A stretch of 64,000 nt of DNA from an uncultured delta proteobacterium (lineage in GTDB: Bacteria > Desulfobacterota > RBG-13-43-22): contig CAWJJC010000011.1 in the NCBI GenBank assembly GCA_963843145.1, forward strand, positions 17,793 through 81,792. Direction: 5' to 3'. Shown one piece after another: positions 1 through 64,000 of the stretch. The notes below the pieces were generated by a model. The model did not search any database. It saw nothing but the letters and a program-made list of their open reading frames with translations, and had not been told where the DNA came from. Every line of letters starts with the position of its first letter. Within the stretch, counting starts at the first letter, position 1. The position numbers were made by a program, and so were the translations under genes.

Positions 1-289
1 CGGCCAGTCGGGGGGCGCTGAGATCGTCGAGGACCTTCCGGGAAAGGGAGATCAGGCTGGGACCCAAAGCGTAGCCCTTCCCTTCTTCATTCTTCCGGAT
101 CAGTCCAAACCGCTGCAGCGTCTCCAGAATGGTAAAGGCCTTGCTCTTGTGGATCCCCACGCGGTCACAGATTTCGTTGAGGCTCAGGGCCGGGGCCGGA
201 GTTTCGGCGAGACGGAAGAGGATGCGCGCGGCCTGCTCTACAGCCGGCGATACATAGCGGTCATTGTTTTTCTTGATCGGGTCTTTCAA
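1..289 (-). CDS. IclR family transcriptional regulator, N-terminal part (runs off window)
   Basis: Manual translation from TTG 289: MKDPIKKNNDRYVSPAVEQAARILFRLAE...LSLNEICDRVGIHKSKAFTILETLQRFGLI...YALGPSL, an IclR HTH pattern. Confidence 0.85.
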   Translation of the reverse strand, partial: MKDPIKKNNDRYVSPAVEQAARILFRLAETPAPALSLNEICDRVGIHKSKAFTILETLQRFGLIRKNEEGKGYALGPSLISLSRKVLDDLSAPRLA

Positions 290-370
290 GGAATTGCCCT
301 AAGTTTAATTTGGAACTAAGGTTTTGTATGTAGAACTATCAAAACAAAGAGCTTCTGTCAAGAAAACAAA

Positions 371-425
371 TTGACATTCCGATAATAATATTCATAATTA
401 CTTTATGTATAAGTAATTATGAATA
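371..425 (+). promoter_or_regulatory. sigma70-type promoter and palindromic operator of the vapBC pair
   Basis: TTGACA at 371, CATAAT at 393; perfect 15-bp inverted repeat TATTCATAATTACTT/AAGTAATTATGAATA (389-425). Confidence 0.7.
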
Positions 426-438
426 AAGGAGTATTACC

Positions 439-726
439 ATGCTGATGGAGGAACACCTGGGCACTATTACTCAGAAAGGACAGGTCACCATTCCTCTGGC
501 GATCCGCAAGCTGCTGGGGGTGAAATCACGGGACCGGGTGGCCTTCCGTGTCATCGAGGGACGGGTGGAACTTGCCCCGGCCACGATGTCTCTGGAAGAC
601 ACCTACGGGGCGGTCAAGCCGACCGCCCGCCCTGAAAAATGGTCTGAGATCCGCCGCCGGGTTCGGGAGGAAAAGGTGGGGCTGCGGACCGGCAAAACCC
701 AACGTCCACGGAAGGAAGGCCGCTGA
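439..726 (+). CDS. vapB: AbrB/MazE/SpoVT family antitoxin
   Basis: TITQKGQVTIPLAIRKLLGV motif; stop overlaps the PIN toxin start. Confidence 0.9.
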   Translation: MLMEEHLGTITQKGQVTIPLAIRKLLGVKSRDRVAFRVIEGRVELAPATMSLEDTYGAVKPTARPEKWSEIRRRVREEKVGLRTGKTQRPRKEGR

Positions 727-1133
727 TGGATTTTTTGGATACCAATGTAATCCTCCGGTACCTGACCCGGGACGACCCGGTTAAAGCCGAACGATGTTAC
801 GAGCTTTTTCAGCGGGTCAAACGTAAAGAGGTCAGGCTGACGACCTCGGAATCGGTTCTGGCCGAAGTTGTTTATGTGTTATCCTCCCGGTCGGTTTACA
901 ATCAAGGCCGCGAACAAGTGCGGAATTTGCTGCTGCCGATCGTCTCTCTAAGTGGACTTCTGGTTCCACATCGACGCTCATTCTTACGGGCCCTCGAATT
1001 CTACGCCGTCACGAATATGGATTTTGAAGATTGCCTTTCCCTGTCCCATATGGAACGGTTGAAAATAAAAACAATTTTGAGCTACGATCGGGATTTCGAC
1101 CGGATAAATACCATCCAGCGCCACGAACCCTGA
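726..1133 (+). CDS. vapC: PIN-domain toxin
   Basis: FLDTNVILRYL...VLAEVVYVL...DFEDC...SYDRDFD acidic PIN residues. Confidence 0.92.
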   Translation: MDFLDTNVILRYLTRDDPVKAERCYELFQRVKRKEVRLTTSESVLAEVVYVLSSRSVYNQGREQVRNLLLPIVSLSGLLVPHRRSFLRALEFYAVTNMDFEDCLSLSHMERLKIKTILSYDRDFDRINTIQRHEP

Positions 1134-1481
1134 GCTGGGCGATAGGGAGGCGATTAATCCGGACGAGTCGAAGATTTGGGAATTCACCCCCACTCCCAAA
1201 CCGGGCACATCCCGGCGGTGGGCGGGATGCGCGATTAAGAAGTTAAATTAATTTGACAATCTGGAATATTTGGGATAGGAATTCGTGAAGATCGAATATT
1301 GGATTTCTTAATGGACAACCTTTAACCAAAGGAGTGTCGCTGGAAGAATATTAGACCCCATTTCTTATTTAAAGAAGTGGGGATTTTTTTTGTGGAGATG
1401 ATATCGCCGCAGTTCATAGGCGGATGAAACCTGGTTAAGGAATTTTTGGGGGAAAAACCAGTGCCGGAAAAAATGCGGCAT

Positions 1482-1569
1482 TGCTCTTATCGGGTGTCCC
1501 GGTGTCAGTGGCCTGCACGGGCATATCAGCCTGGCGACCTGCGTGCCACGGGTCAACGTCGCATTAGGG
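1482..1569 (+). mobile_element. degenerate attC-like site (repeat type B, copy 1)
   Basis: ...CGACCTGCGTGCCACGGGTCAACGTCGC-ATTAGGG, homologous to 2530-2619 and 3878-3967; lies just before an RBS and ATG. Confidence 0.6.
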
Positions 1570-1584
1570 TCAAGAGGTGCTGCT

Positions 1585-2412
1585 ATGAGCGATGAAATTA
1601 TTGATGTTAAAGATCATGAACCATCTCGTAGTGGTAAAATAGCCAAAATTTCGCGTAGTGCTCTGCAGATTGCTGGCGGGGCAATTCCTTTTGCGGGCGG
1701 TATGTTGTCTGCGGCGGCGGGCGCTTGGTCGGAAGGAGAACAGGAAAAAGTAAATAGGTTCTTCAAACATTGGCTTCAGATGCTTCAAGATGAATTAAAG
1801 GAAAAAGAGCAGACAATAATCGAAATCATGGCGCGGCTTGATTTACAGGATGAAGAGATTTCCAAGAGAGTTGAGAGCAAAGAATATCAGACATTAATAA
1901 AGAAAACTTTCCGCGAATGGTCCGGGGCGGAGAGCGAAGAAAAGCGCAAGTACATTAGAAACATTTTGTCCAATGCCGCAGCCACCCAAGTTACCAGCGA
2001 TGATGTAGTCCGCCTGTTCATCGACTGGATAAATCAGTATTCAGAGATGCATTTCCAGGTTATAGGTGCCATTTATAATAGCGACGGTATTACAAGAGGA
2101 CGGATTTGGACAAAGATCGGCAAAGGGCCTGTTCGTGAGGATTCTGCTGATGCGGATCTTTATAAACTCCTATTCCGAGATCTAAGCACCGGGGGGATCA
2201 TTCGTCAGCACCGAGAAGTCGATCGGTTCGGCAATTTTATACCTAAGTCCGCAGAAAGGCGGTTAAAAGGCAGTGGGACAAAACCACTTGTTTCTGCTTT
2301 TGATAATGAGGAAGGGTATGAATTAACGGCTTTGGGACGAGATTTTGTTCATTATGCAATGACGGATTTACCTCTCAGAATCGAATTTACCACTGATCCA
2401 AATAGGCCATAA
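1585..2412 (+). CDS. hypothetical cassette protein, Abi-alpha/DUF4393-like
   Basis: N-terminal AIPFAGGMLS helix, ESEEKRKYIRNILSNAA, C-terminal wHTH-like YELTALGRDFV; stop falls inside the attC inverse core. Confidence 0.6.
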   Translation: MSDEIIDVKDHEPSRSGKIAKISRSALQIAGGAIPFAGGMLSAAAGAWSEGEQEKVNRFFKHWLQMLQDELKEKEQTIIEIMARLDLQDEEISKRVESKEYQTLIKKTFREWSGAESEEKRKYIRNILSNAAATQVTSDDVVRLFIDWINQYSEMHFQVIGAIYNSDGITRGRIWTKIGKGPVREDSADADLYKLLFRDLSTGGIIRQHREVDRFGNFIPKSAERRLKGSGTKPLVSAFDNEEGYELTALGRDFVHYAMTDLPLRIEFTTDPNRP

Positions 2413-2516
2413 CGTCGCCATCCACTCGGACCTGAACAAAGCCGGGCGCATTTGGTCAATGGCACCCGCAAGGTTAAAGGCAGCGAAGTTTAGGCCGGTG
2501 ATGACCGGCGGTGGCT
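2407..2516 (+). mobile_element. attC site (degenerate)
   Basis: CCATAAC inverse core; CATCCACTCGGACCTGAAC pairs with GTTTAGGCCGGTGATG; core degenerate (GGTGGCT). Confidence 0.65.
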
Positions 2517-2529
2517 CCACCTCCGGCGT

Positions 2530-2619
2530 CGCCAACCAGGCCATTGGATACTGTGTCACTGCCTCGCCTGGGCCTCCGGCCCAGCAACCTGCGTGTCACG
2601 GGTAAACGCCACGTTAACT
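2530..2619 (+). mobile_element. attC site (repeat type B, copy 2)
   Basis: CGCCAAC...CTGGGC-CTCCG-GCCCAG...GCGTGTCACGGGTAAACGCCAC-GTTAACT. Confidence 0.7.
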
Positions 2620-2637
2620 GGCTTAGGGTAAACGAAG

Positions 2638-3663
2638 GTGAAGGAACGCGACCTAAAAATACTCTGGGGACGATCAGGGAACCGTTGCGCCCTCTGCAAG
2701 ATCGAACTAACGCCGAGCGGAGACCGTGAGACTTTAGGAGAGATGGCGCACATTGTCGGTAGACGGGCGGACGGCCCACGCGGTATCGAAGACCTGCCAG
2801 CCGAGGAAAGGGATACGTACTCGAACCTAATTCTCCTTTGCCCAACACACCATCGGGAGATCGATAAGAACGAGGCCGACTGGTCATCCGTCAAGATAAG
2901 GCTAGTGAAGGTCGAACACGAGCAGTGGGTTTCGAGCATGCTCGCACGCTCCGAGATTGCAGTCGCAGAGATCGACAACTCGGACTTCTTGAATTCCCGC
3001 ATACGATTCTGGATTGACTTCTGCGATGGCGGGATAGGCATAAGCGTCTCACTCACTCCATTACGAATCGGATCTGACGTTGTAAATGTCCTAGACGAAT
3101 TGGGCCAACACACTCTGGAGTCCGCACGAGTCGCTGGGCACGGATACCAAGGTGCACTAAACTCCTACAAGACAAGGCCTTCCGAGCACGGTATCTGCAA
3201 TGAGCGTCGTAGTGAGCCCGGCGGGCTAGATGGTTACTCCTTCCACTTATTCAACTCTGGGCACTGTGAAGTCATCTATGCGCTCAATTCAGAATCTGCA
3301 CGACTTGCTGAACAGTGCGAAGGGCGCGTCGGCGACTACCACGGCGCAACCAAACTGATAAGGTACACAGATCTCGCGAAGCGCATCATTGCCAGTATTG
3401 CTTGGACTAGGCAAGTGTGGCAGCACTTTCTGCCCTTTCGCTATATGGATTTCCGGATCCATGTGCTCTCAGCTCTGAGGCTAACCATCTTCTCTTATGA
3501 GGATGATTGGCGAGTCGGTGTTTTCGGTTACCCTTTGACCAGTGATTCCCTTATATTCAAAGAGGTCTATGAGAAGAATGAATTCAACGCGCAGGTTGAG
3601 ACAGAGGTTCTCAGGTGGGTTGCAAGGTCATTCGGGCTCCAGGCTGTTGACCATTTACGATGA
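2638..3663 (+). CDS. HNH endonuclease fused to an uncharacterised C-terminal domain (cassette)
   Basis: LWGRSGNRCALC...GEMAHIVGRRADGPRG...NLILLCPTHHREID. Confidence 0.85.
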   Translation: MKERDLKILWGRSGNRCALCKIELTPSGDRETLGEMAHIVGRRADGPRGIEDLPAEERDTYSNLILLCPTHHREIDKNEADWSSVKIRLVKVEHEQWVSSMLARSEIAVAEIDNSDFLNSRIRFWIDFCDGGIGISVSLTPLRIGSDVVNVLDELGQHTLESARVAGHGYQGALNSYKTRPSEHGICNERRSEPGGLDGYSFHLFNSGHCEVIYALNSESARLAEQCEGRVGDYHGATKLIRYTDLAKRIIASIAWTRQVWQHFLPFRYMDFRIHVLSALRLTIFSYEDDWRVGVFGYPLTSDSLIFKEVYEKNEFNAQVETEVLRWVARSFGLQAVDHLR

Positions 3664-3704
3664 GGGAGGGCGGCTCGTCCGTCCATTCCCGTTCCGGTGA
3701 TGCC

Positions 3705-3809
3705 AACTAATAAATGGATCGAATTGGTAGGCAAAAGAGTCAATCCCCTTACAAGAGGAAGAGTAAGGGTAGCGCCAATTTCGCCTACAGCTCATCCCTG
3801 GCGTTGGCA
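3705..3809 (+). mobile_element. attC site
   Basis: AACTAAT...GGATCGAATTGGTAGGCAAAA pairs with TTTCGCCTACAGCTCATCC...GC-GTTGGCA. Confidence 0.7.
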
Positions 3810-3877
3810 ACTCCTCGGCGACACCATGCGTTGTTGCCCCAGTCGGTCCCTGTCTCGGTCGGCTTCGTCTTTGGCGA

Positions 3878-3967
3878 CGCAAACTAGGCCATAGAACCCG
3901 TTAGTACTGGGTTGCATGGTCCTTCGACCCAGCAACCAACGTGCCACGGGTCAATTCCGCATTATGT
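3878..3967 (+). mobile_element. attC site (repeat type B, copy 3)
   Basis: CGCAAACTAGGCCAT...CCAGCAACCAACGTGCCACGGGTCAATTCCGC-ATTATGT; core complementary to CACATAAC at the end of the next gene. Confidence 0.65.
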
Positions 3968-3984
3968 GACCAGGGAATATAAGA

Positions 3985-4725
3985 ATGGACGATGATAATC
4001 TGAAAAAGAAGATCAATGAGTTGGCCGATGAGTCCAGCGTCATAATAGCAAATCCAGGGGACATAGAAAAACTTAAGAAGCAAGGATTACCATTTCGCGT
4101 CGTACCCTCTCAGACTATTGCCGATCTTTTTCAAGAGCGTCTGAAAACCGCAGTGGATGTTGTTGCACAATTGCCCGCTCTACCGGATAGCCTACCCCCA
4201 GCTATTAAATCCCTTTATCAAGAGATACGGGAATGTATCTTTTTCGGCCTTAATGGAGCTGCTATCACTCTCTCTGGGAATCTTATTGAATTCACTCTTA
4301 AACATGCAACATATGTCAAAGAAGTCGGCGGCTACCAAGAATACGATCCGGAGAAGTGGGATCAATTTGAAAAGATTGAATTCGGCGATGCTATAGGGCG
4401 CGCGAAAAGATCGGGCTTGTTAAGGTCCAAAATAGCAAAACAGCTTCAATCATTTCGTGAGGATATTCGGAACCCTTACAGCCATTACAACATAAAGAAG
4501 ATCACTGAAGACGTAATTGCCGGGAGGGTCAAAAGGATCAATTTGGCAACGGGAGAGGTCGAGGAAATGGACATACCAGCAAAAGACAGCCCGATGATAC
4601 AAGCCCAAGTTAAGCCGTGGGTAGACGGACAAAGGGTACTTGCTGTTTTCCATTTCGCTGATGGGATAGTGAAGTACTTGATTGCAATGCTAGAAGAGTA
4701 TCTGAAAAGCACACATAACGAATAA
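3985..4725 (+). CDS. HEPN-domain (DUF4145-like) protein (cassette)
   Basis: LYQEIRECIFFGLNGAAITLSGNLIEFTLK helix and Rx4H motif RNPYSH. Confidence 0.7.
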   Translation: MDDDNLKKKINELADESSVIIANPGDIEKLKKQGLPFRVVPSQTIADLFQERLKTAVDVVAQLPALPDSLPPAIKSLYQEIRECIFFGLNGAAITLSGNLIEFTLKHATYVKEVGGYQEYDPEKWDQFEKIEFGDAIGRAKRSGLLRSKIAKQLQSFREDIRNPYSHYNIKKITEDVIAGRVKRINLATGEVEEMDIPAKDSPMIQAQVKPWVDGQRVLAVFHFADGIVKYLIAMLEEYLKSTHNE

Positions 4726-4740
4726 GTGCACCAGACTCCG
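4713..4740 (+). mobile_element. truncated attC (left half only)
   Basis: ACATAAC inverse core then GTGCACCAGACTCCG; no matching right arm. Confidence 0.45.
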
Positions 4741-5161
4741 AAATGGGGTCGGGCCGGCATTGAGTCATGAGAATGAAGGGTCGGACCCAATGCCGTTAAC
4801 TTAACAGAAAGAGCCTGTTTTTACTATCTTTAATGGTTTCGGGTTCCAGGGGTAACGGTTGTGGGACAGGGTATTTACGAGGACGTCCCCGGCGGCGCTT
4901 TTCCAAGCCCCGACTTTTCCTGCGATATTCCTGTCGATCCCGAGTGAACTTACGGCCCGGTTTTACAGACACGCGGTGCCGGGCACAGAACTTTATGAAG
5001 ACTTCCCAAAGAGGCCAGAGCAGCTTTTCCGAGGTGGCGAACAATAATCTTAGAAAAAAACGGGTTTCGGGAAGCTCCCGAGCAAAACTGATCTGGCCAA
5101 TGGAAACATATCAGATGAGGTGTGAACCAGGATATTAACCCGATCAACGGCGTCACATACA

Positions 5162-5506
5162 GTGGCAAATTCAGATAAGGAGATAAACGTGAGATTTATT
5201 TTACTATCCCGGCACACGGGCGGCAGTGAAATCCCAGAGACTGAAGTCGCCCAAAATCTTAAAGACATGAGCGAATGGGTTTCTTTGCTTAAGGCGTCGG
5301 TAGTTATGCCAATTAGAGGCGGGAAAACTGTCACAACTGAGAAGGTCGAAGAGTATGTCGGAGATCTTGGCGGACTGCTCATTTTTGAAGCCGACAGTCT
5401 TGATCAAGCGGTAGCGTTGGCCAGGAAGTCGCCAGGCCTGAAATATGGATTTACACACGAGGTCTTCCCGGAGATTTCCCTGGAGGAGGCGGCTGGGAGA
5501 AAATGA
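5162..5506 (+). CDS. YciI-related domain protein
   Basis: GGKTVT...LGGLLIFEADSLDQAVALARKSPGL pattern; start uncertain. Confidence 0.65.
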   Translation: MANSDKEINVRFILLSRHTGGSEIPETEVAQNLKDMSEWVSLLKASVVMPIRGGKTVTTEKVEEYVGDLGGLLIFEADSLDQAVALARKSPGLKYGFTHEVFPEISLEEAAGRK

Positions 5507-5658
5507 GAAGCGCAGTATATCCAAGGAGATGTTCGCCGGAAGAAGCGAATCGGGGTCTAACCAAACAAGCCCATTGAATTTAACTTAATCATGTTGAATC
5601 CTGGATGCGTTTGAAGACTTATTAAGGGTATCATAATTGTCTGTACATACCACCGACC

Positions 5659-5742
5659 GTCATCCCCGAGTGTCTTTGTCGGGGATCCAGAATCGTACCA
5701 GACCGAGGCTGGATTCCCGCCCAGAAGCGCTGCGGGAATGAC
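5659..5742. repeat. palindromic intergenic repeat (GTCATCCCCG...GGATCCAG...CTGGATTCCCGC...GCGGGAATGAC)
   Basis: Copies at 39279, 48175 and a variant at 34954. Confidence 0.85.
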
Positions 5743-5836
5743 GATAAGGGAACCTGGAGATAGCCGATTCTATTATGCGACCTTTAATAAAATGCCCTTA
5801 TTACCCTCGAAAAGAGGTTTCTAAGCAGACAAACCC

Positions 5837-6040
5837 ATGCCCAGGGCCAATCGGCATTTCATCTCCGGTCAGATCTGGCACATCACCCACCGCGGCCACA
5901 AGAGGAGATTATTACTTTCCGGGCTTTTCGCTGGACGGAAAGCCTGGCGGTGGGTGGAGAGGCCTTTTAAAAGAAATTCAGGAGGCTTTAAGGGTATGGG
6001 CCAGCGGCCGTTCAGTCGTCTCGGCCGAGGAAAATTATGA
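5837..6040 (+). pseudogene. REP-associated tyrosine transposase (RAYT/Y1) remnant, internally deleted
   Basis: N-terminus MPRANRHFISGQIWHITHRGH joined to a C-terminal-like EALRVWASGRSVVSAEENYE in another frame. Confidence 0.6.
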
Positions 6041-6598
6041 ATGGCGAATGACGATCGCACCAAGATAATTCCCAGAGGAACGCCGGAATCAGCGGCCATG
6101 TCGGCAAACGTCAAACGAGCGCTGGCGATCACCGCCCGCCTCAACCGTTTGACGTACAACGATGCGGACGAAGTCCGCGCCTTGTTCAGCGAGCTCATCG
6201 GCAGGAAGGTGGACGACAGCTTTCTATTGATTCCACCATTCTACACTACTGGCGGGCCCGAAATCCGTGTTGGGCGTAATGTTTTCGTAAATCAGAACTG
6301 CACTTTTTATGATCTTGGCGGCCTCGACATTGCCGATGATGTGATGATCGGCCCGAACGTGAGCATCATCACGTCCGGCCATCCCATTGAACCTTCTCAG
6401 CGGCGCGCCTTTGTAGTCGCCAAGCCCATTGTGATTGAAAGAAACGTCTGGATCGCAGTCGGCGCAACGATCATCGGCGGAGTGACGGTCGGCGAGAACT
6501 CTGTTGTGGCGGCAGGCTCCGTAGTCACCAAAGACGTTCCCCCGAATACTCTTGTCGGAGGAAATCCGGCGAGAATCATTCGCTTGATTGGAGACTGA
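6041..6598 (+). CDS. sugar O-acetyltransferase (maltose/galactoside acetyltransferase family)
   Basis: Hexapeptide repeats, PPFYT, GNPARII. Confidence 0.92.
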   Translation: MANDDRTKIIPRGTPESAAMSANVKRALAITARLNRLTYNDADEVRALFSELIGRKVDDSFLLIPPFYTTGGPEIRVGRNVFVNQNCTFYDLGGLDIADDVMIGPNVSIITSGHPIEPSQRRAFVVAKPIVIERNVWIAVGATIIGGVTVGENSVVAAGSVVTKDVPPNTLVGGNPARIIRLIGD

Positions 6599-6611
6599 GG
6601 AAAGGAACGCC

Positions 6612-6683
6612 ACCCAGCATTGCACTGCAACTGACCGCCAACCCGCTTCGCGGCTTGTCGGCGGCTGGGTTTAGGCCTTGGGC
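6612..6683 (+). mobile_element. degenerate attC site
   Basis: ACCCAGC...CTGCAACTGACCGCCAACCCGCTTCGCGGCTTGTCGGCGGCTGGG...CTTGGGC imperfect palindrome between two short genes. Confidence 0.65.
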
Positions 6684-6709
6684 CCTGGAAGTACAGAGAG
6701 GAGAGCACG

Positions 6710-7054
6710 ATGAGCAACGAACAGGTGGCACCTGAGACGAAAGGGGTTACGGTGAAGTTACTGGCCACGGTTGACCTTGGCCCTGAGATCGAGGGCCTGG
6801 CCGGGCGCCAACTTCGAATGCGGATGGTGACCATCGAGCCTGGAGGCGTCTTCGGCCCGGTTCACGACCATAAAGGCAGACCGGGCACCGTCTACATACT
6901 GCAAGGAACGATCACGGACCATCGAAATGGAATCGCGACCGACTATGGACCGGGAGTGGGCTGGCCCGAGGATAGGAACACCACTCACTGGCTTGAGAAC
7001 AGAGGAACGATTCCGGCAGTGGAGATCTCGGTCGATATAGTCAGGCAAGAGTAA
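6710..7054 (+). CDS. cupin domain protein
   Basis: VTIEPGG...HDHKGRPG...HWLENRG cupin motifs. Confidence 0.88.
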   Translation: MSNEQVAPETKGVTVKLLATVDLGPEIEGLAGRQLRMRMVTIEPGGVFGPVHDHKGRPGTVYILQGTITDHRNGIATDYGPGVGWPEDRNTTHWLENRGTIPAVEISVDIVRQE

Positions 7055-7096
7055 ACCTCAACGTTGCCTAAAAAACAGGGCGGAAAATAAATAGAG

Positions 7097-7663
7097 TTAA
7101 TATCCATTGGAATAAAATGTCTTCCCGGATTCCCCCATTTCCCGGATGCCTTCCCCGTTATCCGAAATTCTGAGGGCAACGTATTCGCCTTCTGCCAGGA
7201 CGTCATAATTACTGGTGGGTTGATCGATATAGCGATTTGAAGTGGAAATGGTGAGTTGTCCCACGCCCTTCATCGCCTCCATGGCATTGTATAACAAATT
7301 CATAATAGCCTTTGAAAGATGGATTTGCGAACCATGGACATCAAAAAGGTCCGGTTGCAGATCTGTTTCAATCCGCGTGTCGGGATAATCGGCGACAAGT
7401 TTCGGGAACTCGGGGGATTCCAAAATGCCTGACAAGACCTGGTTCAAATTGAGTATTTGAGTAGAAAAAACGTCTCTTCTGGCCAGAGTCAGCAAGTCCT
7501 GAACGACCGCCGCCGCCCTTTCACCGGATTTCTGTATGGTAATGGTATTTGATATTAACCCCATGGGGAAAAAATCAACAACGGCCTTCCCTGCCATTTT
7601 ACCCAGAAAAGCGAGAAACGAACTATGAAGGATCCAATATAGAATCCCCAGCCGGAATCCCAA
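7097..7663 (-). pseudogene. sensor histidine kinase fragment (HATPase_c part)
   Basis: KSGERAAAVVQDLLTLARR, NLLYNAMEAM, ISDNGEGI; no H-box, F/G2 boxes or sensor domain. Confidence 0.75.
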
Positions 7664-8130
7664 TAACCATCCGGCAATGAGAGGAAAAATACTGAAAATG
7701 TGGAAGAATGATGCTGTCTTCTACAAAAAATATAGTGAAAGTGGTTTTAAAGATCAAGAAGAATCCTGTAACGGATGTTGTGGATGGAAGCCCACGGACG
7801 GAAAAAAGAGATAAGGTGAGAAATCATTCCGTCCCTTTGGCCCTTGGATCTGGGTAGAATAGGTCCTTTTGAAGTCGATCCCCTGACCTGTCCCCCATGC
7901 CGGGAGCCAATGCAAATTATCGGTATTATCGAGGACCAGGAACCTGTCGAGAGCCTCCAGGTCGAACGAGAGTCCCTGATCCTCTAACGCCCCAAGGACC
8001 ACCGGCTGACCTCCGCAAGCAACCAATACGCCGCCTATATTTCATTTGACGAAAATCCGTCTTTCTGGTCCAATAAATCCAGTCGCACCCTATCGCGGGG
8101 GGAGTCCATTCTCAACGGGGGGAAACCATT

Positions 8131-8829
8131 TTGCACTACTTTCCGATCGCTTTGCCTTTTCTCTTTTTCTTTGCCTTCCTTTTCATCATTTTAATCACCA
8201 TGCTGGAGGTCGGCATTCTCCGGTATGCCTACGAGCGGATGGGGATTGGACAAAGACATATGTTCGCCCTGCTGTTTCTCTCCTTTATGGGGAGTTACCT
8301 GAACATCCCTCTCTTTCAACTGCCGCCCCACCAGGTGCGTTCCGGAGAGGTGATCACCTCTTTTGGCATGACCTATATCGTGCCATTTGTCAGAGACTGG
8401 CCGGGAACGGTCGTGGCGGTCAACGTGGGCGGGGCGGTCATTCCTGCCTTACTCTCCCTTTACCTATACCTGAAGAACCGGCTGTACTTCCGTGGATTGG
8501 CCGGGGTGGCCGTCGTCGCTTTTGTTGTTCATTTGATCGCCCATCCGGTCCCAGGCCTCGGGATTGTAGTTCCAACCCTCCTCCCCTCTCTGATCGCCAC
8601 GCCGGTGGCTCTGATCCTGTCGCCGCGGCATGCGCCTCCCCTGGCCTATATCGTCGGCAGCCTCGGAACACTGATCGGAGCGGATCTCCTCAACCTCGGC
8701 AAAATCCAGGGCCTGGGGGCCCCGGTGGCCTCCATCGGCGGGGCCGGGACCTTTGACGGCATCTTCCTCAGCGGGATCCTTTCCGTTTTGCTGGCTAGCC
8801 TGCTGATCCGAAAAAAAAGGATTCTCTAA
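8131..8829 (+). CDS. DUF1614 membrane protein
   Basis: GSYLNIP, AVNVGGAVIP, GTLIGADLLNL, SIGGAGTFDGIF. Confidence 0.9.
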   Translation: MHYFPIALPFLFFFAFLFIILITMLEVGILRYAYERMGIGQRHMFALLFLSFMGSYLNIPLFQLPPHQVRSGEVITSFGMTYIVPFVRDWPGTVVAVNVGGAVIPALLSLYLYLKNRLYFRGLAGVAVVAFVVHLIAHPVPGLGIVVPTLLPSLIATPVALILSPRHAPPLAYIVGSLGTLIGADLLNLGKIQGLGAPVASIGGAGTFDGIFLSGILSVLLASLLIRKKRIL

Positions 8830-8849
8830 CCGATTAAACCCTTTCATCC

Positions 8850-8947
8850 TTGTCCGGGGGACGATCGCAGACGCCTTCTTCGATCATCAGGGCCGCTTCG
8901 TTGATGCCCAGGGCCAGGAGGGTGTCGACAATCTCTTGGGGTTCCAT
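8850..8947 (-). pseudogene. fragment of 3-hydroxyacyl-CoA dehydrogenase/FadB C-terminal domain
   Basis: Manual translation MEPQEIVDTLLALGINEAALMIEEGVCDRP. Confidence 0.55.
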
Positions 8948-8998
8948 TTTCCGGGAAACGATCAGTGGGGAATAGGGGTCGGACCATCCGAACCGTTT

Positions 8999-9163
8999 CA
9001 GGAGGCCTTAGGGGTAAAGGCCGGCGGCCGTTCAGTCATCTCGGATGGTGAACAGCAGCAGCTCCGGGATCTTCAACAGCCTTACAACGTCAATTTTGCC
9101 CCCGAAAAGGGCCGTTTAAGGCAAAATATTGGCCTCGAATGGGACGTTTATCCCGAAACTTAA
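8999..9163 (+). pseudogene. RAYT transposase C-terminal remnant
   Basis: QEALGVKAGGRSVISDG...; DNA similar to 5979-6030. Confidence 0.5.
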
Positions 9164-9219
9164 TTAGCGGCGTTTCTTCTTACTATATAACCAACAACCA
9201 TGGGAATTTCCCTTCCTTC

Positions 9220-9510
9220 TCAGGAGGACAATCCGAGACCGCGGCTGATGATCAGTTTCATAATTTCGCTGGTCCCGGCAAAGATGGACAGGCAACGCAC
9301 ATCCCGATAGATTTTGCAGACGCGGTATTCTTCCATATAGCCGTAGCCTCCATGGATCTGGACCGCCTGGTAGGCAATGCGGTTCACCATTTCACCGAGC
9401 CAGTATTTGGCCATGGATATGATCGCGGACCAGGCTGTCTAGAAAAGTGCGCCCCAGTTGGACCTCGGTGGCCATATCCGCCAGCCGAAAGGCGTTATAT
9501 TGGAAATTAC
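9220..9510 (-). pseudogene. acyl-CoA dehydrogenase C-terminal fragment, frameshifted
   Basis: GNFQYNAFRLADMATEVQLGRTFL then MAKYWLGEM...QIHGGYGYMEEY...IFAGTSEIMK; closely resembles the C-terminus of 33775-34926. Confidence 0.85.
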
Positions 9511-9741
9511 CGAATTCCGAGACCCCCTCCCCTACCGGCCCCACGTCAGCGGGATTCCCCCCCACTAATCGTTCGATCCTTACCAGTATACGCGAACGTG
9601 TACGAAAATCGGCCAGGCCGTCCAGCCAGTTAACGAAGGCTTCAGTCTTGCGAATCTCAGTTCTAGTTTATGATTGTAGCCCCCCGGCTACATTTTGGCA
9701 AGCTATACGCGATGCCGTTCGATTCACCGCGGCAGGCTCCG

Positions 9742-11739
9742 TCAAGGCGTAACGATCGAGAAGTTCCAATCAGGATCATCGAGCAGCGAGAACAGGGAGA
9801 CCAGCTTCAGTCGATCTCCTTTGATATGCAGATCGTCGGAGAAAACCAGATCCTTTATCGAGGCCTGCTTGGTTACAAGTTTGATCCAGAAGGAGCGGGT
9901 CAGGGTTACGGTGACATCGGCCTGCGGGTCCGCCGCCGTTTCTTTGTAGTGGAGGACGGAGTTTTCGATATGCACGACCATCGTCGCGCCTACGTCCTTA
10001 AAAACGAAATTAGCGGTCAGCTTCTTGCCGTCCGCCTTGGGTCCATCCAACCGGGTTGCCATCGCGGCAAAGAACTGGTCGAGGGGCAAGCTGCGCAAGA
10101 CGCCGGCGGCGGCATCCAGCGTCGTCGTTCCGCTGACTCCGTGGCGCAGCTCCTGCGCTCCGGTGAGATAGACGTCGCGCCAGGGTCCGGACTCTGCGAG
10201 ATAGCCGAGCTGATCATAGGTCCGAGCCAACAAGTCTTTGGCGGCGTCGTTTCCGGGAGCGGAGAACACGACGTGGTTGAGCAACGTAGCCGCCCAACGG
10301 TAGTCGCCCTGGTCGTAGGCTTCACCCGCCCTGGTAATGACGGCGCCGGCTCCGCCCATGGCCTCGACATAGCGCCGACCCTCATCTTCCGGCGGTAGCG
10401 GGTCGAGGTTCGCCGGGTTGCCGTCGAACCAGCCGAAGTAGAACTGGTAAACGGCGCGCGCGTTGTGTTTGGCCGTCCCGTAGTAGCCACGGTTGGGGAA
10501 GGATCGCCGGAGGCTTTCGGGGAGTACCATGTTTTCGGCGATCTCGCCCGGCGTCATACCTCTTGACGCCAGGCGCAACGTTTGGTCGTGCAGGTAGCGG
10601 TAGGTATCCCGATGTTTTTTCAGGTAGTCGATCACTCGTTCCGCGCCCCACACCGGCCAGTGATGACTGTTGAAAACGACCTCGGCCTGGCCGCCAAACA
10701 GGTCTAGGGCCTCGTCGATGTACCCGCTCCAAAGCAGAGCGTCGCGCACCTTGGCCCCTCGAAGGGTGTAGAGGTTGTGCATGTTCTGCGACACGATTTC
10801 GGCTCCGCAGAAACTCTTAAACTGCGGCAGGAAGAATGTGAACTCCGTCGGGGCTTCGGAATGCGGCACGTACTGAAAGACGAACTCGACGCCGTCGATT
10901 TCCATCTTCTGTCCGGTATGATCAACGATTTCGGTGGGTGCGAAAATGGATACGTCACTGACCGCCGGTCCCTTCCCCAGGCCCGTATCGACGTGGCCGC
11001 GGTCGGTCCGGCTCAGACCGGTGCCGTACATGTAGCGTGCTCGGCGCCCCATGACAACGCCGCCGAGGACGTTCTCACTGACCGCCTCAGCCATGAAATC
11101 CTTGGGTGCGATGAGTCGGACCTTGCCGGATCGAATGTCTTCCTCGCTGGTGACGCCCTTGATGCCGCCCCAATGATCGATATGACTGTGGGTGAAGATG
11201 ACCGCTGCCAGCGACCGTTCACCAAGGGAACGATTGACGAGGGCCAGCGCACGCTCGGCAGTCTCGGAGGCGGTGAGCGGGTCGACGAGGATACGGCCGC
11301 TTTGCCCCTCGATGATGCTCAGGTTCGCCAGGTCGTAGCCGCGAACCTGATAGATGCGGTCTGTCACTTTGAAGAGGCCGTTGATATTATTGAGCTTGGC
11401 CTGGCGCCACAGGCTCGGGTTCACACTGGGCGGCGCATCGCCGGTGACGAAGTCGTAGGACGGACGATCCCAGATCACTCGACCGGCACCGGTCTTCGTC
11501 ACCAGGGGATCGTCCGTCGTCATAAACCCTCGATGCGCGTCGTCGAACTCCGACCTGTCGTCTAGGGGGAGTTCCGCACCCATCGCCGCATTGGCGTTCG
11601 CCGTCAGGTCACTTGCCCGGGCATGCCCGTCTCCATCTGCATCGGGGCCGAAATTCCTGGCTTCCGGGCTTTTTTTGAGGTACGACGCCAGTGCCGTCAA
11701 ACCGCTCACGAGCCTGGTCCCGAATGAAGGTGGCCGCAT
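9742..11739 (-). CDS. alkyl/aryl sulfatase (SdsA1/BDS1 family, MBL fold, C-terminal SCP2-like domain)
   Basis: VNPSLWRQAKLN, THSHIDHWGG, HNLYTLRGAKVRD, HHWP, GWFDGNPANL. Confidence 0.93.
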   Translation of the reverse strand: MRPPSFGTRLVSGLTALASYLKKSPEARNFGPDADGDGHARASDLTANANAAMGAELPLDDRSEFDDAHRGFMTTDDPLVTKTGAGRVIWDRPSYDFVTGDAPPSVNPSLWRQAKLNNINGLFKVTDRIYQVRGYDLANLSIIEGQSGRILVDPLTASETAERALALVNRSLGERSLAAVIFTHSHIDHWGGIKGVTSEEDIRSGKVRLIAPKDFMAEAVSENVLGGVVMGRRARYMYGTGLSRTDRGHVDTGLGKGPAVSDVSIFAPTEIVDHTGQKMEIDGVEFVFQYVPHSEAPTEFTFFLPQFKSFCGAEIVSQNMHNLYTLRGAKVRDALLWSGYIDEALDLFGGQAEVVFNSHHWPVWGAERVIDYLKKHRDTYRYLHDQTLRLASRGMTPGEIAENMVLPESLRRSFPNRGYYGTAKHNARAVYQFYFGWFDGNPANLDPLPPEDEGRRYVEAMGGAGAVITRAGEAYDQGDYRWAATLLNHVVFSAPGNDAAKDLLARTYDQLGYLAESGPWRDVYLTGAQELRHGVSGTTTLDAAAGVLRSLPLDQFFAAMATRLDGPKADGKKLTANFVFKDVGATMVVHIENSVLHYKETAADPQADVTVTLTRSFWIKLVTKQASIKDLVFSDDLHIKGDRLKLVSLFSLLDDPDWNFSIVTP

Positions 11740-11852
11740 AAACTTCCTCTTTGTCTTTCAAGTCTATCGAAAGGGGTTATCCCGGTAGATCTAAGTAATT
11801 GCTTCGAGAAACTGGCGGCGTCCCGTAGGGGTAAAAAGGACTTTCAAGGTTT

Positions 11853-11966
11853 TTAACTCTCATGGGTTATGAAGACAGGCTCTCCGGACAACGAAACGCC
11901 TCTAACCACATCACTGGCGTTTTGCCTGAGATCTGAAATTGGTATGATTTTTGGAGTACTTGGCAT
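11853..11966 (-). pseudogene. truncated Phd/YefM antitoxin
   Basis: MPSTPKIIPISDLRQNASDVVRGVSLSGEPVFITHES* with GGAGG RBS; no toxin follows. Confidence 0.7.
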
Positions 11967-12155
11967 TGGCTGTGCCTCCCATGACGTTCTTAATAGTACC
12001 ACCAAATAATTATATCTTCAAGAGTTCGGCCTCGTTCTCCATAGGGATTTCATCTGGCAAAGGAAGCCAAAAGCCCTCTTGACTTTTGAAACCTCTCCAA
12101 TTTCCAGGCGGCAGGTTTATTCATTTTCCCCCGGGACAGTTTCCTCGCTCGGCAA

Positions 12156-13367
12156 TCAGGCAACCACCCCCCGGTCTTTAAAACTCCCGATTTCTTCCGG
12201 ACCGTATCCCAACCCGGCCAGAATCTCTTCGGTATGCTGCCCCAATCCCGGGGCCGGAAGTCGCCAGGAGGCCGGTGTTTCGCTGAAATCCCAGGGGAAG
12301 CCCGGCATTTTAACGTCGCCCCATTCGGGGTGGGGGACCTCGATGAAATAGTTGTTGGCCCAGGCCTGGGGGTCTTGGGTCACTTCCAGGGGCGTCTGGA
12401 TCGGCGTAAAGATGCAGCCTTCCCGCGCCAGAATATCCATCCATTCCTGCCGGTCCCGGGAGGCGAAGCGATCGTCCAGGAGGGCCACCAGTTCCGCGGC
12501 GTTTTCCCCCCGGGCGGCGATACTGGAGAAGCGGGCGTCTTCCCGAATTTCTTCCAATCCCAGGGCCTGGCAGAGCTTCGGCCAATAGCGGTCGGGGTCC
12601 AGGTGGGCGATGGCCAGCCATTTATCATCCCGGCAGCGGTAGTGGTTGTAGAGCGGGTTGCCGGCCCGGGACCGGACCTGGCGGGGGAATTCCTTGCCCA
12701 TAATGGCCGGGGCGGCCAGGACAAAGGCCAGGGCGCCGATCAGGCCGCTCATCAGGGAGGTGTCCACCACCTGTCCCTTGCCGGTCTTTTCCCGGGCGAA
12801 GAGCGCTGCCGTTACCCCCCAGGCACACATCAGACCGCCGATCTCATCGCCGATACCCGGCAGGATCTGGCCCGGCGGTTCTCCCGGTTCCCCGGCCGCC
12901 ATCATCAAGCCGCAGCGGGCGATCCCGGTGTAGTCGAAAGAAAAGTCTTCCGCCCCTTCGCCCTTCCGCCCCCAGCCCGAGGCGTGGGCGTAGATCAACC
13001 GGGGATTACGGGCCAACAGGGCATCCGGCCCGATGCCCATCTTGTCCGGCGCCTGGATACTCATGTTGGTGAGGAAGACGTCCGCGGTGTCGATCAGTCG
13101 AAGAAACAAGTCCCGGCCTTCCGGTTTTTTCAGGTCGATGACGATGCTTTTCTTGTTCCGGTTGCCGTGCTCAAAATAGTAATTGTTCCCCTCCAGCCCG
13201 GCCATGGCCCCGATGATCTTCATAAACCCCCGGCCCGGGTCCCCGCTCGGGGATTCCACCTTGATCACCTCGGCCCCCAGGTCTCCCAACCGCATGCCGG
13301 CCACCGGCCCCTGTTGGAACAGGGTGATTTCCACCACTCGGATTCCGTCCAACGGTCCTTTTTTCAT
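12156..13367 (-). CDS. class III CoA-transferase (CaiB/BaiF family, FldA/HadA-like)
   Basis: LGDLGAEVIKVE, NRNKKSI, SFDYTG, PGIGD, QAWANNY, APGLGQHTEEIL. Confidence 0.93.
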   Translation of the reverse strand: MKKGPLDGIRVVEITLFQQGPVAGMRLGDLGAEVIKVESPSGDPGRGFMKIIGAMAGLEGNNYYFEHGNRNKKSIVIDLKKPEGRDLFLRLIDTADVFLTNMSIQAPDKMGIGPDALLARNPRLIYAHASGWGRKGEGAEDFSFDYTGIARCGLMMAAGEPGEPPGQILPGIGDEIGGLMCAWGVTAALFAREKTGKGQVVDTSLMSGLIGALAFVLAAPAIMGKEFPRQVRSRAGNPLYNHYRCRDDKWLAIAHLDPDRYWPKLCQALGLEEIREDARFSSIAARGENAAELVALLDDRFASRDRQEWMDILAREGCIFTPIQTPLEVTQDPQAWANNYFIEVPHPEWGDVKMPGFPWDFSETPASWRLPAPGLGQHTEEILAGLGYGPEEIGSFKDRGVVA

Positions 13368-13531
13368 TTTAACTCCTCCCTATTTTTAATATTTTCCCCT
13401 TCGTTCCTGACCCTCACAGACCAAAACAGGCATAAAGGTTTGTTGTGCGCCGAAGGCGCCAAGGGTTGGGTGGGCGGCAGGTCGCCGCCCACCTGTCCTG
13501 TTTGGTCGGTGGCAAAATAAGTCATTTCCCC

Positions 13532-13575
13532 AAACAAAAAAGGGCCATGGTATTTCCCATGGCCCTTTTTTGTTT
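13532..13575 (-). terminator. intrinsic terminator of the attenuator
   Basis: Minus strand AAACAAAAAAGGGCCATGG-GAAATA-CCATGGCCCTTTTTTGTTT. Confidence 0.88.
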
Positions 13576-13578
13576 ATT

Positions 13579-13608
13579 CCATGGGCGGCCCCTTTCAGGT
13601 CCGCCCGG
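13579..13608 (-). promoter_or_regulatory. attenuator pause/antiterminator segment
   Basis: GGGCGGACC-TGAAA-GGGCCGCCC hairpin; overlapping CCCATGG can instead pair with CCATGGG in the terminator 5' arm. Confidence 0.75.
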
Positions 13609-13620
13609 CTTCGCTATCGG

Positions 13621-13704
13621 TTATGTCCGGCAGAAAAGGGCAGACCCGTTCCTAAAGCTAAAAAAGCTAAAGTTAAAAAATCGGATTTGCCCCTGTCCGC
13701 TCAC
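13621..13704 (-). CDS. Phe-rich leader peptide (27 aa, MSGQGQIRFFNFSFFSFRNGSALFCRT)
   Basis: GTG start with AAGGAAGGA RBS; 6 Phe (all TTT) within 9 codons, 7 Phe in total; precedes the attenuator hairpins. Confidence 0.85.
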   Translation of the reverse strand: MSGQGQIRFFNFSFFSFRNGSALFCRT

Positions 13705-13740
13705 TTGGCTATGTCCTTCCTTTAAGAAAAAACTGGAGAC

Positions 13741-13770
13741 AGTATAATTGAAATAAAATCGGAATGTCAA
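13741..13770 (-). promoter_or_regulatory. sigma70 promoter of the leader and CoA-transferase
   Basis: TTGACA-N18-TATACT on the minus strand. Confidence 0.75.
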
Positions 13771-13873
13771 ATAGAGAATTTAAAAATTGGTTTGATTTAA
13801 TTTTAACATAATGAAATGATTGGCTTGGATAAAATTCAGAAAAGCAACACGCTTGAAGGATGAACCAATAAAA

Positions 13874-14584
13874 ATGGATACGGTCATCATAGCTTGTCGT
13901 ACTATTGCCGATGAACTGCGGGTAGCCCTGCGAGAAACCGGGTGTACCTACCCTGTACTATGGATAGAATCGGGACTGCACCTCAGACCCGAATCCTTAA
14001 GAACCCGCCTCCAGGAGGAACTGGATCATATCGGGAATATCAGCCAGGCCCTTCTGGCCTTCGGCTATTGCGGCAATGCCCTGCTCGGGCTCAAGGCCGG
14101 AGACTTCCGGGTCATCTTCCCCCGGGTGGACGATTGCATCACCTTGATGCTGGGTTCCGGTTCCCGCCGCAACGCCATTGGCCGGGAGTGTGGGACCTAT
14201 TTTCTCACCAAAGGGTGGTTGGATTTTGAAAGGAATATCTGGGTGGAATACCAGGAAACGGTCAAGCGCCATGGAAAAGAAAAGGCCGACCGGATATTTA
14301 AGGTCATGCTCCGCCACTATCAACGCTTAGGCGTTATTGACACCGGCGCCTATGACCTGGGCAGCTTTCTTGAACGAGTGCGGAATATCGGCGAGGCTTT
14401 GGCGCTAAAACCCCAGGTGATCCCGGGAACACTGGATTACCTGAAGAAACTCCTTACCGGTCCGTGGGATGAAGATTTCATTATTATCAATCCCGGCGAG
14501 ACCGTAACGGTGGAACATATTTATGGAGGAGCCGCGTCATCCACCCGGGGAATCTCCACCCAGCCGCTTCAGTCCTGCATGTAG
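13874..14584 (+). CDS. DUF1638 domain protein
   Basis: IIACRTI, GLHLRPE, FGYCGNAL, PRVDDCITLMLGS, YFLTKGW. Confidence 0.88.
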   Translation: MDTVIIACRTIADELRVALRETGCTYPVLWIESGLHLRPESLRTRLQEELDHIGNISQALLAFGYCGNALLGLKAGDFRVIFPRVDDCITLMLGSGSRRNAIGRECGTYFLTKGWLDFERNIWVEYQETVKRHGKEKADRIFKVMLRHYQRLGVIDTGAYDLGSFLERVRNIGEALALKPQVIPGTLDYLKKLLTGPWDEDFIIINPGETVTVEHIYGGAASSTRGISTQPLQSCM

Positions 14585-14703
14585 GGGACCCACCCTGTGA
14601 TGGTATCCCACAATCAATAATAGCGCCCTGGTCCCCGATGGGATTCCACTTTGATTCATTTATAATAAATGTTTTGGACTCTTAAACTCATTTAGGTTAT
14701 AAT

Positions 14704-14716
14704 GGTCATAATGACC
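14704..14716. promoter_or_regulatory. palindromic operator of the phd-vapC pair
   Basis: GGTCAT-A-ATGACC directly after TATAAT. Confidence 0.55.
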
Positions 14717-14734
14717 TTTTGGAGGAAACGCGCG

Positions 14735-14998
14735 ATGAAACAAGAAACCATCGGAGTGGCCCAGGCCAAGAAAAACTTTTCAGATCTTCTGGGGCAGGTC
14801 GCTTACGGTAAAAAACGGATAGTGATTACCAAAAGAGGAAAGCCGGTGGCCCTTTTATCTCCCCCGGAGTCGGCCGAGCCGATTCCCTTCAAAGTTGGGG
14901 GATGGTTGGACGCGAGCGATCCCTTCTTTGAAGACATCGAAAAGATCGTTCGGGAGAGGCCCCGTCATAAGCCCAGGGTCTCCCAACGGAAAAATTAA
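14735..14998 (+). CDS. Phd/YefM family antitoxin
   Basis: IGVAQAKKNFSDLL...IVITKRGKPVA. Confidence 0.9.
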   Translation: MKQETIGVAQAKKNFSDLLGQVAYGKKRIVITKRGKPVALLSPPESAEPIPFKVGGWLDASDPFFEDIEKIVRERPRHKPRVSQRKN

Positions 14999-15003
14999 TC
15001 GCC

Positions 15004-15414
15004 GTGTACCTCTTGGATACCAATATTTTAAGTGAACTGGTCAAGAAACGCCCCAATCCTTATCTACTGTCCCGGTTGTCGTCTCAACCCACTCAAAACC
15101 TCTATACCTCTACTATCTGCATCATGGAATTGAGATATGGAAGCGCACTGCGGGATGACTTCAAGATTTTCTGGGAGAAGTTGGTAGCCCGGATCGTGTC
15201 TCAGATTCAAGTTATTCCAGTCGGCTTAAAAGAAAGCCTGTTGGCCGGAGATCTCTTGGCCTCTCTTCGAAAGAAGGGACAAGTCATCGGATTGGAGGAT
15301 GTCCTCATTGCGGCTTCCGCCCTTAGTCGAAATTTTATCTTGGTGTCAGCCAATATGCGCCATTTTTCAAAAGTGGAAGCGCTGGTGTGTGAGAATTGGT
15401 TAACATTTTCTTGA
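15004..15414 (+). CDS. vapC: PIN-domain toxin
   Basis: YLLDTNILSEL, ELRYG, DVLIAASAL, NMRHF. Confidence 0.92.
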   Translation: MYLLDTNILSELVKKRPNPYLLSRLSSQPTQNLYTSTICIMELRYGSALRDDFKIFWEKLVARIVSQIQVIPVGLKESLLAGDLLASLRKKGQVIGLEDVLIAASALSRNFILVSANMRHFSKVEALVCENWLTFS

Positions 15415-15460
15415 ATTAGGGTAAGGTAGTCAGGAAAAACCCTGGTTCTCAGTTGGGGCC

Positions 15461-15494
15461 CTGTAGGGGCGGGTTTAATCCCCGACCCTACAGG
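15461..15494. repeat. GTAG-family REP-like palindrome
   Basis: CTGTAGGGGCGGGTTTAATCCCCGACCCTACAG. Confidence 0.6.
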
Positions 15495-15549
15495 GTAGTT
15501 TTATGTTTCGAGGCGCCCCTCTGGGGCGGGGGGGGGGTTTAATAACCGC

Positions 15550-16791
15550 CTAATAAATATGGCGGGCGGGCCAGAGGCCCAACTTTACCTGTTTCCCGCC
15601 TTGAATCTGATCAAGGCGTACGTTTCCAACGCCCTCCACTTGACCCGGCCCAAAAGTCAGCGGTGTACTGGTCAAACCTCCGGTGTCGAAGTTCTTGATC
15701 TGAAAAAAACCGTTATTGAGTACGTCAACGGGTTTGAGTTTCTCAAGAGGGGTTTTTTGCAGGGCCAGCCTTAAGGCCTCCACCTGGGTCATAACTTCAA
15801 CCAATCCCTGCATATACATAGTGTGACGCGGCTTATTGGATTGATATTTCTTCTGTAAATCGAGGGCGAACTTTACGCCGGGCAAATCCTCCGACCAGGA
15901 GGGGAAGCTTCCACCGATCACCACGCCGTCCCCCAGCTTGCCCATGTCTTTACTAAAGGTATTTATATTGCAGGGAAAAGCGAAAGCAAAGGTAATCTTG
16001 TGGCCCAGATGGGGGCCCATATCCAGACGTACCGCCTCCTTTATTGTCGGCTGTGCGCCGGGGTTAACCATGGCCCCGAGGGTCAGGTCCACCTGGTTGG
16101 CCCTGAGCCACATCAATTGGGTGGTCGGCGGCGAGGTGGCCACGATCGGCACATACTGGATGCCGACAAAGTCGTAACCAGTTTTTTTGAGATAGGCTTC
16201 CAACTGGGGTATCTCGATCGACTTCCCAAAGGAATTATCCGCGGTCAAGTAAGCCACCCTAGGCTTCCTCTTTTCCTTCCAATGCTCTTTGAACCAGTCG
16301 GCCACGGCCGCCATCTCATCCGTATAAAGTGGGATATGGAGAAAGCTGGTCTGCGGTGGTGTTAAAAGATAGGACCCGATCGCCATACCGGTGGCCCCCA
16401 TACGGTCCTGATTCAGTCTGTCCTTCAGGGCCAGGGCTATGGGCGTTCCGGATAAGCGGTAGACCAGGATCCCCTTGGCCTTAAGCTCTTCATAGATCGA
16501 GAGCGCCTTGGACGGCTTCAGTTCGTCGTCCCGCCAGAGCAGCTCGATGGATGCATCGGCCGGCCATTTTTCCTTTCGCCAGGGGGCCAGGTTTTTGGTC
16601 TCGTTTACATATTTGACATAATCCTCAAAGGCCGCCAGCACGCCGGCCGAATCATCCGCATAGGGACCGGTCAGCGCAACGGTGCCGCCGACATAAACCG
16701 TTTTCGCGGCTGAAGTTGCGGCCGGAAAGAGTGACCAGCCCACCAGCAGAATTATCATGAAACCTAGAAATGCCCATCCACTTTTAGCCAT
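15550..16791 (-). CDS. ABC transporter substrate-binding protein (LivK/PBP1 type)
   Basis: Signal peptide, LTGPYA; close paralog of 48379-49623. Confidence 0.9.
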   Translation of the reverse strand: MAKSGWAFLGFMIILLVGWSLFPAATSAAKTVYVGGTVALTGPYADDSAGVLAAFEDYVKYVNETKNLAPWRKEKWPADASIELLWRDDELKPSKALSIYEELKAKGILVYRLSGTPIALALKDRLNQDRMGATGMAIGSYLLTPPQTSFLHIPLYTDEMAAVADWFKEHWKEKRKPRVAYLTADNSFGKSIEIPQLEAYLKKTGYDFVGIQYVPIVATSPPTTQLMWLRANQVDLTLGAMVNPGAQPTIKEAVRLDMGPHLGHKITFAFAFPCNINTFSKDMGKLGDGVVIGGSFPSWSEDLPGVKFALDLQKKYQSNKPRHTMYMQGLVEVMTQVEALRLALQKTPLEKLKPVDVLNNGFFQIKNFDTGGLTSTPLTFGPGQVEGVGNVRLDQIQGGKQVKLGLWPARHIY

Positions 16792-16920
16792 TTGCCCTCC
16801 TTCTTCCTGATTGATTTAGTTACGCTGAACAGCTATTCTTCCGCCTTCCTGTGGGACCCTTACTCATCACCCCTTTCCCTGGTCGATTCACGGGCAATTC
16901 TTCAATCTACCGTTAAGAAT

Positions 16921-18066
16921 TTAAAGACCCATTTGCCGGGCCGCCACGATCCGCATGATGTCGCTGGTCCCTCCGCCGATCATGGGAAAATAGGAGTCCC
17001 GGAGATAGCGCTGGATCGGAAACTCGGTCATCAGGCCGTAGCCGCCGAAGATATTCACGGCCTTCTGACAGATCAGGTTGACCCCGTCGGCGGCGATGAT
17101 CTTGGCCATCGCCGCCTCGCGGGTGATGGGTTCACCTCGGTCGGCCATGGCCGCTGCGTGGTAGACATAAAGCTGGGCCTGCTCCAGGATGGTCAGCATG
17201 TCCACCAGCTTGAATTGCACGCCCTGGAATTTGCCGATGGGTTGTCCGAACTGCTCGCGCTCCCGGGCGTACTTGAAAGCCGCTTCATAGGCGGCCCGCC
17301 CGATGCCGAGGGCCTGGGCGGCCGTGAAGATTCGATCAACGGTTAGGGACAGGTAGGCATTCATAAAACCCTGGTTCTCATCACCCAGGCGATATTCCAA
17401 GGGCACCTGAACATCCTCAAAAACCAGTTCATTGGTGTCGGCGCAGTGGGTAGTAAACTTGTCCAACTTGCGGGCCACGGTGAAACCAGGTATCTTGGTG
17501 TCCACCAAAAACAGAGAGATCCCCTTGAGCCCCTTGGCGGGATCGGTCTTGGCGGCCACGGTGACGAAATCAGCGAAGGTACCATTGCTGATAAATATCT
17601 TGCTGCCATTGAGCACATAGTGATCGCCCCGGCGTTCGGCCCTGGTCCGGATGGATGCCGCGTCGGAACCGGAGTTGGGCTCTGTAATGGCGAAGGCCCC
17701 TACCATCTCCCCTTTGATGGCCGGCACCAGGTATTTCTGTTTCAACTCCTCGCTTCCCCATTGGTAAATGGTGTGGGTGGCCGTAGAGGCATGCATGCAC
17801 ACCGGGGTGGAAAGACCCATTGAGCCCCGGGACAGCTCCTCGAGAAAAATCGTGTAATAAACATTCGGACTGTCCAGACCGCTGCCGCCGTACTCCTCCG
17901 GATAGTGGATGCCAAAATAGCCCAATTCCCCCAGCTCGCGGAAAAGTTCCCGGGGAAATTCATTGCGGCGGTCCAGCTCATCGGCCACCGGCACCAAGCG
18001 CTCGTCCACCCAGCGGGCGATATGCGTGCGGAATTCAATTTGATCTTTGCTAAACGGGAATTGCAT
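16921..18066 (-). CDS. acyl-CoA dehydrogenase
   Basis: AITEPNSGSD, NGSKIFISNG, REQFGQPIG, IFGGYG, IGGGTSDI. Confidence 0.95.
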   Translation of the reverse strand: MQFPFSKDQIEFRTHIARWVDERLVPVADELDRRNEFPRELFRELGELGYFGIHYPEEYGGSGLDSPNVYYTIFLEELSRGSMGLSTPVCMHASTATHTIYQWGSEELKQKYLVPAIKGEMVGAFAITEPNSGSDAASIRTRAERRGDHYVLNGSKIFISNGTFADFVTVAAKTDPAKGLKGISLFLVDTKIPGFTVARKLDKFTTHCADTNELVFEDVQVPLEYRLGDENQGFMNAYLSLTVDRIFTAAQALGIGRAAYEAAFKYAREREQFGQPIGKFQGVQFKLVDMLTILEQAQLYVYHAAAMADRGEPITREAAMAKIIAADGVNLICQKAVNIFGGYGLMTEFPIQRYLRDSYFPMIGGGTSDIMRIVAARQMGL

Positions 18067-18103
18067 GTTAGGTTTTTCCTTTCTCCAGATCCGTTATAGG
18101 AGA

Positions 18104-18382
18104 CTATCCGCCCCCCAGAAGAATTAATGATATAGTCACTTGGTCTCCTTCATTCAATTCGGTATTTAGACCTTGCGCTAGGGAATAGTACGGTACGTTG
18201 TTTAAACGGACCTCAAAAAGGTCCTCCAAGGCCAGTTCCCCGGTCTCGGGTTTTTTGATCTGGTCGGCAAAGTGTGATTGGCCCAAAAGATTGGCGAGCA
18301 GATCATTAAGGGACCCGGAACCCATCTCAACCTCCGAGGGTATTTCCGGAATATGTATGGTGGTTTTTATGGAGATTTTCAA
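18104..18382 (-). CDS. MoaD/ThiS family sulfur-carrier protein
   Basis: 92 aa; ELNEGDQVTISLILLGGG C-terminus. Confidence 0.8.
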   Translation of the reverse strand: MKISIKTTIHIPEIPSEVEMGSGSLNDLLANLLGQSHFADQIKKPETGELALEDLFEVRLNNVPYYSLAQGLNTELNEGDQVTISLILLGGG

Positions 18383-18441
18383 TTCTGCTTCTCCAGAGGG
18401 TACTTAACTTTTGCTTCTAATGGCAATTTTAAGATCCGGCC

Positions 18442-19152
18442 TCAGGTCCCGAGGTAGGACTGTTTGACTTTTTCATTACCCATCAGGCTGTCCCGCGTGC
18501 CGGTCAAGATCACTTCCCCATGTTCGAGCACATATCCGCGGTCGGCGATCCGCAGGGATTCGGCGGCGTTTTGCTCGACCAGCAGGATAGCGGTACCGCG
18601 CCCCCGGATACGGGCCAAGGCATCCATGATGTTCATCACCATCAGCGGCGCCAGGCCCAACGATGGTTCATCGAGCATGAGCAGCTTGGGCCCGGACATC
18701 AGGGCCCGGCCGATGGCCACCATCTGCTGCTCGCCTCCTGAAAGCGTTCCGGCCGCCTGCTTTCTCCTTTCTTTCAGCCGGGGGAACAGATCGTAGACCT
18801 CTGCTTGCAGCTTTTCCACCAGACGGCGATCTTTCCGGCGGCAATAGGCCCCCAATTCCAGATTTTTCTGAACCGGCATCTCCGGGAAAAGCATTTTTCC
18901 CTCGGGGCAGTGGGAAATACCTCTTTTAACCATAACATCAGGGGTGACCCTATCCACTGCTTGCCCATTGTAGCGGATCTGCCCGGAGACCGGCGCGACC
19001 AGCCCCGATATGGTCCTTAATAGGGTGGTTTTCCCTGCCCCGTTGGCCCCCAGGAGCGTCACCACCTCCCCGGAGTCCACTTCCAGGGAAACGTTCCGTA
19101 AGGCTTCAAAGGCCCCGTAGATGGTACGGATTCCCTTAAGTTCAAGCAACAT
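18442..19152 (-). CDS. livF: branched-chain-type ABC ATP-binding subunit
   Basis: GANGAGKTT, LSGGEQQM, LDEPSLGLAP. Confidence 0.92.
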   Translation of the reverse strand: MLLELKGIRTIYGAFEALRNVSLEVDSGEVVTLLGANGAGKTTLLRTISGLVAPVSGQIRYNGQAVDRVTPDVMVKRGISHCPEGKMLFPEMPVQKNLELGAYCRRKDRRLVEKLQAEVYDLFPRLKERRKQAAGTLSGGEQQMVAIGRALMSGPKLLMLDEPSLGLAPLMVMNIMDALARIRGRGTAILLVEQNAAESLRIADRGYVLEHGEVILTGTRDSLMGNEKVKQSYLGT

Positions 19153-19909
19153 GTCGGGCCCCCAGGTAGGCCTTGATCACCTCACCATTAGAGGCAATTT
19201 CTGCGGAGGTACCTTCGGCGATATTCATACCATAATTCAGTACGATGATGCGGTCGGAAATGCGCATGACCAAGCGCATCTTATGTTCGATGAGGCAAAG
19301 GGTTATGCCGGCCTTTCGGATATTTTTCATCAGATCAATCAATCCTCCGATCTCTTCCAAGTTGACGCCGCCGGTCGGTTCGTCCAGCAACAGGAGTTTC
19401 GGATCGGAGGCTAGGGCCATGGCAATAGACAGCCTCTTCTGGGCCTCCTCGGTCAGGCCACCGGCTGAGACTTTTTCTTTATCCGAGAGCCCTACAAAGG
19501 AGAGGACCTCTCGGGCCTTTTCCTTCACCCGGCGTTCTTCCTGTCGGGCGGCAGCGGTCCTGAACAGAGTGCCCCAGACCCCTGTTTTCAAATGAAGGGA
19601 CTGGCCGATAATGACGTTATCCAACACCGTCTCCTCACTGAATACGGTGGTTCGCTGAAAGGTGCGTCCGAGACCTTGACGGGCCGCCTGGTGGGGCTTG
19701 CAACCGGTGATCTCCCGGCCGTTAAAGATGATTTTCCCCGAGGTTGGCCGGTATATCCCCGTCAGCAGATTAAAAAGTGTGGTCTTCCCGGCGCCGTTAG
19801 GTCCGATGATGCTGATTATCTCGGCGGGTTTAACGGAAAAGGTAAGCCCGGTTATCGCCATCAGGCCACCGAATCGCTTGCTCAAATCTGAAACCTGAAG
19901 GATGGCCAT
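19142..19909 (-). CDS. livG: branched-chain-type ABC ATP-binding subunit
   Basis: FGGL, GPNGAGKTT, RTFQ, VIKAYLG. Confidence 0.92.
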   Translation of the reverse strand: MAILQVSDLSKRFGGLMAITGLTFSVKPAEIISIIGPNGAGKTTLFNLLTGIYRPTSGKIIFNGREITGCKPHQAARQGLGRTFQRTTVFSEETVLDNVIIGQSLHLKTGVWGTLFRTAAARQEERRVKEKAREVLSFVGLSDKEKVSAGGLTEEAQKRLSIAMALASDPKLLLLDEPTGGVNLEEIGGLIDLMKNIRKAGITLCLIEHKMRLVMRISDRIIVLNYGMNIAEGTSAEIASNGEVIKAYLGARHVA

Positions 19910-19910
19910 A

Positions 19911-20894
19911 TCAGTGCACCATCAATTGCCGATATTTTTTTCGTTTGGAGAAAAGGGTTTTCAACCCCACCACCAGGCCACCAGGAAGAAAAACGACAAA
20001 GAGCAACAGCACCATGCCGTTGATCAAGGTCTTCAGGTAGGGGATGATCTGGAGCACCTCCGGTATGGCCGTCAGCATAAGCGTGCCGATAATGGGTCCG
20101 GCCACGGTGCCGGCTCCACCGACAATCACATAGGTTAGGACATCCATTCCTCTGGAAAAGTGAGCCAGGTCGGGACTGATGACCACGTTGTAGGAGGCAT
20201 ATAGGGCGCCGGCTACCCCGCCAAAGACTGCACTGATCGTAAAACTTAAGAGTTTTCTTTTCATGGTATCCACGCCCAGAGTCTCCGTCAGGTTCTCATC
20301 CTGGGCAATGGCGATAAAAGTCATTCCAAGCAAGGAGTGCACCAGCCGGTAACCAGCGAAGGTAATGAGTAACAGAAAAAAGAGGACAAAGTAATACATG
20401 CTGAGCAAGGAGTCGAAACGCAGCTCTCCCCCCCAAGGCAGGGGCAGGGGATTCGGTCTGGGCATACCGGCCATTCCGTTGGCGCCACCGGTAAGGTTGA
20501 CCCAAGCCAGGATGACAACGCCGAGAATAGCGGCAAACCCGAGGGTAACCAGGGCAAAGTAGGGGCCCCTCAGTTTGAGGGCCGGGATGCCGATAAGGAA
20601 CCCCAGCAGACCGCTCAGGGCTGCGGCTCCTATAAAAGACGGCCAGAAGCCAAAATGCAGCTTTATGGCCAGTAGTCCAAAGGCATAGGCTCCAGCCCCT
20701 AAAAAGGCCGAATGGCCCAGGGAAAGCTGGCCGGTATAGCCGAACAACAGGTTCAGGCTGGTACTCATGATGGACCAGATACAGACGAGTACCAGTAAGC
20801 TGGTCAGATATTCACCGACAAACAGCGGGACCAGAATGGCCGCCAACAATACCAAGAGCCAGGCCATCTGTTTATTGAACAGGATTCTCTTCAA
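19911..20894 (-). CDS. livM: branched-chain-type ABC permease
   Basis: GYTGQLSLGHSAF, LRGPYFALVTLGF. Confidence 0.9.
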   Translation of the reverse strand: MKRILFNKQMAWLLVLLAAILVPLFVGEYLTSLLVLVCIWSIMSTSLNLLFGYTGQLSLGHSAFLGAGAYAFGLLAIKLHFGFWPSFIGAAALSGLLGFLIGIPALKLRGPYFALVTLGFAAILGVVILAWVNLTGGANGMAGMPRPNPLPLPWGGELRFDSLLSMYYFVLFFLLLITFAGYRLVHSLLGMTFIAIAQDENLTETLGVDTMKRKLLSFTISAVFGGVAGALYASYNVVISPDLAHFSRGMDVLTYVIVGGAGTVAGPIIGTLMLTAIPEVLQIIPYLKTLINGMVLLLFVVFLPGGLVVGLKTLFSKRKKYRQLMVH

Positions 20895-21769
20895 GGTCTC
20901 CAGACCTCCTTGCCCATTAACCCCTTCGGACGGAAGAGAAGGGTCAAAATCATAATCCCGAAGACAAAGGTAAGGCTGTAAGTAGCGCTGATATATCCAG
21001 AAACCAGGCTCTCCACGAGTCCTAAGATCATGGCCCCGAGCACCGCTCCGGCAATGCTCCCCAACCCTCCGAAGATAATGGCCGAGAAGGCGACCAGCAG
21101 AGGTCCCATCCCCATGGTGGGCGTGAGCAGCACGGTGGGGCCGATGAGCACCCCGGCAATGCCGGCCAGAGCGGTACCCACCACAAAGGCCATGGCCGAA
21201 ATAAAGGTCACCCGTATACCACAGAGCAAGGCACCTTCCCTATGCTGGGCGGTTGCTTCCAAAGCGGCCCCCAGCGCTGTTTTTTTAATGAAAAACTGAA
21301 GGCCGGCCATCACTATGAGCGTTCCTGCAATGACGATGAGTCGCTGAAGAGGCAAGGCCAGACCTCCCAGAACGATAACCCGTTTGGTTGATGGGACGAT
21401 AAACCATTTGGTCTCCGTTCCGAACAGATAAAGGGCTGCCCCTTCGAGGATCATCAAAAGGGCCATGGCCGCCACAAAGAGGTTCACCTCCGGGGCTTTT
21501 CGAATGGGATAGAAGACCAGGAAGTAAACCAGAAAGCCTATAATCCCCAAAGCAAAGGTGGTCAGGACGAGTGCCAGCCAGTAGTCGATCAAAAAGGAGA
21601 TAACCAGATAGAATCCAATATAGGCCGCCACCATGTAAAGGTGTCCCTGGGCAAAATTGGGGACGTTGAGTATCCCAAAAATGATCGTCAGCCCCGAAGC
21701 CAGCAGGACATAAATACATCCTTGTGACAGGCCATTCAACAAGTACTGGGCAAATTCGACCATGGGCAC
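20891..21769 (-). CDS. livH: branched-chain-type ABC permease
   Basis: GLTIIFG...NFAQG, RPKGLMG. Confidence 0.9.
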   Translation of the reverse strand: MPMVEFAQYLLNGLSQGCIYVLLASGLTIIFGILNVPNFAQGHLYMVAAYIGFYLVISFLIDYWLALVLTTFALGIIGFLVYFLVFYPIRKAPEVNLFVAAMALLMILEGAALYLFGTETKWFIVPSTKRVIVLGGLALPLQRLIVIAGTLIVMAGLQFFIKKTALGAALEATAQHREGALLCGIRVTFISAMAFVVGTALAGIAGVLIGPTVLLTPTMGMGPLLVAFSAIIFGGLGSIAGAVLGAMILGLVESLVSGYISATYSLTFVFGIMILTLLFRPKGLMGKEVWRP

Positions 21770-21900
21770 CCCTTTTCCTTGATCAGACGCTTAGGCAATC
21801 ACTATGAACATTTAACCTCACTAGGTTCAAGCGGAGCAATGGAGGCCTGGTTATTTGAATGGGCAATCCATCGCTCCAGTACTCCAATTTATTTTTCGGG

Positions 21901-23133
21901 CTATTCCAGTTCTTTCTTTGGTATACGCAATTCCTTCAAAAGCCTATACTGTCCCCCCTTGACTTCCAGGAGTAGCTCCGGTGCCCCGACCATCAAGCCG
22001 TTCTTCAGGACATCGTTGTTCGGGAAGACCAGCGGCAACTTGCCTTCCTGAAGGGCCTTGGGACAGGCAGCGCGGATCGCTTTGGGATCTGTAACCGTGC
22101 CCGCTATCTCCATAGCCCTGGCGATCATATAGACGGGATCATGAATGGATGGACCCGAGAGGCCCGGCTCATCTCCGTAGGCCGCCTTATACTGCTTGAT
22201 ATAGGAGGTCTGATACCCCTTCTTGTCCTGTTCCGGGTATTTTCGGTAATAGGTCCAGAGCATGGCCTCAACCAGCGAACCTTCAATCTTGTCGAGGGGA
22301 ACAATCTTCTCGGCTTTGTTGATCCACTCGGAGTTGAAGAGGAATTTGCCGGAATAGCCCACATCGAGGGCATGACTGGCCGCCAAGGCCATGGGCTCCT
22401 CATAGGCGGTGATAAAGATGATGTCCGGATTCTTGGCCTTGAAGCTGGTCATGATGGAATGGTAGTCTGTAGTTGATTTGATATCCACCGTCTCAAAACA
22501 GGGGACCTGGCCACCAAGACTTTCGAACTTTTCTTTAAACCGCTTGCCCCAGGATTCATAGGCCTCATTCACATCGGTCAACACGCAGGCCTTCTTATAA
22601 CCGTGGTCCCAGACGGCCTGGGCCATGGGGTCTCCGAAATAAAGGGTGGGGGATCGCTCCTGAATATAAAGGGGGTTTCCCTTTTTCCGAGACTTATCGG
22701 AGGCGGACATGCCAACGAAGAGTACGTTCAATCCGACGTTGACCGCCTGGCAAGCCCAGGTCTGCGGGGTTCCCAAAGGCCCGAAGATCACAGGTACCTT
22801 ATACATCTCGGAAAGCTTCCTCATCCCGGCGACACTTTTGGCCGGATCGCCGGAATCATCATAGCTGACCAATTCCAATTTATACCGTTGGTTCCCTACC
22901 AGGATGCCCGGCCCCTTGCCGGTAGTTCCTCTGTCATTGATATCCTTTATAGCCAGTTCGACGGTTCTGAAGACGCTCAAACCATAGAAGGCGATAGGCC
23001 CGCTGTGGGCGCTGATAACCCCGACCTTGACGCTTTTCATCTCCGGGGCTGCCTGTAAAGGCGCCGTCACCACAATAGAAGAACAGACCACTGCGAAAAG
23101 AACCATTACCCAAAGACACGTTTTATTTCTCAT
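21901..23133 (-). CDS. ABC transporter substrate-binding protein (LivK type)
   Basis: Signal peptide, SGPIAFYG, YDDSGDP. Confidence 0.9.
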   Translation of the reverse strand: MRNKTCLWVMVLFAVVCSSIVVTAPLQAAPEMKSVKVGVISAHSGPIAFYGLSVFRTVELAIKDINDRGTTGKGPGILVGNQRYKLELVSYDDSGDPAKSVAGMRKLSEMYKVPVIFGPLGTPQTWACQAVNVGLNVLFVGMSASDKSRKKGNPLYIQERSPTLYFGDPMAQAVWDHGYKKACVLTDVNEAYESWGKRFKEKFESLGGQVPCFETVDIKSTTDYHSIMTSFKAKNPDIIFITAYEEPMALAASHALDVGYSGKFLFNSEWINKAEKIVPLDKIEGSLVEAMLWTYYRKYPEQDKKGYQTSYIKQYKAAYGDEPGLSGPSIHDPVYMIARAMEIAGTVTDPKAIRAACPKALQEGKLPLVFPNNDVLKNGLMVGAPELLLEVKGGQYRLLKELRIPKKELE

Positions 23134-23296
23134 AATCCCCTCCTTTTTTGATACAAAATTAGGACTCAAGAATTCAAGGGTTCGAATGGCGCTAAACGGT
23201 TGAGGTCCACGGAGATCGATTTTCTCTTTAACACCTAACCCTTGAATCCTTTAACCCCTTTTAAAGTTTCGTTGAGCCCTAAAGGTGAATGGGAAT

Positions 23297-25216
23297 TCAC
23301 GCTTCAAACCCCGCCTTATATCCTTCCTCAACAGCTTCTAAAGCATTCCTGACGCTTAACGCATCGCCTACAGTTACTATCTTTACAGGAGCACCGTTAA
23401 ACTTTGACGCCAGCTCATTGTCCGCTGTGGAGCCGCAGGCCAGGACAACCGTGTCAGCCGGTCTCACTTCTTCCCCGTTACTAGTAACGATAACCACGCT
23501 GCCTTCGGATATTTCCCGAACCGTGGCGTTTGTGTACATCGCAACATTTGCCTGTTGTAAGTCTTTCATGAGGTAATCCTTGATGACCACCGCCACGTCG
23601 GATGCAATCTCGGGAAGCTGCTCAACGATGGTAACCTGCTTCCCATGGTTCGCCAGATGATTGGCAGTCTCGGCTCCCACCATGCCGCCCCCTATTATCA
23701 GGACTCTTGGATTGACGGGCACCTGTGAATCCAGAACTGCCTGTGCCTGTACCACGTGAGGTTTGTCGACCCCGGCTATGGGAGGTGTAATGGGCTTACT
23801 GCCGGTCGCGATGATCAGCACATCCGGGTTCTCGGATGCTATGGTTTCGGATGTGATCTCAGTGTTCAAATGAACTCCGACTTTCAGATCGCGCAACCGA
23901 TTTTGCAGACAGTTAATAAATGAAGTGATTTCTCCTTTGCCTGGCGGTATGGCGGCAAGATAATACCGTCCCCCTAACCTGCCTGTCTTTTCGAAGAGCT
24001 GGACATCGTGGCCCCGTTTAGCTGCCGCTATTGCAGCCTCCATTCCGGCCGGTCCGCCCCCCGCTACGAACACTTTCTTCCTTATCTCTACCGGCTTTAC
24101 TGCAAATTCCGACTCCCTTCCACATTCGGGATTCACCAGGCATCTTACTGGTTTATCTTGAAATACCTCCATGAGACAGCCCTGCAGGCAGCCCACGCAG
24201 TAGGTGATATCATCGAAATTGCCGGCCGCTGCCTTGTTCGGCAAGGCCGGATCAGCCAACTGACCTCTGGCCATGGAGACGAGATCCGCTTTTCCTGATG
24301 TGATTATGGTCTCCGCAAACAAAGGATCATTGATTCTGTTCACAGAAATGACAGGTATTTTTACAACTTTTTTTACCTCTTCCGCCATGCCGGCCATCCA
24401 ACCATGAGGAGCATACGAAGGCCCTATAAGGTGACCTACGCTCCCATAAACACCAACGGTTACATGGACGAAGTCGATTCCGTTCTCCTCTAATAAAGCA
24501 GCAATCGCCTTGGTGTCTTCAATAGTCCTGCCTCCTGGTACAAACTCATCCCCAGAGATTCTAAAGCCGACAACAAAGTCCTTACCAACTTTTTCCCTCA
24601 CGTTTGCAATTACTTCTAACGGAAAGCGCAACCTGTTCATAAGACATCCGCCATAAAGGTCCGTTCTTTTGTTAGAGTAAGGAGACATAAACCCAGCTAT
24701 TAGATAGCCATGGGCCCCGTGGACCTCAACCCCGTCGAACCCTGCCTTTTTTGCCCTTAATGCGCAGTCGCCGAATTTCTCCACTATCTCATGAATCTCA
24801 GCCACTTCTAATTCACGGGGCATTTCCTGAAGCACCGGACACGGCAACGGAGATGGCGCCAGCGGTTGCGATCCCGAGACAAAATGGAGTGTTTGTCTTC
24901 CTGCATGATAAATCTGGGCCATTATCTTTGACCCGTGTTGATGCACCCTCTTAGTTAACGCCGTATGGCTTTCTATCTGGCTATCATCCCATAGGCCCGG
25001 AATACGCGAATATCCTTTTCCTTTCGGGTCCACAGCAAAGTCTTCCGTAATGATAAGACCCCATCCGCCTTTTGCTCTCGCTTCGAGATAGGTTATCCAT
25101 TTCTCTGTGGCAGTGCCATCCGGGTTGCAGTAATTGACCACCATCGGCGCTACTACCAGTCTGTTCTTGACTTCCATCTTCCCAAGTTTGATCGGAGAAA
25201 ATAATTTCTTTAGCAT
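23297..25216 (-). CDS. NADH:flavin oxidoreductase (OYE family with Fe-S and FAD domain; BaiCD/FadH-like)
   Basis: GFDGVEVHGAHGYLI, NKRTD, CVGCLQGC...CLVNP, GGGPAGMEAA. Confidence 0.92.
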   Translation of the reverse strand: MLKKLFSPIKLGKMEVKNRLVVAPMVVNYCNPDGTATEKWITYLEARAKGGWGLIITEDFAVDPKGKGYSRIPGLWDDSQIESHTALTKRVHQHGSKIMAQIYHAGRQTLHFVSGSQPLAPSPLPCPVLQEMPRELEVAEIHEIVEKFGDCALRAKKAGFDGVEVHGAHGYLIAGFMSPYSNKRTDLYGGCLMNRLRFPLEVIANVREKVGKDFVVGFRISGDEFVPGGRTIEDTKAIAALLEENGIDFVHVTVGVYGSVGHLIGPSYAPHGWMAGMAEEVKKVVKIPVISVNRINDPLFAETIITSGKADLVSMARGQLADPALPNKAAAGNFDDITYCVGCLQGCLMEVFQDKPVRCLVNPECGRESEFAVKPVEIRKKVFVAGGGPAGMEAAIAAAKRGHDVQLFEKTGRLGGRYYLAAIPPGKGEITSFINCLQNRLRDLKVGVHLNTEITSETIASENPDVLIIATGSKPITPPIAGVDKPHVVQAQAVLDSQVPVNPRVLIIGGGMVGAETANHLANHGKQVTIVEQLPEIASDVAVVIKDYLMKDLQQANVAMYTNATVREISEGSVVIVTSNGEEVRPADTVVLACGSTADNELASKFNGAPVKIVTVGDALSVRNALEAVEEGYKAGFEA

Positions 25217-25280
25217 AGCGGTTCCCCCTTTTGTGTTTTCCTTCCATCATTCTGTTTAATATTTTCCCTGTGTCTTATGA

Positions 25281-26063
25281 CTATCCAACCTCAGCAGCCC
25301 CGCCTATCGGGACATAAATGCCTTTAATTTGTGGATATTCGTTCCTGATGATTTCCATGAACCGGTCTATCTTTTTGTACGTGTCCAACACCGGGAACTT
25401 TTTGACAAATTCGGCATATGCCTCCGGATTGGCCGCATCAGAGACCGCCCGGGGAAAATCGTGACAGGGAATAACGGTCTTACAACCCGTGACGCCGGCG
25501 GCATAGGCAGCCTGCTCAGGCTCCATCGTGAAAATGCCGATGGCGGGAAGGATGGAAATATCAGGTTTGAAATAATCCCCTACCACAAACTTCATATCCG
25601 CAGTCAATCCTGTATCTCCACTCATATATACTTTCTGTCCGTTCTCGAATTCGATCACATATCCGGCCGCTGTTCCGGCGATCTCCATTTTGCCATCCGA
25701 AAGAAGTTGGCTGTTTGAGTGAGCGGCGGATACCTGAGAGAATTTTATTCCTAGAAAATCGATAGTCGCGCCCGCCCCCGTGGGAATCACGTTCTTGATC
25801 CCCCGTCCGAGAAGGGAAAGAGCATACTCATACTGGGCTATGATAAAGACCTTCTCGTTCTGCTCGACAATCTCGTCGATTCCTGAGGCGTGATCAAAGT
25901 GGGCATGGGTGATAGCGATTACATCGATTTCCCTCAGCTTCTCCGGTGTTCTTTCTGCTGTTGGCCATAGTGGATCGTTGGTGAGCCACGGATCGACCAT
26001 GACAACTTTTCCTTGAGGAGAATAAAATTTAAAGCTGGATGAGCTAAGTCTTTGAATTCTCAT
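25281..26063 (-). CDS. metal-dependent hydrolase (MBL fold, UPF0173-like)
   Basis: VDPWL, THAHFDH, SGDTGL, IPCH. Confidence 0.88.
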   Translation of the reverse strand: MRIQRLSSSSFKFYSPQGKVVMVDPWLTNDPLWPTAERTPEKLREIDVIAITHAHFDHASGIDEIVEQNEKVFIIAQYEYALSLLGRGIKNVIPTGAGATIDFLGIKFSQVSAAHSNSQLLSDGKMEIAGTAAGYVIEFENGQKVYMSGDTGLTADMKFVVGDYFKPDISILPAIGIFTMEPEQAAYAAGVTGCKTVIPCHDFPRAVSDAANPEAYAEFVKKFPVLDTYKKIDRFMEIIRNEYPQIKGIYVPIGGAAEVG

Positions 26064-26097
26064 AAATCCTCCTTTTTGATATGAATTTGGGGTTCCC

Positions 26098-27705
26098 CTA
26101 TAACTTTCTTTCCCTTCCCGCAGAGAATTTGTCCCGCAACTCCCGCTTAAGTGTCTTCCCAGACGCGGTCTTGGGGAGGGCCGCCATGAACTCCACTGAT
26201 TTGGGCGCCTTGTAGCGGGCCAGCGAGGCCTTGCAGAATTCCATGATCTCTTTGGCCGTTGCTTTCATTCCTTCTTTTAAGACCACAGCCGCCTGGACCT
26301 TTTCCACCCAATAGTCATCGGGAATGCCGAAGACGGCCGCCTCCTGGATGGCCGGATGCCGGTAGAGGACCTCTTCCACTTCCCTAGGGTAGACATTTTC
26401 TCCTCCGGTGATGATCATATCTTTCTTCCGGTCCACGATGTAGATATAGCCTCTCTCATCATAGCGCCCCATATCGCCGGTGTGCACCCAGCCGCCGACG
26501 AAGGTCTTCGCGGTCTCTTCCGGTTTCTGCCACCACTCCTTCGGAACGGCCTTGCTTTGGACGATGATCTCACCCACCGTCCCGGGTTCCACATCCTCAT
26601 CACGGTCGTCGACGATCCGGACATGGACGCCCCGATGAGGAAATCCACAGGAGGCGAGGGTCTGTTGTTCTTCAGAGGACCGGTTGACCACATCATGCTG
26701 TTTCTTCGACAGCATGGTGACATTCGGTCCGCTTTCAGTTCCTCCATAGAATTGCAGGAAGACGGGGCCCCATTTTTCCATCCCTTGCCTCAGAAGCTCA
26801 ACCGGCATAGGGGAGGCAGCGTAAAACATGCGTTTGAGACTGGAAAGATCATACTGATCGACATCCGGCAGGGCCAGAAAGGCGGCCAAGTGGGTCGGTA
26901 CGATATGAATGTCCGTGGCCTTCTCTGCTTCGATAGTCCGGAGGGTCTCCCGGGGATCGAAGGATATTTGAGGCATAATCACATTGCCCGCGCCTGCAAA
27001 AAAATAGCCCCAAAAATTTTTGGCCCCCCCGATATGAAAAAGGGGCATGATCTGGATATGTTTGTCCCCCTGTTCAAGGGAAAGGGCGGCAACAAAGCGT
27101 CTGGTGTCGTCCAGGGCGCGACCAAAGGAATAGAGGGCCGCCCGAGGAACACCGGTGGTACCGCTGGTATAAAAGAGAAAGACCGGGTCGTCCTCTTCGG
27201 CCTCCACCGCGGGTTCGTCCTTGGAAAAGGTTTCAAGGAGTCGGCGGTAAGAGATCAACCCCGATGTCTCCGTCCCGAAAGTGATAAAATGTTTTACCTT
27301 GGAGATGCGGGGTTTAAGACGATCCACCATCTCAACGAGCTCCGGCCCGATAAAAAGCGCCCGGCATTCGGAATAGTTGATGAGGGTTTCGAGCTCATGG
27401 TCCAATAATCTCGGATTAAACGGGGAGGAGATAAAGCCGAACTTCATGCCCGCGCCATAGACCTCGGCATATTCGAGGCAGTTCCAGGAGAGGATGCCCA
27501 GCACATCGCCTTTTTTCATCCCCAAAGACTGCAAGGCGTGGATCAGGCCATTGACGCGATCATTAAATTCCCCAAAGGTTACCGACTCATTGCCGCAGTT
27601 GATGGCCGTCTCGTCGGCATAAAGGAGGGCATTCCGGTAAATGATATCCGCATAAATGCCGGTGTTATAGCGGGACAACTCTTTGAGTATGAATCTCTTG
27701 GACAT
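26098..27705 (-). CDS. acyl-CoA synthetase (AMP-forming)
   Basis: YTSGTTGVP, YGGTE, HTGD, DRKKDMIITGGENVYP, PKTASGK. Confidence 0.94.
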   Translation of the reverse strand: MSKRFILKELSRYNTGIYADIIYRNALLYADETAINCGNESVTFGEFNDRVNGLIHALQSLGMKKGDVLGILSWNCLEYAEVYGAGMKFGFISSPFNPRLLDHELETLINYSECRALFIGPELVEMVDRLKPRISKVKHFITFGTETSGLISYRRLLETFSKDEPAVEAEEDDPVFLFYTSGTTGVPRAALYSFGRALDDTRRFVAALSLEQGDKHIQIMPLFHIGGAKNFWGYFFAGAGNVIMPQISFDPRETLRTIEAEKATDIHIVPTHLAAFLALPDVDQYDLSSLKRMFYAASPMPVELLRQGMEKWGPVFLQFYGGTESGPNVTMLSKKQHDVVNRSSEEQQTLASCGFPHRGVHVRIVDDRDEDVEPGTVGEIIVQSKAVPKEWWQKPEETAKTFVGGWVHTGDMGRYDERGYIYIVDRKKDMIITGGENVYPREVEEVLYRHPAIQEAAVFGIPDDYWVEKVQAAVVLKEGMKATAKEIMEFCKASLARYKAPKSVEFMAALPKTASGKTLKRELRDKFSAGRERKL

Positions 27706-27777
27706 GGCTGTTCCTTTGATGATCCAGGTGTCTGGCGGTGGCGCCGGTTCATGCCCGTTAGACCCGGACCGATGTTT

Positions 27778-28551
27778 CTATTTTACCTTCCACTGGGGTT
27801 TCCGCTTTTCGGCGAAAGCGGCAAATCCCTCAAAGCAGTCCTCGGTGTTGATGATATAGGTTTGAAGGTCGTCTTCCAGCCGTAAAGCCTCGTCAAGGCC
27901 CAGTTCCAAGCCTCTCATCATCGACTCCTTGGCGCAGCGGACCGCAAGCGGTGCGGCTTCGCAAATGATCTGGGCCATCTGCCTGGCCTCGAACATGATC
28001 TGATCGATAGGGACGACCTTGTTGACCAGCCCCAGTCGGTAGGCCTCCTGGGCGTCTATGGTTTTGCCGGTGAAGAGCATTTCCGCAGCCAGACGCTGGG
28101 GGATGGTTCGGGGCAGCCGGACGGTGCCTCCCCCGCCGGGACAGATGCCTACCTTTACCTCAGGAACCCCAAAGACCGCATTCTCCGAGGCAATCACCAG
28201 GTCGCAGGCCAGGGCCATCTCCAGTCCTCCTCCGATGGTCAGGCCGTTGCAGGCGGCAATCATTGGCTTCCATAGTTCCAAACCCCGCATAATCGCCGTG
28301 GGCCTTTGCCATTTCCGATCGGCCGTCTCCCTGATCATGGGCAGGAAGTCGGCAATATCCATGCCGGCACTGAAGACTTTCTGTCCGCTGCCGGTCAGGA
28401 TACCGACCCACAGATGGTCATCGTCCCGGAAATCTTTGAGCAGGTCGCTGAATTGTTGCATGGCCCGGCTATTCAGGACATTCAACTTCTCCGGCCGGTT
28501 AATGGTAAAAATGGCCAGCTTCTCTTCTTTGACATATTCGATATCAGCCAT
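27778..28551 (-). CDS. enoyl-CoA hydratase/crotonase family protein
   Basis: FSAGMD, GGGLEMALACD, PEVKVG. Confidence 0.94.
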   Translation of the reverse strand: MADIEYVKEEKLAIFTINRPEKLNVLNSRAMQQFSDLLKDFRDDDHLWVGILTGSGQKVFSAGMDIADFLPMIRETADRKWQRPTAIMRGLELWKPMIAACNGLTIGGGLEMALACDLVIASENAVFGVPEVKVGICPGGGGTVRLPRTIPQRLAAEMLFTGKTIDAQEAYRLGLVNKVVPIDQIMFEARQMAQIICEAAPLAVRCAKESMMRGLELGLDEALRLEDDLQTYIINTEDCFEGFAAFAEKRKPQWKVK

Positions 28552-28688
28552 AGGAGCCTCTCAAAGGACCACCTGGAGCCCGCTCTAAGCCGGGAAGGTC
28601 CGACCGGCTACAGCGTTTGAGGCATCGGAGGCCAGGAATAAGGCTAGCGACAATGTTTCTGTTTTGTAGAAAAGACGGGCTGCCGGTC

Positions 28689-31001
28689 TCACTTCCCCCA
28701 TTTCCCCGCCTGCTTCAGTGCCTTGACAATTTTCTCCGGAGTTACCGGCTGTTCCTTGAACCAGATGCCGGTGGCGTCGTGCAGGGCGCTGAGCACGGCC
28801 GGAGGCGTACTTACATGACTGCCTTCGGAGGCCTCCTTGGCCCCGAAAGGGCCGTCAGGGTCATCGGTGATGATATCGAAGACCCGGATGTTGGGCGCAT
28901 CGGTGGAACGGGGCATCTTATAATCGAGAAAGGTATCATTCAAGGTCCGCCCTTTATCCATGACAAACTCCTCATAAATGGCCTGGCCCAACCCTTGAAC
29001 GGCCCCCCCTTCGTTCTGGGATTCCACGCTGATGGGGTGCAAGGGTCTCCCGCAGTCATGGGCAATGAAGAAATCGGTTACGTCCACCTTACCCGTTTCC
29101 AGATCAACCCCTAAGCGCACCGTCTGGGCCGTAAAGCTGTAAGAGGTGCCGCCGTTGCCCGTGCCGGTATTGAAATCGAGGGGTTCGATGCCGTAGCCCG
29201 AGTATCCCCGGCCCAGGATGACCGCACCGGAACCTTCGTAACAGGCGATCTTGACCAGCTTTTCAAAGTGCATCCGCTTTTCCGGCTCGGACTTGAGGAA
29301 AACCTCGGCGTTCCGAATTTCGATTTCTTCCGGTTTTACCTGCCAGACTTTGGCCCCGACCTCCAATAATTGTTTTTTGGCATCCTCGGCGGCCTTGCGG
29401 CTGGCCTGTCCGGCCAGGACCGTAACCCGGCTTCCGTAGCTTCCGGGATCGACCGGGGTATAGGCGGAATCCACCCGTTGGATGACCACATCTTCATAAC
29501 GTACCCCTAGTTCCTCGGCCACAATCATGGTCAAGACCGTATCCGATCCCTGACCGCAGTCGGTGGCCCCGGTAAGCAGGTTGACGGATCCGTCTTCACA
29601 GATGCGGACCACGGCCCCGCAGGACTGGTGGCCAAGTTGCCTAGCCCCCCCGAGATAGGAGGTCCCGGAGAGTCCGACGCCGTAGGAGACCGGCCCGGCC
29701 TGCTTCGGTTGCTTATCCTTGTCCACCCAGAGGGTGTCCTGTATCGCTGTTTCGAGGGCCTCTTTGATCCCGCAGGTCTTCAAGATCACCCCGTTGATGG
29801 TCCGGTAATCCTCACCCCGTTTGGGGTTCTCGATGGCATTCCGTAACCGGATCTCCCCGAAGTCTATTCCCAGTTCCTCGGCCATCATCTCCATCTGCAG
29901 TTCACAGGCAAAACGGGTGTGGGTAATGCCATGGCCGCGCATGGCCGCGGAGATGGGGTTGTTGGTAAAAACCCGCCAGGCGTCGTACTTGTAGGCCGGC
30001 AGTTTGTAGGGTATAGTAGTGGCAAATCCGGTAAGGTACATGGTCAGAGGGCTGATGGCTGTGTAGGCCCCGCCGTTGGCGACGACCCGGCTGTGGATGG
30101 CGGTCAGCAAGCCGTCCCGGGTCATCCCCATTTTATTGTAGACGATCATGTTATGCCTGCGCCGGCAGGTATTGAGAACCTCCTCCTGGCTGTAAACGAA
30201 CTTGACCGGTTTACCGGTCATTTTGGAACCCAGGACGGCGCAGAAATCCCCAGCCAAGGAATCGTTTTTCGTTCCGCCAAACCCTCCCCCGATGAAGGGC
30301 TGGATGACGCGAACCTTGCTGAGGGGCAGTTTGAAACAAGCGGCCAGATGACGGTAATGAAAATAAGGGCTTTGTTTGGCTGGCCAGACGGTGATCGAAC
30401 CGGCCGGATCAAAATAAGCCACCGAAGCCGGTGGCTCCAAAAAGCCCACGATGACTTTACCGGTCTCAAACCGGTCTTCCCGTACGAGGAAGGAATCGTG
30501 AAAAGCCTTTTCCACGTCTCCGAAATTCCAGTGGCTTTCCACGCTGACGTTGTTCGGGCGGTAGTCGTGAATCACCGGAGCGCCTTCCTGCATGGCCTCT
30601 TCGGGATCAAAAACCCCCGACAGTTCCTCATAGTCGACCCGAATCAGGTCACAAGCCTCCTCGGCCGTATCCTCGTCAATGGCGATCACTCCAGCCACGG
30701 CTTCGTAACGATAACGCACCTTATCCGTGGCCAAGGGCGGTTCGTCCCGGGTGGTGGCCATGAACCCCCAGGTCCAGCCTCCAAAATCCTTTCCGGTAAT
30801 AACCGCCTTCACCCCTGGAAGCCGTTCGGCCCGGCTGGTGTCTATATGGATAATTTTGGCGTGAGCGAAAGGTGACCGAACAATCTTGCACCAGAGCATT
30901 CCCGGCAAGGCGTAGTCGGCCGCATACTTGGCCTCACCCATGACCTTTTCTCGACCATCTTTCCTCGGGACCCTTTTCCCGATAACCGTGTATTCTTCCA
31001 T
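28689..31001 (-). CDS. xanthine dehydrogenase family molybdopterin subunit, HcrA-like
   Basis: GGGFGG, AMRGHG, GQGSDT, GSYGSRVT, GPFGAKEASEG. Confidence 0.92.
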   Translation of the reverse strand: MEEYTVIGKRVPRKDGREKVMGEAKYAADYALPGMLWCKIVRSPFAHAKIIHIDTSRAERLPGVKAVITGKDFGGWTWGFMATTRDEPPLATDKVRYRYEAVAGVIAIDEDTAEEACDLIRVDYEELSGVFDPEEAMQEGAPVIHDYRPNNVSVESHWNFGDVEKAFHDSFLVREDRFETGKVIVGFLEPPASVAYFDPAGSITVWPAKQSPYFHYRHLAACFKLPLSKVRVIQPFIGGGFGGTKNDSLAGDFCAVLGSKMTGKPVKFVYSQEEVLNTCRRRHNMIVYNKMGMTRDGLLTAIHSRVVANGGAYTAISPLTMYLTGFATTIPYKLPAYKYDAWRVFTNNPISAAMRGHGITHTRFACELQMEMMAEELGIDFGEIRLRNAIENPKRGEDYRTINGVILKTCGIKEALETAIQDTLWVDKDKQPKQAGPVSYGVGLSGTSYLGGARQLGHQSCGAVVRICEDGSVNLLTGATDCGQGSDTVLTMIVAEELGVRYEDVVIQRVDSAYTPVDPGSYGSRVTVLAGQASRKAAEDAKKQLLEVGAKVWQVKPEEIEIRNAEVFLKSEPEKRMHFEKLVKIACYEGSGAVILGRGYSGYGIEPLDFNTGTGNGGTSYSFTAQTVRLGVDLETGKVDVTDFFIAHDCGRPLHPISVESQNEGGAVQGLGQAIYEEFVMDKGRTLNDTFLDYKMPRSTDAPNIRVFDIITDDPDGPFGAKEASEGSHVSTPPAVLSALHDATGIWFKEQPVTPEKIVKALKQAGKWGK

Positions 31002-31006
31002 AGATC

Positions 31007-31474
31007 TTACCTCCCTATCTGCTCGGCAGCGGCCTTGACCGATTCAATAATCTTGGTATATCCGGTGCAGCGGCAAAAGTTGCCTTCCAGTCCTTTTCGG
31101 ATTTCCTCATCCGTTGGATTGGAATTCCGGTCGAGCAAGACCTTGGCGGAGAGGATCATCCCGGGGGTGCAAAAGCCGCACTGCATCCCGCCCACCTCCA
31201 CAAAGGCCTGCTGAATGGGGTGGAGCTTCCCGCCGTCGGCCAGCCCTTCGATGGTCAGGACCGATTTTCCATTGATCTCGGCCGTCAAAACCAGACAGGC
31301 ATTGACGGCTTCTCCCTCCAGGATGACCGTACAGGCCCCGCATTCACCCACACCACACCCTTCTTTCGTTCCAGTCAAACCCAGGTCCTCCCGGAGGGTC
31401 TCCAGCAGGGTGGCCGAAGGCTTGACCTCCAGTTCGTAATTTTTTCCGTTTACTTTCAACTGTATCCGTTTCAT
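31007..31474 (-). CDS. (2Fe-2S)-binding subunit (CoxS/HcrC type)
   Basis: GCGVGECGACT, QCGFCTPG, CRCTGY. Confidence 0.95.
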   Translation of the reverse strand: MKRIQLKVNGKNYELEVKPSATLLETLREDLGLTGTKEGCGVGECGACTVILEGEAVNACLVLTAEINGKSVLTIEGLADGGKLHPIQQAFVEVGGMQCGFCTPGMILSAKVLLDRNSNPTDEEIRKGLEGNFCRCTGYTKIIESVKAAAEQIGR

Positions 31475-31485
31475 CTTAAGCTCCT

Positions 31486-32370
31486 TCAAGCCAGGGGAAA
31501 GATCTGATTAATGGCCCGCTTGGTCAGCATGTAAACCATATCACGTCGGTAATCCGCCGAGGCCCGATGATCATCGATGGGGCGGCATTCCTCGCTGGCC
31601 AACCGGGCGGTGGCCTCGATCACCTCCGGGTTGAGCCTTTGTCCGATTAAGAGGGCCTCGGCCTGACTGGCCCGAATGGGCGTCGGGGCCACGGCACCCA
31701 GGGCCAGGCATATCTTTTTACAGACCCCGGCCTCCGCCACCCCGGCGATCGCCACCCCGACGATAGCCAGATCCATGGAATGGCGTGGAGAAAACTTTAA
31801 ATAGATTCCACGGAAGCCCTTCTCCGGGGTAGGGACTAAGATGCTTTGCAGGATCTCATCCGCTTCAATCACGGTCCGGCGAGGCCCGGTGAAAAAGGCC
31901 TCAAGGGGGACAATCCGCTCACCGCCGGGACCTTTCAACCTGACCTGGGCGCCCAGGGACAAGAGCGCCGGGGCGCTGTCCGCCGAGGGGACGGCCATGC
32001 AAATATTCCCGGCAAAGGTCCCCCGGTTTCGGACCTGCGGGGAGGCCATGGTCGAGGCCGCTTGAGCCAGAATCGAAAAACGCTTCTGAATGACAGGGCT
32101 CCGGGAAACGGCATTGATGGTGGTCAAGGCCCCGATGGTCAATCCGGTCCCTTCGTCAAAAGAAACCGCCTCCAGATCGGCGATTCCTTTCAGGTCGATT
32201 ACGGTTTCCGGAATGGACGTCCCCCGCCGTTTGAGCTGGGGGATTAAATCCGTACCGCCGGCTAGTAGTCGGGCCCGGCCTTTCTGGTCGCCGAGCAAAT
32301 GGAGGGCCTCGTCGAACGTCTTGGGAGCGGTGTACTGAAATTTGGGTAATCTTCGATAAAATACAGCCAT
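31486..32370 (-). CDS. FAD-binding subunit (CoxM type)
   Basis: AGGTDL, RNRGTFAGNI, D...ASADYR; no Cys-rich 4Fe-4S loop. Confidence 0.93.
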   Translation of the reverse strand: MAVFYRRLPKFQYTAPKTFDEALHLLGDQKGRARLLAGGTDLIPQLKRRGTSIPETVIDLKGIADLEAVSFDEGTGLTIGALTTINAVSRSPVIQKRFSILAQAASTMASPQVRNRGTFAGNICMAVPSADSAPALLSLGAQVRLKGPGGERIVPLEAFFTGPRRTVIEADEILQSILVPTPEKGFRGIYLKFSPRHSMDLAIVGVAIAGVAEAGVCKKICLALGAVAPTPIRASQAEALLIGQRLNPEVIEATARLASEECRPIDDHRASADYRRDMVYMLTKRAINQIFPLA

Positions 32371-32422
32371 TGTAAACTTCCTTCCCCGGGTTGGAGGTTG
32401 GCTTAAACCCGCGCAATAAAAT

Positions 32423-32483
32423 TATATAGACAAGTCTGTATAGTTTCTGTTATGTTTATAACAAAGCGATTTTATGGATGTCA
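32423..32483 (-). promoter_or_regulatory. promoter and putative TetR operator of the molybdoenzyme operon
   Basis: Minus strand TTGACA-N18-TATAAA; palindrome TATATAGAC-AA-GTCTGTATA (32423-32442) downstream. Confidence 0.6.
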
Positions 32484-32571
32484 ACACTTTTTTTTAAAGA
32501 ATACTATTTTTTTAGCAGGAGATTCGAGCCATCCGACCTAGCTCAGGCCGAAATCATAAAAAGTGGTTGTC

Positions 32572-32885
32572 CGTCCTTTTGGGTGGGTGGCCACAGTATG
32601 TGGTAGAATAGCGAAATTGGATCTCCGTTGCCGCCGGGTCTCGGCGAGAGGGTTTTCCAAAGGTACTCCGGACTTAGAATCCGGGCCTAAGTTACTAATT
32701 TAATTTGAAGCAGGCCCATACTCCGAGTCTCTTGACTGGTCTCAAGTCGGCCCTGCCTCCAGGAAGATTTGAAAACACGGGGGCCGGGTTAGAACCCAAA
32801 AAGGCCTGCCAAGGCGGGCTGGAAAACCCTTTCGCTGAGACCCGGCGGCCATACCAAATTTGGGGAGGATCCACCCAAAAGGACG
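32572..32885. repeat. ~310-bp nested inverted-repeat element, copy 1
   Basis: Outer IR CGTCCTTTTGGGTGG/CCACCCAAAAGGACG; inner IR GCCGCCGGGTCTC..GAGGGTTTTCCA/TGGAAAACCCTTTCG..GAGACCCGGCGGC; homolog at 42855. Confidence 0.85.
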
Positions 32886-33021
32886 AAGCGTCTAAAAAGT
32901 GAATGGGGACAAGCCAAGGAAACTCATTGACAGGACTTTTCTATGGTATAAAGTATTCCAATTCTGTTTGGGTAGTAACCAATCACCACACCCTTTGAAC
33001 CGATTAGGACTGGAAGAGAAA

Positions 33022-33669
33022 ATGCCCTCGACAAAAAGAGAACAGGCTTCGCAGAAGAAAAGAGCCAAAATTATCCAGACCACCTTGGATCTCCTTTTGA
33101 AAAAGGGGAATGCGGAGTCCACTTCAACGACGGCGGTCTGTGCTGCGGCCCGGGTGACTCGGCCCACGCTTTACCATTTCTTTGGAAGCAAACGAAATCT
33201 TCTTTTGTCCGTTCATCTGGAAGCGATCGAGAGTACGCTAAAACCTTATTTGGAAAAGGCCTCCGCCATAGATGATCCCTTCGCCAGACTTCGCTTTATG
33301 GTCCGGACCTTTACCAAGGAGGTTATCTGTCTTCATCCGGAATTACGGGTCCTTATTCATGACACGCTCACGGTGAAAGATAAGCATTTTCGACCGATCC
33401 GGGAGGCCTGGAAAAAACATTACCTTCTGCTTCGGGACACCATCGCTGAATTGCAAAAAGCCAAAAAAATAAGTGCGGAAGTTAAACCCTCCTGGGCAAG
33501 CCTCTTTGTGCTCGGCATGCTCACCTGGACCACCTATTGGTTCGACTTTGAAAGAAAAACGGACATCGAGCGCATTGCCGATCAGGCTGAACAGTTTATT
33601 CTTCAGGGCTTAGGAGTAAGAAAAGCCAGGGTTGGGAAAAAGAAAAGGGAGGTTTTCGGAGGGAAGTAA
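33022..33669 (+). CDS. TetR/AcrR family regulator (KstR2-like C-terminal domain)
   Basis: VCAAARVTRPTLYHFFGSK HTH; LGMLTWTTYWF; promoter TTGACA-N17-TATAAA near 32927. Confidence 0.92.
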   Translation: MPSTKREQASQKKRAKIIQTTLDLLLKKGNAESTSTTAVCAAARVTRPTLYHFFGSKRNLLLSVHLEAIESTLKPYLEKASAIDDPFARLRFMVRTFTKEVICLHPELRVLIHDTLTVKDKHFRPIREAWKKHYLLLRDTIAELQKAKKISAEVKPSWASLFVLGMLTWTTYWFDFERKTDIERIADQAEQFILQGLGVRKARVGKKKREVFGGK

Positions 33670-33774
33670 GGTGTCGGTCGGAAAGCGCATCCTCAGGGTG
33701 GAGAAAGAATCTGATATCCCGGAATCAATGTCCGGGCTGTTTTCTAAAGCTTAGTCACACCCTCCCCCGAAATA

Positions 33775-34926
33775 TTACACCGGCCCCAACCCCAACCTTC
33801 TGGCGATGATCAGTTTCATGATCTCGGTGGTGCCGGCGAAGATGGAGAGGCTGCGGGCGTCCCGGAAGAGACGGCTGATGCGGTACTCCTCCATATAGCC
33901 GTAGCCGCCGTGAAGCTGCACGGCCTGATAGGCCACGCGGTTGACCATCTCCCCCAGCCAGGCTTTGGCCATGGAGACCTTGGTGACGATGTCGTCCCCT
34001 CGGATGTATTCGGCCGCCAGGGTGTTCAGGTAGGTGCGGCCGATGTCCACCTCGGTGGCCATCTCGGCCAGCTTGAAGGCGTTGTGCTGGAAACTGCCGA
34101 TGGTCCGGCCGAAGGCCTCCCGCACCTTGGCGTAGTTCATGGCCTCTTTCAGGCATTCCTCGGCCATGGCCTGGCACTTGACGCAGACCTCCAGCCGCTC
34201 CCGGGCCAGCTTCTCCATCATGTACTTGAAGCCCCGGCCCTCTTCCCCTAACCGGTTTCCGATCGGGACCCGGCAATCCTCGAAAAAAAGTTCGGCCGTG
34301 TCCTGCATGTGATAACCCATCTTTTCCAGTTTGCGGCCCGGAGAAAATCCCGGGGTCCCTTTTTCCACCACTACCAGACTGATCCCTCCCGGTCCTAAGT
34401 CGGAAGGCTCGATCCGCACCGCCAGCACCACCACATCGGCAAAAATGCCATTGGTGATAAAGGTCTTCTGACCGTTGATGACGTAGTGGTCACCCTGCCG
34501 GACGGCTTTGGTCCGGATAGCGGCCAGGTCCGACCCGGCGTTGGGTTCGGTCAGACCGATGCAGGCGATGATTTCCCCCGTGGTGCAGCCCGGCAGGATT
34601 CTTTTTTTCAGATCTTCCGTGGCGTACGAATAAATATACGGCACGGCCACATCGGCATGCAGCGGGACGCCGACGCCGAAACCGTCGGCTCGGATCAGTT
34701 CTTCGCCGATGATGATCGAATAGCTGAAATCCAGATCCAGCCCGCCGTAGGCTTCCGGCAGCCAAGGACAGAGATAGCCCTGCCCGCCCAGTCTTTTCCA
34801 AAGCTCCCGGGGTACGGCCCGGTCCCGCTCCCAAGCATCCACATGGGGAGTAATCTCCCGCGCGCAAAATTTCCGAAATTCCTGCCTGAACAGGCGTTGT
34901 TCGTCATTGTCTTCAAAGAGGGACAT
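33775..34926 (-). CDS. acyl-CoA dehydrogenase
   Basis: LTEPNAGSD, GQKTFITNG, QLHGGYGYMEEY, IFAGTTEIMK. Confidence 0.95.
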   Translation of the reverse strand: MSLFEDNDEQRLFRQEFRKFCAREITPHVDAWERDRAVPRELWKRLGGQGYLCPWLPEAYGGLDLDFSYSIIIGEELIRADGFGVGVPLHADVAVPYIYSYATEDLKKRILPGCTTGEIIACIGLTEPNAGSDLAAIRTKAVRQGDHYVINGQKTFITNGIFADVVVLAVRIEPSDLGPGGISLVVVEKGTPGFSPGRKLEKMGYHMQDTAELFFEDCRVPIGNRLGEEGRGFKYMMEKLARERLEVCVKCQAMAEECLKEAMNYAKVREAFGRTIGSFQHNAFKLAEMATEVDIGRTYLNTLAAEYIRGDDIVTKVSMAKAWLGEMVNRVAYQAVQLHGGYGYMEEYRISRLFRDARSLSIFAGTTEIMKLIIARRLGLGPV

Positions 34927-34953
34927 GTTGTTTTAATTCCTTTGCCTTTTGAT

Positions 34954-35041
34954 GTCATACCGGACCTGATCCGGTATCCAGAGGGTTTGAAGCTTAGCCG
35001 GGTGATGGATTCCGGATCGCGCTTCGCTTGTCCGGAATGAC
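34954..35041. repeat. palindromic intergenic repeat variant (GTCATACCGG...CCGGAATGAC)
   Basis: Same architecture as 5659-5742. Confidence 0.7.
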
Positions 35042-35046
35042 GCTTC

Positions 35047-35892
35047 TTACCTTCTTATCTTCCGGTTGTAGTTGGTATACCGCCGGGCCATGCGGTCCCG
35101 GCCCAGCATGAGATCCACGCCCAGGATGAACGGCTTCATCCGGGCGGCATCGACGATGGCGCAGTTGAGGCCGGCCCGGATGGCCAGGGCCAGAAAGACG
35201 GCGTTGACGGCCAACCGGTTCGGCAGGCCAAAAGAGACGTTGCTGGCCCCCAGGACGAGATTAACCCCGGTTTCCCGCTTGACGGTTTCCAGGGTTTCCA
35301 GCGTAATCAAGACGGCTTTGTCGTTGACCGCACTCGATTCGGCCAGACAATCGAGCAGCAGGTCATCCCGCGGTATTCCCAAATTACTCGTCCGTTCCAG
35401 GATATGCCAGGCGATCTCGAGTCTTTTTTGGGGGACCTTGGGGATGCCTACCCCCCCGGAAGTCATGGCTACCAGGGCAGTCCCGTATTGTTTCACCAGG
35501 GGCAGGATCTTATCCAGCAACGGGTCTTCCCCGGTGACCGAACTGATGACCGGCTTTCCACAACCCAATCGTAAAGCGTTTTCCAGCGCCGTCGGGTTTC
35601 GGCTTTCCAGACAGAGCGGGAGATCCACGGTCTCCATGACGGTTTTGGCCACCTGGGGGAGAACCACGGTCTCATCGATCCCGAAGGTGGCCACGCTGAT
35701 AATCAGGATATCGGCCCCGGCCTCCGCCTGTTTTAGCGCCTCGCGGCGAATGGGCTCCAGGTCCCCCGATTTCATAGCTTCTTTCAGCGGTCCCTTGCCG
35801 AAAGGATTGATCCGCTCCCCGATCAGCACCGTCGGTCGCCCGTCGCCAATAATCACTTCCTTGCCCTGTGGGCTGACTACTCGTGTTTCCAT
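35047..35892 (-). CDS. pterin-binding methyltransferase (corrinoid:tetrahydrofolate methyltransferase, MetH/AcsE-like)
   Basis: LIGERINP, ISSVTGE, GASNVSFGLP. Confidence 0.9.
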   Translation of the reverse strand: METRVVSPQGKEVIIGDGRPTVLIGERINPFGKGPLKEAMKSGDLEPIRREALKQAEAGADILIISVATFGIDETVVLPQVAKTVMETVDLPLCLESRNPTALENALRLGCGKPVISSVTGEDPLLDKILPLVKQYGTALVAMTSGGVGIPKVPQKRLEIAWHILERTSNLGIPRDDLLLDCLAESSAVNDKAVLITLETLETVKRETGVNLVLGASNVSFGLPNRLAVNAVFLALAIRAGLNCAIVDAARMKPFILGVDLMLGRDRMARRYTNYNRKIRR

Positions 35893-36021
35893 AAAGCACT
35901 CCTCAGTTTTATGCACCACCCGCTCGCTGCTCTCGCTCAAGACGCAAAGAAGCAGTGAAATTTTTATTCGCGGAGCGATATCCTTTTCGCCTTGGCGTCC
36001 TTTGCGTCTTTGCGGTGAATA

Positions 36022-37278
36022 TTAATACACTCCGTATTCCCTTGTAAAATCAATCAGGGCTTTCACATTTTCCGGTTTGGCGTCGTCCAGGCCGGTGGAG
36101 GTGTCCATGATGTATCCGCCGCCCTTGGCCACCGTGTCGATCAAGTTTTTACAGTAGGTCCGGACCTGATCCGGTGTGCCGGTGGCCATGATGGACAAGG
36201 GGACGTTGCCCCGGATGCAGACCCTGCCGCCGAGGATCTTCTTGGCCTTAACCATGTCGGTGGCCTCAAAGGCGTAGCAGGCCTTGCCCTCCGGAATATC
36301 CTTAATGGTCTCCAGACGGGTGGTGCAGTTCCCTTCCCACAGGGGGCAGGGGTTGAGCCCCTCTTTGATCAAGGTATGCATCAGGTCTCGGAGAGTAGGC
36401 CAGAAAAAGCGATCGAACTGCTCCTTGGACATGAAATTGTCCAGCCCCCAGTGGATCGGGATGAATACCCGAGGATTCCCGGTGGCCCGGGTGCCGTTCA
36501 CCGCCATCTCGATCATGAAGGGCAGCAGCTTCTCGCAGGCCTGAACCACTTTCTCCGGCCTCCGGTACATGTCGAGCATGGTGCCTTTCATACCCCGGAA
36601 AAAATCGCTCAGGGTGTCAAAGGGGGCCTGGCAAATACCTCCGACCTGCATGGGAAAACCCGCTTCCCGGGCCTCCTTGGTAAAACGCTGGCCGTAGGTG
36701 GCGATCTCCATGGATTTTTCTCCAGCCTTGACCAGCGTTTCCAGGGCCGCTTTGACCTCCGGCTGGGCAAATCCCCGGAAGCCCATGGAGACCCCCAGGT
36801 AATAGCTGATAATATTGTGAAGGGGTGGGAGCTGCTGCAAGCCGCTCAGCCCCCCCATGATGCGAGGCCAGAACCTCCGGATCATGAAATCGGTGGGGTC
36901 GAGCAGAAAATGATCGTACTCCTCGGCTTTCATATACTCGCCCTCGATATACTGATAGGTCCGGTTGGCGGTTACCCCGTGGCCGGGCCACTTCAGGGGC
37001 TTGAAATCCAGGGTTTCCAGGATGGGGCCCAGGAAACGCAAGCCGAAGGGGTTGTTGTCCATGTCCGGTTCGAAATCGATCATGGTCTTCCACTGGGCCT
37101 CGAAAAGTTTATCCGGGTCGTACATCAGTTCCTGGACGGTCATTCCACAGTACTTGGCCGGGAAAAAGGCGAAAAAAACCAGAATGGGTACCCGATCCGG
37201 GACGCGCAAGGCGATGGCGTCCAGAACCCTCTTTTCCCGTTGTTGATAAAGTTCGGCAGCGGTTTCTTTCATCCTCAT
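36022..37278 (-). CDS. uroporphyrinogen decarboxylase-family methyltransferase (O-demethylase MT1-like)
   Basis: PDRVP, KWPGHG, EGEYMKAEEY, APFD, FFWP, GNVP, GGGYIM. Confidence 0.85.
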   Translation of the reverse strand: MRMKETAAELYQQREKRVLDAIALRVPDRVPILVFFAFFPAKYCGMTVQELMYDPDKLFEAQWKTMIDFEPDMDNNPFGLRFLGPILETLDFKPLKWPGHGVTANRTYQYIEGEYMKAEEYDHFLLDPTDFMIRRFWPRIMGGLSGLQQLPPLHNIISYYLGVSMGFRGFAQPEVKAALETLVKAGEKSMEIATYGQRFTKEAREAGFPMQVGGICQAPFDTLSDFFRGMKGTMLDMYRRPEKVVQACEKLLPFMIEMAVNGTRATGNPRVFIPIHWGLDNFMSKEQFDRFFWPTLRDLMHTLIKEGLNPCPLWEGNCTTRLETIKDIPEGKACYAFEATDMVKAKKILGGRVCIRGNVPLSIMATGTPDQVRTYCKNLIDTVAKGGGYIMDTSTGLDDAKPENVKALIDFTREYGVY

Positions 37279-37905
37279 TCTCCTATCCACTGTTTGCAGA
37301 GGTTGACCGCGGCGATAGCGTCGCGACCGTAGGCGTCGGCCTTCACATATTGTCGGATCTCCTCATCGATCTGCCCGCCGCCGATCATAATCTTTATATT
37401 TTCCCTTAGTCCTGCCGCCTCGAGGGCTTCGATGGTCTGTTTCATGGAATCGAAGGCCAGGGTCAAAAAAGCGCTCAGGCCCACCACCCGGGGCTGAAAC
37501 TCCCGGGTCTTCTCCACCACTGTTTCAATCGGCACGTCGATCCCCAGGTCGAGCACTTCGTAGCCGCTCACCTCCAGCATAAAGACGACGATATCCTTGC
37601 CGATATCGTGGATGTCCCCTTCCACGGTGGCGATCAGGACCCGCCCTTTCTTGGGACCCTCCTCGCCCTGGGTCAGCAGCGGCTTGACGATCCCCGAGAT
37701 GGCCGTCAGGATCTCGCCGGCCATAACCAGGTCTGGAATGAAGTACTCGTACGGTTTCGAATCGTTTTCCCACGATCTCCATGGCCGCCCGGGCGGCGGC
37801 CAAGATCTCGAGGGGATCCGTTTTCGCGGCTACCAGTTCCTGGACGCGTCCCAGGGTTTCCTCCTCCTTCAGGTCCGCCATCAGGTCTATCAGTTTTTGA
37901 TCCAT
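37275..37905 (-). pseudogene. corrinoid (B12-binding) protein with +1 frameshift
   Basis: Near-identical to 43571-44197 but with an extra C at 37752; DIHDIGK motif. Confidence 0.85.
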
Positions 37906-38030
37906 ATAAAACCTCCCGAGATAATGCTAAAAAATGGTAAAACGTTAAGCTCAAATTCGAAATCCGAATTTGAACATTTGGAGTTTGTTTCGAATTTCGT
38001 GCTTCGAATTTCGGTTTTAGGATTTAGGTT

Positions 38031-39221
38031 TTATTTCCCCTTATACAACTTCCAGGCTCCCTTCTCGATCACCACCGGCACATAGCACTTGGGCCCCAGG
38101 CCGTTGTGGTTTTCAGGGGAATAATTGAAGACGCCGTTTTGACCGACAAATCCCTTAATTTTCTCCAGGTTGTCCCGAAGCTGCTCCCTGATTTTAATCA
38201 AGTCATTGGCATTGGCCGGGTCCAGTTTGGGGTCCACCTTTTTCAAGGCCTCCGCCGTCAGGTAGACCTGGTCCCAGGGATGGCCGGCATAGAGGCTGAA
38301 GGCCCCGTAGAGCTTGGTGTATTTGGAATAGAGATCCATGGCCACCTTTTTCTGGATGTCGCCCGCCGGCAGGTCCGGGGCAATCAGGGTTTTCAGGGAA
38401 GTACTGACGATCCCTTCCACGTATTTTCCGCCCAGGTCGATGAACTCCGGACCGACCACCGCATAATCGCTGACGATGGGATGGGTAAAACCCTGGTCCC
38501 GGGCGTTTTTGATCACAATGACCGTATCCGGCACGTTTCCGGTGATCAACAGGCCATCCACCCCGGCGGCCTTGAGGTGGGTGATCTGGGGGCTCATATC
38601 GGTGCTTCCCGGGGCGTATTTCTCCACCACGGCCGGGGTGATCTTCAGCTCTTTAACCGCCCAATCGAAAACTTCTTTTCCGGCCTGGCCGTAGGCGGTG
38701 TCGATGTACAGGTAGGCGATCTTTTTGGCCCCCCGCTGCAGCAGGTTTTCCAGCAGGACGGGGATGGAGGCCTCCCGCTGGCGGGGAACGACGTTGAAGA
38801 CCCATTTCTTGGTAGGGATCCAGAGTTTATCTATGGGGGTGGCGGCGATCATCGGGATTTTCGCGGATTCGACGGTTTGGAGGACAGCCATGGCAGCCCC
38901 GGAGGAGCTGTAGCCCCCGAGCAGGACGGCCTTATCCACTTCGATTAATCGCTTGGTGTGAATGACCGCTTTAGCCGGCTCGCTCTCCGTGTCATAATAA
39001 ACCACTTTCAGTTGCCTGCCGTTTACGCCGCCGGCGGCATTGATCGTATTGACGGCGATCTCCATGCCCCTTTTCCCGCCGATTCCCAGATTGGACTGCC
39101 GGCCGGTCATGTCCAGAACGCCGCCAATTACGTAGGGGGCCTTCTGGGCCTGACTGCTGCCGGGTAAAAAGAATACCGCACCTACGACCAGGGCCAGGGT
39201 GATAAAAAATACGCGTTTCAT
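38031..39221 (-). CDS. ABC transporter substrate-binding protein (LivK type)
   Basis: Signal peptide, INAAGGVNG, YDTESEP, GVFNYSPENHNG. Confidence 0.9.
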   Translation of the reverse strand: MKRVFFITLALVVGAVFFLPGSSQAQKAPYVIGGVLDMTGRQSNLGIGGKRGMEIAVNTINAAGGVNGRQLKVVYYDTESEPAKAVIHTKRLIEVDKAVLLGGYSSSGAAMAVLQTVESAKIPMIAATPIDKLWIPTKKWVFNVVPRQREASIPVLLENLLQRGAKKIAYLYIDTAYGQAGKEVFDWAVKELKITPAVVEKYAPGSTDMSPQITHLKAAGVDGLLITGNVPDTVIVIKNARDQGFTHPIVSDYAVVGPEFIDLGGKYVEGIVSTSLKTLIAPDLPAGDIQKKVAMDLYSKYTKLYGAFSLYAGHPWDQVYLTAEALKKVDPKLDPANANDLIKIREQLRDNLEKIKGFVGQNGVFNYSPENHNGLGPKCYVPVVIEKGAWKLYKGK

Positions 39222-39278
39222 CTGTTGTCCTCCTTTTAATAATGATGGTCTCTTTTTTGTTTTTGCATATAATTTCTC

Positions 39279-39360
39279 GTCATCCCCGAATGTCTTTATC
39301 GGGGATCCAGTGTTTCCTAAAAAAACCTGGATTCCCGCTCAGAAGCCCTGCGGGAATGAC
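39279..39360. repeat. palindromic intergenic repeat
   Basis: Copy of 5659-5742. Confidence 0.85.
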
Positions 39361-39430
39361 GCTCTGGGATGGTGGTACTATTTTGAGACCGTTAATATAC
39401 CTGTTTCATTATAACGTCCGGTATAGTTTC

Positions 39431-40207
39431 TCAGCCGCCCAGATAAGCGGATTGGATGATCGGACTATCGACCACCTCCCGGGCCGGGCCTTTCAGGACG
39501 ATCTCGCCCCTTTCCAGCACATAGACATAATCGGCAATCTTCAGGGCCGCTCGGGCGTTTTGCTCCACCAGTAGCAGGGAGATATCCCCCTGACGGGCTA
39601 TTTTTTTCAGGACGCGCATCACTTCCGCCACCAGCAGGGGCGAAAGCCCCAGCGAGGGTTCGTCCAGGGCCAGCAGTTTCGGCATGGCCATCAGCGCCCT
39701 GCCGATGGCCAGCATCTGTTGTTGCCCGCCGGACATGGTCTCCGCTTTCTGTTTGACTCGTTCTTCCAGGATGGGAAAAAGGGTAAAGACCATTTTAAGG
39801 CGACCGCCCAGGGCCTCTCTTCTCTTCTCGCCGGACAGCGAGTAGGTCCCGATAAGCAGATTATCCATCACGCTCAGGGAACCGAAAAGTTCCCGCCCCT
39901 CGGGAACGCTGGCGATCCCTTGGGCAATGACCCGATGCGTCGGCAGGCCTTCGATGGGCCGGCCCTCAAAAAAAATCCTCCCTGCCCGGGGGGTCAGCAA
40001 TCCCGTGAGGGTCTTGAGTAAGGTGGTTTTCCCGGCGCCGTTGCTGCCCAGAAGGGCCACGATCTGTCCGGCCCGGACGGTTAGGGAAATCTCCTTCAGG
40101 ACCTGGGCTTCCCCGTAAAAGGTGGCAACCGCCTCCAGCCGGAGGCGAGGTGTTTCCCCGTTCCCCGGGGTTTCCGGTGCGCTTCCGTTCACCCGGGGAT
40201 CAGGCAA
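39431..40207 (-). CDS. livF: branched-chain-type ABC ATP-binding subunit
   Basis: GSNGAGKTT, MSGGQQQM, DEPSLGL; start uncertain. Confidence 0.9.
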   Translation of the reverse strand: MPDPRVNGSAPETPGNGETPRLRLEAVATFYGEAQVLKEISLTVRAGQIVALLGSNGAGKTTLLKTLTGLLTPRAGRIFFEGRPIEGLPTHRVIAQGIASVPEGRELFGSLSVMDNLLIGTYSLSGEKRREALGGRLKMVFTLFPILEERVKQKAETMSGGQQQMLAIGRALMAMPKLLALDEPSLGLSPLLVAEVMRVLKKIARQGDISLLLVEQNARAALKIADYVYVLERGEIVLKGPAREVVDSPIIQSAYLGG

Positions 40208-40991
40208 CGGCCACCTCCTCACCCAGGTAGGCCTTGATCACGGTCTCGTTCCGTCTGATTTCCTCCGGAAGTCCTTCGGCAATCAAAGAGCCCCCGTCCA
40301 GGACCAGTACTTTTTCCGACAGGGACATGACGAAGGGCATATTGTGTTCCACGAGAAAGATGGTCAACCCTTCGGAGCGGAGCCGGTAAATCAGATCGAC
40401 CAGTTTCGTGATCTCATGGGCCGCCAGACCGCCCACCGGTTCATCCAGCAAAAGAAATCGGGGCTGCATGCTCAGGGCCCGGGCCACCCCGACCAGCTTT
40501 CGTTCCCCCAGGGGCAGCTTGTCAATCGGGTCCCCGGCCTTATGCTCCAGGCCGATCAATTGCAGGTTGGCCAGGGCGGCCTCCCGTTCCTGTTTTTCCT
40601 CTCTCCGGGCCGAAGGCAGGGCTAGGCCGCAGGACACCATGCCGGCGCGGCTGCGCACGTGGCAGCCGACCATGACATTTTCCAGGACGGAGAGGCTGCC
40701 GAAGAGTTCTTCCAGTTGAAAGGTCCGGCCGATGCCCCGGGCGGCAATCTGATGAGCCGCCAGACCGGCGATATTCTCCCCCTGAAAATGGATTCGACCC
40801 TGGTCCGCCGGATACAGGCCGGTGATGACATTGATCAAGGTCGTCTTCCCGGCCCCGTTGGGTCCGATCAGGGAAGTGATCCCGCCCTGATCCAAATGGA
40901 AGGAGACTCGGTTCAAGGCCAGGATACCGCCGAAGTGCCGGCTGATTTCCTTGACCTCCAGCCAGGCTTCAGGACGGGTTGGCCCGCGCAC
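40200..40991 (-). CDS. livG: branched-chain-type ABC ATP-binding subunit
   Basis: FGGI, GPNGAGKTT, RTFQ; GTG start with AAGGAG. Confidence 0.9.
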   Translation of the reverse strand: MRGPTRPEAWLEVKEISRHFGGILALNRVSFHLDQGGITSLIGPNGAGKTTLINVITGLYPADQGRIHFQGENIAGLAAHQIAARGIGRTFQLEELFGSLSVLENVMVGCHVRSRAGMVSCGLALPSARREEKQEREAALANLQLIGLEHKAGDPIDKLPLGERKLVGVARALSMQPRFLLLDEPVGGLAAHEITKLVDLIYRLRSEGLTIFLVEHNMPFVMSLSEKVLVLDGGSLIAEGLPEEIRRNETVIKAYLGEEVAVA

Positions 40992-41961
40992 GAGAGCTCC
41001 TTCCAACCGGACCCAACCGTTCCAGCCACCCGGCCAGCCCGCCGGGCATGTAAATAAGGATGACGACGATAATGATCCCGAAAAAAAGCGCATCCACTTC
41101 GGCCGTCATGACCGGCAGCACTTTTCCTAAATAGGTATGGATCAGTTCCTGCAGCCACATGACGACCAGACTCCCGAGCAGGGGTCCGTACAGGGTTTTC
41201 CCGCCGCCGATGATGATCATGGTGATCAATTGCACCAGGAGGGGGAACCCAAAAAGCGCAGGCATGATATAACGAATCCAAAAACAGAAAAGGCTGCCCG
41301 CCAGACTGGCCAGGATAGCGGTGATAATGAACAACCGCAGTTTATAGGCCGCCACGTTGATCCCCAGGCAGCGGCTGGCCGTTTCGCTGTCATTAAAGGA
41401 GACGATGGCCCGGCCCATGCGGGAATGCATCAGATTGTTCAGAAACCAGTAGGTTCCCAGACAGAGCCCCCAGGTTAGAAAATAAAAAGACCGGTCCCCC
41501 TCCAGGGCCAGTCCCCCGATGGACAGCGCCGGAATGCCCATCAGACCGTCGTGGCCGCCGGTGAGCGATCCCAGGTTGGCGATGACGATCTCGACAATCA
41601 ACATCAGCGAGAAGGTGGCGCAGGCCAGATAATACCCCTTCAGCCTGAGCAACGGAGCCCCCAAAACAAGAGCCATCAGGGCGACGAACCCCGCGGCCAG
41701 CAGGATGGCCAGCAGGGGGGGCAACCCTTTGACCGCGGCGATGCCCGTCACGTAGGCGCCGAGTCCGAACCAGGTGGGATGGGCCAAGGAGAAGATCCCG
41801 GCCTGCTCCAGCAGCACGCCTTTCCCCAGGGCCAGGGCGCCGTAAATGGCGACAAAACACATGACCCCGATGACGTAGGACCCGGACACCGCCAGCGGCA
41901 ACAGGAAAACGGCCAGGGCAAAGACCAGGAAGGGCAGCGGGAACCGTGTCTCCGATTTCAT
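40969..41961 (-). CDS. livM: branched-chain-type ABC permease
   Basis: LRLKGYYLACAT, LTGGHDG, PGGLAG. Confidence 0.9.
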   Translation of the reverse strand: MKSETRFPLPFLVFALAVFLLPLAVSGSYVIGVMCFVAIYGALALGKGVLLEQAGIFSLAHPTWFGLGAYVTGIAAVKGLPPLLAILLAAGFVALMALVLGAPLLRLKGYYLACATFSLMLIVEIVIANLGSLTGGHDGLMGIPALSIGGLALEGDRSFYFLTWGLCLGTYWFLNNLMHSRMGRAIVSFNDSETASRCLGINVAAYKLRLFIITAILASLAGSLFCFWIRYIMPALFGFPLLVQLITMIIIGGGKTLYGPLLGSLVVMWLQELIHTYLGKVLPVMTAEVDALFFGIIIVVILIYMPGGLAGWLERLGPVGRSSRARANPS

Positions 41962-42830
41962 AGGGTCCTCCTCCGAAAGCGCCAGCGGTAGGTGCTGAGG
42001 ACCAGGAAAATCACCATCACCAGCAGGGAAAAGACATCCTTCAAGCTCGCGGAGATGAAACCGGCGCAAAATCCTTCCAGCAGCCCCAAGGCCAGGGCGG
42101 CCAGGACCGTCCCGATGATCGTCCAACCGCCCACAATAGCGGCCACCAGCCCCTTCAACCCGTTTAACAGTCCGATTTCATATCCCGTGAAGGTAATCGG
42201 GGCGGTGACAATGCCGGTGAGGGCCCCCAGGCCTCCGGCCAGTCCGAAACAGAAAAGTCGAAAACGGCTGATGTCGATGCCCATCAGTTTGGCGCCGGTC
42301 GGGTTGACGGCCGAAGCCCGGAGCGCCTTACCGAACAGGGTATAGTTAAGGAACCAGGTGAGCCCGGCGGTGACGATAACCAGAAAACCAACAACCACGA
42401 TTACCTGAGGGGTCAGCGTGGCCCCCAGCACCTGGATGGGGGTATTCCCGAACATGGGGTCGATTTTCCGGGTTTCCGAGCCCCATTGCAGCAGGATGAC
42501 CCCCTTGATGATGGAGGCCAGGGCGATGGTCAGCATCATGTAGACCATCTCCGAAGGCTGCCTCACCGGCCGGATGGCCGTTCGCTCCATGATGACGGCG
42601 ATGGCAATGGTGGCGGCCACCGCCAGCAGGGAAGACGGCAACAGTCCCAACCCCGCGCTGTGAAAGCCCCAGGTCAGCATCCCGCCCAGCATGACGAATT
42701 CACCGGTGGTGAAGTTGAGGACCTTGGTGATCAGATAGACTACGCTCCAGCAGATACCGAGTACGGCGTAAATGCTTCCGCCGGTCAGACCGGAAATGGC
42801 GTATTGGAGGATTTGGGAGAAGAGGGTCAT
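41958..42830 (-). CDS. livH: branched-chain-type ABC permease
   Basis: GLTGGSIYA, LNFTTGEF, GKALRA. Confidence 0.9.
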   Translation of the reverse strand: MTLFSQILQYAISGLTGGSIYAVLGICWSVVYLITKVLNFTTGEFVMLGGMLTWGFHSAGLGLLPSSLLAVAATIAIAVIMERTAIRPVRQPSEMVYMMLTIALASIIKGVILLQWGSETRKIDPMFGNTPIQVLGATLTPQVIVVVGFLVIVTAGLTWFLNYTLFGKALRASAVNPTGAKLMGIDISRFRLFCFGLAGGLGALTGIVTAPITFTGYEIGLLNGLKGLVAAIVGGWTIIGTVLAALALGLLEGFCAGFISASLKDVFSLLVMVIFLVLSTYRWRFRRRTL

Positions 42831-42854
42831 GGATTTTTTGTAATTAATAGACGC

Positions 42855-43164
42855 TTCGCCCTTTTGGGTGGGTACCCCCGCCTATCTGGTATGGCCGCCG
42901 GCTCTCATCGAAAGGGTTTTCCAAAGGTACTCCGGACTTCGAACCCGGGCCAAAGCAACTAATTTTATTTAAAGTAGGCCCATACTCATAGACTATGGAC
43001 GCCTGCCAAGCCAGCCCTACCTCCTTAAAAATTTGAAAGTACGGGGGCCGGGATGGAACCTAAAAAGCAAGCTGGAAAACCCTTTCGATGAGACCCGGCG
43101 GCCACAAAGGTTCGATTTCAGACTAAGCTACCCTAGCTTGTAGCTACCCACCCAAAAGGGCGAA
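42855..43164. repeat. ~310-bp nested inverted-repeat element, copy 2
   Basis: Outer IR TTCGCCCTTTTGGGTGG/CCACCCAAAAGGGCGAA; inner IR and core homologous to 32572-32885. Confidence 0.85.
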
Positions 43165-43221
43165 CAACCAATAGAATACTGTTCTAATCTACAATCTTTA
43201 TACCATTCTTTTAACTGATGA

Positions 43222-43496
43222 ATGCGGAAATTAAGACATTTCATCGAAAGAGCGGTTATTCTGTCGGACGGCCAGCGAATCAGCTTCTCCGGCCTGGATC
43301 ACGTCCCGGCCCACCAGGACTTTAGCGAACCGGGCGGGCTGCTGCCCTGGGCCGAGATGGAGCGCGTGATTATCTGGAAAAGGTCTTGCAGGCCACTCAT
43401 TGGAAAGTCAGCGGGGGAAATGGGGCCGCCGCCGTCCTCGGCTTGAAGCCGACCACGCTGTTTTTTCGGATGAAAAAACTCGGTTTGCACAAATAG
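43222..43496 (+). pseudogene. sigma54-dependent (FhlA/Fis-HTH) regulator C-terminal fragment
   Basis: RKLRHFIERAVILS...EMER, then after a frameshift WKVSGGNGAAAVLGLKPTTLFFRMKKLG. Confidence 0.8.
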
Positions 43497-43570
43497 ACAA
43501 ATTAGAGAGAGGCCGGGCCGTCTCTGAACCCTGCCGCTGGCGAAAGGAAAGCCCCTCTTAATAATCCGCA

Positions 43571-44197
43571 TCATCCTATCCACTCTTTACAGAGGTTGAC
43601 CGCGGCGATGGCGTCGCGACCGTAGGCGTCGGCTTTTACATAGTGCCGGATCTCTTCGTCGATCTGCCCGCCGCCGATCATGATCTTTACCTTCTTCCTT
43701 AACCCCGCCGCCTCGAGGGCCTCGATGGTCTGCTTCATGGAATCGAAGGCCAAGGTCAGGAAGGCGCTCAAGCCCACCACCTGGGGCTGAAACTCTCGGG
43801 TCTTCTCGACCACTGTTTCAATCGGCACATCGATCCCCAGGTCGAGCACTTCGTAGCCGCTCACCTCCAGCATGAAGGTGACGATGTCCTTGCCGATATC
43901 GTGGATGTCCCCCTCGACGGTAGCAATAATCACCCGGCCTTTTTTGGGACCTTCCTCGCCCTGGGTCAGCAGCGGCTTGACTATTCCCGAGATGGCCGTC
44001 AGGATCTCGCCGGCCATGACCAGGTCCGGGATGAAGTACTCGTAGGTTTCAAACCGTTTTCCCACGATCTCCATGGCCGCCCGGGCGGCGGCCAGGATCT
44101 CCAGGGGATCCGTTTTCGCGGCTACCAGTTCCTTGACGCGTCCCAGGGTTTCCTCTTCCTTCAGGTCGGCCATCAGGTCTATCATTTTTTGGTCCAT
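43571..44197 (-). CDS. corrinoid (cobalamin-binding) protein
   Basis: AMEIVGKRFE...YFIPDL, GDIHDIGK, DLGIDVP, GLSA, MIGG. Confidence 0.95.
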   Translation of the reverse strand: MDQKMIDLMADLKEEETLGRVKELVAAKTDPLEILAAARAAMEIVGKRFETYEYFIPDLVMAGEILTAISGIVKPLLTQGEEGPKKGRVIIATVEGDIHDIGKDIVTFMLEVSGYEVLDLGIDVPIETVVEKTREFQPQVVGLSAFLTLAFDSMKQTIEALEAAGLRKKVKIMIGGGQIDEEIRHYVKADAYGRDAIAAVNLCKEWIG

Positions 44198-44257
44198 GCC
44201 TTGCCTCCATCTCGTTAATCCGTTACCGGACGGGTAATCGTTTCGTAAAAAATAACC

Positions 44258-44289
44258 GGTGGATCCGCTTCGCTTGATCCGCCCTACGT
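44258..44289. repeat. GTAG-family REP-like palindrome
   Basis: GGTGGATCCGCTTCGCTTGATCCGCCCTAC. Confidence 0.6.
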
Positions 44290-44322
44290 CTGCGCAATTA
44301 AATAGTAAGTCCGGACGGCCCG

Positions 44323-45663
44323 TTAACTCCGATACACTCCGTATTCTTTGCTGAAATCAACCATGGCGTGGAGGGTGTCCGCCCGTCCTTCATCCATGGC
44401 GGTCCCCAAAGACATAATATAGCCGCCGCCCTTCCCGGCGGTATCGATCAGGTTCCGGCAGTAGTCCTTCACCTTTTCCGGGGTTCCCACCAGGATCAGC
44501 CCGGACGGTACGTTGCCGCCAATACAGAGGCGGTCCCCCAGAACTTCCTTGGCCCGAGACATGTCCGTCCGGTCGAAGATCCACAGGCAGGAACCTTTGG
44601 GGAGTTCCTTCAGGTATTCCAACCGGGTGTTATACGATCCTTCACAGAATAAAAAGGGCACACAGCCTTCCTCGGCTAGACCGAGTATCACCGCTTTCAG
44701 GGAAGGCCAGTAGAATTTCTTGAATTGGGCATCGGACATGAATCCGTCGGCCCCTTTATGCAGCGGCATAAACACGACGGGATTCTTGTTCATGGTGGCC
44801 GCGTTCAACCCCTGTTTAATGGCCAGGGGGGTAAGCCGCTCGACGGCCTTTAGAACCATCTCGGGCTGCCGGTACAAGTCCAACATGATCCCCTTGGTGC
44901 CCCGGAGGGTATCGGAAAGGATATCATAGGGGGCTTTAGAGGCCCCGCCGAAACAACTGGGAACCCCCAGACCCCGGGCCGCCATTTCAAAACCCATCAT
45001 TTTCTCGATCCAGGCCATGGCTAGGTTCCCGGCCTCAATGAGGGCCTTCAGTGCCCCCTGGACCGGGGGAATGCCGAAGGGGATCATCTGCAAGGAGACC
45101 AGGACGATTTCCCACAAATCCGGGAAAGGAGACAGGTGCGATAGAGGTTCCAACGCTCCAAAGACCCGGGGCATCCAGGTTCTCAACCAAAAATCCGAAG
45201 GGTCGTCGATCAGGGCCGGATAATCATCCGCCGTCATGTAATTCCCCTCCACGTATTGATAGCCGGATTCCTTGCTGAGCCCGTGACCGGGCCACTTATA
45301 TTGCTTGAGGGCCAGGGTTTCATAAATCTTGCCGGAACCGATCAAGGCCGGAGTCACGTAATAATCGGGCCGAAAGTCCTTAACAAACTGAAGGCAGGTC
45401 GCCGCCAGTTTGTCCGGATCGTACATGGCTTCATAGGGGGTCACGCCGTACAGGTGGGTCGGCATGAATGTACCCAGCAACAGGACCGGCACCCGGTCCG
45501 GGGTTTTTTCCCGCAGCAGGGCATCCTTAAACCGGATGACCGCCGCCTGATAGGTAGCTTCGTCCTCCGGTTTCTGGAAAGTTACGCCTTCGGCCGCCAG
45601 CCAGGTTGAAAAACGTATTTCTCTCTTTTCAGGACCCGATAGCTCCCGCCATTCCTTTTCCAT
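44323..45663 (-). CDS. uroporphyrinogen decarboxylase-family methyltransferase (O-demethylase MT1-like)
   Basis: PDRVP, KWPGHG, APYD, PLHKGADGFMS, FYWP, GGGYIM. Confidence 0.85.
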   Translation of the reverse strand: MEKEWRELSGPEKREIRFSTWLAAEGVTFQKPEDEATYQAAVIRFKDALLREKTPDRVPVLLLGTFMPTHLYGVTPYEAMYDPDKLAATCLQFVKDFRPDYYVTPALIGSGKIYETLALKQYKWPGHGLSKESGYQYVEGNYMTADDYPALIDDPSDFWLRTWMPRVFGALEPLSHLSPFPDLWEIVLVSLQMIPFGIPPVQGALKALIEAGNLAMAWIEKMMGFEMAARGLGVPSCFGGASKAPYDILSDTLRGTKGIMLDLYRQPEMVLKAVERLTPLAIKQGLNAATMNKNPVVFMPLHKGADGFMSDAQFKKFYWPSLKAVILGLAEEGCVPFLFCEGSYNTRLEYLKELPKGSCLWIFDRTDMSRAKEVLGDRLCIGGNVPSGLILVGTPEKVKDYCRNLIDTAGKGGGYIMSLGTAMDEGRADTLHAMVDFSKEYGVYRS

Positions 45664-45792
45664 AAATTATGCCCTCCTGTTCCGTTTTAGCCCGCGCTGC
45701 CGGGTACAGCTTCCGCAAGCCTCGGGCCTGATTTATTATTGATCCAACCGGTCCTCAGGTCTGAATTAATCCTCCTTTAGCTTGGCCAGGGG

Positions 45793-47292
45793 TTATCCGG
45801 TCTGGGCCCGCCTTTTGAGCTCCCTTTTCAGGAGCTTGCCGGCCGGGCTTTTGGGCAACTCGGCCACAGCCACAAATTCTTTGGGCACCTTAAAGGGTGA
45901 TAAGCGGGTTTTCAGGAAAGACTTCAAGGCCTCGGCCTCAATGGTGTCTCCGGGCTTGGGAACGATAAAGGCGGTCACCCGCTCCCCCCACTCCGGATCC
46001 GGCAGGCCGATGACGGCGCATTCCTCCACCGACGGATGCTGGTAGAGCACTTCTTCCACCTCCCGGGGATAGACGTTTTCCCCCCCGGTAATGACCATAT
46101 CCTTCAGCCGGTCAACGAGGAAAAGGTAGCCCTCTTCGTTGAAGACCCCGACATCTCCGGACCGCAGCCAGTCTCCCTCCCAGAAGGCCGCTCGGGTCCC
46201 TTCCGGATTATGGAGATACCCTTTCATGACGTTACGCCCCCGGACGCAGATTTCCCCTTCCTGCCCGGTTTCCAGCCGGTTTCCGGCTGTGTCCCGGATC
46301 TGGACCTCCACGCCGGGGACCAGGGTCCCCACCGATCCCACCACGTGCCGCTCCGGATAATAGTGATTGTACGTTACCGGCATGCCTTCGGTCATGCCGT
46401 ACGACTCCGCAATCATAATACCGGTCCGCTCTTTCCATTGTTTGACAATTTCGCTGGCCATGGAGGCGGCGGCGGAAAAACAATAGCGCAGCTTTCCCAA
46501 TTTCTTTTCCAGGTCCGGGAGGCTCAGCAGCCGGATATAGACCGTGGGTACGGCAAAAAACTTGGTCACCCGGCCGGTGGAGAGGGCCTCCACAATTCGA
46601 TCCAGGTCGAAGCCGGACAGGATTTCCAGACAGCCGCAGCTCAGGATGGTGGCGTTCAGGATGTGGATCTGGCCGAAGACGTGGTTGAAGGGCATGAAGC
46701 AGAGGGCCTGGTCCGTTTCGGTGGAGCGCTCGCAATTCACCGTCAGGTGGCTGGAGAAATCTATTCCTTCATGGGTCAGCATGACTCCCTTAGGAGTTCC
46801 GGTAGTACCGCCGGTATAAAGAACGGCCGCCGTATCGGCCCGATCCCGATCGACCGCCCGGAAAATACCCGATCCTTGGTCGAGGAGGTCTCCCAGGTTC
46901 AGGTCCCCCCCGGGGCAGATGATCTTTTCCAGCGCGCCGCCCGCTTTCAACCGATCCAGATCGGAAAGCTTATTTTCCTGGGTGAAGACCAAACGAGGCC
47001 GGGCGTGGTTGACCAGCAGGGCCAGCTCATCCCCGCGCAGCAGCGAGGAAAGGGTGACGGCCACGGCCCCGGTCTTGAGTACGCCGAAATAGAAGGTAAT
47101 CCAATCCATCGAATTGGGGGCGCATAAGCCGACCAATTCCCCCGGTTGGAGGCCCTTCCCGATAAGGGCCGTGGCCACCCGGTTGGCCCGGTCGTTCAAT
47201 TGCGCATAATTGATTTGCACGCCCCCTTCCCGCAGGGCCGCACGGTCCGGAAAGTAAAAAGCCGCGTTTTCCAGGTTTCTGGCCAGGTTCAT
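45793..47292 (-). CDS. acyl-CoA synthetase (AMP-forming)
   Basis: YTGGTTGTPKG, YGMTE, RSGD, PKSPAGK. Confidence 0.94.
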   Translation of the reverse strand: MNLARNLENAAFYFPDRAALREGGVQINYAQLNDRANRVATALIGKGLQPGELVGLCAPNSMDWITFYFGVLKTGAVAVTLSSLLRGDELALLVNHARPRLVFTQENKLSDLDRLKAGGALEKIICPGGDLNLGDLLDQGSGIFRAVDRDRADTAAVLYTGGTTGTPKGVMLTHEGIDFSSHLTVNCERSTETDQALCFMPFNHVFGQIHILNATILSCGCLEILSGFDLDRIVEALSTGRVTKFFAVPTVYIRLLSLPDLEKKLGKLRYCFSAAASMASEIVKQWKERTGIMIAESYGMTEGMPVTYNHYYPERHVVGSVGTLVPGVEVQIRDTAGNRLETGQEGEICVRGRNVMKGYLHNPEGTRAAFWEGDWLRSGDVGVFNEEGYLFLVDRLKDMVITGGENVYPREVEEVLYQHPSVEECAVIGLPDPEWGERVTAFIVPKPGDTIEAEALKSFLKTRLSPFKVPKEFVAVAELPKSPAGKLLKRELKRRAQTG

Positions 47293-47302
47293 GATCTTTC
47301 TC

Positions 47303-48056
47303 TCAACCACCTTCCTTCTTGATTTCCTTGATACCCAACGAATCAATCAATTGCCGGACGAATTCATCGCCGTCCGGTTGATAGGCCGGAAGCGCCCAGG
47401 GCATCTCCCTAAATTTTGAGCAGGGACGGCAGCAAATCAAAGGGGATGGAGACCAATTGCCGGTCTTCCGGAAACAGCTTCCGGCGCTTCATCCCGTGGC
47501 CCAAACCCGTCAGGGTGTAATTTAATTCCCCGGTCAAATAAGGATAGACATAAATCCAGGCGCAGCCGATGGCCGCTGAATATTTACTTGACCACATTTT
47601 ACCCGTTCGATAGCTCATGGCCCGCAGCAGAATTTCCGTTTGGCTGGTTCGGGCTAAGACGATCAGAACATCCGGATCGAAAGGGAGGTCGGCAATCGGG
47701 GAAAAGGCGGTATAGCGCACCACGCCTTTGGCGATCCGGGGGATATAATGATACAATCGCCCAGCCGCCCGGGGCTCCTCGAAGATTTTCAACCCGGCGC
47801 CGAATTCTCCGCTGATAAAAGGGCCCGGGGCTTCCGCCTGCCCCAAGACGTATAAACCGGCCTCACAGGTGTGGCTTTGGGCATCCGCAAAAAAAGTCTT
47901 GCCTTCCTGGGCGCGTTTGAGCATTTCGCAGAAAGCCAGGTTTTCATCCAACCGCTCGATTCGCTCCGGAGCCCGGGCCAGAAATTTAACCCCTACGGGC
48001 GGCACCTCGAAACCGAACTTATCCAGAATAGACAAATCGATCTTAGTTTGTTTCAT
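47303..48056 (-). CDS. DUF169 domain protein; apparent frameshift near the C-terminus (in-frame TAG at 47409)
   Basis: PVGVKF, FCEM, HTCEAG, AIGC; reading continues REMPWALPAY... in the shifted frame to TGA at 47303. Confidence 0.75.
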
Positions 48057-48174
48057 CTCAACCTCCTACATTCCAGGAAAGTGACCCGGACTTCACCCGA
48101 ACCGATCGGTTCTCCTCAAGGCGGCCGATTGAAGTTATTTCGGGGTTAGTATTTGTCTGTACAACCCCCCGACC

Positions 48175-48259
48175 GTCATCCCCGAGTGCTTCAATCGGGG
48201 ATCCAGAATCGCACCAGACAGGAGCTGGATTCCCACCAAAAAAACGCTGCGGGAATGGC
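48175..48259. repeat. palindromic intergenic repeat
   Basis: Copy of 5659-5742 with flanks also shared (GTCTGTACA..., GAGATAG.CGATTCTATTATG). Confidence 0.85.
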
Positions 48260-48326
48260 GAGTTAAAAGCCACGAGATAGTCGATTCTATTATGGGACCA
48301 TTACTACCTGGGAACGCTGGAAAAGG

Positions 48327-48358
48327 TTCCGTGGGCCCTGGGCGCAGGGCCCACGGAA
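48327..48358 (-). terminator. hairpin after the SBP gene (terminator or stabiliser)
   Basis: TTCCGTGGGCCCTG-GGCG-CAGGGCCCACGGAA. Confidence 0.55.
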
Positions 48359-48378
48359 GAACAGGGAAGGGTTGAACG

Positions 48379-49623
48379 TTAATAAATGTTGCGGAGAGGC
48401 CAGACCCCCTGTTTGATCACCTTGCCTTTTTGCAGTTGGTCGACCCGGACCTTGTCGACCCCTTCGATCCGGTTCGGGCCGTAACTGATCGGGCTGGCGC
48501 TGATGCCGCCGGTGTCCAAGTTCTTGATCTGATAGAATCCATTGTTCAGGACATCCACCGGTTTCAGTTTCTCCAGCGGGACCTTTTGCATGGCCAACCG
48601 CAGGGCCTCCACTTGGATCATGGCTTCCAGAAAACCGCCCATGTACTGACTGTGGCTGACCCACTTATTGGGGTGGTACTTTTTCTGTAATTCGGTCTCG
48701 AATTTTACCCCGGGGCTCATTTCATCCCAGGGGGGGAAACCGCCGGCGACCACAAATCCGTCCCCCAAGGTCCCCATGGCGGCGGCAAAGACCGGCAGGT
48801 GGCTCGGCAGGGCACAACCCAGGGTCATCTTATAGGCCTGAAAGGGACCCATCCCAAGCCGGACCATTTCCTTGACGGTCGGCTGGGATCCGGGATTGAT
48901 CATGACGCCCAAGGCCAGGTCCACCTTATTCTGCTTAAGCCACATCAACTGGGTGGTGGGGGGAGAGGTCGGGACGAGCGGCACGTACTGGGTGCCGACG
49001 AACTCATAGCCGACCTTTTCCAGATAGGCTTTCATTTCCGGGATTTCGATGGACTTGCCCATGGCGTTGTCCGCGGTCAGATAGGCCACTCGGGGTTTTC
49101 TTTTTTCCTTCCAGTTTTCCTTGTACCATTCGGAGATGGCCGCCAGCTCATCCGTATAAATTGGATAATAGGTGAAGATGGTTCCCATCGGTTTCATGAG
49201 ATAGGGGCCGGTGGCCATACTGGTGGCGCCGAAGCCGTCCTGTTTCAGCCGATCCTTTAAGGCCAGGGCGATGGGCGACCCCGAGATCCGGTAGACCAGG
49301 ATCCCCTTGGCTTTCAATTCTTCATAGATCGAAAGCGCCTTGGCCGGTTTGAGTTCGTCGTCGCGCCAGAGCAACTCGATGTTTACATCGGCCGGCCATT
49401 TCTCCTTGCGCCAGGGGGCCAGTTGCTTGGTCTCGTTCACATATTTGACATAATCCTCAAAGGCGGCCAGAACGGCCGCCGAATCCTCGGCATAAGGTCC
49501 GGTCAGGGACATGGTGCCACCGACATAGACGGTCTTCCCGGCCGCGTCGGCCTGGTGGACCACCAGCATCCCGGTCGCCAGCATCATCAGGAAAGCGACT
49601 AACACCCATTTGATTTTACTCAT
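48379..49623 (-). CDS. ABC transporter substrate-binding protein
   Basis: Signal peptide, LTGPYA; paralog of 15550-16791. Confidence 0.9.
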   Translation of the reverse strand: MSKIKWVLVAFLMMLATGMLVVHQADAAGKTVYVGGTMSLTGPYAEDSAAVLAAFEDYVKYVNETKQLAPWRKEKWPADVNIELLWRDDELKPAKALSIYEELKAKGILVYRISGSPIALALKDRLKQDGFGATSMATGPYLMKPMGTIFTYYPIYTDELAAISEWYKENWKEKRKPRVAYLTADNAMGKSIEIPEMKAYLEKVGYEFVGTQYVPLVPTSPPTTQLMWLKQNKVDLALGVMINPGSQPTVKEMVRLGMGPFQAYKMTLGCALPSHLPVFAAAMGTLGDGFVVAGGFPPWDEMSPGVKFETELQKKYHPNKWVSHSQYMGGFLEAMIQVEALRLAMQKVPLEKLKPVDVLNNGFYQIKNLDTGGISASPISYGPNRIEGVDKVRVDQLQKGKVIKQGVWPLRNIY

Positions 49624-49699
49624 TTTTTTCTCCTCTCTGGTCTGTGGTTTTTTTCTCCTTACCCCTGCGGGGTCCTCCGTGTGTTTCCGTCACCCCCTT

Positions 49700-50755
49700 T
49701 CACTCTCCCTCTTCATGCGAAAACGGCCATAATTTGAAATAGGCCTTGATGATTTCCCAACGGTGATCGAGCCCCCTTGGTTCAAAAATCAGAAAAAGGA
49801 TGATGACCAATCCCCGGCTGATCAGGGCCAGGGAGGCGGCGGCCTGGGCGGCCACGGCGGCCGACAGAATCGGGCCCACAATGGTTACCAGCTCATCCAG
49901 CAGCCGGAGCGAAACAGCGCCCAGGATGGCCCCGGGGATGCTGCCCATGCCCCCCACGATCAGCATACCCAAGTACCAGACTGAATCATTGAAAGGAAAT
50001 TGGTCGACGCTGGCGAAGCCGTAGTAGTGCACCAGCAGGGCCCCGGCCACCCCCGCATAGACGCAGCCGATAAAAAAGGCCTGAAGCTTGTAACTCCAGA
50101 GATTAATGCCCATGACCTCCGCCGCCAGGTCGTTATCCCGAATGGCCACGAAGGCCCGGCCGGCCCTGGTCCGGATGATATTCAGAGAAGAGAGGGTGGC
50201 CAGGCAGGCAAAAAACATCACCAGATAGAAATAGCTGGCTTTGGAATTCAGGACCAGACCCCCTATCCGAGGTTTGGGTACCGCCAGGCCATCGGCCCCC
50301 CCGGTAATACTTTGAAGCTGCAGGATCAGCCAAATAATGATGAAATGGGCGGCGATCGTGGCCATAATCAGGTAAAAGCCCTTGATCTTCAAGGAGGGGA
50401 GGCCGAAGATCAGACCCGCCACTCCGGCCGCCAGGGCCGCGGCGGGCAGGGCCGCCCAGAACGACCATCCGTGGTGCGCGGTCAGGATGGCGGACACATA
50501 GGCCCCGACTGCCATGAAACCGACGTGCCCCATGGAGATCTGTCCGCAATAACCGGTTAAAATATTCAGGCCGAGCACACTGATAATGGCGATGCCGATC
50601 ATGGTCAGAATCGTCAGTTCCCGATCACTGAAAAACAGCGGGCAGACCAAAAGAAAGAGTAAAAAGGCGGCCAGCAGTAACCACTGCCGTCCGGTGCGCA
50701 GGAGGGCCATGTCCTGGCCGTAATCTTCTTGAAAGAGTCCCGAGCCGAAACCCAT
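49700..50755 (-). CDS. livM: branched-chain-type ABC permease
   Basis: GLNILTGYCGQISMGH, GRAFVAIRDND, EPRGL. Confidence 0.9.
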   Translation of the reverse strand: MGFGSGLFQEDYGQDMALLRTGRQWLLLAAFLLFLLVCPLFFSDRELTILTMIGIAIISVLGLNILTGYCGQISMGHVGFMAVGAYVSAILTAHHGWSFWAALPAAALAAGVAGLIFGLPSLKIKGFYLIMATIAAHFIIIWLILQLQSITGGADGLAVPKPRIGGLVLNSKASYFYLVMFFACLATLSSLNIIRTRAGRAFVAIRDNDLAAEVMGINLWSYKLQAFFIGCVYAGVAGALLVHYYGFASVDQFPFNDSVWYLGMLIVGGMGSIPGAILGAVSLRLLDELVTIVGPILSAAVAAQAAASLALISRGLVIILFLIFEPRGLDHRWEIIKAYFKLWPFSHEEGE

Positions 50756-50758
50756 GGT

Positions 50759-51646
50759 TCAAATCCTTTCTATCCTGACCAGACCGAATAAACCGTGGGG
50801 TTTGAAGATGAGGACGATCAACATCACCACAAAGGGAAATATCTGCGCCAAACCGCCGCCCGGCAAAAGAGGGTCCAGGTAGCCGGCGGCGATATTCTCC
50901 GAGACGCCCAGGATGATTCCGCCGACGATGGCCCCGCCAATGGAGTTGACCCCGCCCAGCAGCACCACCGCGAAGGCCTTGAGGCCGATCTCGGCCAGCG
51001 GGATCATCACGCCGGAGACGCCGCCCAAGAGAATCCCGCCGATCACTCCGACAATGCAGGATATTACCCAGGAAACGGCATAGACCGTGGTCGCCTTGAT
51101 GCCGAAGCTTTGCACCACCTGCAGGTCTTCGGCCGTGGCCCGCATGGCCAATCCGATCTTGGTATAGCGGAAGAGCAGCAGGAGCAGGGTAACGGCCACC
51201 AACGACACCAGGAGCCCGATGAGCGATTCCGGGGGTACGGAGATCTTGCCCAGCTTCAGGGTCAGCGTGGGCAGCAAGCCATGGTAGGTCTTGTATTCGC
51301 CCCCCCAGATCAAGGTGGCCAATCCTTCCAGCACCGTGGCCAGGGCGATAGTCATCATGATGAGCGCCAGCTCCGACTGACCGAGCAGGGGGCGCAGGGC
51401 CAGCCGTTCAATCAACAAACCCATGAGGGTGGCCGTGATCAAGGCCATGATCAGGGTAGCCCAGATCGGCAGCCCGAAGGTCACCAGGAAGGTATAGCCC
51501 AGGTAGCCGCCGATCATGACCAAGTGGCCCTGGGCGATATTAAAGACATTGGAACACTTGAGAATGATGACAAAGCCGATAGCGATCAGGGCGTAGACCA
51601 TGCCCAGGGTCAAACCGGTTACCACCAATTGCAGAAAAAAGGTCAT
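50759..51646 (-). CDS. livH: branched-chain-type ABC permease
   Basis: GMVYALIAIGF, FNIAQG, KPHGLFG. Confidence 0.9.
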   Translation of the reverse strand: MTFFLQLVVTGLTLGMVYALIAIGFVIILKCSNVFNIAQGHLVMIGGYLGYTFLVTFGLPIWATLIMALITATLMGLLIERLALRPLLGQSELALIMMTIALATVLEGLATLIWGGEYKTYHGLLPTLTLKLGKISVPPESLIGLLVSLVAVTLLLLLFRYTKIGLAMRATAEDLQVVQSFGIKATTVYAVSWVISCIVGVIGGILLGGVSGVMIPLAEIGLKAFAVVLLGGVNSIGGAIVGGIILGVSENIAAGYLDPLLPGGGLAQIFPFVVMLIVLIFKPHGLFGLVRIERI

Positions 51647-53583
51647 GGATCCGCCCTTTCAATAGACTGAATAGTTAAAGTCGTCCGGGCGGTGCCCATC
51701 CGTCCGTCCCGGTACTGGACCGGCGCTTCGATCACCGCCTCGGTCCGGCCGCTGTAGAGGGCTTCGATCAGCTCCCGGTACCGTGTTTCCAATCGGGACC
51801 GGCGCAGCGCTCTGGTTCGCGTGATTTCGCCTTCGTTGGGATCGAATTCCCGGTGGAGATTGACCGCCTTGCTGATCCGGACCTCGGCGGGAAGATCGGC
51901 GTTGATCCGCTCGATCTCCTGGCCGATCAATTCCACCACCTCCGGTCTTTGGGAGAGGTCGGCGAAGGCCGTATAGGACAATCGCTTTTTTCCCGCCCAT
52001 TGGCTGACCTGGTCATAATGGATAACGATCACGGCCGAGATGGTGCTCCGGTCCGGACCCGCCATCACCCACACGTCCTGGATATAGGGGCTGAATCGCA
52101 GCCGGGCTTCAATCATCTGCGGGGCCAGTTTTCCGCCGCCGGCCAGTTCGACCAGATCCCGCAGGCGAGCGACAAAGACCAGGTGCCCATTCCCACCCGG
52201 AATAACATGGTCGCCGCTGTGAAACCAGCCGTCTTTCAAAGCCTCCGCCGTCTGAAGGGGATCGTTCTGGTAGCCGATAAATATCCCCGGCTGGCGGTAG
52301 AGGAGCTCCCCCTGATCGCTTATTTGGACCTCGGCTTCCGGGTTCACCGGCCCGACCGTGTCTAAGCGGAGATCGTCGTTCCGGGCTCCGGTCAGTATGC
52401 CGCCCTCGGTGGATCCGTACAGACTCTTGAGGGATAGATTAAGCCGCTGGTAGAACCGGCAGACCTCCGGACTCAGAAAAGCCCCGGTACTATAACAAAT
52501 GCGCGCTCGGGAGAGACCCAAGCTTTTTTTGATGGGCTTAAAAATTAAGCGGTCCGCCAAAGCATACCCTAGTTTCAACAGCAGGCCGGGCGTCTGCTTT
52601 CGCGTCTTGCAATCGACCAGCTTGTCGCCCAGCGGCAGAAATAGGCGCTGGGCCCACTTTTCCAGGCGATCGGCACTGGCCATCCGACCCTGAACCTGGG
52701 CCGCCTGCCTCTCCCAAAGTCGGGCGCCGTAAATGACGATACGGGGACTGGTTTCACGGATATCGCGTTGCTGGGTTTCCGGGGCTTCCGCAAAGTTCAG
52801 GGTGCAGGCCGACAGCAGGTGGCAGCCGATGCCGAACCATTGTTCCGTGATCCAGACCGGAGGAAGATAGGGAACCACCGTATCATCGGGAAACCAGGGG
52901 TCGAGCCGCAGGGCCCAGTCGACACTGGCCCGCAGGGTCCGATAGGTATGCCGGGCTCCCTTGGGGGCCGGCCCGGTGGTCCCGGCCGTATAAACCAGGG
53001 CGCAAACATCATCTGCCCGGCCGGATTCCACCTGCCGTTCAAAAAGACCGGGTTGTCTTTTTTCGAAATTTTCCCCGCTGCGGATCGCCTCTCGATAACC
53101 CAGCAAAAACGGATCGTCGTAATGGGCCAGGCCCTTATAGTTCCAATAGATCACCTGCTGGAGTCGGGGCAGTTCGTCTTTGATCAGGAGAAACTTGTCG
53201 ATCTGCTCCTGCCCTTCAACGACGGCAAACCGCGCTTCGGAATGTTCGGCCAAGGTTTTGATTTCGTCCGCGGTCAGATCGGAATAAAGGCCTACCGCGG
53301 CACCCCCGTTGGCCTGGGCCGCCAGTTCGGCGGTATACCATTGAGGGGCATTATCCCCGACAATCAACACCTTGTCTTCCGGCTCCATGCCGAGGGCGCG
53401 CAACCCCAAGGCCAGGTGTTTGACATTCAGGTAATAGTCTTTCCAGGTATAGGGCTGCCAGATCCCGTAATGCATATAGCGCATGGCCTTACGACGATCG
53501 CCATAGGTTTCATAGTTGTATTTGAGGATCTGGGGCCAGGTGTCTCCCTGGCCCTGAGGAGCCGATCCAATCCCGGTAGTCAT
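51643..53583 (-). CDS. long-chain acyl-CoA synthetase-like AMP-binding protein (degenerate motifs)
   Basis: YTAGTTGPAPKG, YGSTE, HSGD; terminal motif TRTRALRR lacks the usual Lys. Confidence 0.85.
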   Translation of the reverse strand: MTTGIGSAPQGQGDTWPQILKYNYETYGDRRKAMRYMHYGIWQPYTWKDYYLNVKHLALGLRALGMEPEDKVLIVGDNAPQWYTAELAAQANGGAAVGLYSDLTADEIKTLAEHSEARFAVVEGQEQIDKFLLIKDELPRLQQVIYWNYKGLAHYDDPFLLGYREAIRSGENFEKRQPGLFERQVESGRADDVCALVYTAGTTGPAPKGARHTYRTLRASVDWALRLDPWFPDDTVVPYLPPVWITEQWFGIGCHLLSACTLNFAEAPETQQRDIRETSPRIVIYGARLWERQAAQVQGRMASADRLEKWAQRLFLPLGDKLVDCKTRKQTPGLLLKLGYALADRLIFKPIKKSLGLSRARICYSTGAFLSPEVCRFYQRLNLSLKSLYGSTEGGILTGARNDDLRLDTVGPVNPEAEVQISDQGELLYRQPGIFIGYQNDPLQTAEALKDGWFHSGDHVIPGGNGHLVFVARLRDLVELAGGGKLAPQMIEARLRFSPYIQDVWVMAGPDRSTISAVIVIHYDQVSQWAGKKRLSYTAFADLSQRPEVVELIGQEIERINADLPAEVRISKAVNLHREFDPNEGEITRTRALRRSRLETRYRELIEALYSGRTEAVIEAPVQYRDGRMGTARTTLTIQSIERADP

Positions 53584-53599
53584 TTTCGCCGCCCTTCCA

Positions 53600-54409
53600 T
53601 CAAGCCATCCATCGCTTCCGGCGCCGGTAGTGCTTCACTTCCCGGTAGCTCTTCCGGGAGCCGACGGCCGAAAGCCCCAGATAAAATTCCCGCACGTCTT
53701 CGTTATTCTTCAACGCCTCGGCCGGACCGCTCAGCACGATGCGGCCGTTTTCCATGACATAACCGACATCCGCGATGCCCAAGGCGGCGTTGACATTTTG
53801 CTCCACCAGGAGAATGGCCATCTGCTGCTCCACGCTGATCCGCTTGATAATTTCATAGATGTCCTGCACCAACAGCGGGGCCAGACCGAGGGAGGGTTCA
53901 TCGAGAAGCATCAGCTTCGGACGGGCCATGAGGGCCCGTCCGATCACCAGCATCTGCTGTTCTCCGCCGGACAGATAGCCGCTGGTCCGTCGGCGGAGCT
54001 GCTTAATCTTGGGAAAGCGCTGAAAGACCATTTCCAGGTCCTCTTTGATACCCGCCCGATCTTTGCGGCAGTAGGCCCCCACCAATAGATTTTCCTCCAC
54101 GCTCAGATGCTCCAGGACCCGCCGTCCTTCCATGGCCTGGCTGATGCCCAATTTGGCAATAGCCCCGGGTCCGTAGTGATCGGTCCGCTGTCCGACAAAG
54201 TCAATGCGGCCGTCGGTCACTTCGCCTTCCTCCGTTTTCAGCATCCCGGAAATGGCCCGGAGGGTGGTCGTTTTCCCCGCTCCATTGGCCCCCAGCAGGG
54301 CGACGATTTGCCCCTCCCCCACTTCCAGCGATACGCCCCGAAGCACCTGGATAACCTTCATATAGACCACTTCGATATTGTTTACCTGAAGCATGGGATC
54401 TCCGTTCAT
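53600..54409 (-). CDS. livF: branched-chain-type ABC ATP-binding subunit
   Basis: GANGAGKTT, LSGGEQQM, DVREFYLG. Confidence 0.92.
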   Translation of the reverse strand: MNGDPMLQVNNIEVVYMKVIQVLRGVSLEVGEGQIVALLGANGAGKTTTLRAISGMLKTEEGEVTDGRIDFVGQRTDHYGPGAIAKLGISQAMEGRRVLEHLSVEENLLVGAYCRKDRAGIKEDLEMVFQRFPKIKQLRRRTSGYLSGGEQQMLVIGRALMARPKLMLLDEPSLGLAPLLVQDIYEIIKRISVEQQMAILLVEQNVNAALGIADVGYVMENGRIVLSGPAEALKNNEDVREFYLGLSAVGSRKSYREVKHYRRRKRWMA

Positions 54410-55242
54410 TTCTCTTTGCCCAGGTAGGCGCTGATTACCGCGGGGTTGGCGCTGATTTCGGCCGGGGTGCCTTCGGCGATTTTGCGTCCGAAATCCAGGA
54501 CGACAATCCGGTCGGCAATGTCCATCACCACTCCCATATCATGCTCGATCAGGATGATACAGTGGACCCCGTCACGCAAAACCGGCGTGTCCGGATAGGT
54601 GGCGCCCTGCCCCTCAAAGACATCCAGGATGAATCGGGCCATGTCTTCCTTTTCCTCCAGGTTCATGCCGGCCATCGGTTCGTCCAGAAGCAGGACTTTG
54701 GGTTCCAGGGCCAAGGCCCGGGCCAGTTCCACCCGTTTGCGCATCCCGTAAGACAGAAGGCCGACGACTTTTTTTCGGACCGGGGCGATTTCCAAGAAAT
54801 CAATAATTTCTTCGACCACCCGACGGTGGGCGATTTCCTCTTTCAGGGCCCAGCCCAGGTAGAGCCCGCCGGTAACGAAGGTTTGCTTCATCAGCACGTG
54901 GCGGGCGGCCATGATGTTGTCTTGCGTGTTCAGCCCGGTGTACAACTCGATATTTTGAAAGGTGCGGGCGATGCCGAGTTTGGCCAACTTGTCCGGTCGC
55001 ATGCGGGTTATCCGCCGCCCATCATAGGTGATCTCTCCTCTTTGAGGCTTGTAGAAGCCGTTGATGCAGTTGAGCAGCGCGGTCTTGCCGGCCCCATTGG
55101 GGCCGATGATGGCCAGGATTTCCCGATCCCGGATATCCACGCTCACCTCGGACAGGGCGCTGACCCCGCCAAAACTGAGGGAGAGGTTGTCAATCCGCAA
55201 TTTAACCTGTTTTTCCGTATCCACTGGTCTTCGACTCCTCAT
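54406..55242 (-). CDS. livG: branched-chain-type ABC ATP-binding subunit
   Basis: FGGV, GPNGAGKT, RTFQN, DEPMAGMN. Confidence 0.92.
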   Translation of the reverse strand: MRSRRPVDTEKQVKLRIDNLSLSFGGVSALSEVSVDIRDREILAIIGPNGAGKTALLNCINGFYKPQRGEITYDGRRITRMRPDKLAKLGIARTFQNIELYTGLNTQDNIMAARHVLMKQTFVTGGLYLGWALKEEIAHRRVVEEIIDFLEIAPVRKKVVGLLSYGMRKRVELARALALEPKVLLLDEPMAGMNLEEKEDMARFILDVFEGQGATYPDTPVLRDGVHCIILIEHDMGVVMDIADRIVVLDFGRKIAEGTPAEISANPAVISAYLGKEK

Positions 55243-55357
55243 CCGTTCCGGCCAATATACACCGAATCGCGGGGGCTCACAAATTTATAAAACCGAATAC
55301 TCCCACCGGGTTAAAAAGTCAATACATTAAATATTAACTCATTTACTATCAACCTAT

Positions 55358-56020
55358 TTAAGAATCTTCAACGACCCCCTCCAGCCCCTTGAGCAGGTTT
55401 TCATTTTCACCCGGGATCACCATTTCAAAAAGGGCATCGATGGCCGTGTAATCGTAATAACCCAAACGGGCCAGGGGACGGATCTTCAGCAGATCGAGGC
55501 GCCCGTCAGGCCTGATGAATTCGTCCTTGATATGCACCAGGACCACCCGACCGATCACCACGTCCACGGTACCCATCAGACCGCGTCCGGGCAGACGCAG
55601 CGTCTGGTAGTAGCGGCACTCAAATTGGATCGGGGACTCGGCGACCCGGGACGGCTTGATCCGGAGCGAGGGAACCTTGCCGACCCCGGCCAATTCAAAT
55701 TCGTCCACCTCGGGAGGCACCTCGACCGCCGAGCGGTTGACCGCCTGGCGCAGATCGTAGGTGGCCATATTGTAGACGAATTCCCCGGTCTGTTCGCAGT
55801 TAACCACCGTGTCTTTCCGTTTTCCCCGGGTATTCTGGTTGGCCGCGAACATCACATAGGGCGGATCAAAAGTCAGGTTCTGAAACTGGCTGTAAGGGGC
55901 CAGGTTGGGCGACCCGTCGGCCCCGACGGTCGAGATCCAGCCGATGGGCCGTGGGACAACGCAGGCCTTAAAGGGGTTAAAAGCCAGGCCATGATCATTC
56001 AACTCCGGATCATAATACAT
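55358..56020 (-). CDS. flavin reductase family protein
   Basis: VVPRPIGWIST, NLAPYS, KDT..N...TGEFV, LARLGY. Confidence 0.9.
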   Translation of the reverse strand: MYYDPELNDHGLAFNPFKACVVPRPIGWISTVGADGSPNLAPYSQFQNLTFDPPYVMFAANQNTRGKRKDTVVNCEQTGEFVYNMATYDLRQAVNRSAVEVPPEVDEFELAGVGKVPSLRIKPSRVAESPIQFECRYYQTLRLPGRGLMGTVDVVIGRVVLVHIKDEFIRPDGRLDLLKIRPLARLGYYDYTAIDALFEMVIPGENENLLKGLEGVVEDS

Positions 56021-56058
56021 GGAGACCTCTTCCAGGGTAAAAGATAGCACCCTTTTGT

Positions 56059-56775
56059 TTATTTGCCAAGATACCTTTGGCGAATTTCGTCATCTTCTCT
56101 AAGTTCTGAGGCCCGACCCTGCCGGACAATCTTACCGGTTTCCATAATATAGGCCCGGTCGGCAATTTTAAAAGCGGCTCGGACATTCTGTTCCACCAGC
56201 AGGATGGGAATTCCCTGGACGCGCAGTCCTTGAATGACCTCGAAGATATTCTGGACCACCAGGGGAGCCAGTCCCAGCGATGGCTCATCGAGCAGGAGCA
56301 GCTTAGGGCGGGCCATCAGACCCCGGGCCATGGCCAGCATCTGCTGTTCGCCGCCACTCAACGAACCGGCCTTTCCCGAGAACCGTTCCTTCAAAATCGG
56401 AAACAGTTGCCATACTAAAGGATATAGTTCCTCCAGGTCGGCCCTTTTGCTGCCGTGGACATAGGCCCCCAGGAGCAGATTCTGTCGGACCGTCAGATCC
56501 GCAAAGAGCTGCCGCCCTTCCGGTACCTGCACGAGACCCGCCTTAACAATCTCCTGCGGCCGTTTCCGGGTGATATCTTTGCCCAGAAAGTGGATCCGCC
56601 CCTGCGTCGGTGGGATCAGCCCGGAGATCACTTTGAGCAGCGTCGATTTCCCCGCCCCGTTGGCCCCCAGTAAACAGAGCACCTCCCCTTCCCCGATCTC
56701 CAGGTTGATGCCTTTAATCACCGAAACTCGGCCGTACCCGGCGTGGATATCGTTCAGGACCAACATCAGGGCCAA
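56059..56775 (-). CDS. livF: branched-chain-type ABC ATP-binding subunit
   Basis: GANGAGKST, LSGGEQQM. Confidence 0.92.
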   Translation of the reverse strand: MALMLVLNDIHAGYGRVSVIKGINLEIGEGEVLCLLGANGAGKSTLLKVISGLIPPTQGRIHFLGKDITRKRPQEIVKAGLVQVPEGRQLFADLTVRQNLLLGAYVHGSKRADLEELYPLVWQLFPILKERFSGKAGSLSGGEQQMLAMARGLMARPKLLLLDEPSLGLAPLVVQNIFEVIQGLRVQGIPILLVEQNVRAAFKIADRAYIMETGKIVRQGRASELREDDEIRQRYLGK

Positions 56776-57620
56776 CTCCAGCTTTCACCCTCTTCCGATC
56801 CGAGGTAGGCCTTGACCACTTCCGGATTGCTGGTGATGGCCGCGGGATCCCCTTCGGCCAGCCGCCGGCCAAAATTGAGCACCAGGATATCATCGGAGAT
56901 ATTCATCACTAATTTCATGTTGTGCTCGATCAGCAAAATGGTTTTTCCCTGGCTCCTCAGGGTGGTCAGCAGTTCCATGAAGCGCTCGACCTCAGCGTCG
57001 TTCAAGCCGGAAGCGGGCTCGTCCAGCAGCAGCAGCTTCGGGTCGGACATCAGCGACCGGGCCAGTTCCAGCAACCGCTGATTGCCGAAGGAAAGCGATC
57101 CGGGCATCCTGGCGGCGGCCTCTCCCAGGCCGACGAAGCGGAGGAGTTCCCCAGCCCTTTCTTTGGCCCGTTTTTCCTCACGGGCGGTGCGGGCTCCAAA
57201 GAGCAGGGCGCCACTGATCGTTGGCCGCAGGCTTTGGTGGGCCCCCAATAAGACGTTGTCCAACACCGTGGCATTATTGACCGTAAACAGCCGGATCAGT
57301 TGGAAGGTCCGGGAGATTCCCCGCCTGGCGATCCGGTCGGTCCGCATTCCGGTTAATCTTTCCCCCTGGTAATTGACCTGACCGCTATCCGGAACCAGCA
57401 GCCCGTTGATGACGTTCAGCAGGGTGGTTTTGCCGGCTCCATTAGGTCCGATCAGCGACTTGATGCGCCCCTCCGGCACTTCAAAACTGACCCGGTCCAG
57501 GGCCTGCAGACCCGCAAAGGCCTTAGACACCGCGACGACCTGGAGCAGCCGGGCTTCCGGCCTCCCGGGCCCGGATTCCTGCGGCGAACGGGGAATGGCC
57601 GCCCACGACCGGGACGTCAT
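56766..57620 (-). CDS. livG: branched-chain-type ABC ATP-binding subunit
   Basis: GPNGAGKTT, RTFQ, DEPASGLN. Confidence 0.9.
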   Translation of the reverse strand: MTSRSWAAIPRSPQESGPGRPEARLLQVVAVSKAFAGLQALDRVSFEVPEGRIKSLIGPNGAGKTTLLNVINGLLVPDSGQVNYQGERLTGMRTDRIARRGISRTFQLIRLFTVNNATVLDNVLLGAHQSLRPTISGALLFGARTAREEKRAKERAGELLRFVGLGEAAARMPGSLSFGNQRLLELARSLMSDPKLLLLDEPASGLNDAEVERFMELLTTLRSQGKTILLIEHNMKLVMNISDDILVLNFGRRLAEGDPAAITSNPEVVKAYLGSEEGESWSWP

Positions 57621-58573
57621 CCTTGCCCCCCGGGCAGCAGCCTGTTTTTTACCGTCAGGAGAATGCCCAAAATCCCTCGGGGCAGAAACACCAGCACGAT
57701 GATCAGGATGATGCCGTTCATCAACAGCTCGTAATCCTGGAAGCGATAGGTTAGCTCCGGTAGCAATTTCAGAAAAAAGGCACCCAGAGCCGGGCCGAAA
57801 ATGGTGCCGATTCCACCCAGGAAGAGCATTACCAGGATATTGATAGAGGTCATGACGCCGAAATCGTCGGGGGCGATAAAGCCCATGAAATGGGCGAAAA
57901 GGGACCCGGCCAGGGAAGCGAAAACCGCCGAGAGGACATAGACGCGGACCTTGTACTTGGCGCAATCGACGCCGAAGGTCGAGGCGGCGGTCTCATCGCT
58001 ATGAATGGCCATCAGCGTTCGACCGAAAGGGGAGCGGACGACCGTCAGGCTGCAGAGAATAACCAGGATCACCAAGGCCCAAACCAAATAATAATAATGC
58101 AGGGGATTGTCAAAACTGAACCCGAAAAGGCTGAAAGCCGGAATGTCCCGCAGGCCGGAGGCCCCCCCGGTCAAACCCTGGAGGCCGACAATCAAGGTCA
58201 CGATGATTTCATTGAGGGCCAAGGTGGCCATCGCCAGATAGTATTCCTTCAGGGCCAGTACCGGACGGCCGGTGGTCCAGGCCACCCCGGCACTCAAAAC
58301 CATACCGGCCAAGAGGGCGGGCAGGGGCGGGATTCCCCATTTGACGGTCAGGATTCCCGAAACATAGGCGCCGATCGCGAAAAAAGCGGCATGCCCCACC
58401 GAGATCTGGCCGGTATAGCCCATCAACAGATCGAGACTGACCGCCAGAATAATGTAAATCCCGACGAAGATCAGGATGCCGCTCTTATAGGGAGACATCC
58501 CGCCCAGGGTAATCGGGTAGAGGGCGACGATGAGCATGAACAGCAGCCACCCGGGGTGGCGGAAAGCCATCAT
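57617..58573 (-). CDS. livM: branched-chain-type ABC permease
   Basis: GYTGQISVGHAAF, YYLAMATLA. Confidence 0.9.
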   Translation of the reverse strand: MMAFRHPGWLLFMLIVALYPITLGGMSPYKSGILIFVGIYIILAVSLDLLMGYTGQISVGHAAFFAIGAYVSGILTVKWGIPPLPALLAGMVLSAGVAWTTGRPVLALKEYYLAMATLALNEIIVTLIVGLQGLTGGASGLRDIPAFSLFGFSFDNPLHYYYLVWALVILVILCSLTVVRSPFGRTLMAIHSDETAASTFGVDCAKYKVRVYVLSAVFASLAGSLFAHFMGFIAPDDFGVMTSINILVMLFLGGIGTIFGPALGAFFLKLLPELTYRFQDYELLMNGIILIIVLVFLPRGILGILLTVKNRLLPGGQG

Positions 58574-59451
58574 ACCTCGCGCCTCCGCCCCGCACCGAAG
58601 AGGCCGCTCGGTTTAAAAATCAAAACGACGATCAGCAAGGTAAAGACAATGGTGTCGGCGAATTGAGAGGAAATCAGTCCAATGGTATAGGCTTCCACGA
58701 TCCCCAGCAGGAATCCGGCCGCTACGGCTCCGGCGATGCTGGCCAGGCCGCCGATGGACATGGCGATGAATCCTTTGACCATGGGCATGATGCCGCTGCC
58801 GTACTGCATGAACAGCAGCGGGGCGACGGCCATCCCCGTCAGCGCCCCGATTCCCGAGCCCCAGGCCCAGGAAAAGACCGCGGCCTTCGCCGGGCTGATG
58901 CCCATCAGGCTGGCCGCCAGCCTGTTTTCCGCACAGGCCCGCAGGGCGATGCCCAGGGTCGTTTTTTCGAAAAAGGCCCAAACGATCAGCAAGACAGCAC
59001 CCGTGAGGCCTATGATCCAGAGGACCTGGAGCTGGAGGGTGGCCCCCAGCACTTGCAGGGGGCGCCCGCTGGAAAACGAGGGGAGGATATGGGATTCCTT
59101 TCCCCAGATCAGCAGTGCCAGTCCCTTCAGGGCCAGGGAGATGGCAATGGTCATCACAATCAGATTACCCACCGAGGCATCCCGCAGTGGTCGGATCAGC
59201 AGACGCTCGATCACCGCCCCCAGGAGCGCGGCGATGAGGACCGAGAGTCCGAACGCCAGGGGCCAAGGCAGACCCTTGGACACCAGGGTAACCATAGTCA
59301 GGGCCCCGACGACAAAAAATTCTCCCTGGGCGAAGCAGATGACCAGCGAGACTTTATAGACGATAACCAGGCTGACCGCCATCAAGGCATAGATACTGCC
59401 TGAGGTCAGACCGCTGAATAAAAATTGAATCAGGTAGGAATAATCGCCCAT
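58570..59451 (-). CDS. livH: branched-chain-type ABC permease
   Basis: GLTSGSIYAL, FAQGEF, KPSGLFG. Confidence 0.9.
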   Translation of the reverse strand: MGDYSYLIQFLFSGLTSGSIYALMAVSLVIVYKVSLVICFAQGEFFVVGALTMVTLVSKGLPWPLAFGLSVLIAALLGAVIERLLIRPLRDASVGNLIVMTIAISLALKGLALLIWGKESHILPSFSSGRPLQVLGATLQLQVLWIIGLTGAVLLIVWAFFEKTTLGIALRACAENRLAASLMGISPAKAAVFSWAWGSGIGALTGMAVAPLLFMQYGSGIMPMVKGFIAMSIGGLASIAGAVAAGFLLGIVEAYTIGLISSQFADTIVFTLLIVVLIFKPSGLFGAGRRREV

Positions 59452-59543
59452 GGAGTAAACCCGGATTAAAGGCCCCCAGAATCCTTAAGGCGCCCGGCCG
59501 AATAGAGGGGCAAGCGCTGATCCGGCCGGGGGTCGGCATCAGC

Positions 59544-60695
59544 TTAATCGAGCAAATGCCACTTGCCGTCCTTGATGGTCAAGAGGATCATATTCTCCAT
59601 GGTGGTCCCGTGGTGATCCTGCGGAGACATATTGTAAACCCCGTTGCAGCCCGGAAAATTTTTAATGCCCTCGATGGCGTCCCGCAGTTTGGCATGATCG
59701 TCGGATTTGGCCAGGCGCAGCCCCTCGGCCGTCAGGGCGACAGCGTCCGCCTGCTGGCCCGAGAAGTAGTTGGCCGGTTCTCCGAATTTCTTCTGGTATT
59801 CTCGGGCAAAATCAACGACTACCTTTTTAACGGGATCATTATCGGCCAGGGATTCGGGGGCCATGATTTTACCGGAAGGCACAATGACGTTGGTCGGAAC
59901 CTGGGATACCAGCTTCAGGAATCCAGGGCTGGCGTTGCCATGACTGACCACCAGCGGCATCTTCATGCCCATTTGAGCCATATTTCTCGCCACCAAAGCA
60001 GCCGGCTCCCCGGTGCAGAAGGACATGACGGCCTGGGGATTAAGACTGCGCAATTTGGCCAACTGGGGCGTTACGTCCGCCGCCTTGACGTCGAATTTTT
60101 CCTCCCCGATGATTTTGATTTTGTAGGTAGCGGCATATTTCCGGGCAACGCTCGAACCGAGTTCCCCCAGGGGGCCGATCGGCATCAACAGCGCCACCTG
60201 GCTGATTCCCTTCTTTTGGAAATACATCATCGGTCGGGAGATGGCGAAGTCGGTCCGATGGGCATTGTTGAACACATACACATCGTTCTCTTTCACCGTG
60301 TACCCCGACTGCACGATGGCCGGAACCTTGAACTTGTTGGCTACGGAGGCGACCGCGCCGGAAATGGGCGTGGTCCCGGTCCCCTGCAGGGCGACCACGT
60401 TGTCCTTGGAAATCAGGCGTTGAGCCATCCGGGTGGCGTTTTCCGGTGTGGATTGGTCATCGTAAATGATCAGCTCCAGGGGATGGCCGTTGACCCCCCC
60501 GGCCTTGTTGATCAATTCCACTTTAAGTTCGGCCCCTTTTTTCATGTACTCGCCCAACCAGGAAAGGTAGCCGGTCAGGGGAATGATGGCCCCGATCTTG
60601 TAGGGGGCGTTGCCCTGAGCCCAGAGCGCCGAGGGCGCCGCCGTGGAAAACAGGAAACCGGTGATGAGCAGCACTGCCAAAATCTTCGTTTTCAT
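59544..60695 (-). CDS. ABC transporter substrate-binding protein (LivK type)
   Basis: Signal peptide, PLTG, INKAGGVNG, YDDQSTP. Confidence 0.9.
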   Translation of the reverse strand: MKTKILAVLLITGFLFSTAAPSALWAQGNAPYKIGAIIPLTGYLSWLGEYMKKGAELKVELINKAGGVNGHPLELIIYDDQSTPENATRMAQRLISKDNVVALQGTGTTPISGAVASVANKFKVPAIVQSGYTVKENDVYVFNNAHRTDFAISRPMMYFQKKGISQVALLMPIGPLGELGSSVARKYAATYKIKIIGEEKFDVKAADVTPQLAKLRSLNPQAVMSFCTGEPAALVARNMAQMGMKMPLVVSHGNASPGFLKLVSQVPTNVIVPSGKIMAPESLADNDPVKKVVVDFAREYQKKFGEPANYFSGQQADAVALTAEGLRLAKSDDHAKLRDAIEGIKNFPGCNGVYNMSPQDHHGTTMENMILLTIKDGKWHLLD

Positions 60696-60736
60696 GGGTT
60701 ACCTCCTGGTGGGTTTAGGTTTTAAACGTCAGGGTG

Positions 60737-62242
60737 TCAGCTCGGCTTTTTGGTGAGCAGATCCTCTTTTAATTTTCTTTTCAATAGCTTTCCGGCCGGA
60801 CTCTTGGGAAGCTCTTCGACGATCACGAAATCCTTGGGAACTTTAAAGGGGGACAGCCGTTTTTTTATATAGGACTTCACGGCCTCCGGAACCAGGGACT
60901 CCCCGGGCTTCGGTACGATAAAGGCCATCACCCGCTCGCCCCACTCTTTATCCGGGACCCCGATAACGGCGCATTCCTGGATCCCGCTATGGGTGTAGAG
61001 GATCTCTTCCACCTCCCGGGGATAAACATTCTCGCCCCCGGTGATGATCATATCTTTAAGCCGGTCCACCAGGGTAAGGTATCCCCTTTCATCCAGGACC
61101 CCGATATCCCCGGACCGAAACCAGTCCTCCGGCCAGAAGTCGGCGGCCGTTCCTTCCGGGTTATGCAGGTAACCGGTCATGATGTTGCGGCCGCGAATGC
61201 AGATTTCGCCTTCCCGACCCGCTTCCAACGGCCGGCCTTCCGGATCCCGGATCTGCACCTCCACCCCCGGGACGGTTTCCCCGATCGACCCGATCCGGTG
61301 CTCTCGAAAGTGGTTATAGGTGACGGCCGAAGCCGACTCCGTCAGTCCGTAGCCTTCATATATGGTCAGCCCGGTTCGCTGGCTCCATTCCCGTACGGTC
61401 TCGGCGGCCAGGGAAGCGGCGGCGGAGAAACAGTAGCGGACCTTGCCCATTCTTTCCGACAGGCGGTCCAGGGCCAGCAGACGAATATAGATGGTCGGCA
61501 CCGCAAAAAACTTGGTGATCCGCCCCGAGCCCAGGATATGCAGGACCCGGTCCAGGTCGAAGGCCGGCAGCAGTTCCAGACAGCCGCCGCTGAATACCGT
61601 GGCGTTCATGATATGCATTTGCCCGAAGACATGATTAAAAGGCAGAAAACAGAGGGCCCGGTCCCATTCCGTAGCGCGTTCGCAATAGGTGACGTTGAGA
61701 CTGGAAACGGCAATGTTCTCGTGGCTTAAACAGACCCCTTTGGGAATTCCGGTGGTGCCTCCGGTAAATAAAACGGCGGCGGTGTCCGAACGGTTTCTCT
61801 CCAGGGCCTGATACGATTCCCGGCCCCGATCCAAAAGGTCGGCATATTCCAGATCTCCCTGAGGGGCGATGACGGCCTCGATCACTCCGGCGGCTTTCAA
61901 GTCGGCCAAAGGCGCTAATTTGTCCGGAGTGGTGAAGAGAAAGCGAGGGCGGGCGAATCGGACCAGGGGAATGAATTCTTCCGGGGGGAGCAGGGCGGAG
62001 AAGGTGACGGCCACCGCCCCGGCCTTGAGCACTCCGAAGTAGAAAGCCAGCCATTCGGTTGAGTTGGGCGCGCAGAGGCCGACAAAGTCGCCGGGCCGAA
62101 GGCCTGACAGACTCAAGGCAGCGGCGATCCGGCTAGCCTGGCCGTTCAGTTCCTGGTAGGTTATATCTCGACCTTCGGCTCGAACGGCCGGCCGGTCGGG
62201 GAAAAAGAAAGCGGAACGTTCAAGGTGCCTGGCAATATTCAT
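60737..62242 (-). CDS. acyl-CoA synthetase (AMP-forming), paralog of 45793-47292
   Basis: FTGGTTGIPKG, YGLTE, RSGD, PKSPAGK. Confidence 0.94.
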   Translation of the reverse strand: MNIARHLERSAFFFPDRPAVRAEGRDITYQELNGQASRIAAALSLSGLRPGDFVGLCAPNSTEWLAFYFGVLKAGAVAVTFSALLPPEEFIPLVRFARPRFLFTTPDKLAPLADLKAAGVIEAVIAPQGDLEYADLLDRGRESYQALERNRSDTAAVLFTGGTTGIPKGVCLSHENIAVSSLNVTYCERATEWDRALCFLPFNHVFGQMHIMNATVFSGGCLELLPAFDLDRVLHILGSGRITKFFAVPTIYIRLLALDRLSERMGKVRYCFSAAASLAAETVREWSQRTGLTIYEGYGLTESASAVTYNHFREHRIGSIGETVPGVEVQIRDPEGRPLEAGREGEICIRGRNIMTGYLHNPEGTAADFWPEDWFRSGDIGVLDERGYLTLVDRLKDMIITGGENVYPREVEEILYTHSGIQECAVIGVPDKEWGERVMAFIVPKPGESLVPEAVKSYIKKRLSPFKVPKDFVIVEELPKSPAGKLLKRKLKEDLLTKKPS

Positions 62243-62374
62243 TTGGGTTCTAATTCGGAGACGTCAGAAACTGGAACTGAATGGATCAATGGTCTAATAT
62301 TAATAGCCAAAAAATAATTCTGTCAACAAAAATTTTTCATTGAAAAATTTTTATATATTTCATAGGGTAAGCAA

Positions 62375-63118
62375 ATGAAGGAAGGAAAGCCCATGTCCCG
62401 ATTTAAGCCGATTCGCCCGGTCCGGGTTTCCGACGAGGTTTTCGAACAGCTCAAGCAGTCCATTCTGCTGGGCCATTTTAAGGCCGGCGAGCGTCTGCCG
62501 AGCGAACGCGATCTGGCCGAGGAATTTCAGGTCAGCCGGGTGGCCATTCGGGAAGCCCTGCGCAACCTCGAAAATACCGGGTTTGTCAGTACGCGCCAGG
62601 GGGCTACCGGCGGGGCCTTCATTACGGAGCTGACCTTCGATCATCTGGCCAAGTCCTTCATGGATCTGTTCCTGGCCGAAAAGATTTCCATCCCGGAGTG
62701 GTATCAGGTCCGACTCCTGATCGAGCCCGAGATGGCCCGGATGGCGGCCCAACATATCGACCCCCTGTTTGCTCAGCGATTGCAGGAGGCCCTGGAGGCC
62801 GAAGAACAGCCGATCCTCTCCTTGGAGGAAGACTTCGAAAGGAAAACCGCCGTCCATTTTATTTTGGCCGAAATGTGCGGGAACCGATTTATTGAGGCCC
62901 TGGTCCGTTCTTTAATGGAGCTGACCCATCGCGTGGTAGACGCCGGCGACCCGGATTTCCACTTTATTCATCCGGCTGGAATGCACCGGCCGATTGTCGA
63001 GGCCGTGCTGACGGGCAACCCCCAAAAGGCCGCCCAGGCGATGAAAAAACACGCCATCGAGTTCGGCAAGATCCTGATCGTCCGGGAGCAGACCTTTCGC
63101 CGGAAGCAATCACCATAA
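62375..63118 (+). CDS. GntR/FadR family transcriptional regulator
   Basis: GERLPSERDLAEEFQVSRVAIREAL HTH plus FCD domain. Confidence 0.94.
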   Translation: MKEGKPMSRFKPIRPVRVSDEVFEQLKQSILLGHFKAGERLPSERDLAEEFQVSRVAIREALRNLENTGFVSTRQGATGGAFITELTFDHLAKSFMDLFLAEKISIPEWYQVRLLIEPEMARMAAQHIDPLFAQRLQEALEAEEQPILSLEEDFERKTAVHFILAEMCGNRFIEALVRSLMELTHRVVDAGDPDFHFIHPAGMHRPIVEAVLTGNPQKAAQAMKKHAIEFGKILIVREQTFRRKQSP

Positions 63119-63353
63119 GTAATCTATTTTAATAGAAAATCGATAAGTGGAATTTTATCCCGGGATTTGGCTGGGACAAAAAATTATCCTGTCCATCCTG
63201 TAAATCCTGTCCAATTTAATTTTTTATGGAGATCGGCTGAGTGGATTGGGAAGGAGGCGAGAGGTCGGGGGGGGGATCCTGGAGATTTTGCCGATTTCGT
63301 CCTTAAGGAAAAATCGGGGCTAAGAGATACTAAAGGCTGTTGATGGCTGGGGA

Positions 63354-64000
63354 TTGAAAAATAAACGATCTTTAATCTTATTTATAGTTTTCCTTGTCTT
63401 GGCGCTGGTCTATTTTTCTACACCGGTTTTAAGCGGTTTGGGACGTTTTCTATCTCCCCAAGGGGCTGGAAAGGCTGAGGCGGTGGTAGTGGAAGGGTTT
63501 CAGATGGCCCAGGATGGGATGATGGAAGCCGCACTGGCGCTCATCCAGGAAGGCCGGGCCAAGCAGATCATCATCATAATCCAAGGGTATCCTCAAAAAG
63601 AGCGACTCTTCGCCATCCAGGAACACTACCCGGACCGCCTCGGAGAAGAATTGGAACAACGGGGGCTAACAAAGGACCAATACCGGATTTGGGTAGTCCC
63701 GGTTAACGATCACCCCATGACCCTGACCGAAGCCCGATCCGTGGTGCCCCGGCTTGCTCAGGCCGGCATCCGTCGGGCCTTTCTGCTCTGCCGCGGCTTC
63801 CATACCCGGCGCAGCCTGCTCGTCTATCGAAACCAGGGGAATGCTTTGGGGGTCCGGTTCATCCCCTACTCCTACTTCCCTTCCTACAATCAGGACACCT
63901 GGTGGAAGGATACGGAAGGCATTAAAGACTTCGCCTCGCAGACCTTAAAATTGGGATATTATGCAGGCAAGGGTTATATTCCCATCTCCTCGCTTTTCAA
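63354..64000 (+). CDS. YdcF/DUF218-like protein (runs off window)
   Basis: Manual translation from TTG: N-terminal TM helix, AEAVVVEG, TLTEA, FHTRRS, WWKDTEG. Confidence 0.7.
   Translation, partial: MKNKRSLILFIVFLVLALVYFSTPVLSGLGRFLSPQGAGKAEAVVVEGFQMAQDGMMEAALALIQEGRAKQIIIIIQGYPQKERLFAIQEHYPDRLGEELEQRGLTKDQYRIWVVPVNDHPMTLTEARSVVPRLAQAGIRRAFLLCRGFHTRRSLLVYRNQGNALGVRFIPYSYFPSYNQDTWWKDTEGIKDFASQTLKLGYYAGKGYIPISSLF

Follow-up and report, generated by a model that had tools for sequence, protein, structure and literature searches.

A repeated attC-like hairpin in a probable integrase-less cassette cluster on a Desulfobacterota-like metagenomic contig

Introduction

What brings three unrelated genes together on one strand, each behind an imperfect palindrome? 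This question is raised by positions 1461-4801 of the window (the whole 64-kb stretch of DNA that was analysed). The first-pass annotation of this DNA had proposed a CALIN, a cluster of integron attC sites lacking an integrase, in which every gene would be an anti-phage effector. Defence cassettes in integrons have already been published, and elements of this type are familiar. Are the palindromes attC sites, which segments would they move, and does the cargo look like defence?

Genes and palindromes of the window

Inspection of the ORFs bears out the three unrelated same-strand genes of that annotation (1585-2412, 2638-3663 and 3985-4725). The palindromes with GTT-like cores that it placed 5' of them (ATTAGGG at 1563, GTTAACT at 2612, ATTATGT at 3961) are present, as are the inverse cores on the 3' side, namely GCCATAAC (2404-2411, overlapping the stop codon of gene 1), TGCCAAC (3701-3707, directly 3' of the true stop of gene 2) and CACATAAC (4712-4719, for gene 3). 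The complementarity it reported between ATTATGTG (3961-3968) and CACATAAC extends over seven of eight positions, and the same comparison of a cassette start with its own inverse core gives 6/8 for gene 1, 3/8 for gene 2 and 7/8 for gene 3. That one element, hereafter E, is repeated in all three upstream palindromes was not part of that annotation.

Table 1. Features of the window (^ marks a junction)
Feature	Position	Strand	Remarks
MazE/PrlF-like antitoxin and PIN (VapC) toxin pair	439-1133	+	Pfam; directly 5' of the array, context only
E copy 1	1461-1565	+	nhmmer E 2.4e-22; right end CGCA^TT
Gene 1	1585-2412	+	275 aa
Gene 1 cassette, candidate attC	2404-2494	+	GCCATAAC at stop codon, end GTTTAGG; weak
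E copy 2	2511-2615	+	nhmmer E 2.2e-26; short form, 102 nt plus TT
Gene 2	2638-3700	+	ORF as called ends 3663, true end 3700
Gene 2 cassette, attC-like palindrome	3701-3809	+	R'' TGCCAAC, R' GTTGGCA
E copy 3	3804-3963	+	nhmmer E 5.9e-27; long form
Gene 3	3985-4725	+	246 aa, DUF4145-type HEPN protein
Gene 3 palindrome, candidate attC	4712-4801	+	from CACATAAC to GTTAACT

In addition to the copy of E in front of it, each gene may own a palindrome on its 3' side, and from sequence and folding such an attC-like site appears well supported for gene 2, moderately for gene 3 and weakly for gene 1. The palindrome of gene 2 spans the base after the true stop to the junction of the next unit. Its two cores pair at 7/7 positions and close the structure in the bottom-strand fold, and the fold z-score of -2.66 was equalled in 3 of 200 shuffles. 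That of gene 3 (z -2.30, equalled in 5/200) lacks the canonical R''-spacer-L'' geometry. The bottom-strand fold of the gene 1 candidate is non-significant (z -0.86), and a gap of 23 nt separates this candidate from E copy 2.

Copies and edges of element E

E is one conserved hairpin of ~102 nt, a copy of which lies 5' of each of the three genes, with the start codons 19-22 nt 3' of a copy. The three copies form a repeat family (D1; 76-79% identity over 38 nt), two sites match a 24-mer of copy 1 at up to three mismatches (0.00 expected), and an nhmmer profile of the three recovers no further copy in the 64 kb (E 3.6e-25 to 3.6e-22 for the three; next best match, E 0.78). They are spaced 1050 and 1348 nt apart. 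Copy 1 is divergent in its 5' half, so that its left edge is uncertain and was placed from the ~102-nt unit length, and copy 2 alone has a G^TT core. In copy 3 a partial duplicate of 55 nt (E', 3804-3858) precedes an E of 103 nt (3859-3961), after which comes TT; this long form recurs at two other loci (L008 and L010b), where the units measure 161 and 160 nt against 158 nt in the window.

Five further copies lie in four loci of Desulfobacterota MAGs (L014, L008, L006, and two copies in L010). These relatives were retrieved with a 23-letter pattern, so that the search could reach only copies in which that core is kept. The nhmmer E-values across the copies range from 1.8e-30 to 2.1e-21. On the right, similarity ends exactly at (A/G)^TT in all eight copies, mean pairwise identity being 85% over the last 40 nt of E and 28% over the 30 nt past TT. 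In the five copies whose left edge can be placed, it reads (G/A)^TTG(G/T)C (G at the junction in four), with 32% identity outside, and the start of the unit is complementary to its own R'' at 5-8 of 8-9 positions. Alignment shows that E and its leader of ~15 nt together make up a unit with no gene, 102-104 nt in length or, for the long form, 158-161 nt, and that this unit stands alone in other genomes. Searches of E gave no sigma-70-type promoter and no family match in Rfam, a collection that contains no attC family.

Comparison with attC anatomy

The anatomy of attC sites is taken from the description in PMC5027507. The top strand of E reads R'' (CACCAAC or CGCCAAC), a spacer of 6-7 nt, L'' (ATTGGAC), a structured terminal region of ~50 nt, L' (GGTCAAC), a spacer of 5-6 nt and R' ((A/G)TTnnnn). 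E thus has the R-box and L-box hairpin of an attC, with 75.6% of cells paired in register versus 27-37% with the partners slid; the distance from R'' to R' (~89 nt) lies inside the attC range of 57-141 nt, and the spacers agree in size with the 5-6 unpaired nt or so on each arm of an attC, though three of their positions (GGC with GCC) can pair. Two extrahelical bases stand 5-6 bp apart on the L'' arm, where attC sites have two or three at a distance of about 6 bp; on the top strand the consensus extrudes one of two adjacent Gs and an A, which correspond to C and T on the bottom strand. The distal one is accordingly a T on the bottom strand and the proximal one a C, not the usual G of attC sites; the copies in L014 and L008 have a third. 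Cassette boundaries at attC sites lie between the G and the TT of R'; the right edge of E falls correspondingly between A or G and TT, and the unit start is complementary to its own R''.

E departs from the canonical site in its crossover triplet, and also in that it resembles a mini-cassette without a gene. PMC5027507 describes AAC/GTT as the one stretch that all attC sites conserve; most copies of E do not keep it, the core being ATT in 6/8 copies, GTT in one (E copy 2) and AGT in one (L006). The R'' of E retains AAC, and therefore the AAT of R' on the bottom strand comes to face the G of R'' as a G-T wobble. Covariation in the pairing of E was not detected (278 of 500 shuffles pair at least as much as the real copies), because the eight copies are too similar; the fold z-scores of E itself are weak (-0.16 to -1.94), and two home-made attC scans did not separate a signal from background.

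Loci elsewhere and the integrase search

Beside E in the other MAGs lie genes for ParDE, BrnT, glyoxalase, GNAT, nitroreductase, a metallo-beta-lactamase-fold protein and a Macro-domain protein, which, as annotated, is classic cassette cargo. Two canonical-looking attC palindromes occur in L010 (ends GTTAGAC and GTTGTCG, fold z -2.9 and -2.5). In L008, a 161-nt E unit appears to split a FadR-like TetR gene between G and TT: the N-terminal piece matches residues 9-164 of 194 of 3whb_A and positions 17-108 of 133 of the TetR_C_4 profile, and the TetR frame runs on for 67 codons directly past the insert. No integrase is present within 10 kb of these relatives.

A search for an integrase in the 64-kb window likewise found none: PF00589 matches 0 of 62 scanned ORFs, and tblastn of a XerC-like query gave nothing better than E 0.052 and no recombinase remnant. 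CALINs are defined by at least two attC within 4 kb on one strand with no integron integrase nearby, a description that the window fits within its 64 kb, provided that E is an attC. A CALIN-type cluster is therefore the best reading, from the edges of E (8/8 at (A/G)^TT), its attC anatomy, the TetR gene interrupted at G^TT and the missing integrase; together with the cassette-type neighbours, these support the CALIN claim of the annotation, and we consider that positions 1461-4801 are probably a cassette cluster of this type without a nearby integrase. From the deviating cores the first-pass annotation had suggested that the array may have lost its mobility; the recurrence of one ATT junction in contexts independent of each other argues that the E site has been active.

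Cargo genes

Gene 1 encodes a member of a widespread family without a name, with 2569 relatives (505 representatives) and 77-90% conservation within the 120 closest cluster representatives. Its features are a hydrophobic N-terminal segment rich in Gly, long helices, and a C-terminal half that resembles a winged helix (AF2 pLDDT 85; MarR/PadR-like matches at E 0.3 only). No match was found in Pfam or PADLOC, nor to Abi_alpha (PF14337) even at E<=10. Abi_alpha does match 2 of 45 relatives (best E 2.4e-4) and 25% of the members of one Atlas cluster, at rank 9 for gene 1, so that the Abi-alpha link is a lead only, and a weak one.

Gene 2 encodes an HNH_2 domain (residues 1-105; PF13391, E 1.1e-5, 25.6 bits, above the 21-bit cut-off) followed by an uncharacterised C-terminal domain of ~240 aa, and 16 PADLOC models match residues 2-114 (PDC-M68A at 9.7e-28, SAVED-HNH at 2.5e-23). 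It is 88% identical to the 353-aa protein P0242 over residues 1-338. The gene is frameshifted 12 codons short of its end, and one extra base near 3641-3644 puts the last 18 codons in another frame, the tail LLTIYDEGGRLVRPFPFR in that frame matching residues 336-353 of P0242 at 15/18 positions. Gene 2 reads as an HNH DNase, probably impaired by the frameshift.

For gene 3, 32 of 44 relatives match DUF4145 (PF13643; best E 1.9e-6), the window protein itself falling below reporting. R162, N163 and H167 are invariant in the 44 sequences and form an R-x4-H motif, so that the family-model match is joined by the R-x4-6-H in a helical domain that marks HEPN proteins, a group to which DUF4145 is assigned in PMC3710099. 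The AF2 model has a pLDDT of 89, with 0 Foldseek matches in PDB at E<=1e-3.

Judged by these domains, gene 3 would be a HEPN RNase and gene 1 a protein with a winged-helix domain, and the cargo may consist of single-gene nucleic-acid-targeting effectors of abortive-infection type; a defence function can be inferred from domains only. The claim that all three genes look like effectors is thereby supported in part, by the HNH domain of gene 2 (PADLOC, E 1e-27) and the DUF4145/HEPN family of gene 3; for gene 1 there are the Abi_alpha matches of two relatives. The PADLOC check divides differently, with matches for gene 2 and no convincing one for genes 1 and 3, even via their relatives.

Alternative readings

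Could the hairpins be something other than recombination sites? REPIN/RAYT repeats are imperfect hairpins of ~100 nt in intergenic DNA, with many dispersed copies per genome and an associated RAYT gene. E is also an imperfect palindrome of ~100 nt, and its mobilisation as a REPIN- or MITE-like hairpin by a Y1 (RAYT/IS200-type) transposase, independently of integrons and with the genes as mere island genes, would accord with the apparent N-terminal RAYT/IS200-like remnants read from the translation at 5837-6040 and near 8936-9163 (Pfam giving no match) and with REP-like hairpins at 5660-5745 and near E in L014. Those beside the remnants are, however, unrelated to E, whose few copies are clustered (three within 2.5 kb and none in the other ~59 kb of the window), bounded on both sides by (G/A)^TT with no fixed tetranucleotide, and linked to cassette-type genes, and we regard this origin as quite improbable. 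Another possibility is that E is conserved for cis-regulation, as a sigma-54 promoter or a small-RNA gene. Its minus strand carries a core TGGCACG-N4-TTGC, which we take to be the -24/-12 sigma-54 consensus, exact in E copy 3, with one mismatch in copies 1 and 2, and present by eye in the five outside copies. But four of those five were selected by a pattern containing the motif, the window count at up to one mismatch (3) is no higher than in shuffles (3.42 +/- 1.94), and the motif faces away from the downstream gene; a promoter would also leave the exact (A/G)^TT edges and the gene insertion unexplained, and neither sigma-70-type promoter nor Rfam family speaks for regulation. We consider this reading very improbable.

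Two further alternatives accept more of the cassette interpretation. If the mobile units were composite cassettes, E would be a real attC but no independent gene-less cassette, and each unit would run from crossover to crossover as gene, relic palindrome and E; this proposal stays inside the integron reading and concerns unit boundaries alone. E and genes do alternate strictly in the window, and the same-first-base requirement of IntI1 reported in PMC2811028 favours E x E exchange among ATT-type sites. On the other hand, the E within the TetR gene of L008 has no partner gene, a palindrome of its own kind is immediately followed by a (G/A)^TT left edge belonging to E in L010, L008 and the window, and copy 2 carries G, not A; we think composite units unlikely, if by no means far-fetched. 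The last alternative leaves the sites aside and takes the three genes for common mobile-element or toxin-like genes that play no part in defence against phages. The PADLOC result for genes 1 and 3, the lack of matches in phage or plasmid collections and the frameshift in gene 2 are in its favour, whereas HNH, HEPN and Abi-alpha-like cassettes of the V. cholerae integron are described among anti-phage systems in bioRxiv 10.1101/2024.07.02.601686, and the HNH domain of gene 2 matches PADLOC PDC-M68A and CBASS-type effector models; a cargo without defence role seems to us a plausible though rather doubtful proposition.

Proposed mechanism and related systems

Under the CALIN reading, E would be an attC recombination site, its folded bottom strand serving as the cleavage substrate of an integron integrase provided in trans, with crossover between (A/G) and TT. 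The three genes would be promoter-poor cassettes starting 19-22 nt before their start codons. For IntI1, the first core base must agree in both partner sites, agreement mattering more than identity, and a mismatch cuts recombination 10^3- to 10^4-fold (PMC2811028). Because the first core base of E is A, not G, E sites would be expected to recombine best with one another; segments from E to E may therefore be the mobile units, which would explain the alternation of E and genes. Against this stands the G at four of the five left junctions. A bolder and distinctly unlikely extension makes E an attC-only mini-cassette of 102 nt that propagates itself. Its altered cleavage triplet, A^TT with the G-T wobble on the recombinogenic strand, would give it a private recombination specificity; it would spread on its own into genomes and even into genes, and there serve as a landing pad from which integrase-less arrays of Desulfobacterota are seeded and shuffled, while its core may double as an antisense sigma-54 promoter restraining the upstream toxic effector gene.

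The window shares with the CALINs of PMC4889954 (2016) the lack of intI nearby and a cargo unrelated to resistance cassettes. There, membership is set by the IntegronFinder covariance model, whereas it was judged here from anatomy and comparison, and the ATT core triplet of most E copies sets this array apart. The anti-phage cassettes of Vibrio (Darracq et al. 2024, bioRxiv 10.1101/2024.07.02.601686) likewise carry one small gene each, encoding HEPN, HNH and possibly Abi-alpha-like proteins. As described there, however, they belong to an integron with its integrase, in another host than this Desulfobacterota-like metagenomic contig, and were phage-tested, while the window cargo is read from sequence. 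If the present reading is true, the window would be a Desulfobacterota example of integron cassettes storing compact anti-phage genes, and would offer three cloneable single-gene candidates, gene 1 representing a very widespread family without known function.

Like the gene-less integron cassettes described by Blanco et al. (2024, PMC11014356), E has no ORF and lies directly 5' of other cassettes. According to that source, those of Vibrio mostly carry sense promoters, whereas E lacks one of sigma-70 type and contains, in its 102-104 nt, little beyond an attC. A cassette of 102 nt is very small, which counts against the model. This ATT-type, nearly gene-free unit would be a natural test case for how the cleavage triplet sets the choice of partner, and for the origin of integrase-less arrays. 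Single E units between or inside ordinary genes (L014, L008 and L006) resemble the SALIN/attG situation reported by Loot et al. (2023, bioRxiv 10.1101/2022.09.11.507474), a study conducted with IntI1 and E. coli, and the G^TT and A^TT junctions at which E lies fit the GWT consensus given there.

The three-gene array and its shared hairpin element

Over its left 5 kb, the window is unlike the remainder, in which Pfam matches of the ORFs identify, from about 9.7 kb on, acyl-CoA metabolism, ABC transporters and similar housekeeping genes. This left part holds three same-strand, cassette-like genes (gene 1, of an unnamed family; gene 2, an HNH nuclease; gene 3, a DUF4145-type HEPN protein), whose proteins show no relationship to one another. 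Each is preceded by one copy of an attC-like hairpin element of about 102 nt (element E), the end of which lies 19-22 nt from the start codon. This locus is probably a CALIN-type cassette cluster, a CALIN being defined by Cury et al. 2016 (PMC4889954) as a cluster of two or more attC sites, within 4 kb, that lacks an integrase.

Features of the locus and its flanks (window coordinates)
Feature	Position	Strand or order	Remarks
IclR-type regulator	left end of window	minus; first in order	
Perfect 15-nt inverted repeat	389-425	just 5' of the antitoxin/toxin pair	probably the operator of the pair
MazE/PrlF-like antitoxin and PIN toxin (VapC) pair	439-1133	after the IclR-type regulator	
Stretch without ORF, about 100 nt	1250-1392	between a TTGACA hexamer (about 1253) and the terminator-like hairpin	may be a small RNA
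Strong terminator-like hairpin	1356-1392	between toxin pair and gene 1	
E copy 1	1461-1565	before gene 1	
Gene 1	1585-2412	same strand as genes 2 and 3	
E copy 2	2511-2615	before gene 2	
Gene 2	2638-3663 as called; true stop 3698-3700	same strand as genes 1 and 3	
E copy 3	3804-3963	before gene 3	long form
Gene 3	3985-4725	same strand as genes 1 and 2	
82-aa ORF	4796-5044	minus	contains RRGRPRKYP
REP-like GC hairpins	about 5660-5745		
Short RAYT-like ORFs	5837-6040; 8936-9163		
48-nt repeat of these ORFs	5977-6024; 8997-9044		88% identity
Hexapeptide acetyltransferase gene, palindrome, cupin gene	6041-7054 (palindrome 6625-6686)	in this order	

An imperfect palindrome before each gene had been reported in the first-pass annotation, an observation that is real and stronger than stated, since the three palindromes are homologous copies of one element. 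A repeat search of the window recovered a 38-nt core in three copies (76-79% identity), a 24-mer from copy 1 had two matches at up to 3 mismatches (0.00 expected), and nhmmer with a profile built on all three copies retrieved only those three from the 64 kb, with E-values of 3.6e-25 to 3.6e-22 (next best 0.78). A decayed fourth copy, apparent in a MAFFT alignment, was rejected, as nhmmer of 1134-1470, 4726-5160 and 5507-5840 was empty even at an E-value of 100, and the same method found no further copy downstream of gene 3. Rfam gave 0 matches at the gathering threshold and, at an E-value of up to 10, five weak ones, none of them on E; blastn found no match to E in plasmids.

The minus strand of the most conserved core of E reads TGGCACG-N4-TTGC (1534-1548, 2584-2598 and 3932-3946), which we take to resemble the -24/-12 promoter consensus of sigma-54. 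It points away from the downstream gene, and the count of this motif in the window is not above that in shuffles.

Anatomy of E compared with attC sites

With the description in Nivina et al. 2016 (PMC5027507) as yardstick, both R and L boxes are present in E, in the consensus order R'' (CACCAAC), spacer, L'' (ATTGGAC), a structured region of about 50 nt, L' (GGTCAAC), spacer and R' (ATTnnnn). The spacers measure 5-7 nt, and the length of about 89 nt falls inside the attC range of 57-141 given there. The L'' arm carries two extrahelical bases. Their separation is 5-6 bp, according to which of two adjacent Gs is extruded, and on the bottom strand the distal base is T; a third extrahelical base is found in two of the relatives from other genomes (L014 and L008). 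When the arms are paired in register, 75.6% of cells are complementary, versus 27-37% with the partners slid. Neither RNAalifold nor pair counting detected covariation in the eight copies available (278 of 500 shuffles reach the same level), which are too similar to one another for this purpose, and the fold z-scores of E are weak (-0.16 to -1.94). Two home-made attC scans, one combining R''/R' complementarity with constrained fold energy and the other based on canonical box geometry, were dropped as non-discriminating: they returned 55 matches per strand and 36 in the window, respectively, and did not single out E.

The defining GTT/AAC triplet of attC is where E departs from this anatomy, its core being ATT in six of the eight copies, while AAC is retained in R''. 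Since R'' keeps AAC, we infer that the changed base sits opposite G, as a G-T wobble, on the bottom (recombinogenic) strand. For IntI1, Frumerie et al. (PMC2811028) found the identity of the first core base to be indifferent provided that it is the same in both partner sites, a mismatch between partners lowering the recombination frequency 10^3- to 10^4-fold.

Similarity ends at one and the same base in all eight copies, the mean pairwise identity falling from 85% over the last 40 nt inside E to 28% over the 30 nt past the closing dinucleotide, which is TT in seven copies and GT in the relative at L006; the preceding base is A in seven copies (including L006) and G in E copy 2. The left edge, placeable in five copies, reads [G/A]|TTG[G/T]C, with 32% identity outside. 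A [G/A]|TT edge at either end is the footprint of recombination at an integron core site. Short units measure 102 and 104 nt (L010a and L014), and the window's copy 2 fits this form (2511-2612, 102 nt), although it begins with GTG. The long form of 158-161 nt (window copy 3, L008 and L010b) carries a partial duplicate of about 55-60 nt in front.

Proposed cassette boundaries

The boundaries are clearest for gene 2, whose relatives have a length of 353 aa and the C-terminus ...IYDERGRLVRPFPFR. The protein is 88% identical to one of them (P0242) through residue 338, and its last 18 residues lie in another frame, matching P0242 at 15 of 18 positions and ending at 3700; the shift thus stems from one extra base near 3641-3644, which may be either a mutation, making gene 2 a pseudogene, or a sequencing error. 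TGCCAAC (3701-3707) starts at the base right after the true stop and is the perfect complement of GTTGGCA (3803-3809), the position of which, from homology to L008 and L010b, coincides exactly with the start of the long E unit. The bottom-strand fold of the gene 2 site is closed by this pair of cores (z -2.66).

The cassettes of genes 1 and 3 are less clear. For gene 3, the complementarity expected of a cassette, claimed in the first-pass annotation, was borne out between the cassette start and CACATAAC at 4712 (7 of 8 positions); the palindrome after the gene ends in GTTAACT (4795-4801) and has a fold z of -2.30, but deviates from the canonical geometry. The candidate site of gene 1 (2404-2494) is a weak one, with a fold z of -0.86.

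E in other genomes

Relatives were sought by a genome scan with a 23-letter degenerate pattern from the E core, which recovers only copies keeping that core. Fifteen loci were returned, the window's own genome not being among them. Four held full-length E, in five copies (L014, L008, L006 and two in L010; nhmmer E-values 1.8e-30 to 2.1e-21), and all four belong to MAGs of Deltaproteobacteria or Thermodesulfobacteriota. The other 11 were treated as chance or unrelated matches and left out, their similarity being confined to about 25-35 nt around the search pattern (E-values 3.8e-4 to 0.33).

A Pfam run on the 68 ORFs of these four loci gave as neighbours of E typical integron cargo: ParD/ParE, BrnT, a glyoxalase, a GNAT acetyltransferase and a nitroreductase in L010, a Macro-domain gene and a metallo-beta-lactamase-fold gene in L014, and an alpha/beta hydrolase in L006. 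This cargo is embedded among housekeeping genes, such as hyp, sucCD and thiamine genes. By tblastn, the fetched loci held no homologues of genes 1-3 or of the VapB, VapC, YCII, hexapeptide and cupin proteins. L010 also contains two palindromes, unrelated in sequence, with canonical cores. The first ends in GTTAGAC, 5' of the GNAT gene (fold z -2.9); the second runs from GGCTAAC, overlapping the GNAT stop codon, to GTTGTCG (fold z -2.5) and abuts the left edge of a long-form E.

The E unit of L008 (161 nt; 9983-10160, minus strand) is located within a FadR-like TetR gene, between G and TT of that gene, and appears to split it. This reading draws on frame continuity, the same frame resuming right after the unit for 67 more codons, and on the roughly 30 residues missing from the upstream piece (170 aa), which aligns to residues 9-164 of 194 in 3whb_A and to positions 17-108 of 133 in the TetR_C_4 profile; the downstream piece, queried alone, gave nothing useful in PDB or Pfam. 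Such an insertion fits cassette entry at GWT genome sites (attG) as presented by Loot et al. (bioRxiv 10.1101/2022.09.11.507474).

The integrase-less character proposed for the array holds within the 64-kb window: PF00589 was found in 0 of 62 ORFs, chosen as the likeliest gene per place from 102 ORFs of at least 130 aa plus shorter ones. The sole Phage_integrase match among the four E loci is a 301-aa protein of L014, 5 kb from E and beside HslV/HslU-like genes, a context from which it is read as XerC; tblastn with this protein reached a best E-value of 0.052 in the window and found nothing in the other three loci.

Given the CALIN definition, the gene-less cassettes that often act as promoters (Blanco et al. 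2024, PMC11014356) and the anti-phage cassettes of the V. cholerae integron, among which Darracq et al. 2024 (bioRxiv 10.1101/2024.07.02.601686) describe a HEPN-only protein, an Abi-alpha-like DUF2806 protein and HNH-related proteins, this kind of element is already known. Unusual here are the ATT core of E and the nature of the shared site, which is itself a very small unit lacking a gene and occurs on its own in other genomes.

Cargo proteins

The cargo is plausibly, not demonstrably, defensive. All three genes had been considered anti-phage-like, which is borne out only in part, by the HNH domain and PADLOC matches of gene 2 and the DUF4145/HEPN relatives of gene 3; gene 1 has no Pfam or PADLOC match. 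Gene 2 matches HNH_2 (Pfam E-value 1.1e-5) and, over residues 2-114, 16 PADLOC profiles (best PDC-M68A, 9.7e-28; SAVED-HNH, 2.5e-23), the remaining 240 residues or so being uncharacterised. Its one full-length plasmid homologue, on pNHAL01 of Nitrosococcus halophilus (46.8% identity), sits in a same-strand gene run, one member of which encodes a restriction endonuclease. The 220-aa gene 26 nt 5' of this homologue (5298-5960 of the pNHAL01 locus, L016) carries an R-x5-H motif but was rejected as kin of gene 3 (hhalign probability 0.4).

Gene 3 has 238 relatives. DUF4145, counted among the HEPN families by Anantharaman et al. (PMC3710099), matches 32 of 44 aligned ones, and R162, N163 and H167 are invariant in the alignment. 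Its AF2 model, a confident one (pLDDT 89.1), had 0 matches at E-values up to 1e-3 in PDB Foldseek.

Of 3913 candidates, 2569 were relatives of gene 1; at the 50% clustering level the gene has 505 representatives. The 120 closest cluster representatives listed are 76-100% identical and bear names such as Desulfobulbaceae, Geobacter, Sulfurovum and an archaeal bin; such unusually high conservation across Desulfobacterota, Campylobacterota and an archaeal bin suggests a recent and wide horizontal spread. Abi_alpha occurs in 2 of 45 relatives, plus one Atlas cluster. The C-terminal half of the gene 1 model resembles MarR/PadR winged helices at an E-value of 0.3 only, the model having 0 matches at up to 1e-3 in PDB Foldseek and BFVD. 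By tblastn, neither gene 1 nor gene 3 matched plasmids or phages.

Flanks of the array

Upstream of gene 1, Rfam returned nothing for the ORF-free stretch beyond a weak PyrR match (E-value 2.2). On the other side, RRGRPRKYP in the 82-aa ORF, which has no Pfam match, resembles the HTH of IS transposases, and the ORF could mark the right end of the array as the remains of an IS. Farther on, two short ORFs, likewise without Pfam match and sharing a 48-nt repeat, have N-termini resembling, by eye, remnants of IS200/RAYT-type transposases. The palindrome of about 60 nt between the hexapeptide acetyltransferase and cupin genes ends in GTTTAGG (fold z -2.12), and these two genes may represent additional cassettes belonging to the same island.

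Follow-up and report, generated by a model that had tools for sequence, protein, structure and literature searches.

The genes and signals described here lie on the minus strand between positions 12156 and 13770 of the window, that is, of the whole stretch of 64,000 nucleotides that was analysed. A sequence-only reading had described a promoter, a ribosome-binding site, a short Phe-rich upstream open reading frame (uORF), a pause hairpin, an alternative CCCATGG/CCATGGG pairing and a U-tailed terminator ahead of a single CaiB/BaiF-type gene. All these elements are present. In the direction of transcription the features are:

13741..13770, minus strand: sigma-70-type promoter TTGACA-N18-TATACT, 11 of 12 consensus matches
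13714..13722, minus strand: Shine-Dalgarno-like AAGGAAGGA, 9 nt ahead of the GTG start
13621..13704, minus strand: leader ORF of 27 codons plus stop, GTG-started, encoding MSGQGQIRFFNFSFFSFRNGSALFCRT
13682..13700, minus strand: segment 1 (GCGGACAGGGGCAAAUCCG), partner of segment 2 in the minimum free energy (MFE) fold
13654..13680, minus strand: regulatory codon run TTT TTT AAC TTT AGC TTT TTT AGC TTT, six Phe in nine codons
13630..13648, minus strand: segment 2 (CGGGUCUGCCCUUUUCUGC), within the last uORF codons, ending 9 nt before the stop
13638..13646, minus strand: core of segment 2 (GGUCUGCCC), with segment 3 as alternative partner
13598..13606, minus strand: segment 3 (GGGCGGACC), 5' arm of hairpin 3:4
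13583..13591, minus strand: downstream arm of hairpin 3:4 (GGGCCGCCC)
13579..13592, minus strand: segment 4 (GGGGCCGCCCAUGG), 3' arm of hairpin 3:4, its CCCAUGG pairing alternatively with segment 5
13579..13585, minus strand: CCCATGG, the complement of CCATGGG at 13556..13562
13566..13571, minus strand: A-tract before the terminator, permitting a longer stem
13536..13565, minus strand: intrinsic terminator GGGCCATGG-GAAATA-CCATGGCCC-T6, a 9-bp G+C-rich stem and U6; as RNA segment 5 (GGGCCAUGG), loop GAAAUA, segment 6 (CCAUGGCCC) and U6
13441..13520, minus strand: 80-nt repeat element with two G+C-rich hairpins, between terminator and gene, outside the switch
12156..13367, minus strand: family III CoA-transferase gene (PF02515), 403 aa, ribosome-binding site GGGAGGAG 6 nt upstream

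Between 13200 and 14000 this promoter was the only promoter-like site (shuffled sequences had a mean of 0.9), and TTGACA boxes occur at the equivalent position in the related leaders L002, L003, L004, L006 and L007. The uORF frame holds seven Phe codons, the other two frames three each. The sequence-only reading had missed that GGUCUGCCC inside the uORF pairs at nine of nine positions with segment 3, which couples the uORF to the hairpin downstream. That hairpin, called a pause hairpin earlier, is better read as pair 3:4 of a six-segment switch. The leader RNA folded with an MFE of -149.7 kcal/mol (z = -7.2), and none of 100 shuffled sequences was equally stable. A simple terminator scanner run over 13200 to 14000 did not list the terminator, presumably because its stem continues into A/U tracts. 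A cmscan search of the same interval with E values up to 10 yielded 14 weak, terminator-driven matches and no Rfam leader family, Phe_leader included. Terminator and gene are separated by 168 nt including the inserted repeat, an element that the sequence-only reading had also missed. It matches many other places (query positions 281-360; 16 in G005 and two more in the own genome) and is absent from the 95 %-identical leader in G002 and from L003, L004 and L007.

The CoA-transferase matched PF02515 (CoA_transf_3, CaiB/BaiF) with an E value of 2e-115 over profile positions 1-366 of 366. Asp174 in the motif GIGDEIGG, which we take from work on Frc and CaiB to be the putative active-site aspartate, is invariant, with at most one exception, among 59 aligned relatives down to 28 % identity. 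The nearest solved structure is SUGCT (9br6, E 5e-51), and the nearest solved chains comprise SUGCT, Rv3272, YfdE, racemases and Frc. Seven NCBIfam equivalog models, covering formyl-CoA transferase, succinate-glutarate, CoA:oxalate, succinyl-CoA:mesaconate and L-carnitine CoA-transferases and mesaconyl-CoA isomerase, all stayed far below their cut-offs (best score 197 bits, cut-off 442). Protein clusters of more than 70 % identity number at least 120, and every name given by their sources is generic. A substrate assignment by sequence was given up, PDB matches, NCBIfam and protein-collection names all being generic. The phylogeny places the enzyme in a tight, uncharacterised clade of family III; these orthologs, grouped with 100/100 support, span Chloroflexi, Acidobacteriota and Thermodesulfobacteriota.

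Fifteen distinct loci of orthologous CoA-transferases are directly preceded by a Phe-rich uORF with a terminator, in two architectures. Leaders of type A have six segments (nine loci: the window, L010, L032, L025, L024, L007, L009, L026 and L028), leaders of type B four (six loci: L011, L012, L013, L034, L067 and L138). Two further Phe leaders (L031, L126) precede an operon of the CoA-transferase with a second protein, termed X, giving 17 linked leaders. In all 17 the uORF frame is the one richest in Phe codons, with a tie in L011 (four to nine against one to five in the other frames). The leader ORF stays open and in frame in relatives, and the Phe runs were kept in 17 of 17, while flanking residues drift and TTT and TTC interchange. 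Among close relatives the core FFSFRNGSAL is well conserved. A loose search found a Shine-Dalgarno-like motif in 12 of the 17 and none in five. In L025 a deletion of 1 nt alters the peptide tail with the RNA segment kept, which indicates that this part is constrained as RNA and not as peptide. Two metagenome orthologs (L062, L075) have lost promoter and uORF; hairpin 3:4 and the terminator remain. No leader was found at the Acidobacteriota and Chloroflexi orthologs, nor at six entries inside the Thermodesulfobacteriota clade, and an Rfam search of 16 leader-less ortholog loci at gathering score gave no match, which leaves no T-box or riboswitch as a substitute for the leader at these loci. An F-rich small ORF 390 nt upstream at L066 is not accompanied by a U-tailed terminator and was left out of the counts. 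The claim of a Phe leader-peptide attenuator is thus strongly supported by in-frame Phe-rich uORFs, terminators and alternative pairings that recur before orthologs.

The pairings themselves were compared among the leaders. For the terminator state of the nine type A sequences, 83.5 % of cells were paired against at most 49.5 % when slid, and the covariation score was 0.226 against 0.144, a value that none of 500 shuffles reached. Helix 1 (1:2) had 75 % of cells paired and five pairs changed on both sides, the terminator helix 3 100 % and two such pairs in the nine leaders; one 3:4 pair covaries, being G-C in five sequences and A-U in four. In the type A antiterminator, pairing was 100 % for 2:3 and 95 % for 4:5, where the slid control reached at most 53.6 %, but the changes in these helices were one-sided (wobble) with no double compensation, and the shuffle control cannot separate this from plain conservation. 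The 2:3 pairing is complete (nine of nine) in all nine leaders, four of its pairs varying through wobble. For 13 type B sequences, complementarity of helix 1:2 was 19.1 within and 14.2 across sequences (reached in none of 5000 permutations) and that of 2:3 was 18.3 and 16.8 (reached in 97 of 5000), permutation counts that overstate the evidence because the sequences are related. As judged from these alignments, the predicted mutually exclusive pairings are conserved, and covariation is present in the type A terminator-state helices and in type B helix 1:2. The folding energies give a less favourable picture of the antiterminator. With segment 1 masked, constrained folds of the window leader had -56.6 kcal/mol for the terminator state and -50.8 kcal/mol for the antiterminator state; the unconstrained optimum (-62.4 kcal/mol) forms 2:3 yet keeps the terminator. 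The antiterminator state was more stable in two of the nine type A leaders and within 1 kcal/mol in two more. By these energies the antiterminator of type A is disfavoured, and switching would need to be under kinetic control.

The locus likely encodes a ribosome-mediated leader-peptide transcription attenuator that senses the supply of charged tRNA-Phe and controls a single-cistron gene for a family III CoA-transferase, which may serve Phe supply; that the attenuator is real and Phe-specific is highly probable. We infer the switch logic from the anatomy and the comparison. Transcription would begin at the TTGACA/TATACT promoter. The pairings 1:2, 3:4 and 5:6 would form if the uORF is not translated or if Phe is ample; a ribosome supplied with ample Phe would reach the UAA and cover segment 2, and the 5:6 hairpin with its U6 tail would end the transcript at about 13536. 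With scarce Phe-tRNA, the ribosome would stall in the run FFNFSFFSF and mask segment 1, leaving segment 2 free to capture segment 3; the freed segment 4 would capture segment 5 and part of segment 6, the terminator would thereby be delayed and RNA polymerase would read into the CoA-transferase gene. In the four-segment type B, GAGUGUGA at the uORF stop would pair with either the start-codon region or the 3' arm of the terminator, in direct competition. In type A the uORF stop follows segment 2 at a distance of 9 nt, and in type B it falls within the antiterminator strand, so a finishing ribosome would block the antiterminator in both. From this logic the CoA-transferase would be made on Phe hunger.

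The his operon leader of Salmonella and E. coli has six pairing segments, A to F. The type A leader resembles it in the hairpins 1:2, 3:4 and 5:6 (terminator), in the alternative pairings 2:3 and 4:5 and in a stall that would be relayed along the helices; it differs by its Phe instead of His codons and by a 4:5 helix of 7 base pairs that is weaker than the terminator in most of the nine leaders, which makes the function of type A less certain than that of the his leader. In Enterobacteria, a shortage of Phe-tRNA turns on the genes controlled by the leader-peptide attenuators of pheL-pheA and pheM-pheST. Like these, the present leader has a short uORF in which Phe codons form a run and an intrinsic terminator, and its RNA is predicted to form exclusive pairings that depend on the ribosome position. 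There is however no sequence or covariance-model relation to them (no Rfam leader family at E values up to 10), the gene encodes no enzyme of shikimate or prephenate biosynthesis and no tRNA synthetase, the host belongs to the Thermodesulfobacteriota and type A has six segments, not four. Background on pheL is given in PMC3082878. A literature search found no published precedent for a Phe attenuator on such a CoA-transferase gene.

The 5.35-Mb genome was scanned for small ORFs with at least five Phe in eight codons that end at most 130 nt from a terminator, and this locus was the only one found; it is more than a chance occurrence. Aromatic leaders with other codons are present in the same genome: a WWW leader (MQSYFTSKNNWWWRNLREGFVHR) with terminators precedes trpD, and an FYYFYYW leader (containing QQDFYYFYYWPG) precedes the operon aroK-aroC-DAHPS-DHQS-pheA-tyrA-aroD-aroE. 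The sequence-only reading had proposed to look for Phe-rich uORFs upstream of ior genes as well; no leader was found on any of the three iorA-like genes: the upstream regions of two are devoid of an aromatic uORF and the third gene begins inside an operon. No partner gene adjoins the CoA-transferase in its own genome, and the contexts of four loci with HGD-D genes were uninformative, not pointing to an Fld pathway.

Orthologs offered more context. In a Chloroflexi ortholog of 68 % identity (L014), the cluster around the CoA-transferase gene runs D-2-hydroxyacid dehydrogenase, iorA, iorB, CoA-transferase, two HGD-D genes and MarR, with a convergent aminotransferase gene alongside; Acidobacteriota orthologs adjoin a LarA-like racemase, BcrAD activators and HGD-D. 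FldA, the aryllactate/phenyllactate CoA-transferase of Clostridium sporogenes, and HadA are likewise family III CoA-transferases. PMC5897657 describes what FldA does, and the neighbourhood of two HGD-D genes, D-2-hydroxyacid dehydrogenase and iorAB corresponds to the Fld arrangement given there, a likeness by gene neighbourhood. The label FldA-type, put forward earlier from shared motifs, gained support from this Fld-like Chloroflexi cluster but not from the NCBIfam comparison. The window gene differs from FldA in standing alone, without a dehydratase gene, and would be wired to Phe hunger, not to Phe excess. Such clusters could also mean that the enzyme is catabolic, as in an Fld-like Phe fermentation, and that the leader either works with inverted logic or limits Phe breakdown, with high expression at plentiful Phe. 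The Chloroflexi and Acidobacteriota clusters with genes for 2-hydroxyacyl-CoA dehydratase, activator, racemase, IorAB and aminotransferase have indeed the layout of Phe fermentation, as far as PMC5897657 describes it for FldA and FldBC. Yet dehydratase subunits and activator are encoded with the orthologs L014, L035 and L022, not at the window or the other leader-bearing loci; the leader-less orthologs occupy the catabolic-looking clusters, whereas leader-bearing genes stand alone or with X. The leader geometry moreover gives the classic logic, in which a ribosome completing the peptide blocks the antiterminator. We therefore consider a catabolic role of the window enzyme very unlikely.

For the attenuator-controlled enzyme, a role in the salvage of aromatic acids or their CoA esters towards Phe has about even chances on the basis of the comparative evidence. 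The enzyme would interconvert an aromatic acid and its CoA ester, with phenyllactate, cinnamate or 3-phenylpropionate (Fld-like) or phenylacetate as candidate substrates, and the product would feed phenylpyruvate and then Phe. In Methanococcus maripaludis, aryl acids are used for aromatic amino acid synthesis via indolepyruvate oxidoreductase (PMC4162585). Such a route, which supplies Phe, Tyr and Trp outside the shikimate pathway by way of aryl-acid CoA esters and reductive carboxylation (PMC4162585), may have a counterpart here, the own genome having three iorA-like genes. In difference, the part of PMC4162585 that describes the route names no CoA-transferase or attenuator, and no iorA here has a leader. 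The earlier proposal of a route from phenylacetate through an Ior-type oxidoreductase is one of at least two that fit, and the iorA genes of the own genome lend it no leader. The broader proposal of an anabolic Phe salvage is a reasonable one and was strengthened by Phe leaders on other genes in other genomes, a non-homologous acyl-CoA synthetase and an operon beside pheA-iorAB. One genome (G377) has two tandem CoA-transferase paralogs, one with a Phe leader and the other with a Tyr-rich uORF (YTEYYYY). The latter runs through the terminator, and no convincing antiterminator was found for this second paralog. The Tyr-rich uORF is a single instance in two identical records, and is a lead.

Protein X, 540 aa long, is linked to the CoA-transferase in Thermodesulfobacteriota, is present in 34 of 401 searched genomes of the phylum and has mixed Phe/Tyr leaders. 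Pfam gave a weak GNAT match only and nothing for the C-terminal 346 aa, and a PDB sequence search retrieved GNATs only, with E values of 7e-4 or weaker. A fold search with the GNAT domain reached a Z score of about 11. The model of the C-terminal part (pLDDT 85) retrieved kinase/APH-like entries with Z up to 7.5 and Foldseek E values of 1.2e-3 or weaker, scores within the range that the tool calls common, so that the kinase-like fold is a lead only. Just after X, a fused NDP-forming acyl-CoA synthetase with its own Phe leader is encoded in G021, G198 and G310. Another leader came from a search of the 401 genomes with the uORF core TTYTTYAGCTTTAGGA. The probe gave 13 matches against 14 for the reversed control, a similar yield that ruled it out as a specific leader probe; its one real new leader, MMTLFFKRFFFFSFRRVHPCL in G168, follows pheA<>iorAB. 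This leader precedes genes for MBL-fold proteins and genes with FAD_binding_4 and CCG domains, a domain content that suggests a GlcDEF-like FAD 2-hydroxyacid dehydrogenase.

The recurrence of the leader before different genes bears on whether it belongs to them at all. Promoter, uORF and terminator could form a small gene of their own, with a terminated small RNA or a micropeptide as its product and independent transcription of the CoA-transferase. A strong terminator could end most transcripts, 168 nt with an inserted repeat lie before the CoA-transferase, and the FFSFRNGSAL core is well conserved in close relatives. However, a second promoter-like site is missing between terminator and CoA-transferase, the unit has always the same orientation directly before three unrelated families (CoA-transferase, X and acyl-CoA synthetase), the peptide varies outside the aromatic run, as in L025 with its frameshifted tail and kept RNA, and the conserved alternative pairings overlap the terminator; an independent small gene is accordingly highly improbable. 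Likewise highly improbable is a leader that senses general ribosome stalling under antibiotics or translation stress (erm/cat-type), with the gene or X in stress response or drug modification: X resembles an AAC/APH layout (atlas entries with GNAT and APH families score 0.80-0.82; GNAT domain Z about 11, kinase-like domain Z 7.5 and Foldseek E about 1e-3) and type B peptides have Arg-rich stretches after the Phe run, but these Arg codons fall on an RNA stretch, AGGAGG/AGGAAC, that is itself conserved, over 17 leaders the run keeps its amino acid identity while the remaining peptide varies, the runs are Phe for CoA-transferase and synthetase and mixed Phe/Tyr for X, and the same genome has WWW for trpD and FYYFYYW for the aro operon.

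Taking the Phe-specific attenuators together, we tentatively propose, as a possibility with somewhat less than even chances, a Phe/Tyr-starvation regulon of Thermodesulfobacteriota with at least three structural kinds of leader that turns on a non-shikimate supply of aromatic amino acids. Its members would be the FldA-like CoA-transferase, in other lineages the NDP-forming acyl-CoA synthetase, the operon beside pheA-iorAB (MBL-fold protein and FAD-linked 2-hydroxyacid dehydrogenase) and X. By reversal of the aryllactate (Fld) pathway or by carboxylation of arylacetyl-CoA, the regulon would yield phenylpyruvate and 4-hydroxyphenylpyruvate, starting either with aryl acids of the environment or with CoA esters that arise in the cell's own aromatic catabolism.

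The codons of a leader peptide label the gene behind it with the amino acid for which it works. An uncharacterised family III CoA-transferase clade bears the label 'Phe' here, as do an acyl-CoA synthetase and the operon beside pheA-iorAB in related genomes; the protein family X bears the label 'Phe+Tyr'. Classic attenuation is thereby extended to a phylum and to gene families for which no description was found, and mechanistic work gains two or three small RNA switches along with their natural variants. A Phe-rich leader with switchable hairpins before CoA-transferase genes of sulfate-reducer-type bacteria suggests that the enzyme helps to obtain Phe when it is short, and turns an open annotation problem into testable hypotheses on the aromatic amino acid supply of anaerobes in soil, sediment and aquifers.

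From its sequence and those of its relatives, the leader in front of the CoA-transferase gene in the window is to be regarded as a real, conserved Phe leader-peptide attenuator, whose mechanism we infer. The sequence-only reading had listed the parts of such an attenuator, from the promoter to a CaiB/BaiF gene, and all of them were found in place on the minus strand. The parts from the SD-like site to the terminator, segments 1 and 2 apart, were read from the sequence:

13770-13741, minus strand: promoter TTGACA-N18-TATACT, 11 of 12 consensus positions matching
13722-13714, minus strand: SD-like sequence AAGGAAGGA
13704-13621, minus strand: upstream open reading frame (uORF), GTG start, 27 codons, peptide MSGQGQIRFFNFSFFSFRNGSALFCRT
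13700-13682, minus strand: segment 1 of the leader, pairing with segment 2
13680-13654, minus strand: Phe run of the uORF, 6 Phe in 9 codons
13648-13630, minus strand: segment 2, the last uORF codons, pairing with segment 1
13606-13583, minus strand: hairpin GGGCGGACC/GGGCCGCCC
13585-13579 and 13562-13556, minus strand: self-complementary pair CCCATGG and CCATGGG
13565-13536, minus strand: terminator GGGCCATGG-GAAATA-CCATGGCCC-T6
13520-13441, minus strand: 80-nt repeat, containing the G+C-rich hairpins GGUGGGCGGCGACCUGCCGCCCACC and GGCGCCUUCGGCGC (query positions 281-360 of the DNA search)
13367-12156, minus strand: CoA-transferase gene, 403 aa (Pfam CoA_transf_3, whole profile, E 2e-115)
11853-12005, minus strand: Phd/YefM-like antitoxin fragment just downstream of the CoA-transferase gene (domain search)
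13820/13874-14584, plus strand: DUF1638 gene, divergent from the leader (domain search)

The promoter was the sole promoter-like site within 13200-14000. The leader RNA folded at -149.7 kcal/mol versus -113.3 ± 5.0 for shuffles (z = -7.2), and among Rfam families the leader region (13200-14000) gave 14 weak matches at E up to 10, none of them to an amino acid leader family. Since the antitoxin fragment and an alkyl-sulfatase-like gene lie downstream and the DUF1638 gene is divergent, the CoA-transferase gene looks monocistronic. A divergent DUF1638 gene and following toxin-antitoxin genes were also seen at two ortholog loci (L010, L032). Terminator and gene are 168 nt apart, and the 80-nt repeat sits between the terminator and the RBS of the CoA-transferase. 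It had 16 matches in the related genome G005 and two further weak ones in the own genome, and was missing from the leader of G002 although that leader is 95% identical; the element is therefore an insertion, outside the switch.

The leader in the window is of a six-segment type (A), with segments numbered 5' to 3'. Segments 3 and 4 form the hairpin that the earlier reading had called a pause hairpin, and 5:6 is the terminator. In the alternative fold the segment 2 core GGUCUGCCC pairs 9/9 with segment 3 (GGGCGGACC), a link missed by that reading, and the segment 4 tail CCCAUGG pairs with segment 5, which is the CCCATGG/CCATGGG antiterminator it had proposed. Without translation, 1:2, 3:4 and 5:6 would form and transcription would terminate. 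With ample Phe, the ribosome would get to the stop codon, 9 nt past segment 2, and cover segment 2, so that 3:4 and 5:6 again would form and cause termination. With scarce Phe-tRNA, the ribosome would stall within the Phe run, masking segment 1 and leaving segment 2 free; 2:3 and 4:5 could then form, with read-through into the CoA-transferase gene.

Conservation was followed at the DNA level in 41 related genomes and by protein-guided ortholog searches in species genomes (41 loci), metagenome contigs (36 loci) and 401 phylum genomes. In five further genomes the promoter-to-terminator part (query 1-269) precedes the ortholog. Orthologs at E 1e-130 or better occurred in at least ten of the 401 phylum genomes, a lower bound because only four candidates were scored per genome. 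Among the loci from species genomes, the nearest carry the titles Desulfomonilaceae, Thermodesulfobacteriota and 'delta proteobacterium' MAGs. A Phe-rich uORF and a terminator are located directly upstream of 15 distinct orthologous CoA-transferase loci, with peptides such as MILTGHPSFLGFFFFSFRNGSALFCRT, MKDRGLFRFQGFCFFSFRNGFALFSCLS, MIGRVQIRFSFFCFFSQKTGSALLLRVG, MKFFGWTFFFGFFFCFSQRSARRRDIK, MSFTSFRFFFFFSFRRSLPVS, MVRINERVFFFFSFRRYTRVN and MVVISNRDFFFGFFFRRKSRVR. Nine leaders are type A (window, L010, L032, L025, L024, L007, L009, L026, L028) and six belong to a four-segment type B (L011 = L065, L012, L013, L034, L067, first paralog in L138 = L020). Together with two leaders before an operon of CoA-transferase and a second protein, X, 17 linked leaders were compared: the uORF frame had the highest number of Phe codons in all 17 (tied in L011), 4-9 versus 1-5 in the other two frames, and TTT and TTC interchange. 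In L025 a one-base deletion alters the tail of the uORF peptide while the nucleotide segment is kept, thus this part of the leader is conserved as RNA. The ortholog behind this intact leader (L025/L004, genome G003) looks split into ORFs of 144 and 278 aa, and the whole-genome search matched residues 133-402 only; a frameshift or an assembly error accounts for the split. In two metagenome loci (L062 and L075; 86% and 83% identical) a PIN-domain toxin gene ends at the expected promoter and uORF position; with promoter and uORF lost, the leader is reduced to hairpin 3:4 and the terminator in front of the CoA-transferase gene. This looks like a natural deletion, which should lock the gene off or leave it to read-through from the toxin gene.

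In a maximum-likelihood tree, without distant paralogs below 36% identity save one outgroup and without L010, L025 and L067 (tblastn match broken or short), the orthologs formed one tight group (100/100 support). Within it, 16 of the 24 rows of a nested clade (91/83 support) have the leader or the X operon, and the type B genes group in one starred clade that includes one leader-less row. No leader was found for the 13 rows of the Acidobacteriota clade or for the three rows at the base, of which two are Chloroflexota and one is a metagenome contig; within the Thermodesulfobacteriota clade, six rows lack it too.

When the nine type A leaders were aligned, 83.5% of cells were paired in the terminator state versus at most 49.5% when slid, with both sides changed in eight pairs and a covariation score of 0.226 versus 0.144 (shuffles as high: 0/500). 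One 3:4 pair covaries: five sequences have G-C and four have A-U, and the segment 2 base opposite it, U throughout, can pair with both variants. The antiterminator was paired in 100% (2:3) and 95% (4:5) of cells versus at most 53.6% when slid; here every change falls on one side of a pair, and shuffling was not an informative control. Constrained folding of the window leader with segment 1 masked gave -56.6 kcal/mol for the terminator versus -50.8 kcal/mol for the antiterminator state, and the unconstrained optimum (-62.4 kcal/mol) formed 2:3 and still kept the terminator. The antiterminator state was more stable in two of the nine leaders and came within 1 kcal/mol of the terminator state in a further two. 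With the terminator state mostly more stable, type A is therefore workable only as a kinetic, co-transcriptional switch, in which segment 4 would capture segment 5 before segment 6 is synthesised.

In type B, the start-codon region pairs with a stretch just 3' of the uORF stop (1:2, e.g., GGUCGUCAU/GUGACGACU, GAUCGCCAU/GUGGCGAUC and UGACACACGC/GCGUGUGUCG), and this post-stop stretch (GAGUGUGA or GCGUGUG) has a second partner (UCACACUC or CACACGC) in the terminator GCGGAGU-UCAC-ACUCCGC, whose loop and 3' arm it can bind (2:3). Among 13 type B leaders, seven linked to the CoA-transferase and six before X, complementarity within versus across sequences was 19.1 versus 14.2 for 1:2 and 18.3 versus 16.8 for 2:3; permutations as high numbered 0/5000 and 97/5000, counts that overstate independence because the sequences are related. 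2:3 was weak in two of the 13 (L011, L119). Competing directly for the terminator arm, the type B design is more convincing than type A.

The CoA-transferase has the invariant Asp of its family (D174, at most one exception among 59 aligned relatives). It reached no NCBIfam equivalog, its close relatives carry generic names only in the source databases, and the solved family III enzymes are only distantly alike (SUGCT at E 5e-51, then Rv3272, YfdE, racemases, Frc, BbsEF). In a Chloroflexi MAG (L014, ortholog 68% identical) the gene order is D-2-hydroxyacid dehydrogenase, iorA (TIGR03336, 780 bits, above cut-off), iorB, CoA-transferase, two 2-hydroxyacyl-CoA dehydratase subunit (HGD-D) genes and MarR, with a convergent class I/II aminotransferase gene. 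Acidobacteriota orthologs face genes for a LarA-like 2-hydroxyacid racemase, for two activators of the BcrAD type and for one dehydratase subunit (HGD-D). Compared by gene context, both layouts match the aryllactate (Fld) pathway, for which FldA is described to transfer CoA between arylacrylate and aryllactate (PMC5897657). The label 'FldA-type' of the earlier reading thus draws its support from the gene context of these orthologs, which are leader-less. Genome G377 carries two CoA-transferase paralogs in tandem. Upstream of the first are a sigma-54 activator gene and a type B Phe leader; the second follows a Tyr-rich uORF (..YTEYYYY..) that extends across a terminator hairpin, a single and structurally unclear case. 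The contexts of the own genome's dehydratase loci give no pointer to a pathway.

At four loci (L029, L031, L064, G283) the ortholog follows directly behind the gene of X (~540 aa), with Phe-rich leaders before X in L031 (MTHARDFFFGFYCFFSRGTCMA) and G283 (MSKIEYFRFTIFFNFNRRPVMIFQNQ). X has a GNAT domain (residues 63-190, Z ~11); its C-terminal 346 aa had no Pfam match, and the kinase/APH-like matches of their model (pLDDT 85) were all weak (Z up to 7.5, Foldseek E 1.2e-3 or weaker). X is present in 34 of the 401 phylum genomes and in seven of the ten, a lower bound, with the CoA-transferase. Mixed Phe/Tyr leaders (at least five F/Y/W in nine codons) of type A or type B precede X at 18 of 30 loci, e.g., MNVTRAYRYFYYYFFTGRTRTL and MIAISVQSFYYYFYFRRNPASS; the X of the own genome (542 aa, contig C28 441528-443360, L061/L098) is behind MRIFFSCFYYYFYSGVCPD. 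Three X loci of family f1 (L104, L105, L106) had no recognisable uORF before X; the terminator hairpin alone remains there, with a tRNA-like sequence close upstream. In L101 the uORF seems lost too.

Other genes also stand behind Phe leaders. In G021, G198 and G310 (L144, L145, L146) another leader, Phe-only and of a third structural kind, comes after X (..DFIFFSFFSCTGPP, ..TTFALFIFFGFFSCIDPP and ..EFFSTGFSFFFFSWTGPP, respectively); behind it lies a fused NDP-forming acyl-CoA synthetase (~700 aa), not homologous to the CoA-transferase; both enzymes interconvert acid and acyl-CoA. In L144 and L145 the gene divergent from X encodes a Sir2-family deacetylase. In G168 (L160, G168:C15, ~2258-13306) pheA is divergent from iorA-iorB, and leader MMTLFFKRFFFFSFRRVHPCL comes next with its two terminators. 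Behind this leader lie an MBL-fold gene, then two unknown ORFs, then three genes that carry FAD_binding_4/CCG domains and are read as a putative GlcDEF-like FAD 2-hydroxyacid dehydrogenase.

The own genome (32 contigs, 5.35 Mb, both strands) was scanned for small ORFs ending at most 130 nt from a terminator-like hairpin and containing a single amino acid in a run. With the Phe threshold set at five in eight codons, the sole match was the window locus. On contig C2 (~133558-142401, L060) leader MQSYFTSKNNWWWRNLREGFVHR (WWW) and two terminators precede trpD; divergent from it, leader ..MISQKSQQDFYYFYYWPGTRLLMV (FYYFYYW) and a terminator precede an eight-gene aro/pheA/tyrA operon (shikimate kinase, chorismate synthase, DAHP synthase, dehydroquinate synthase, chorismate mutase-prephenate dehydratase, prephenate dehydrogenase, dehydroquinase, shikimate dehydrogenase). 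By its sequence, the genome therefore demonstrably carries leader-peptide attenuators of classic design on aromatic pathway genes.

Full-text literature open without subscription gave no precedent for a Phe leader-peptide attenuator on a CoA-transferase, in agreement with the earlier reading, nor anything on topic for aromatic leader-peptide attenuators in delta-proteobacteria. Comparative work of Vitreschak and colleagues on proteobacterial attenuators may come close to this topic. A 2010 survey stated that leader peptides were at that time known only from Proteobacteria, Actinobacteria and its own Firmicutes cases (PMC2965389). The attenuator belongs to new sequence families and stands before a gene family not known under such control.

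The leader codons would label the genes as serving Phe, and Phe plus Tyr in the case of X. The recurring chemistry appears to be acid/acyl-CoA interconversion and 2-hydroxyacid oxidation beside arylpyruvate enzymes. Two routes fit. Phenylacetate could be converted via phenylacetyl-CoA to phenylpyruvate by reductive carboxylation with Ior, parallel to the aryl-acid route to aromatic amino acids reported for M. maripaludis (PMC4162585). Alternatively, the Fld pathway could run in reverse, from cinnamoyl- or phenyllactyl-CoA via phenyllactate to phenylpyruvate. The evidence favours neither. The salvage of phenylacetate via Ior, suggested by the sequence-only reading, stands as one of these routes. 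The three iorA-like genes of the own genome had no leader, by the upstream regions of two of them; the third begins within an operon. The attenuator in the window would also give entry to a wider aromatic-starvation regulon, whose metabolic role we infer.
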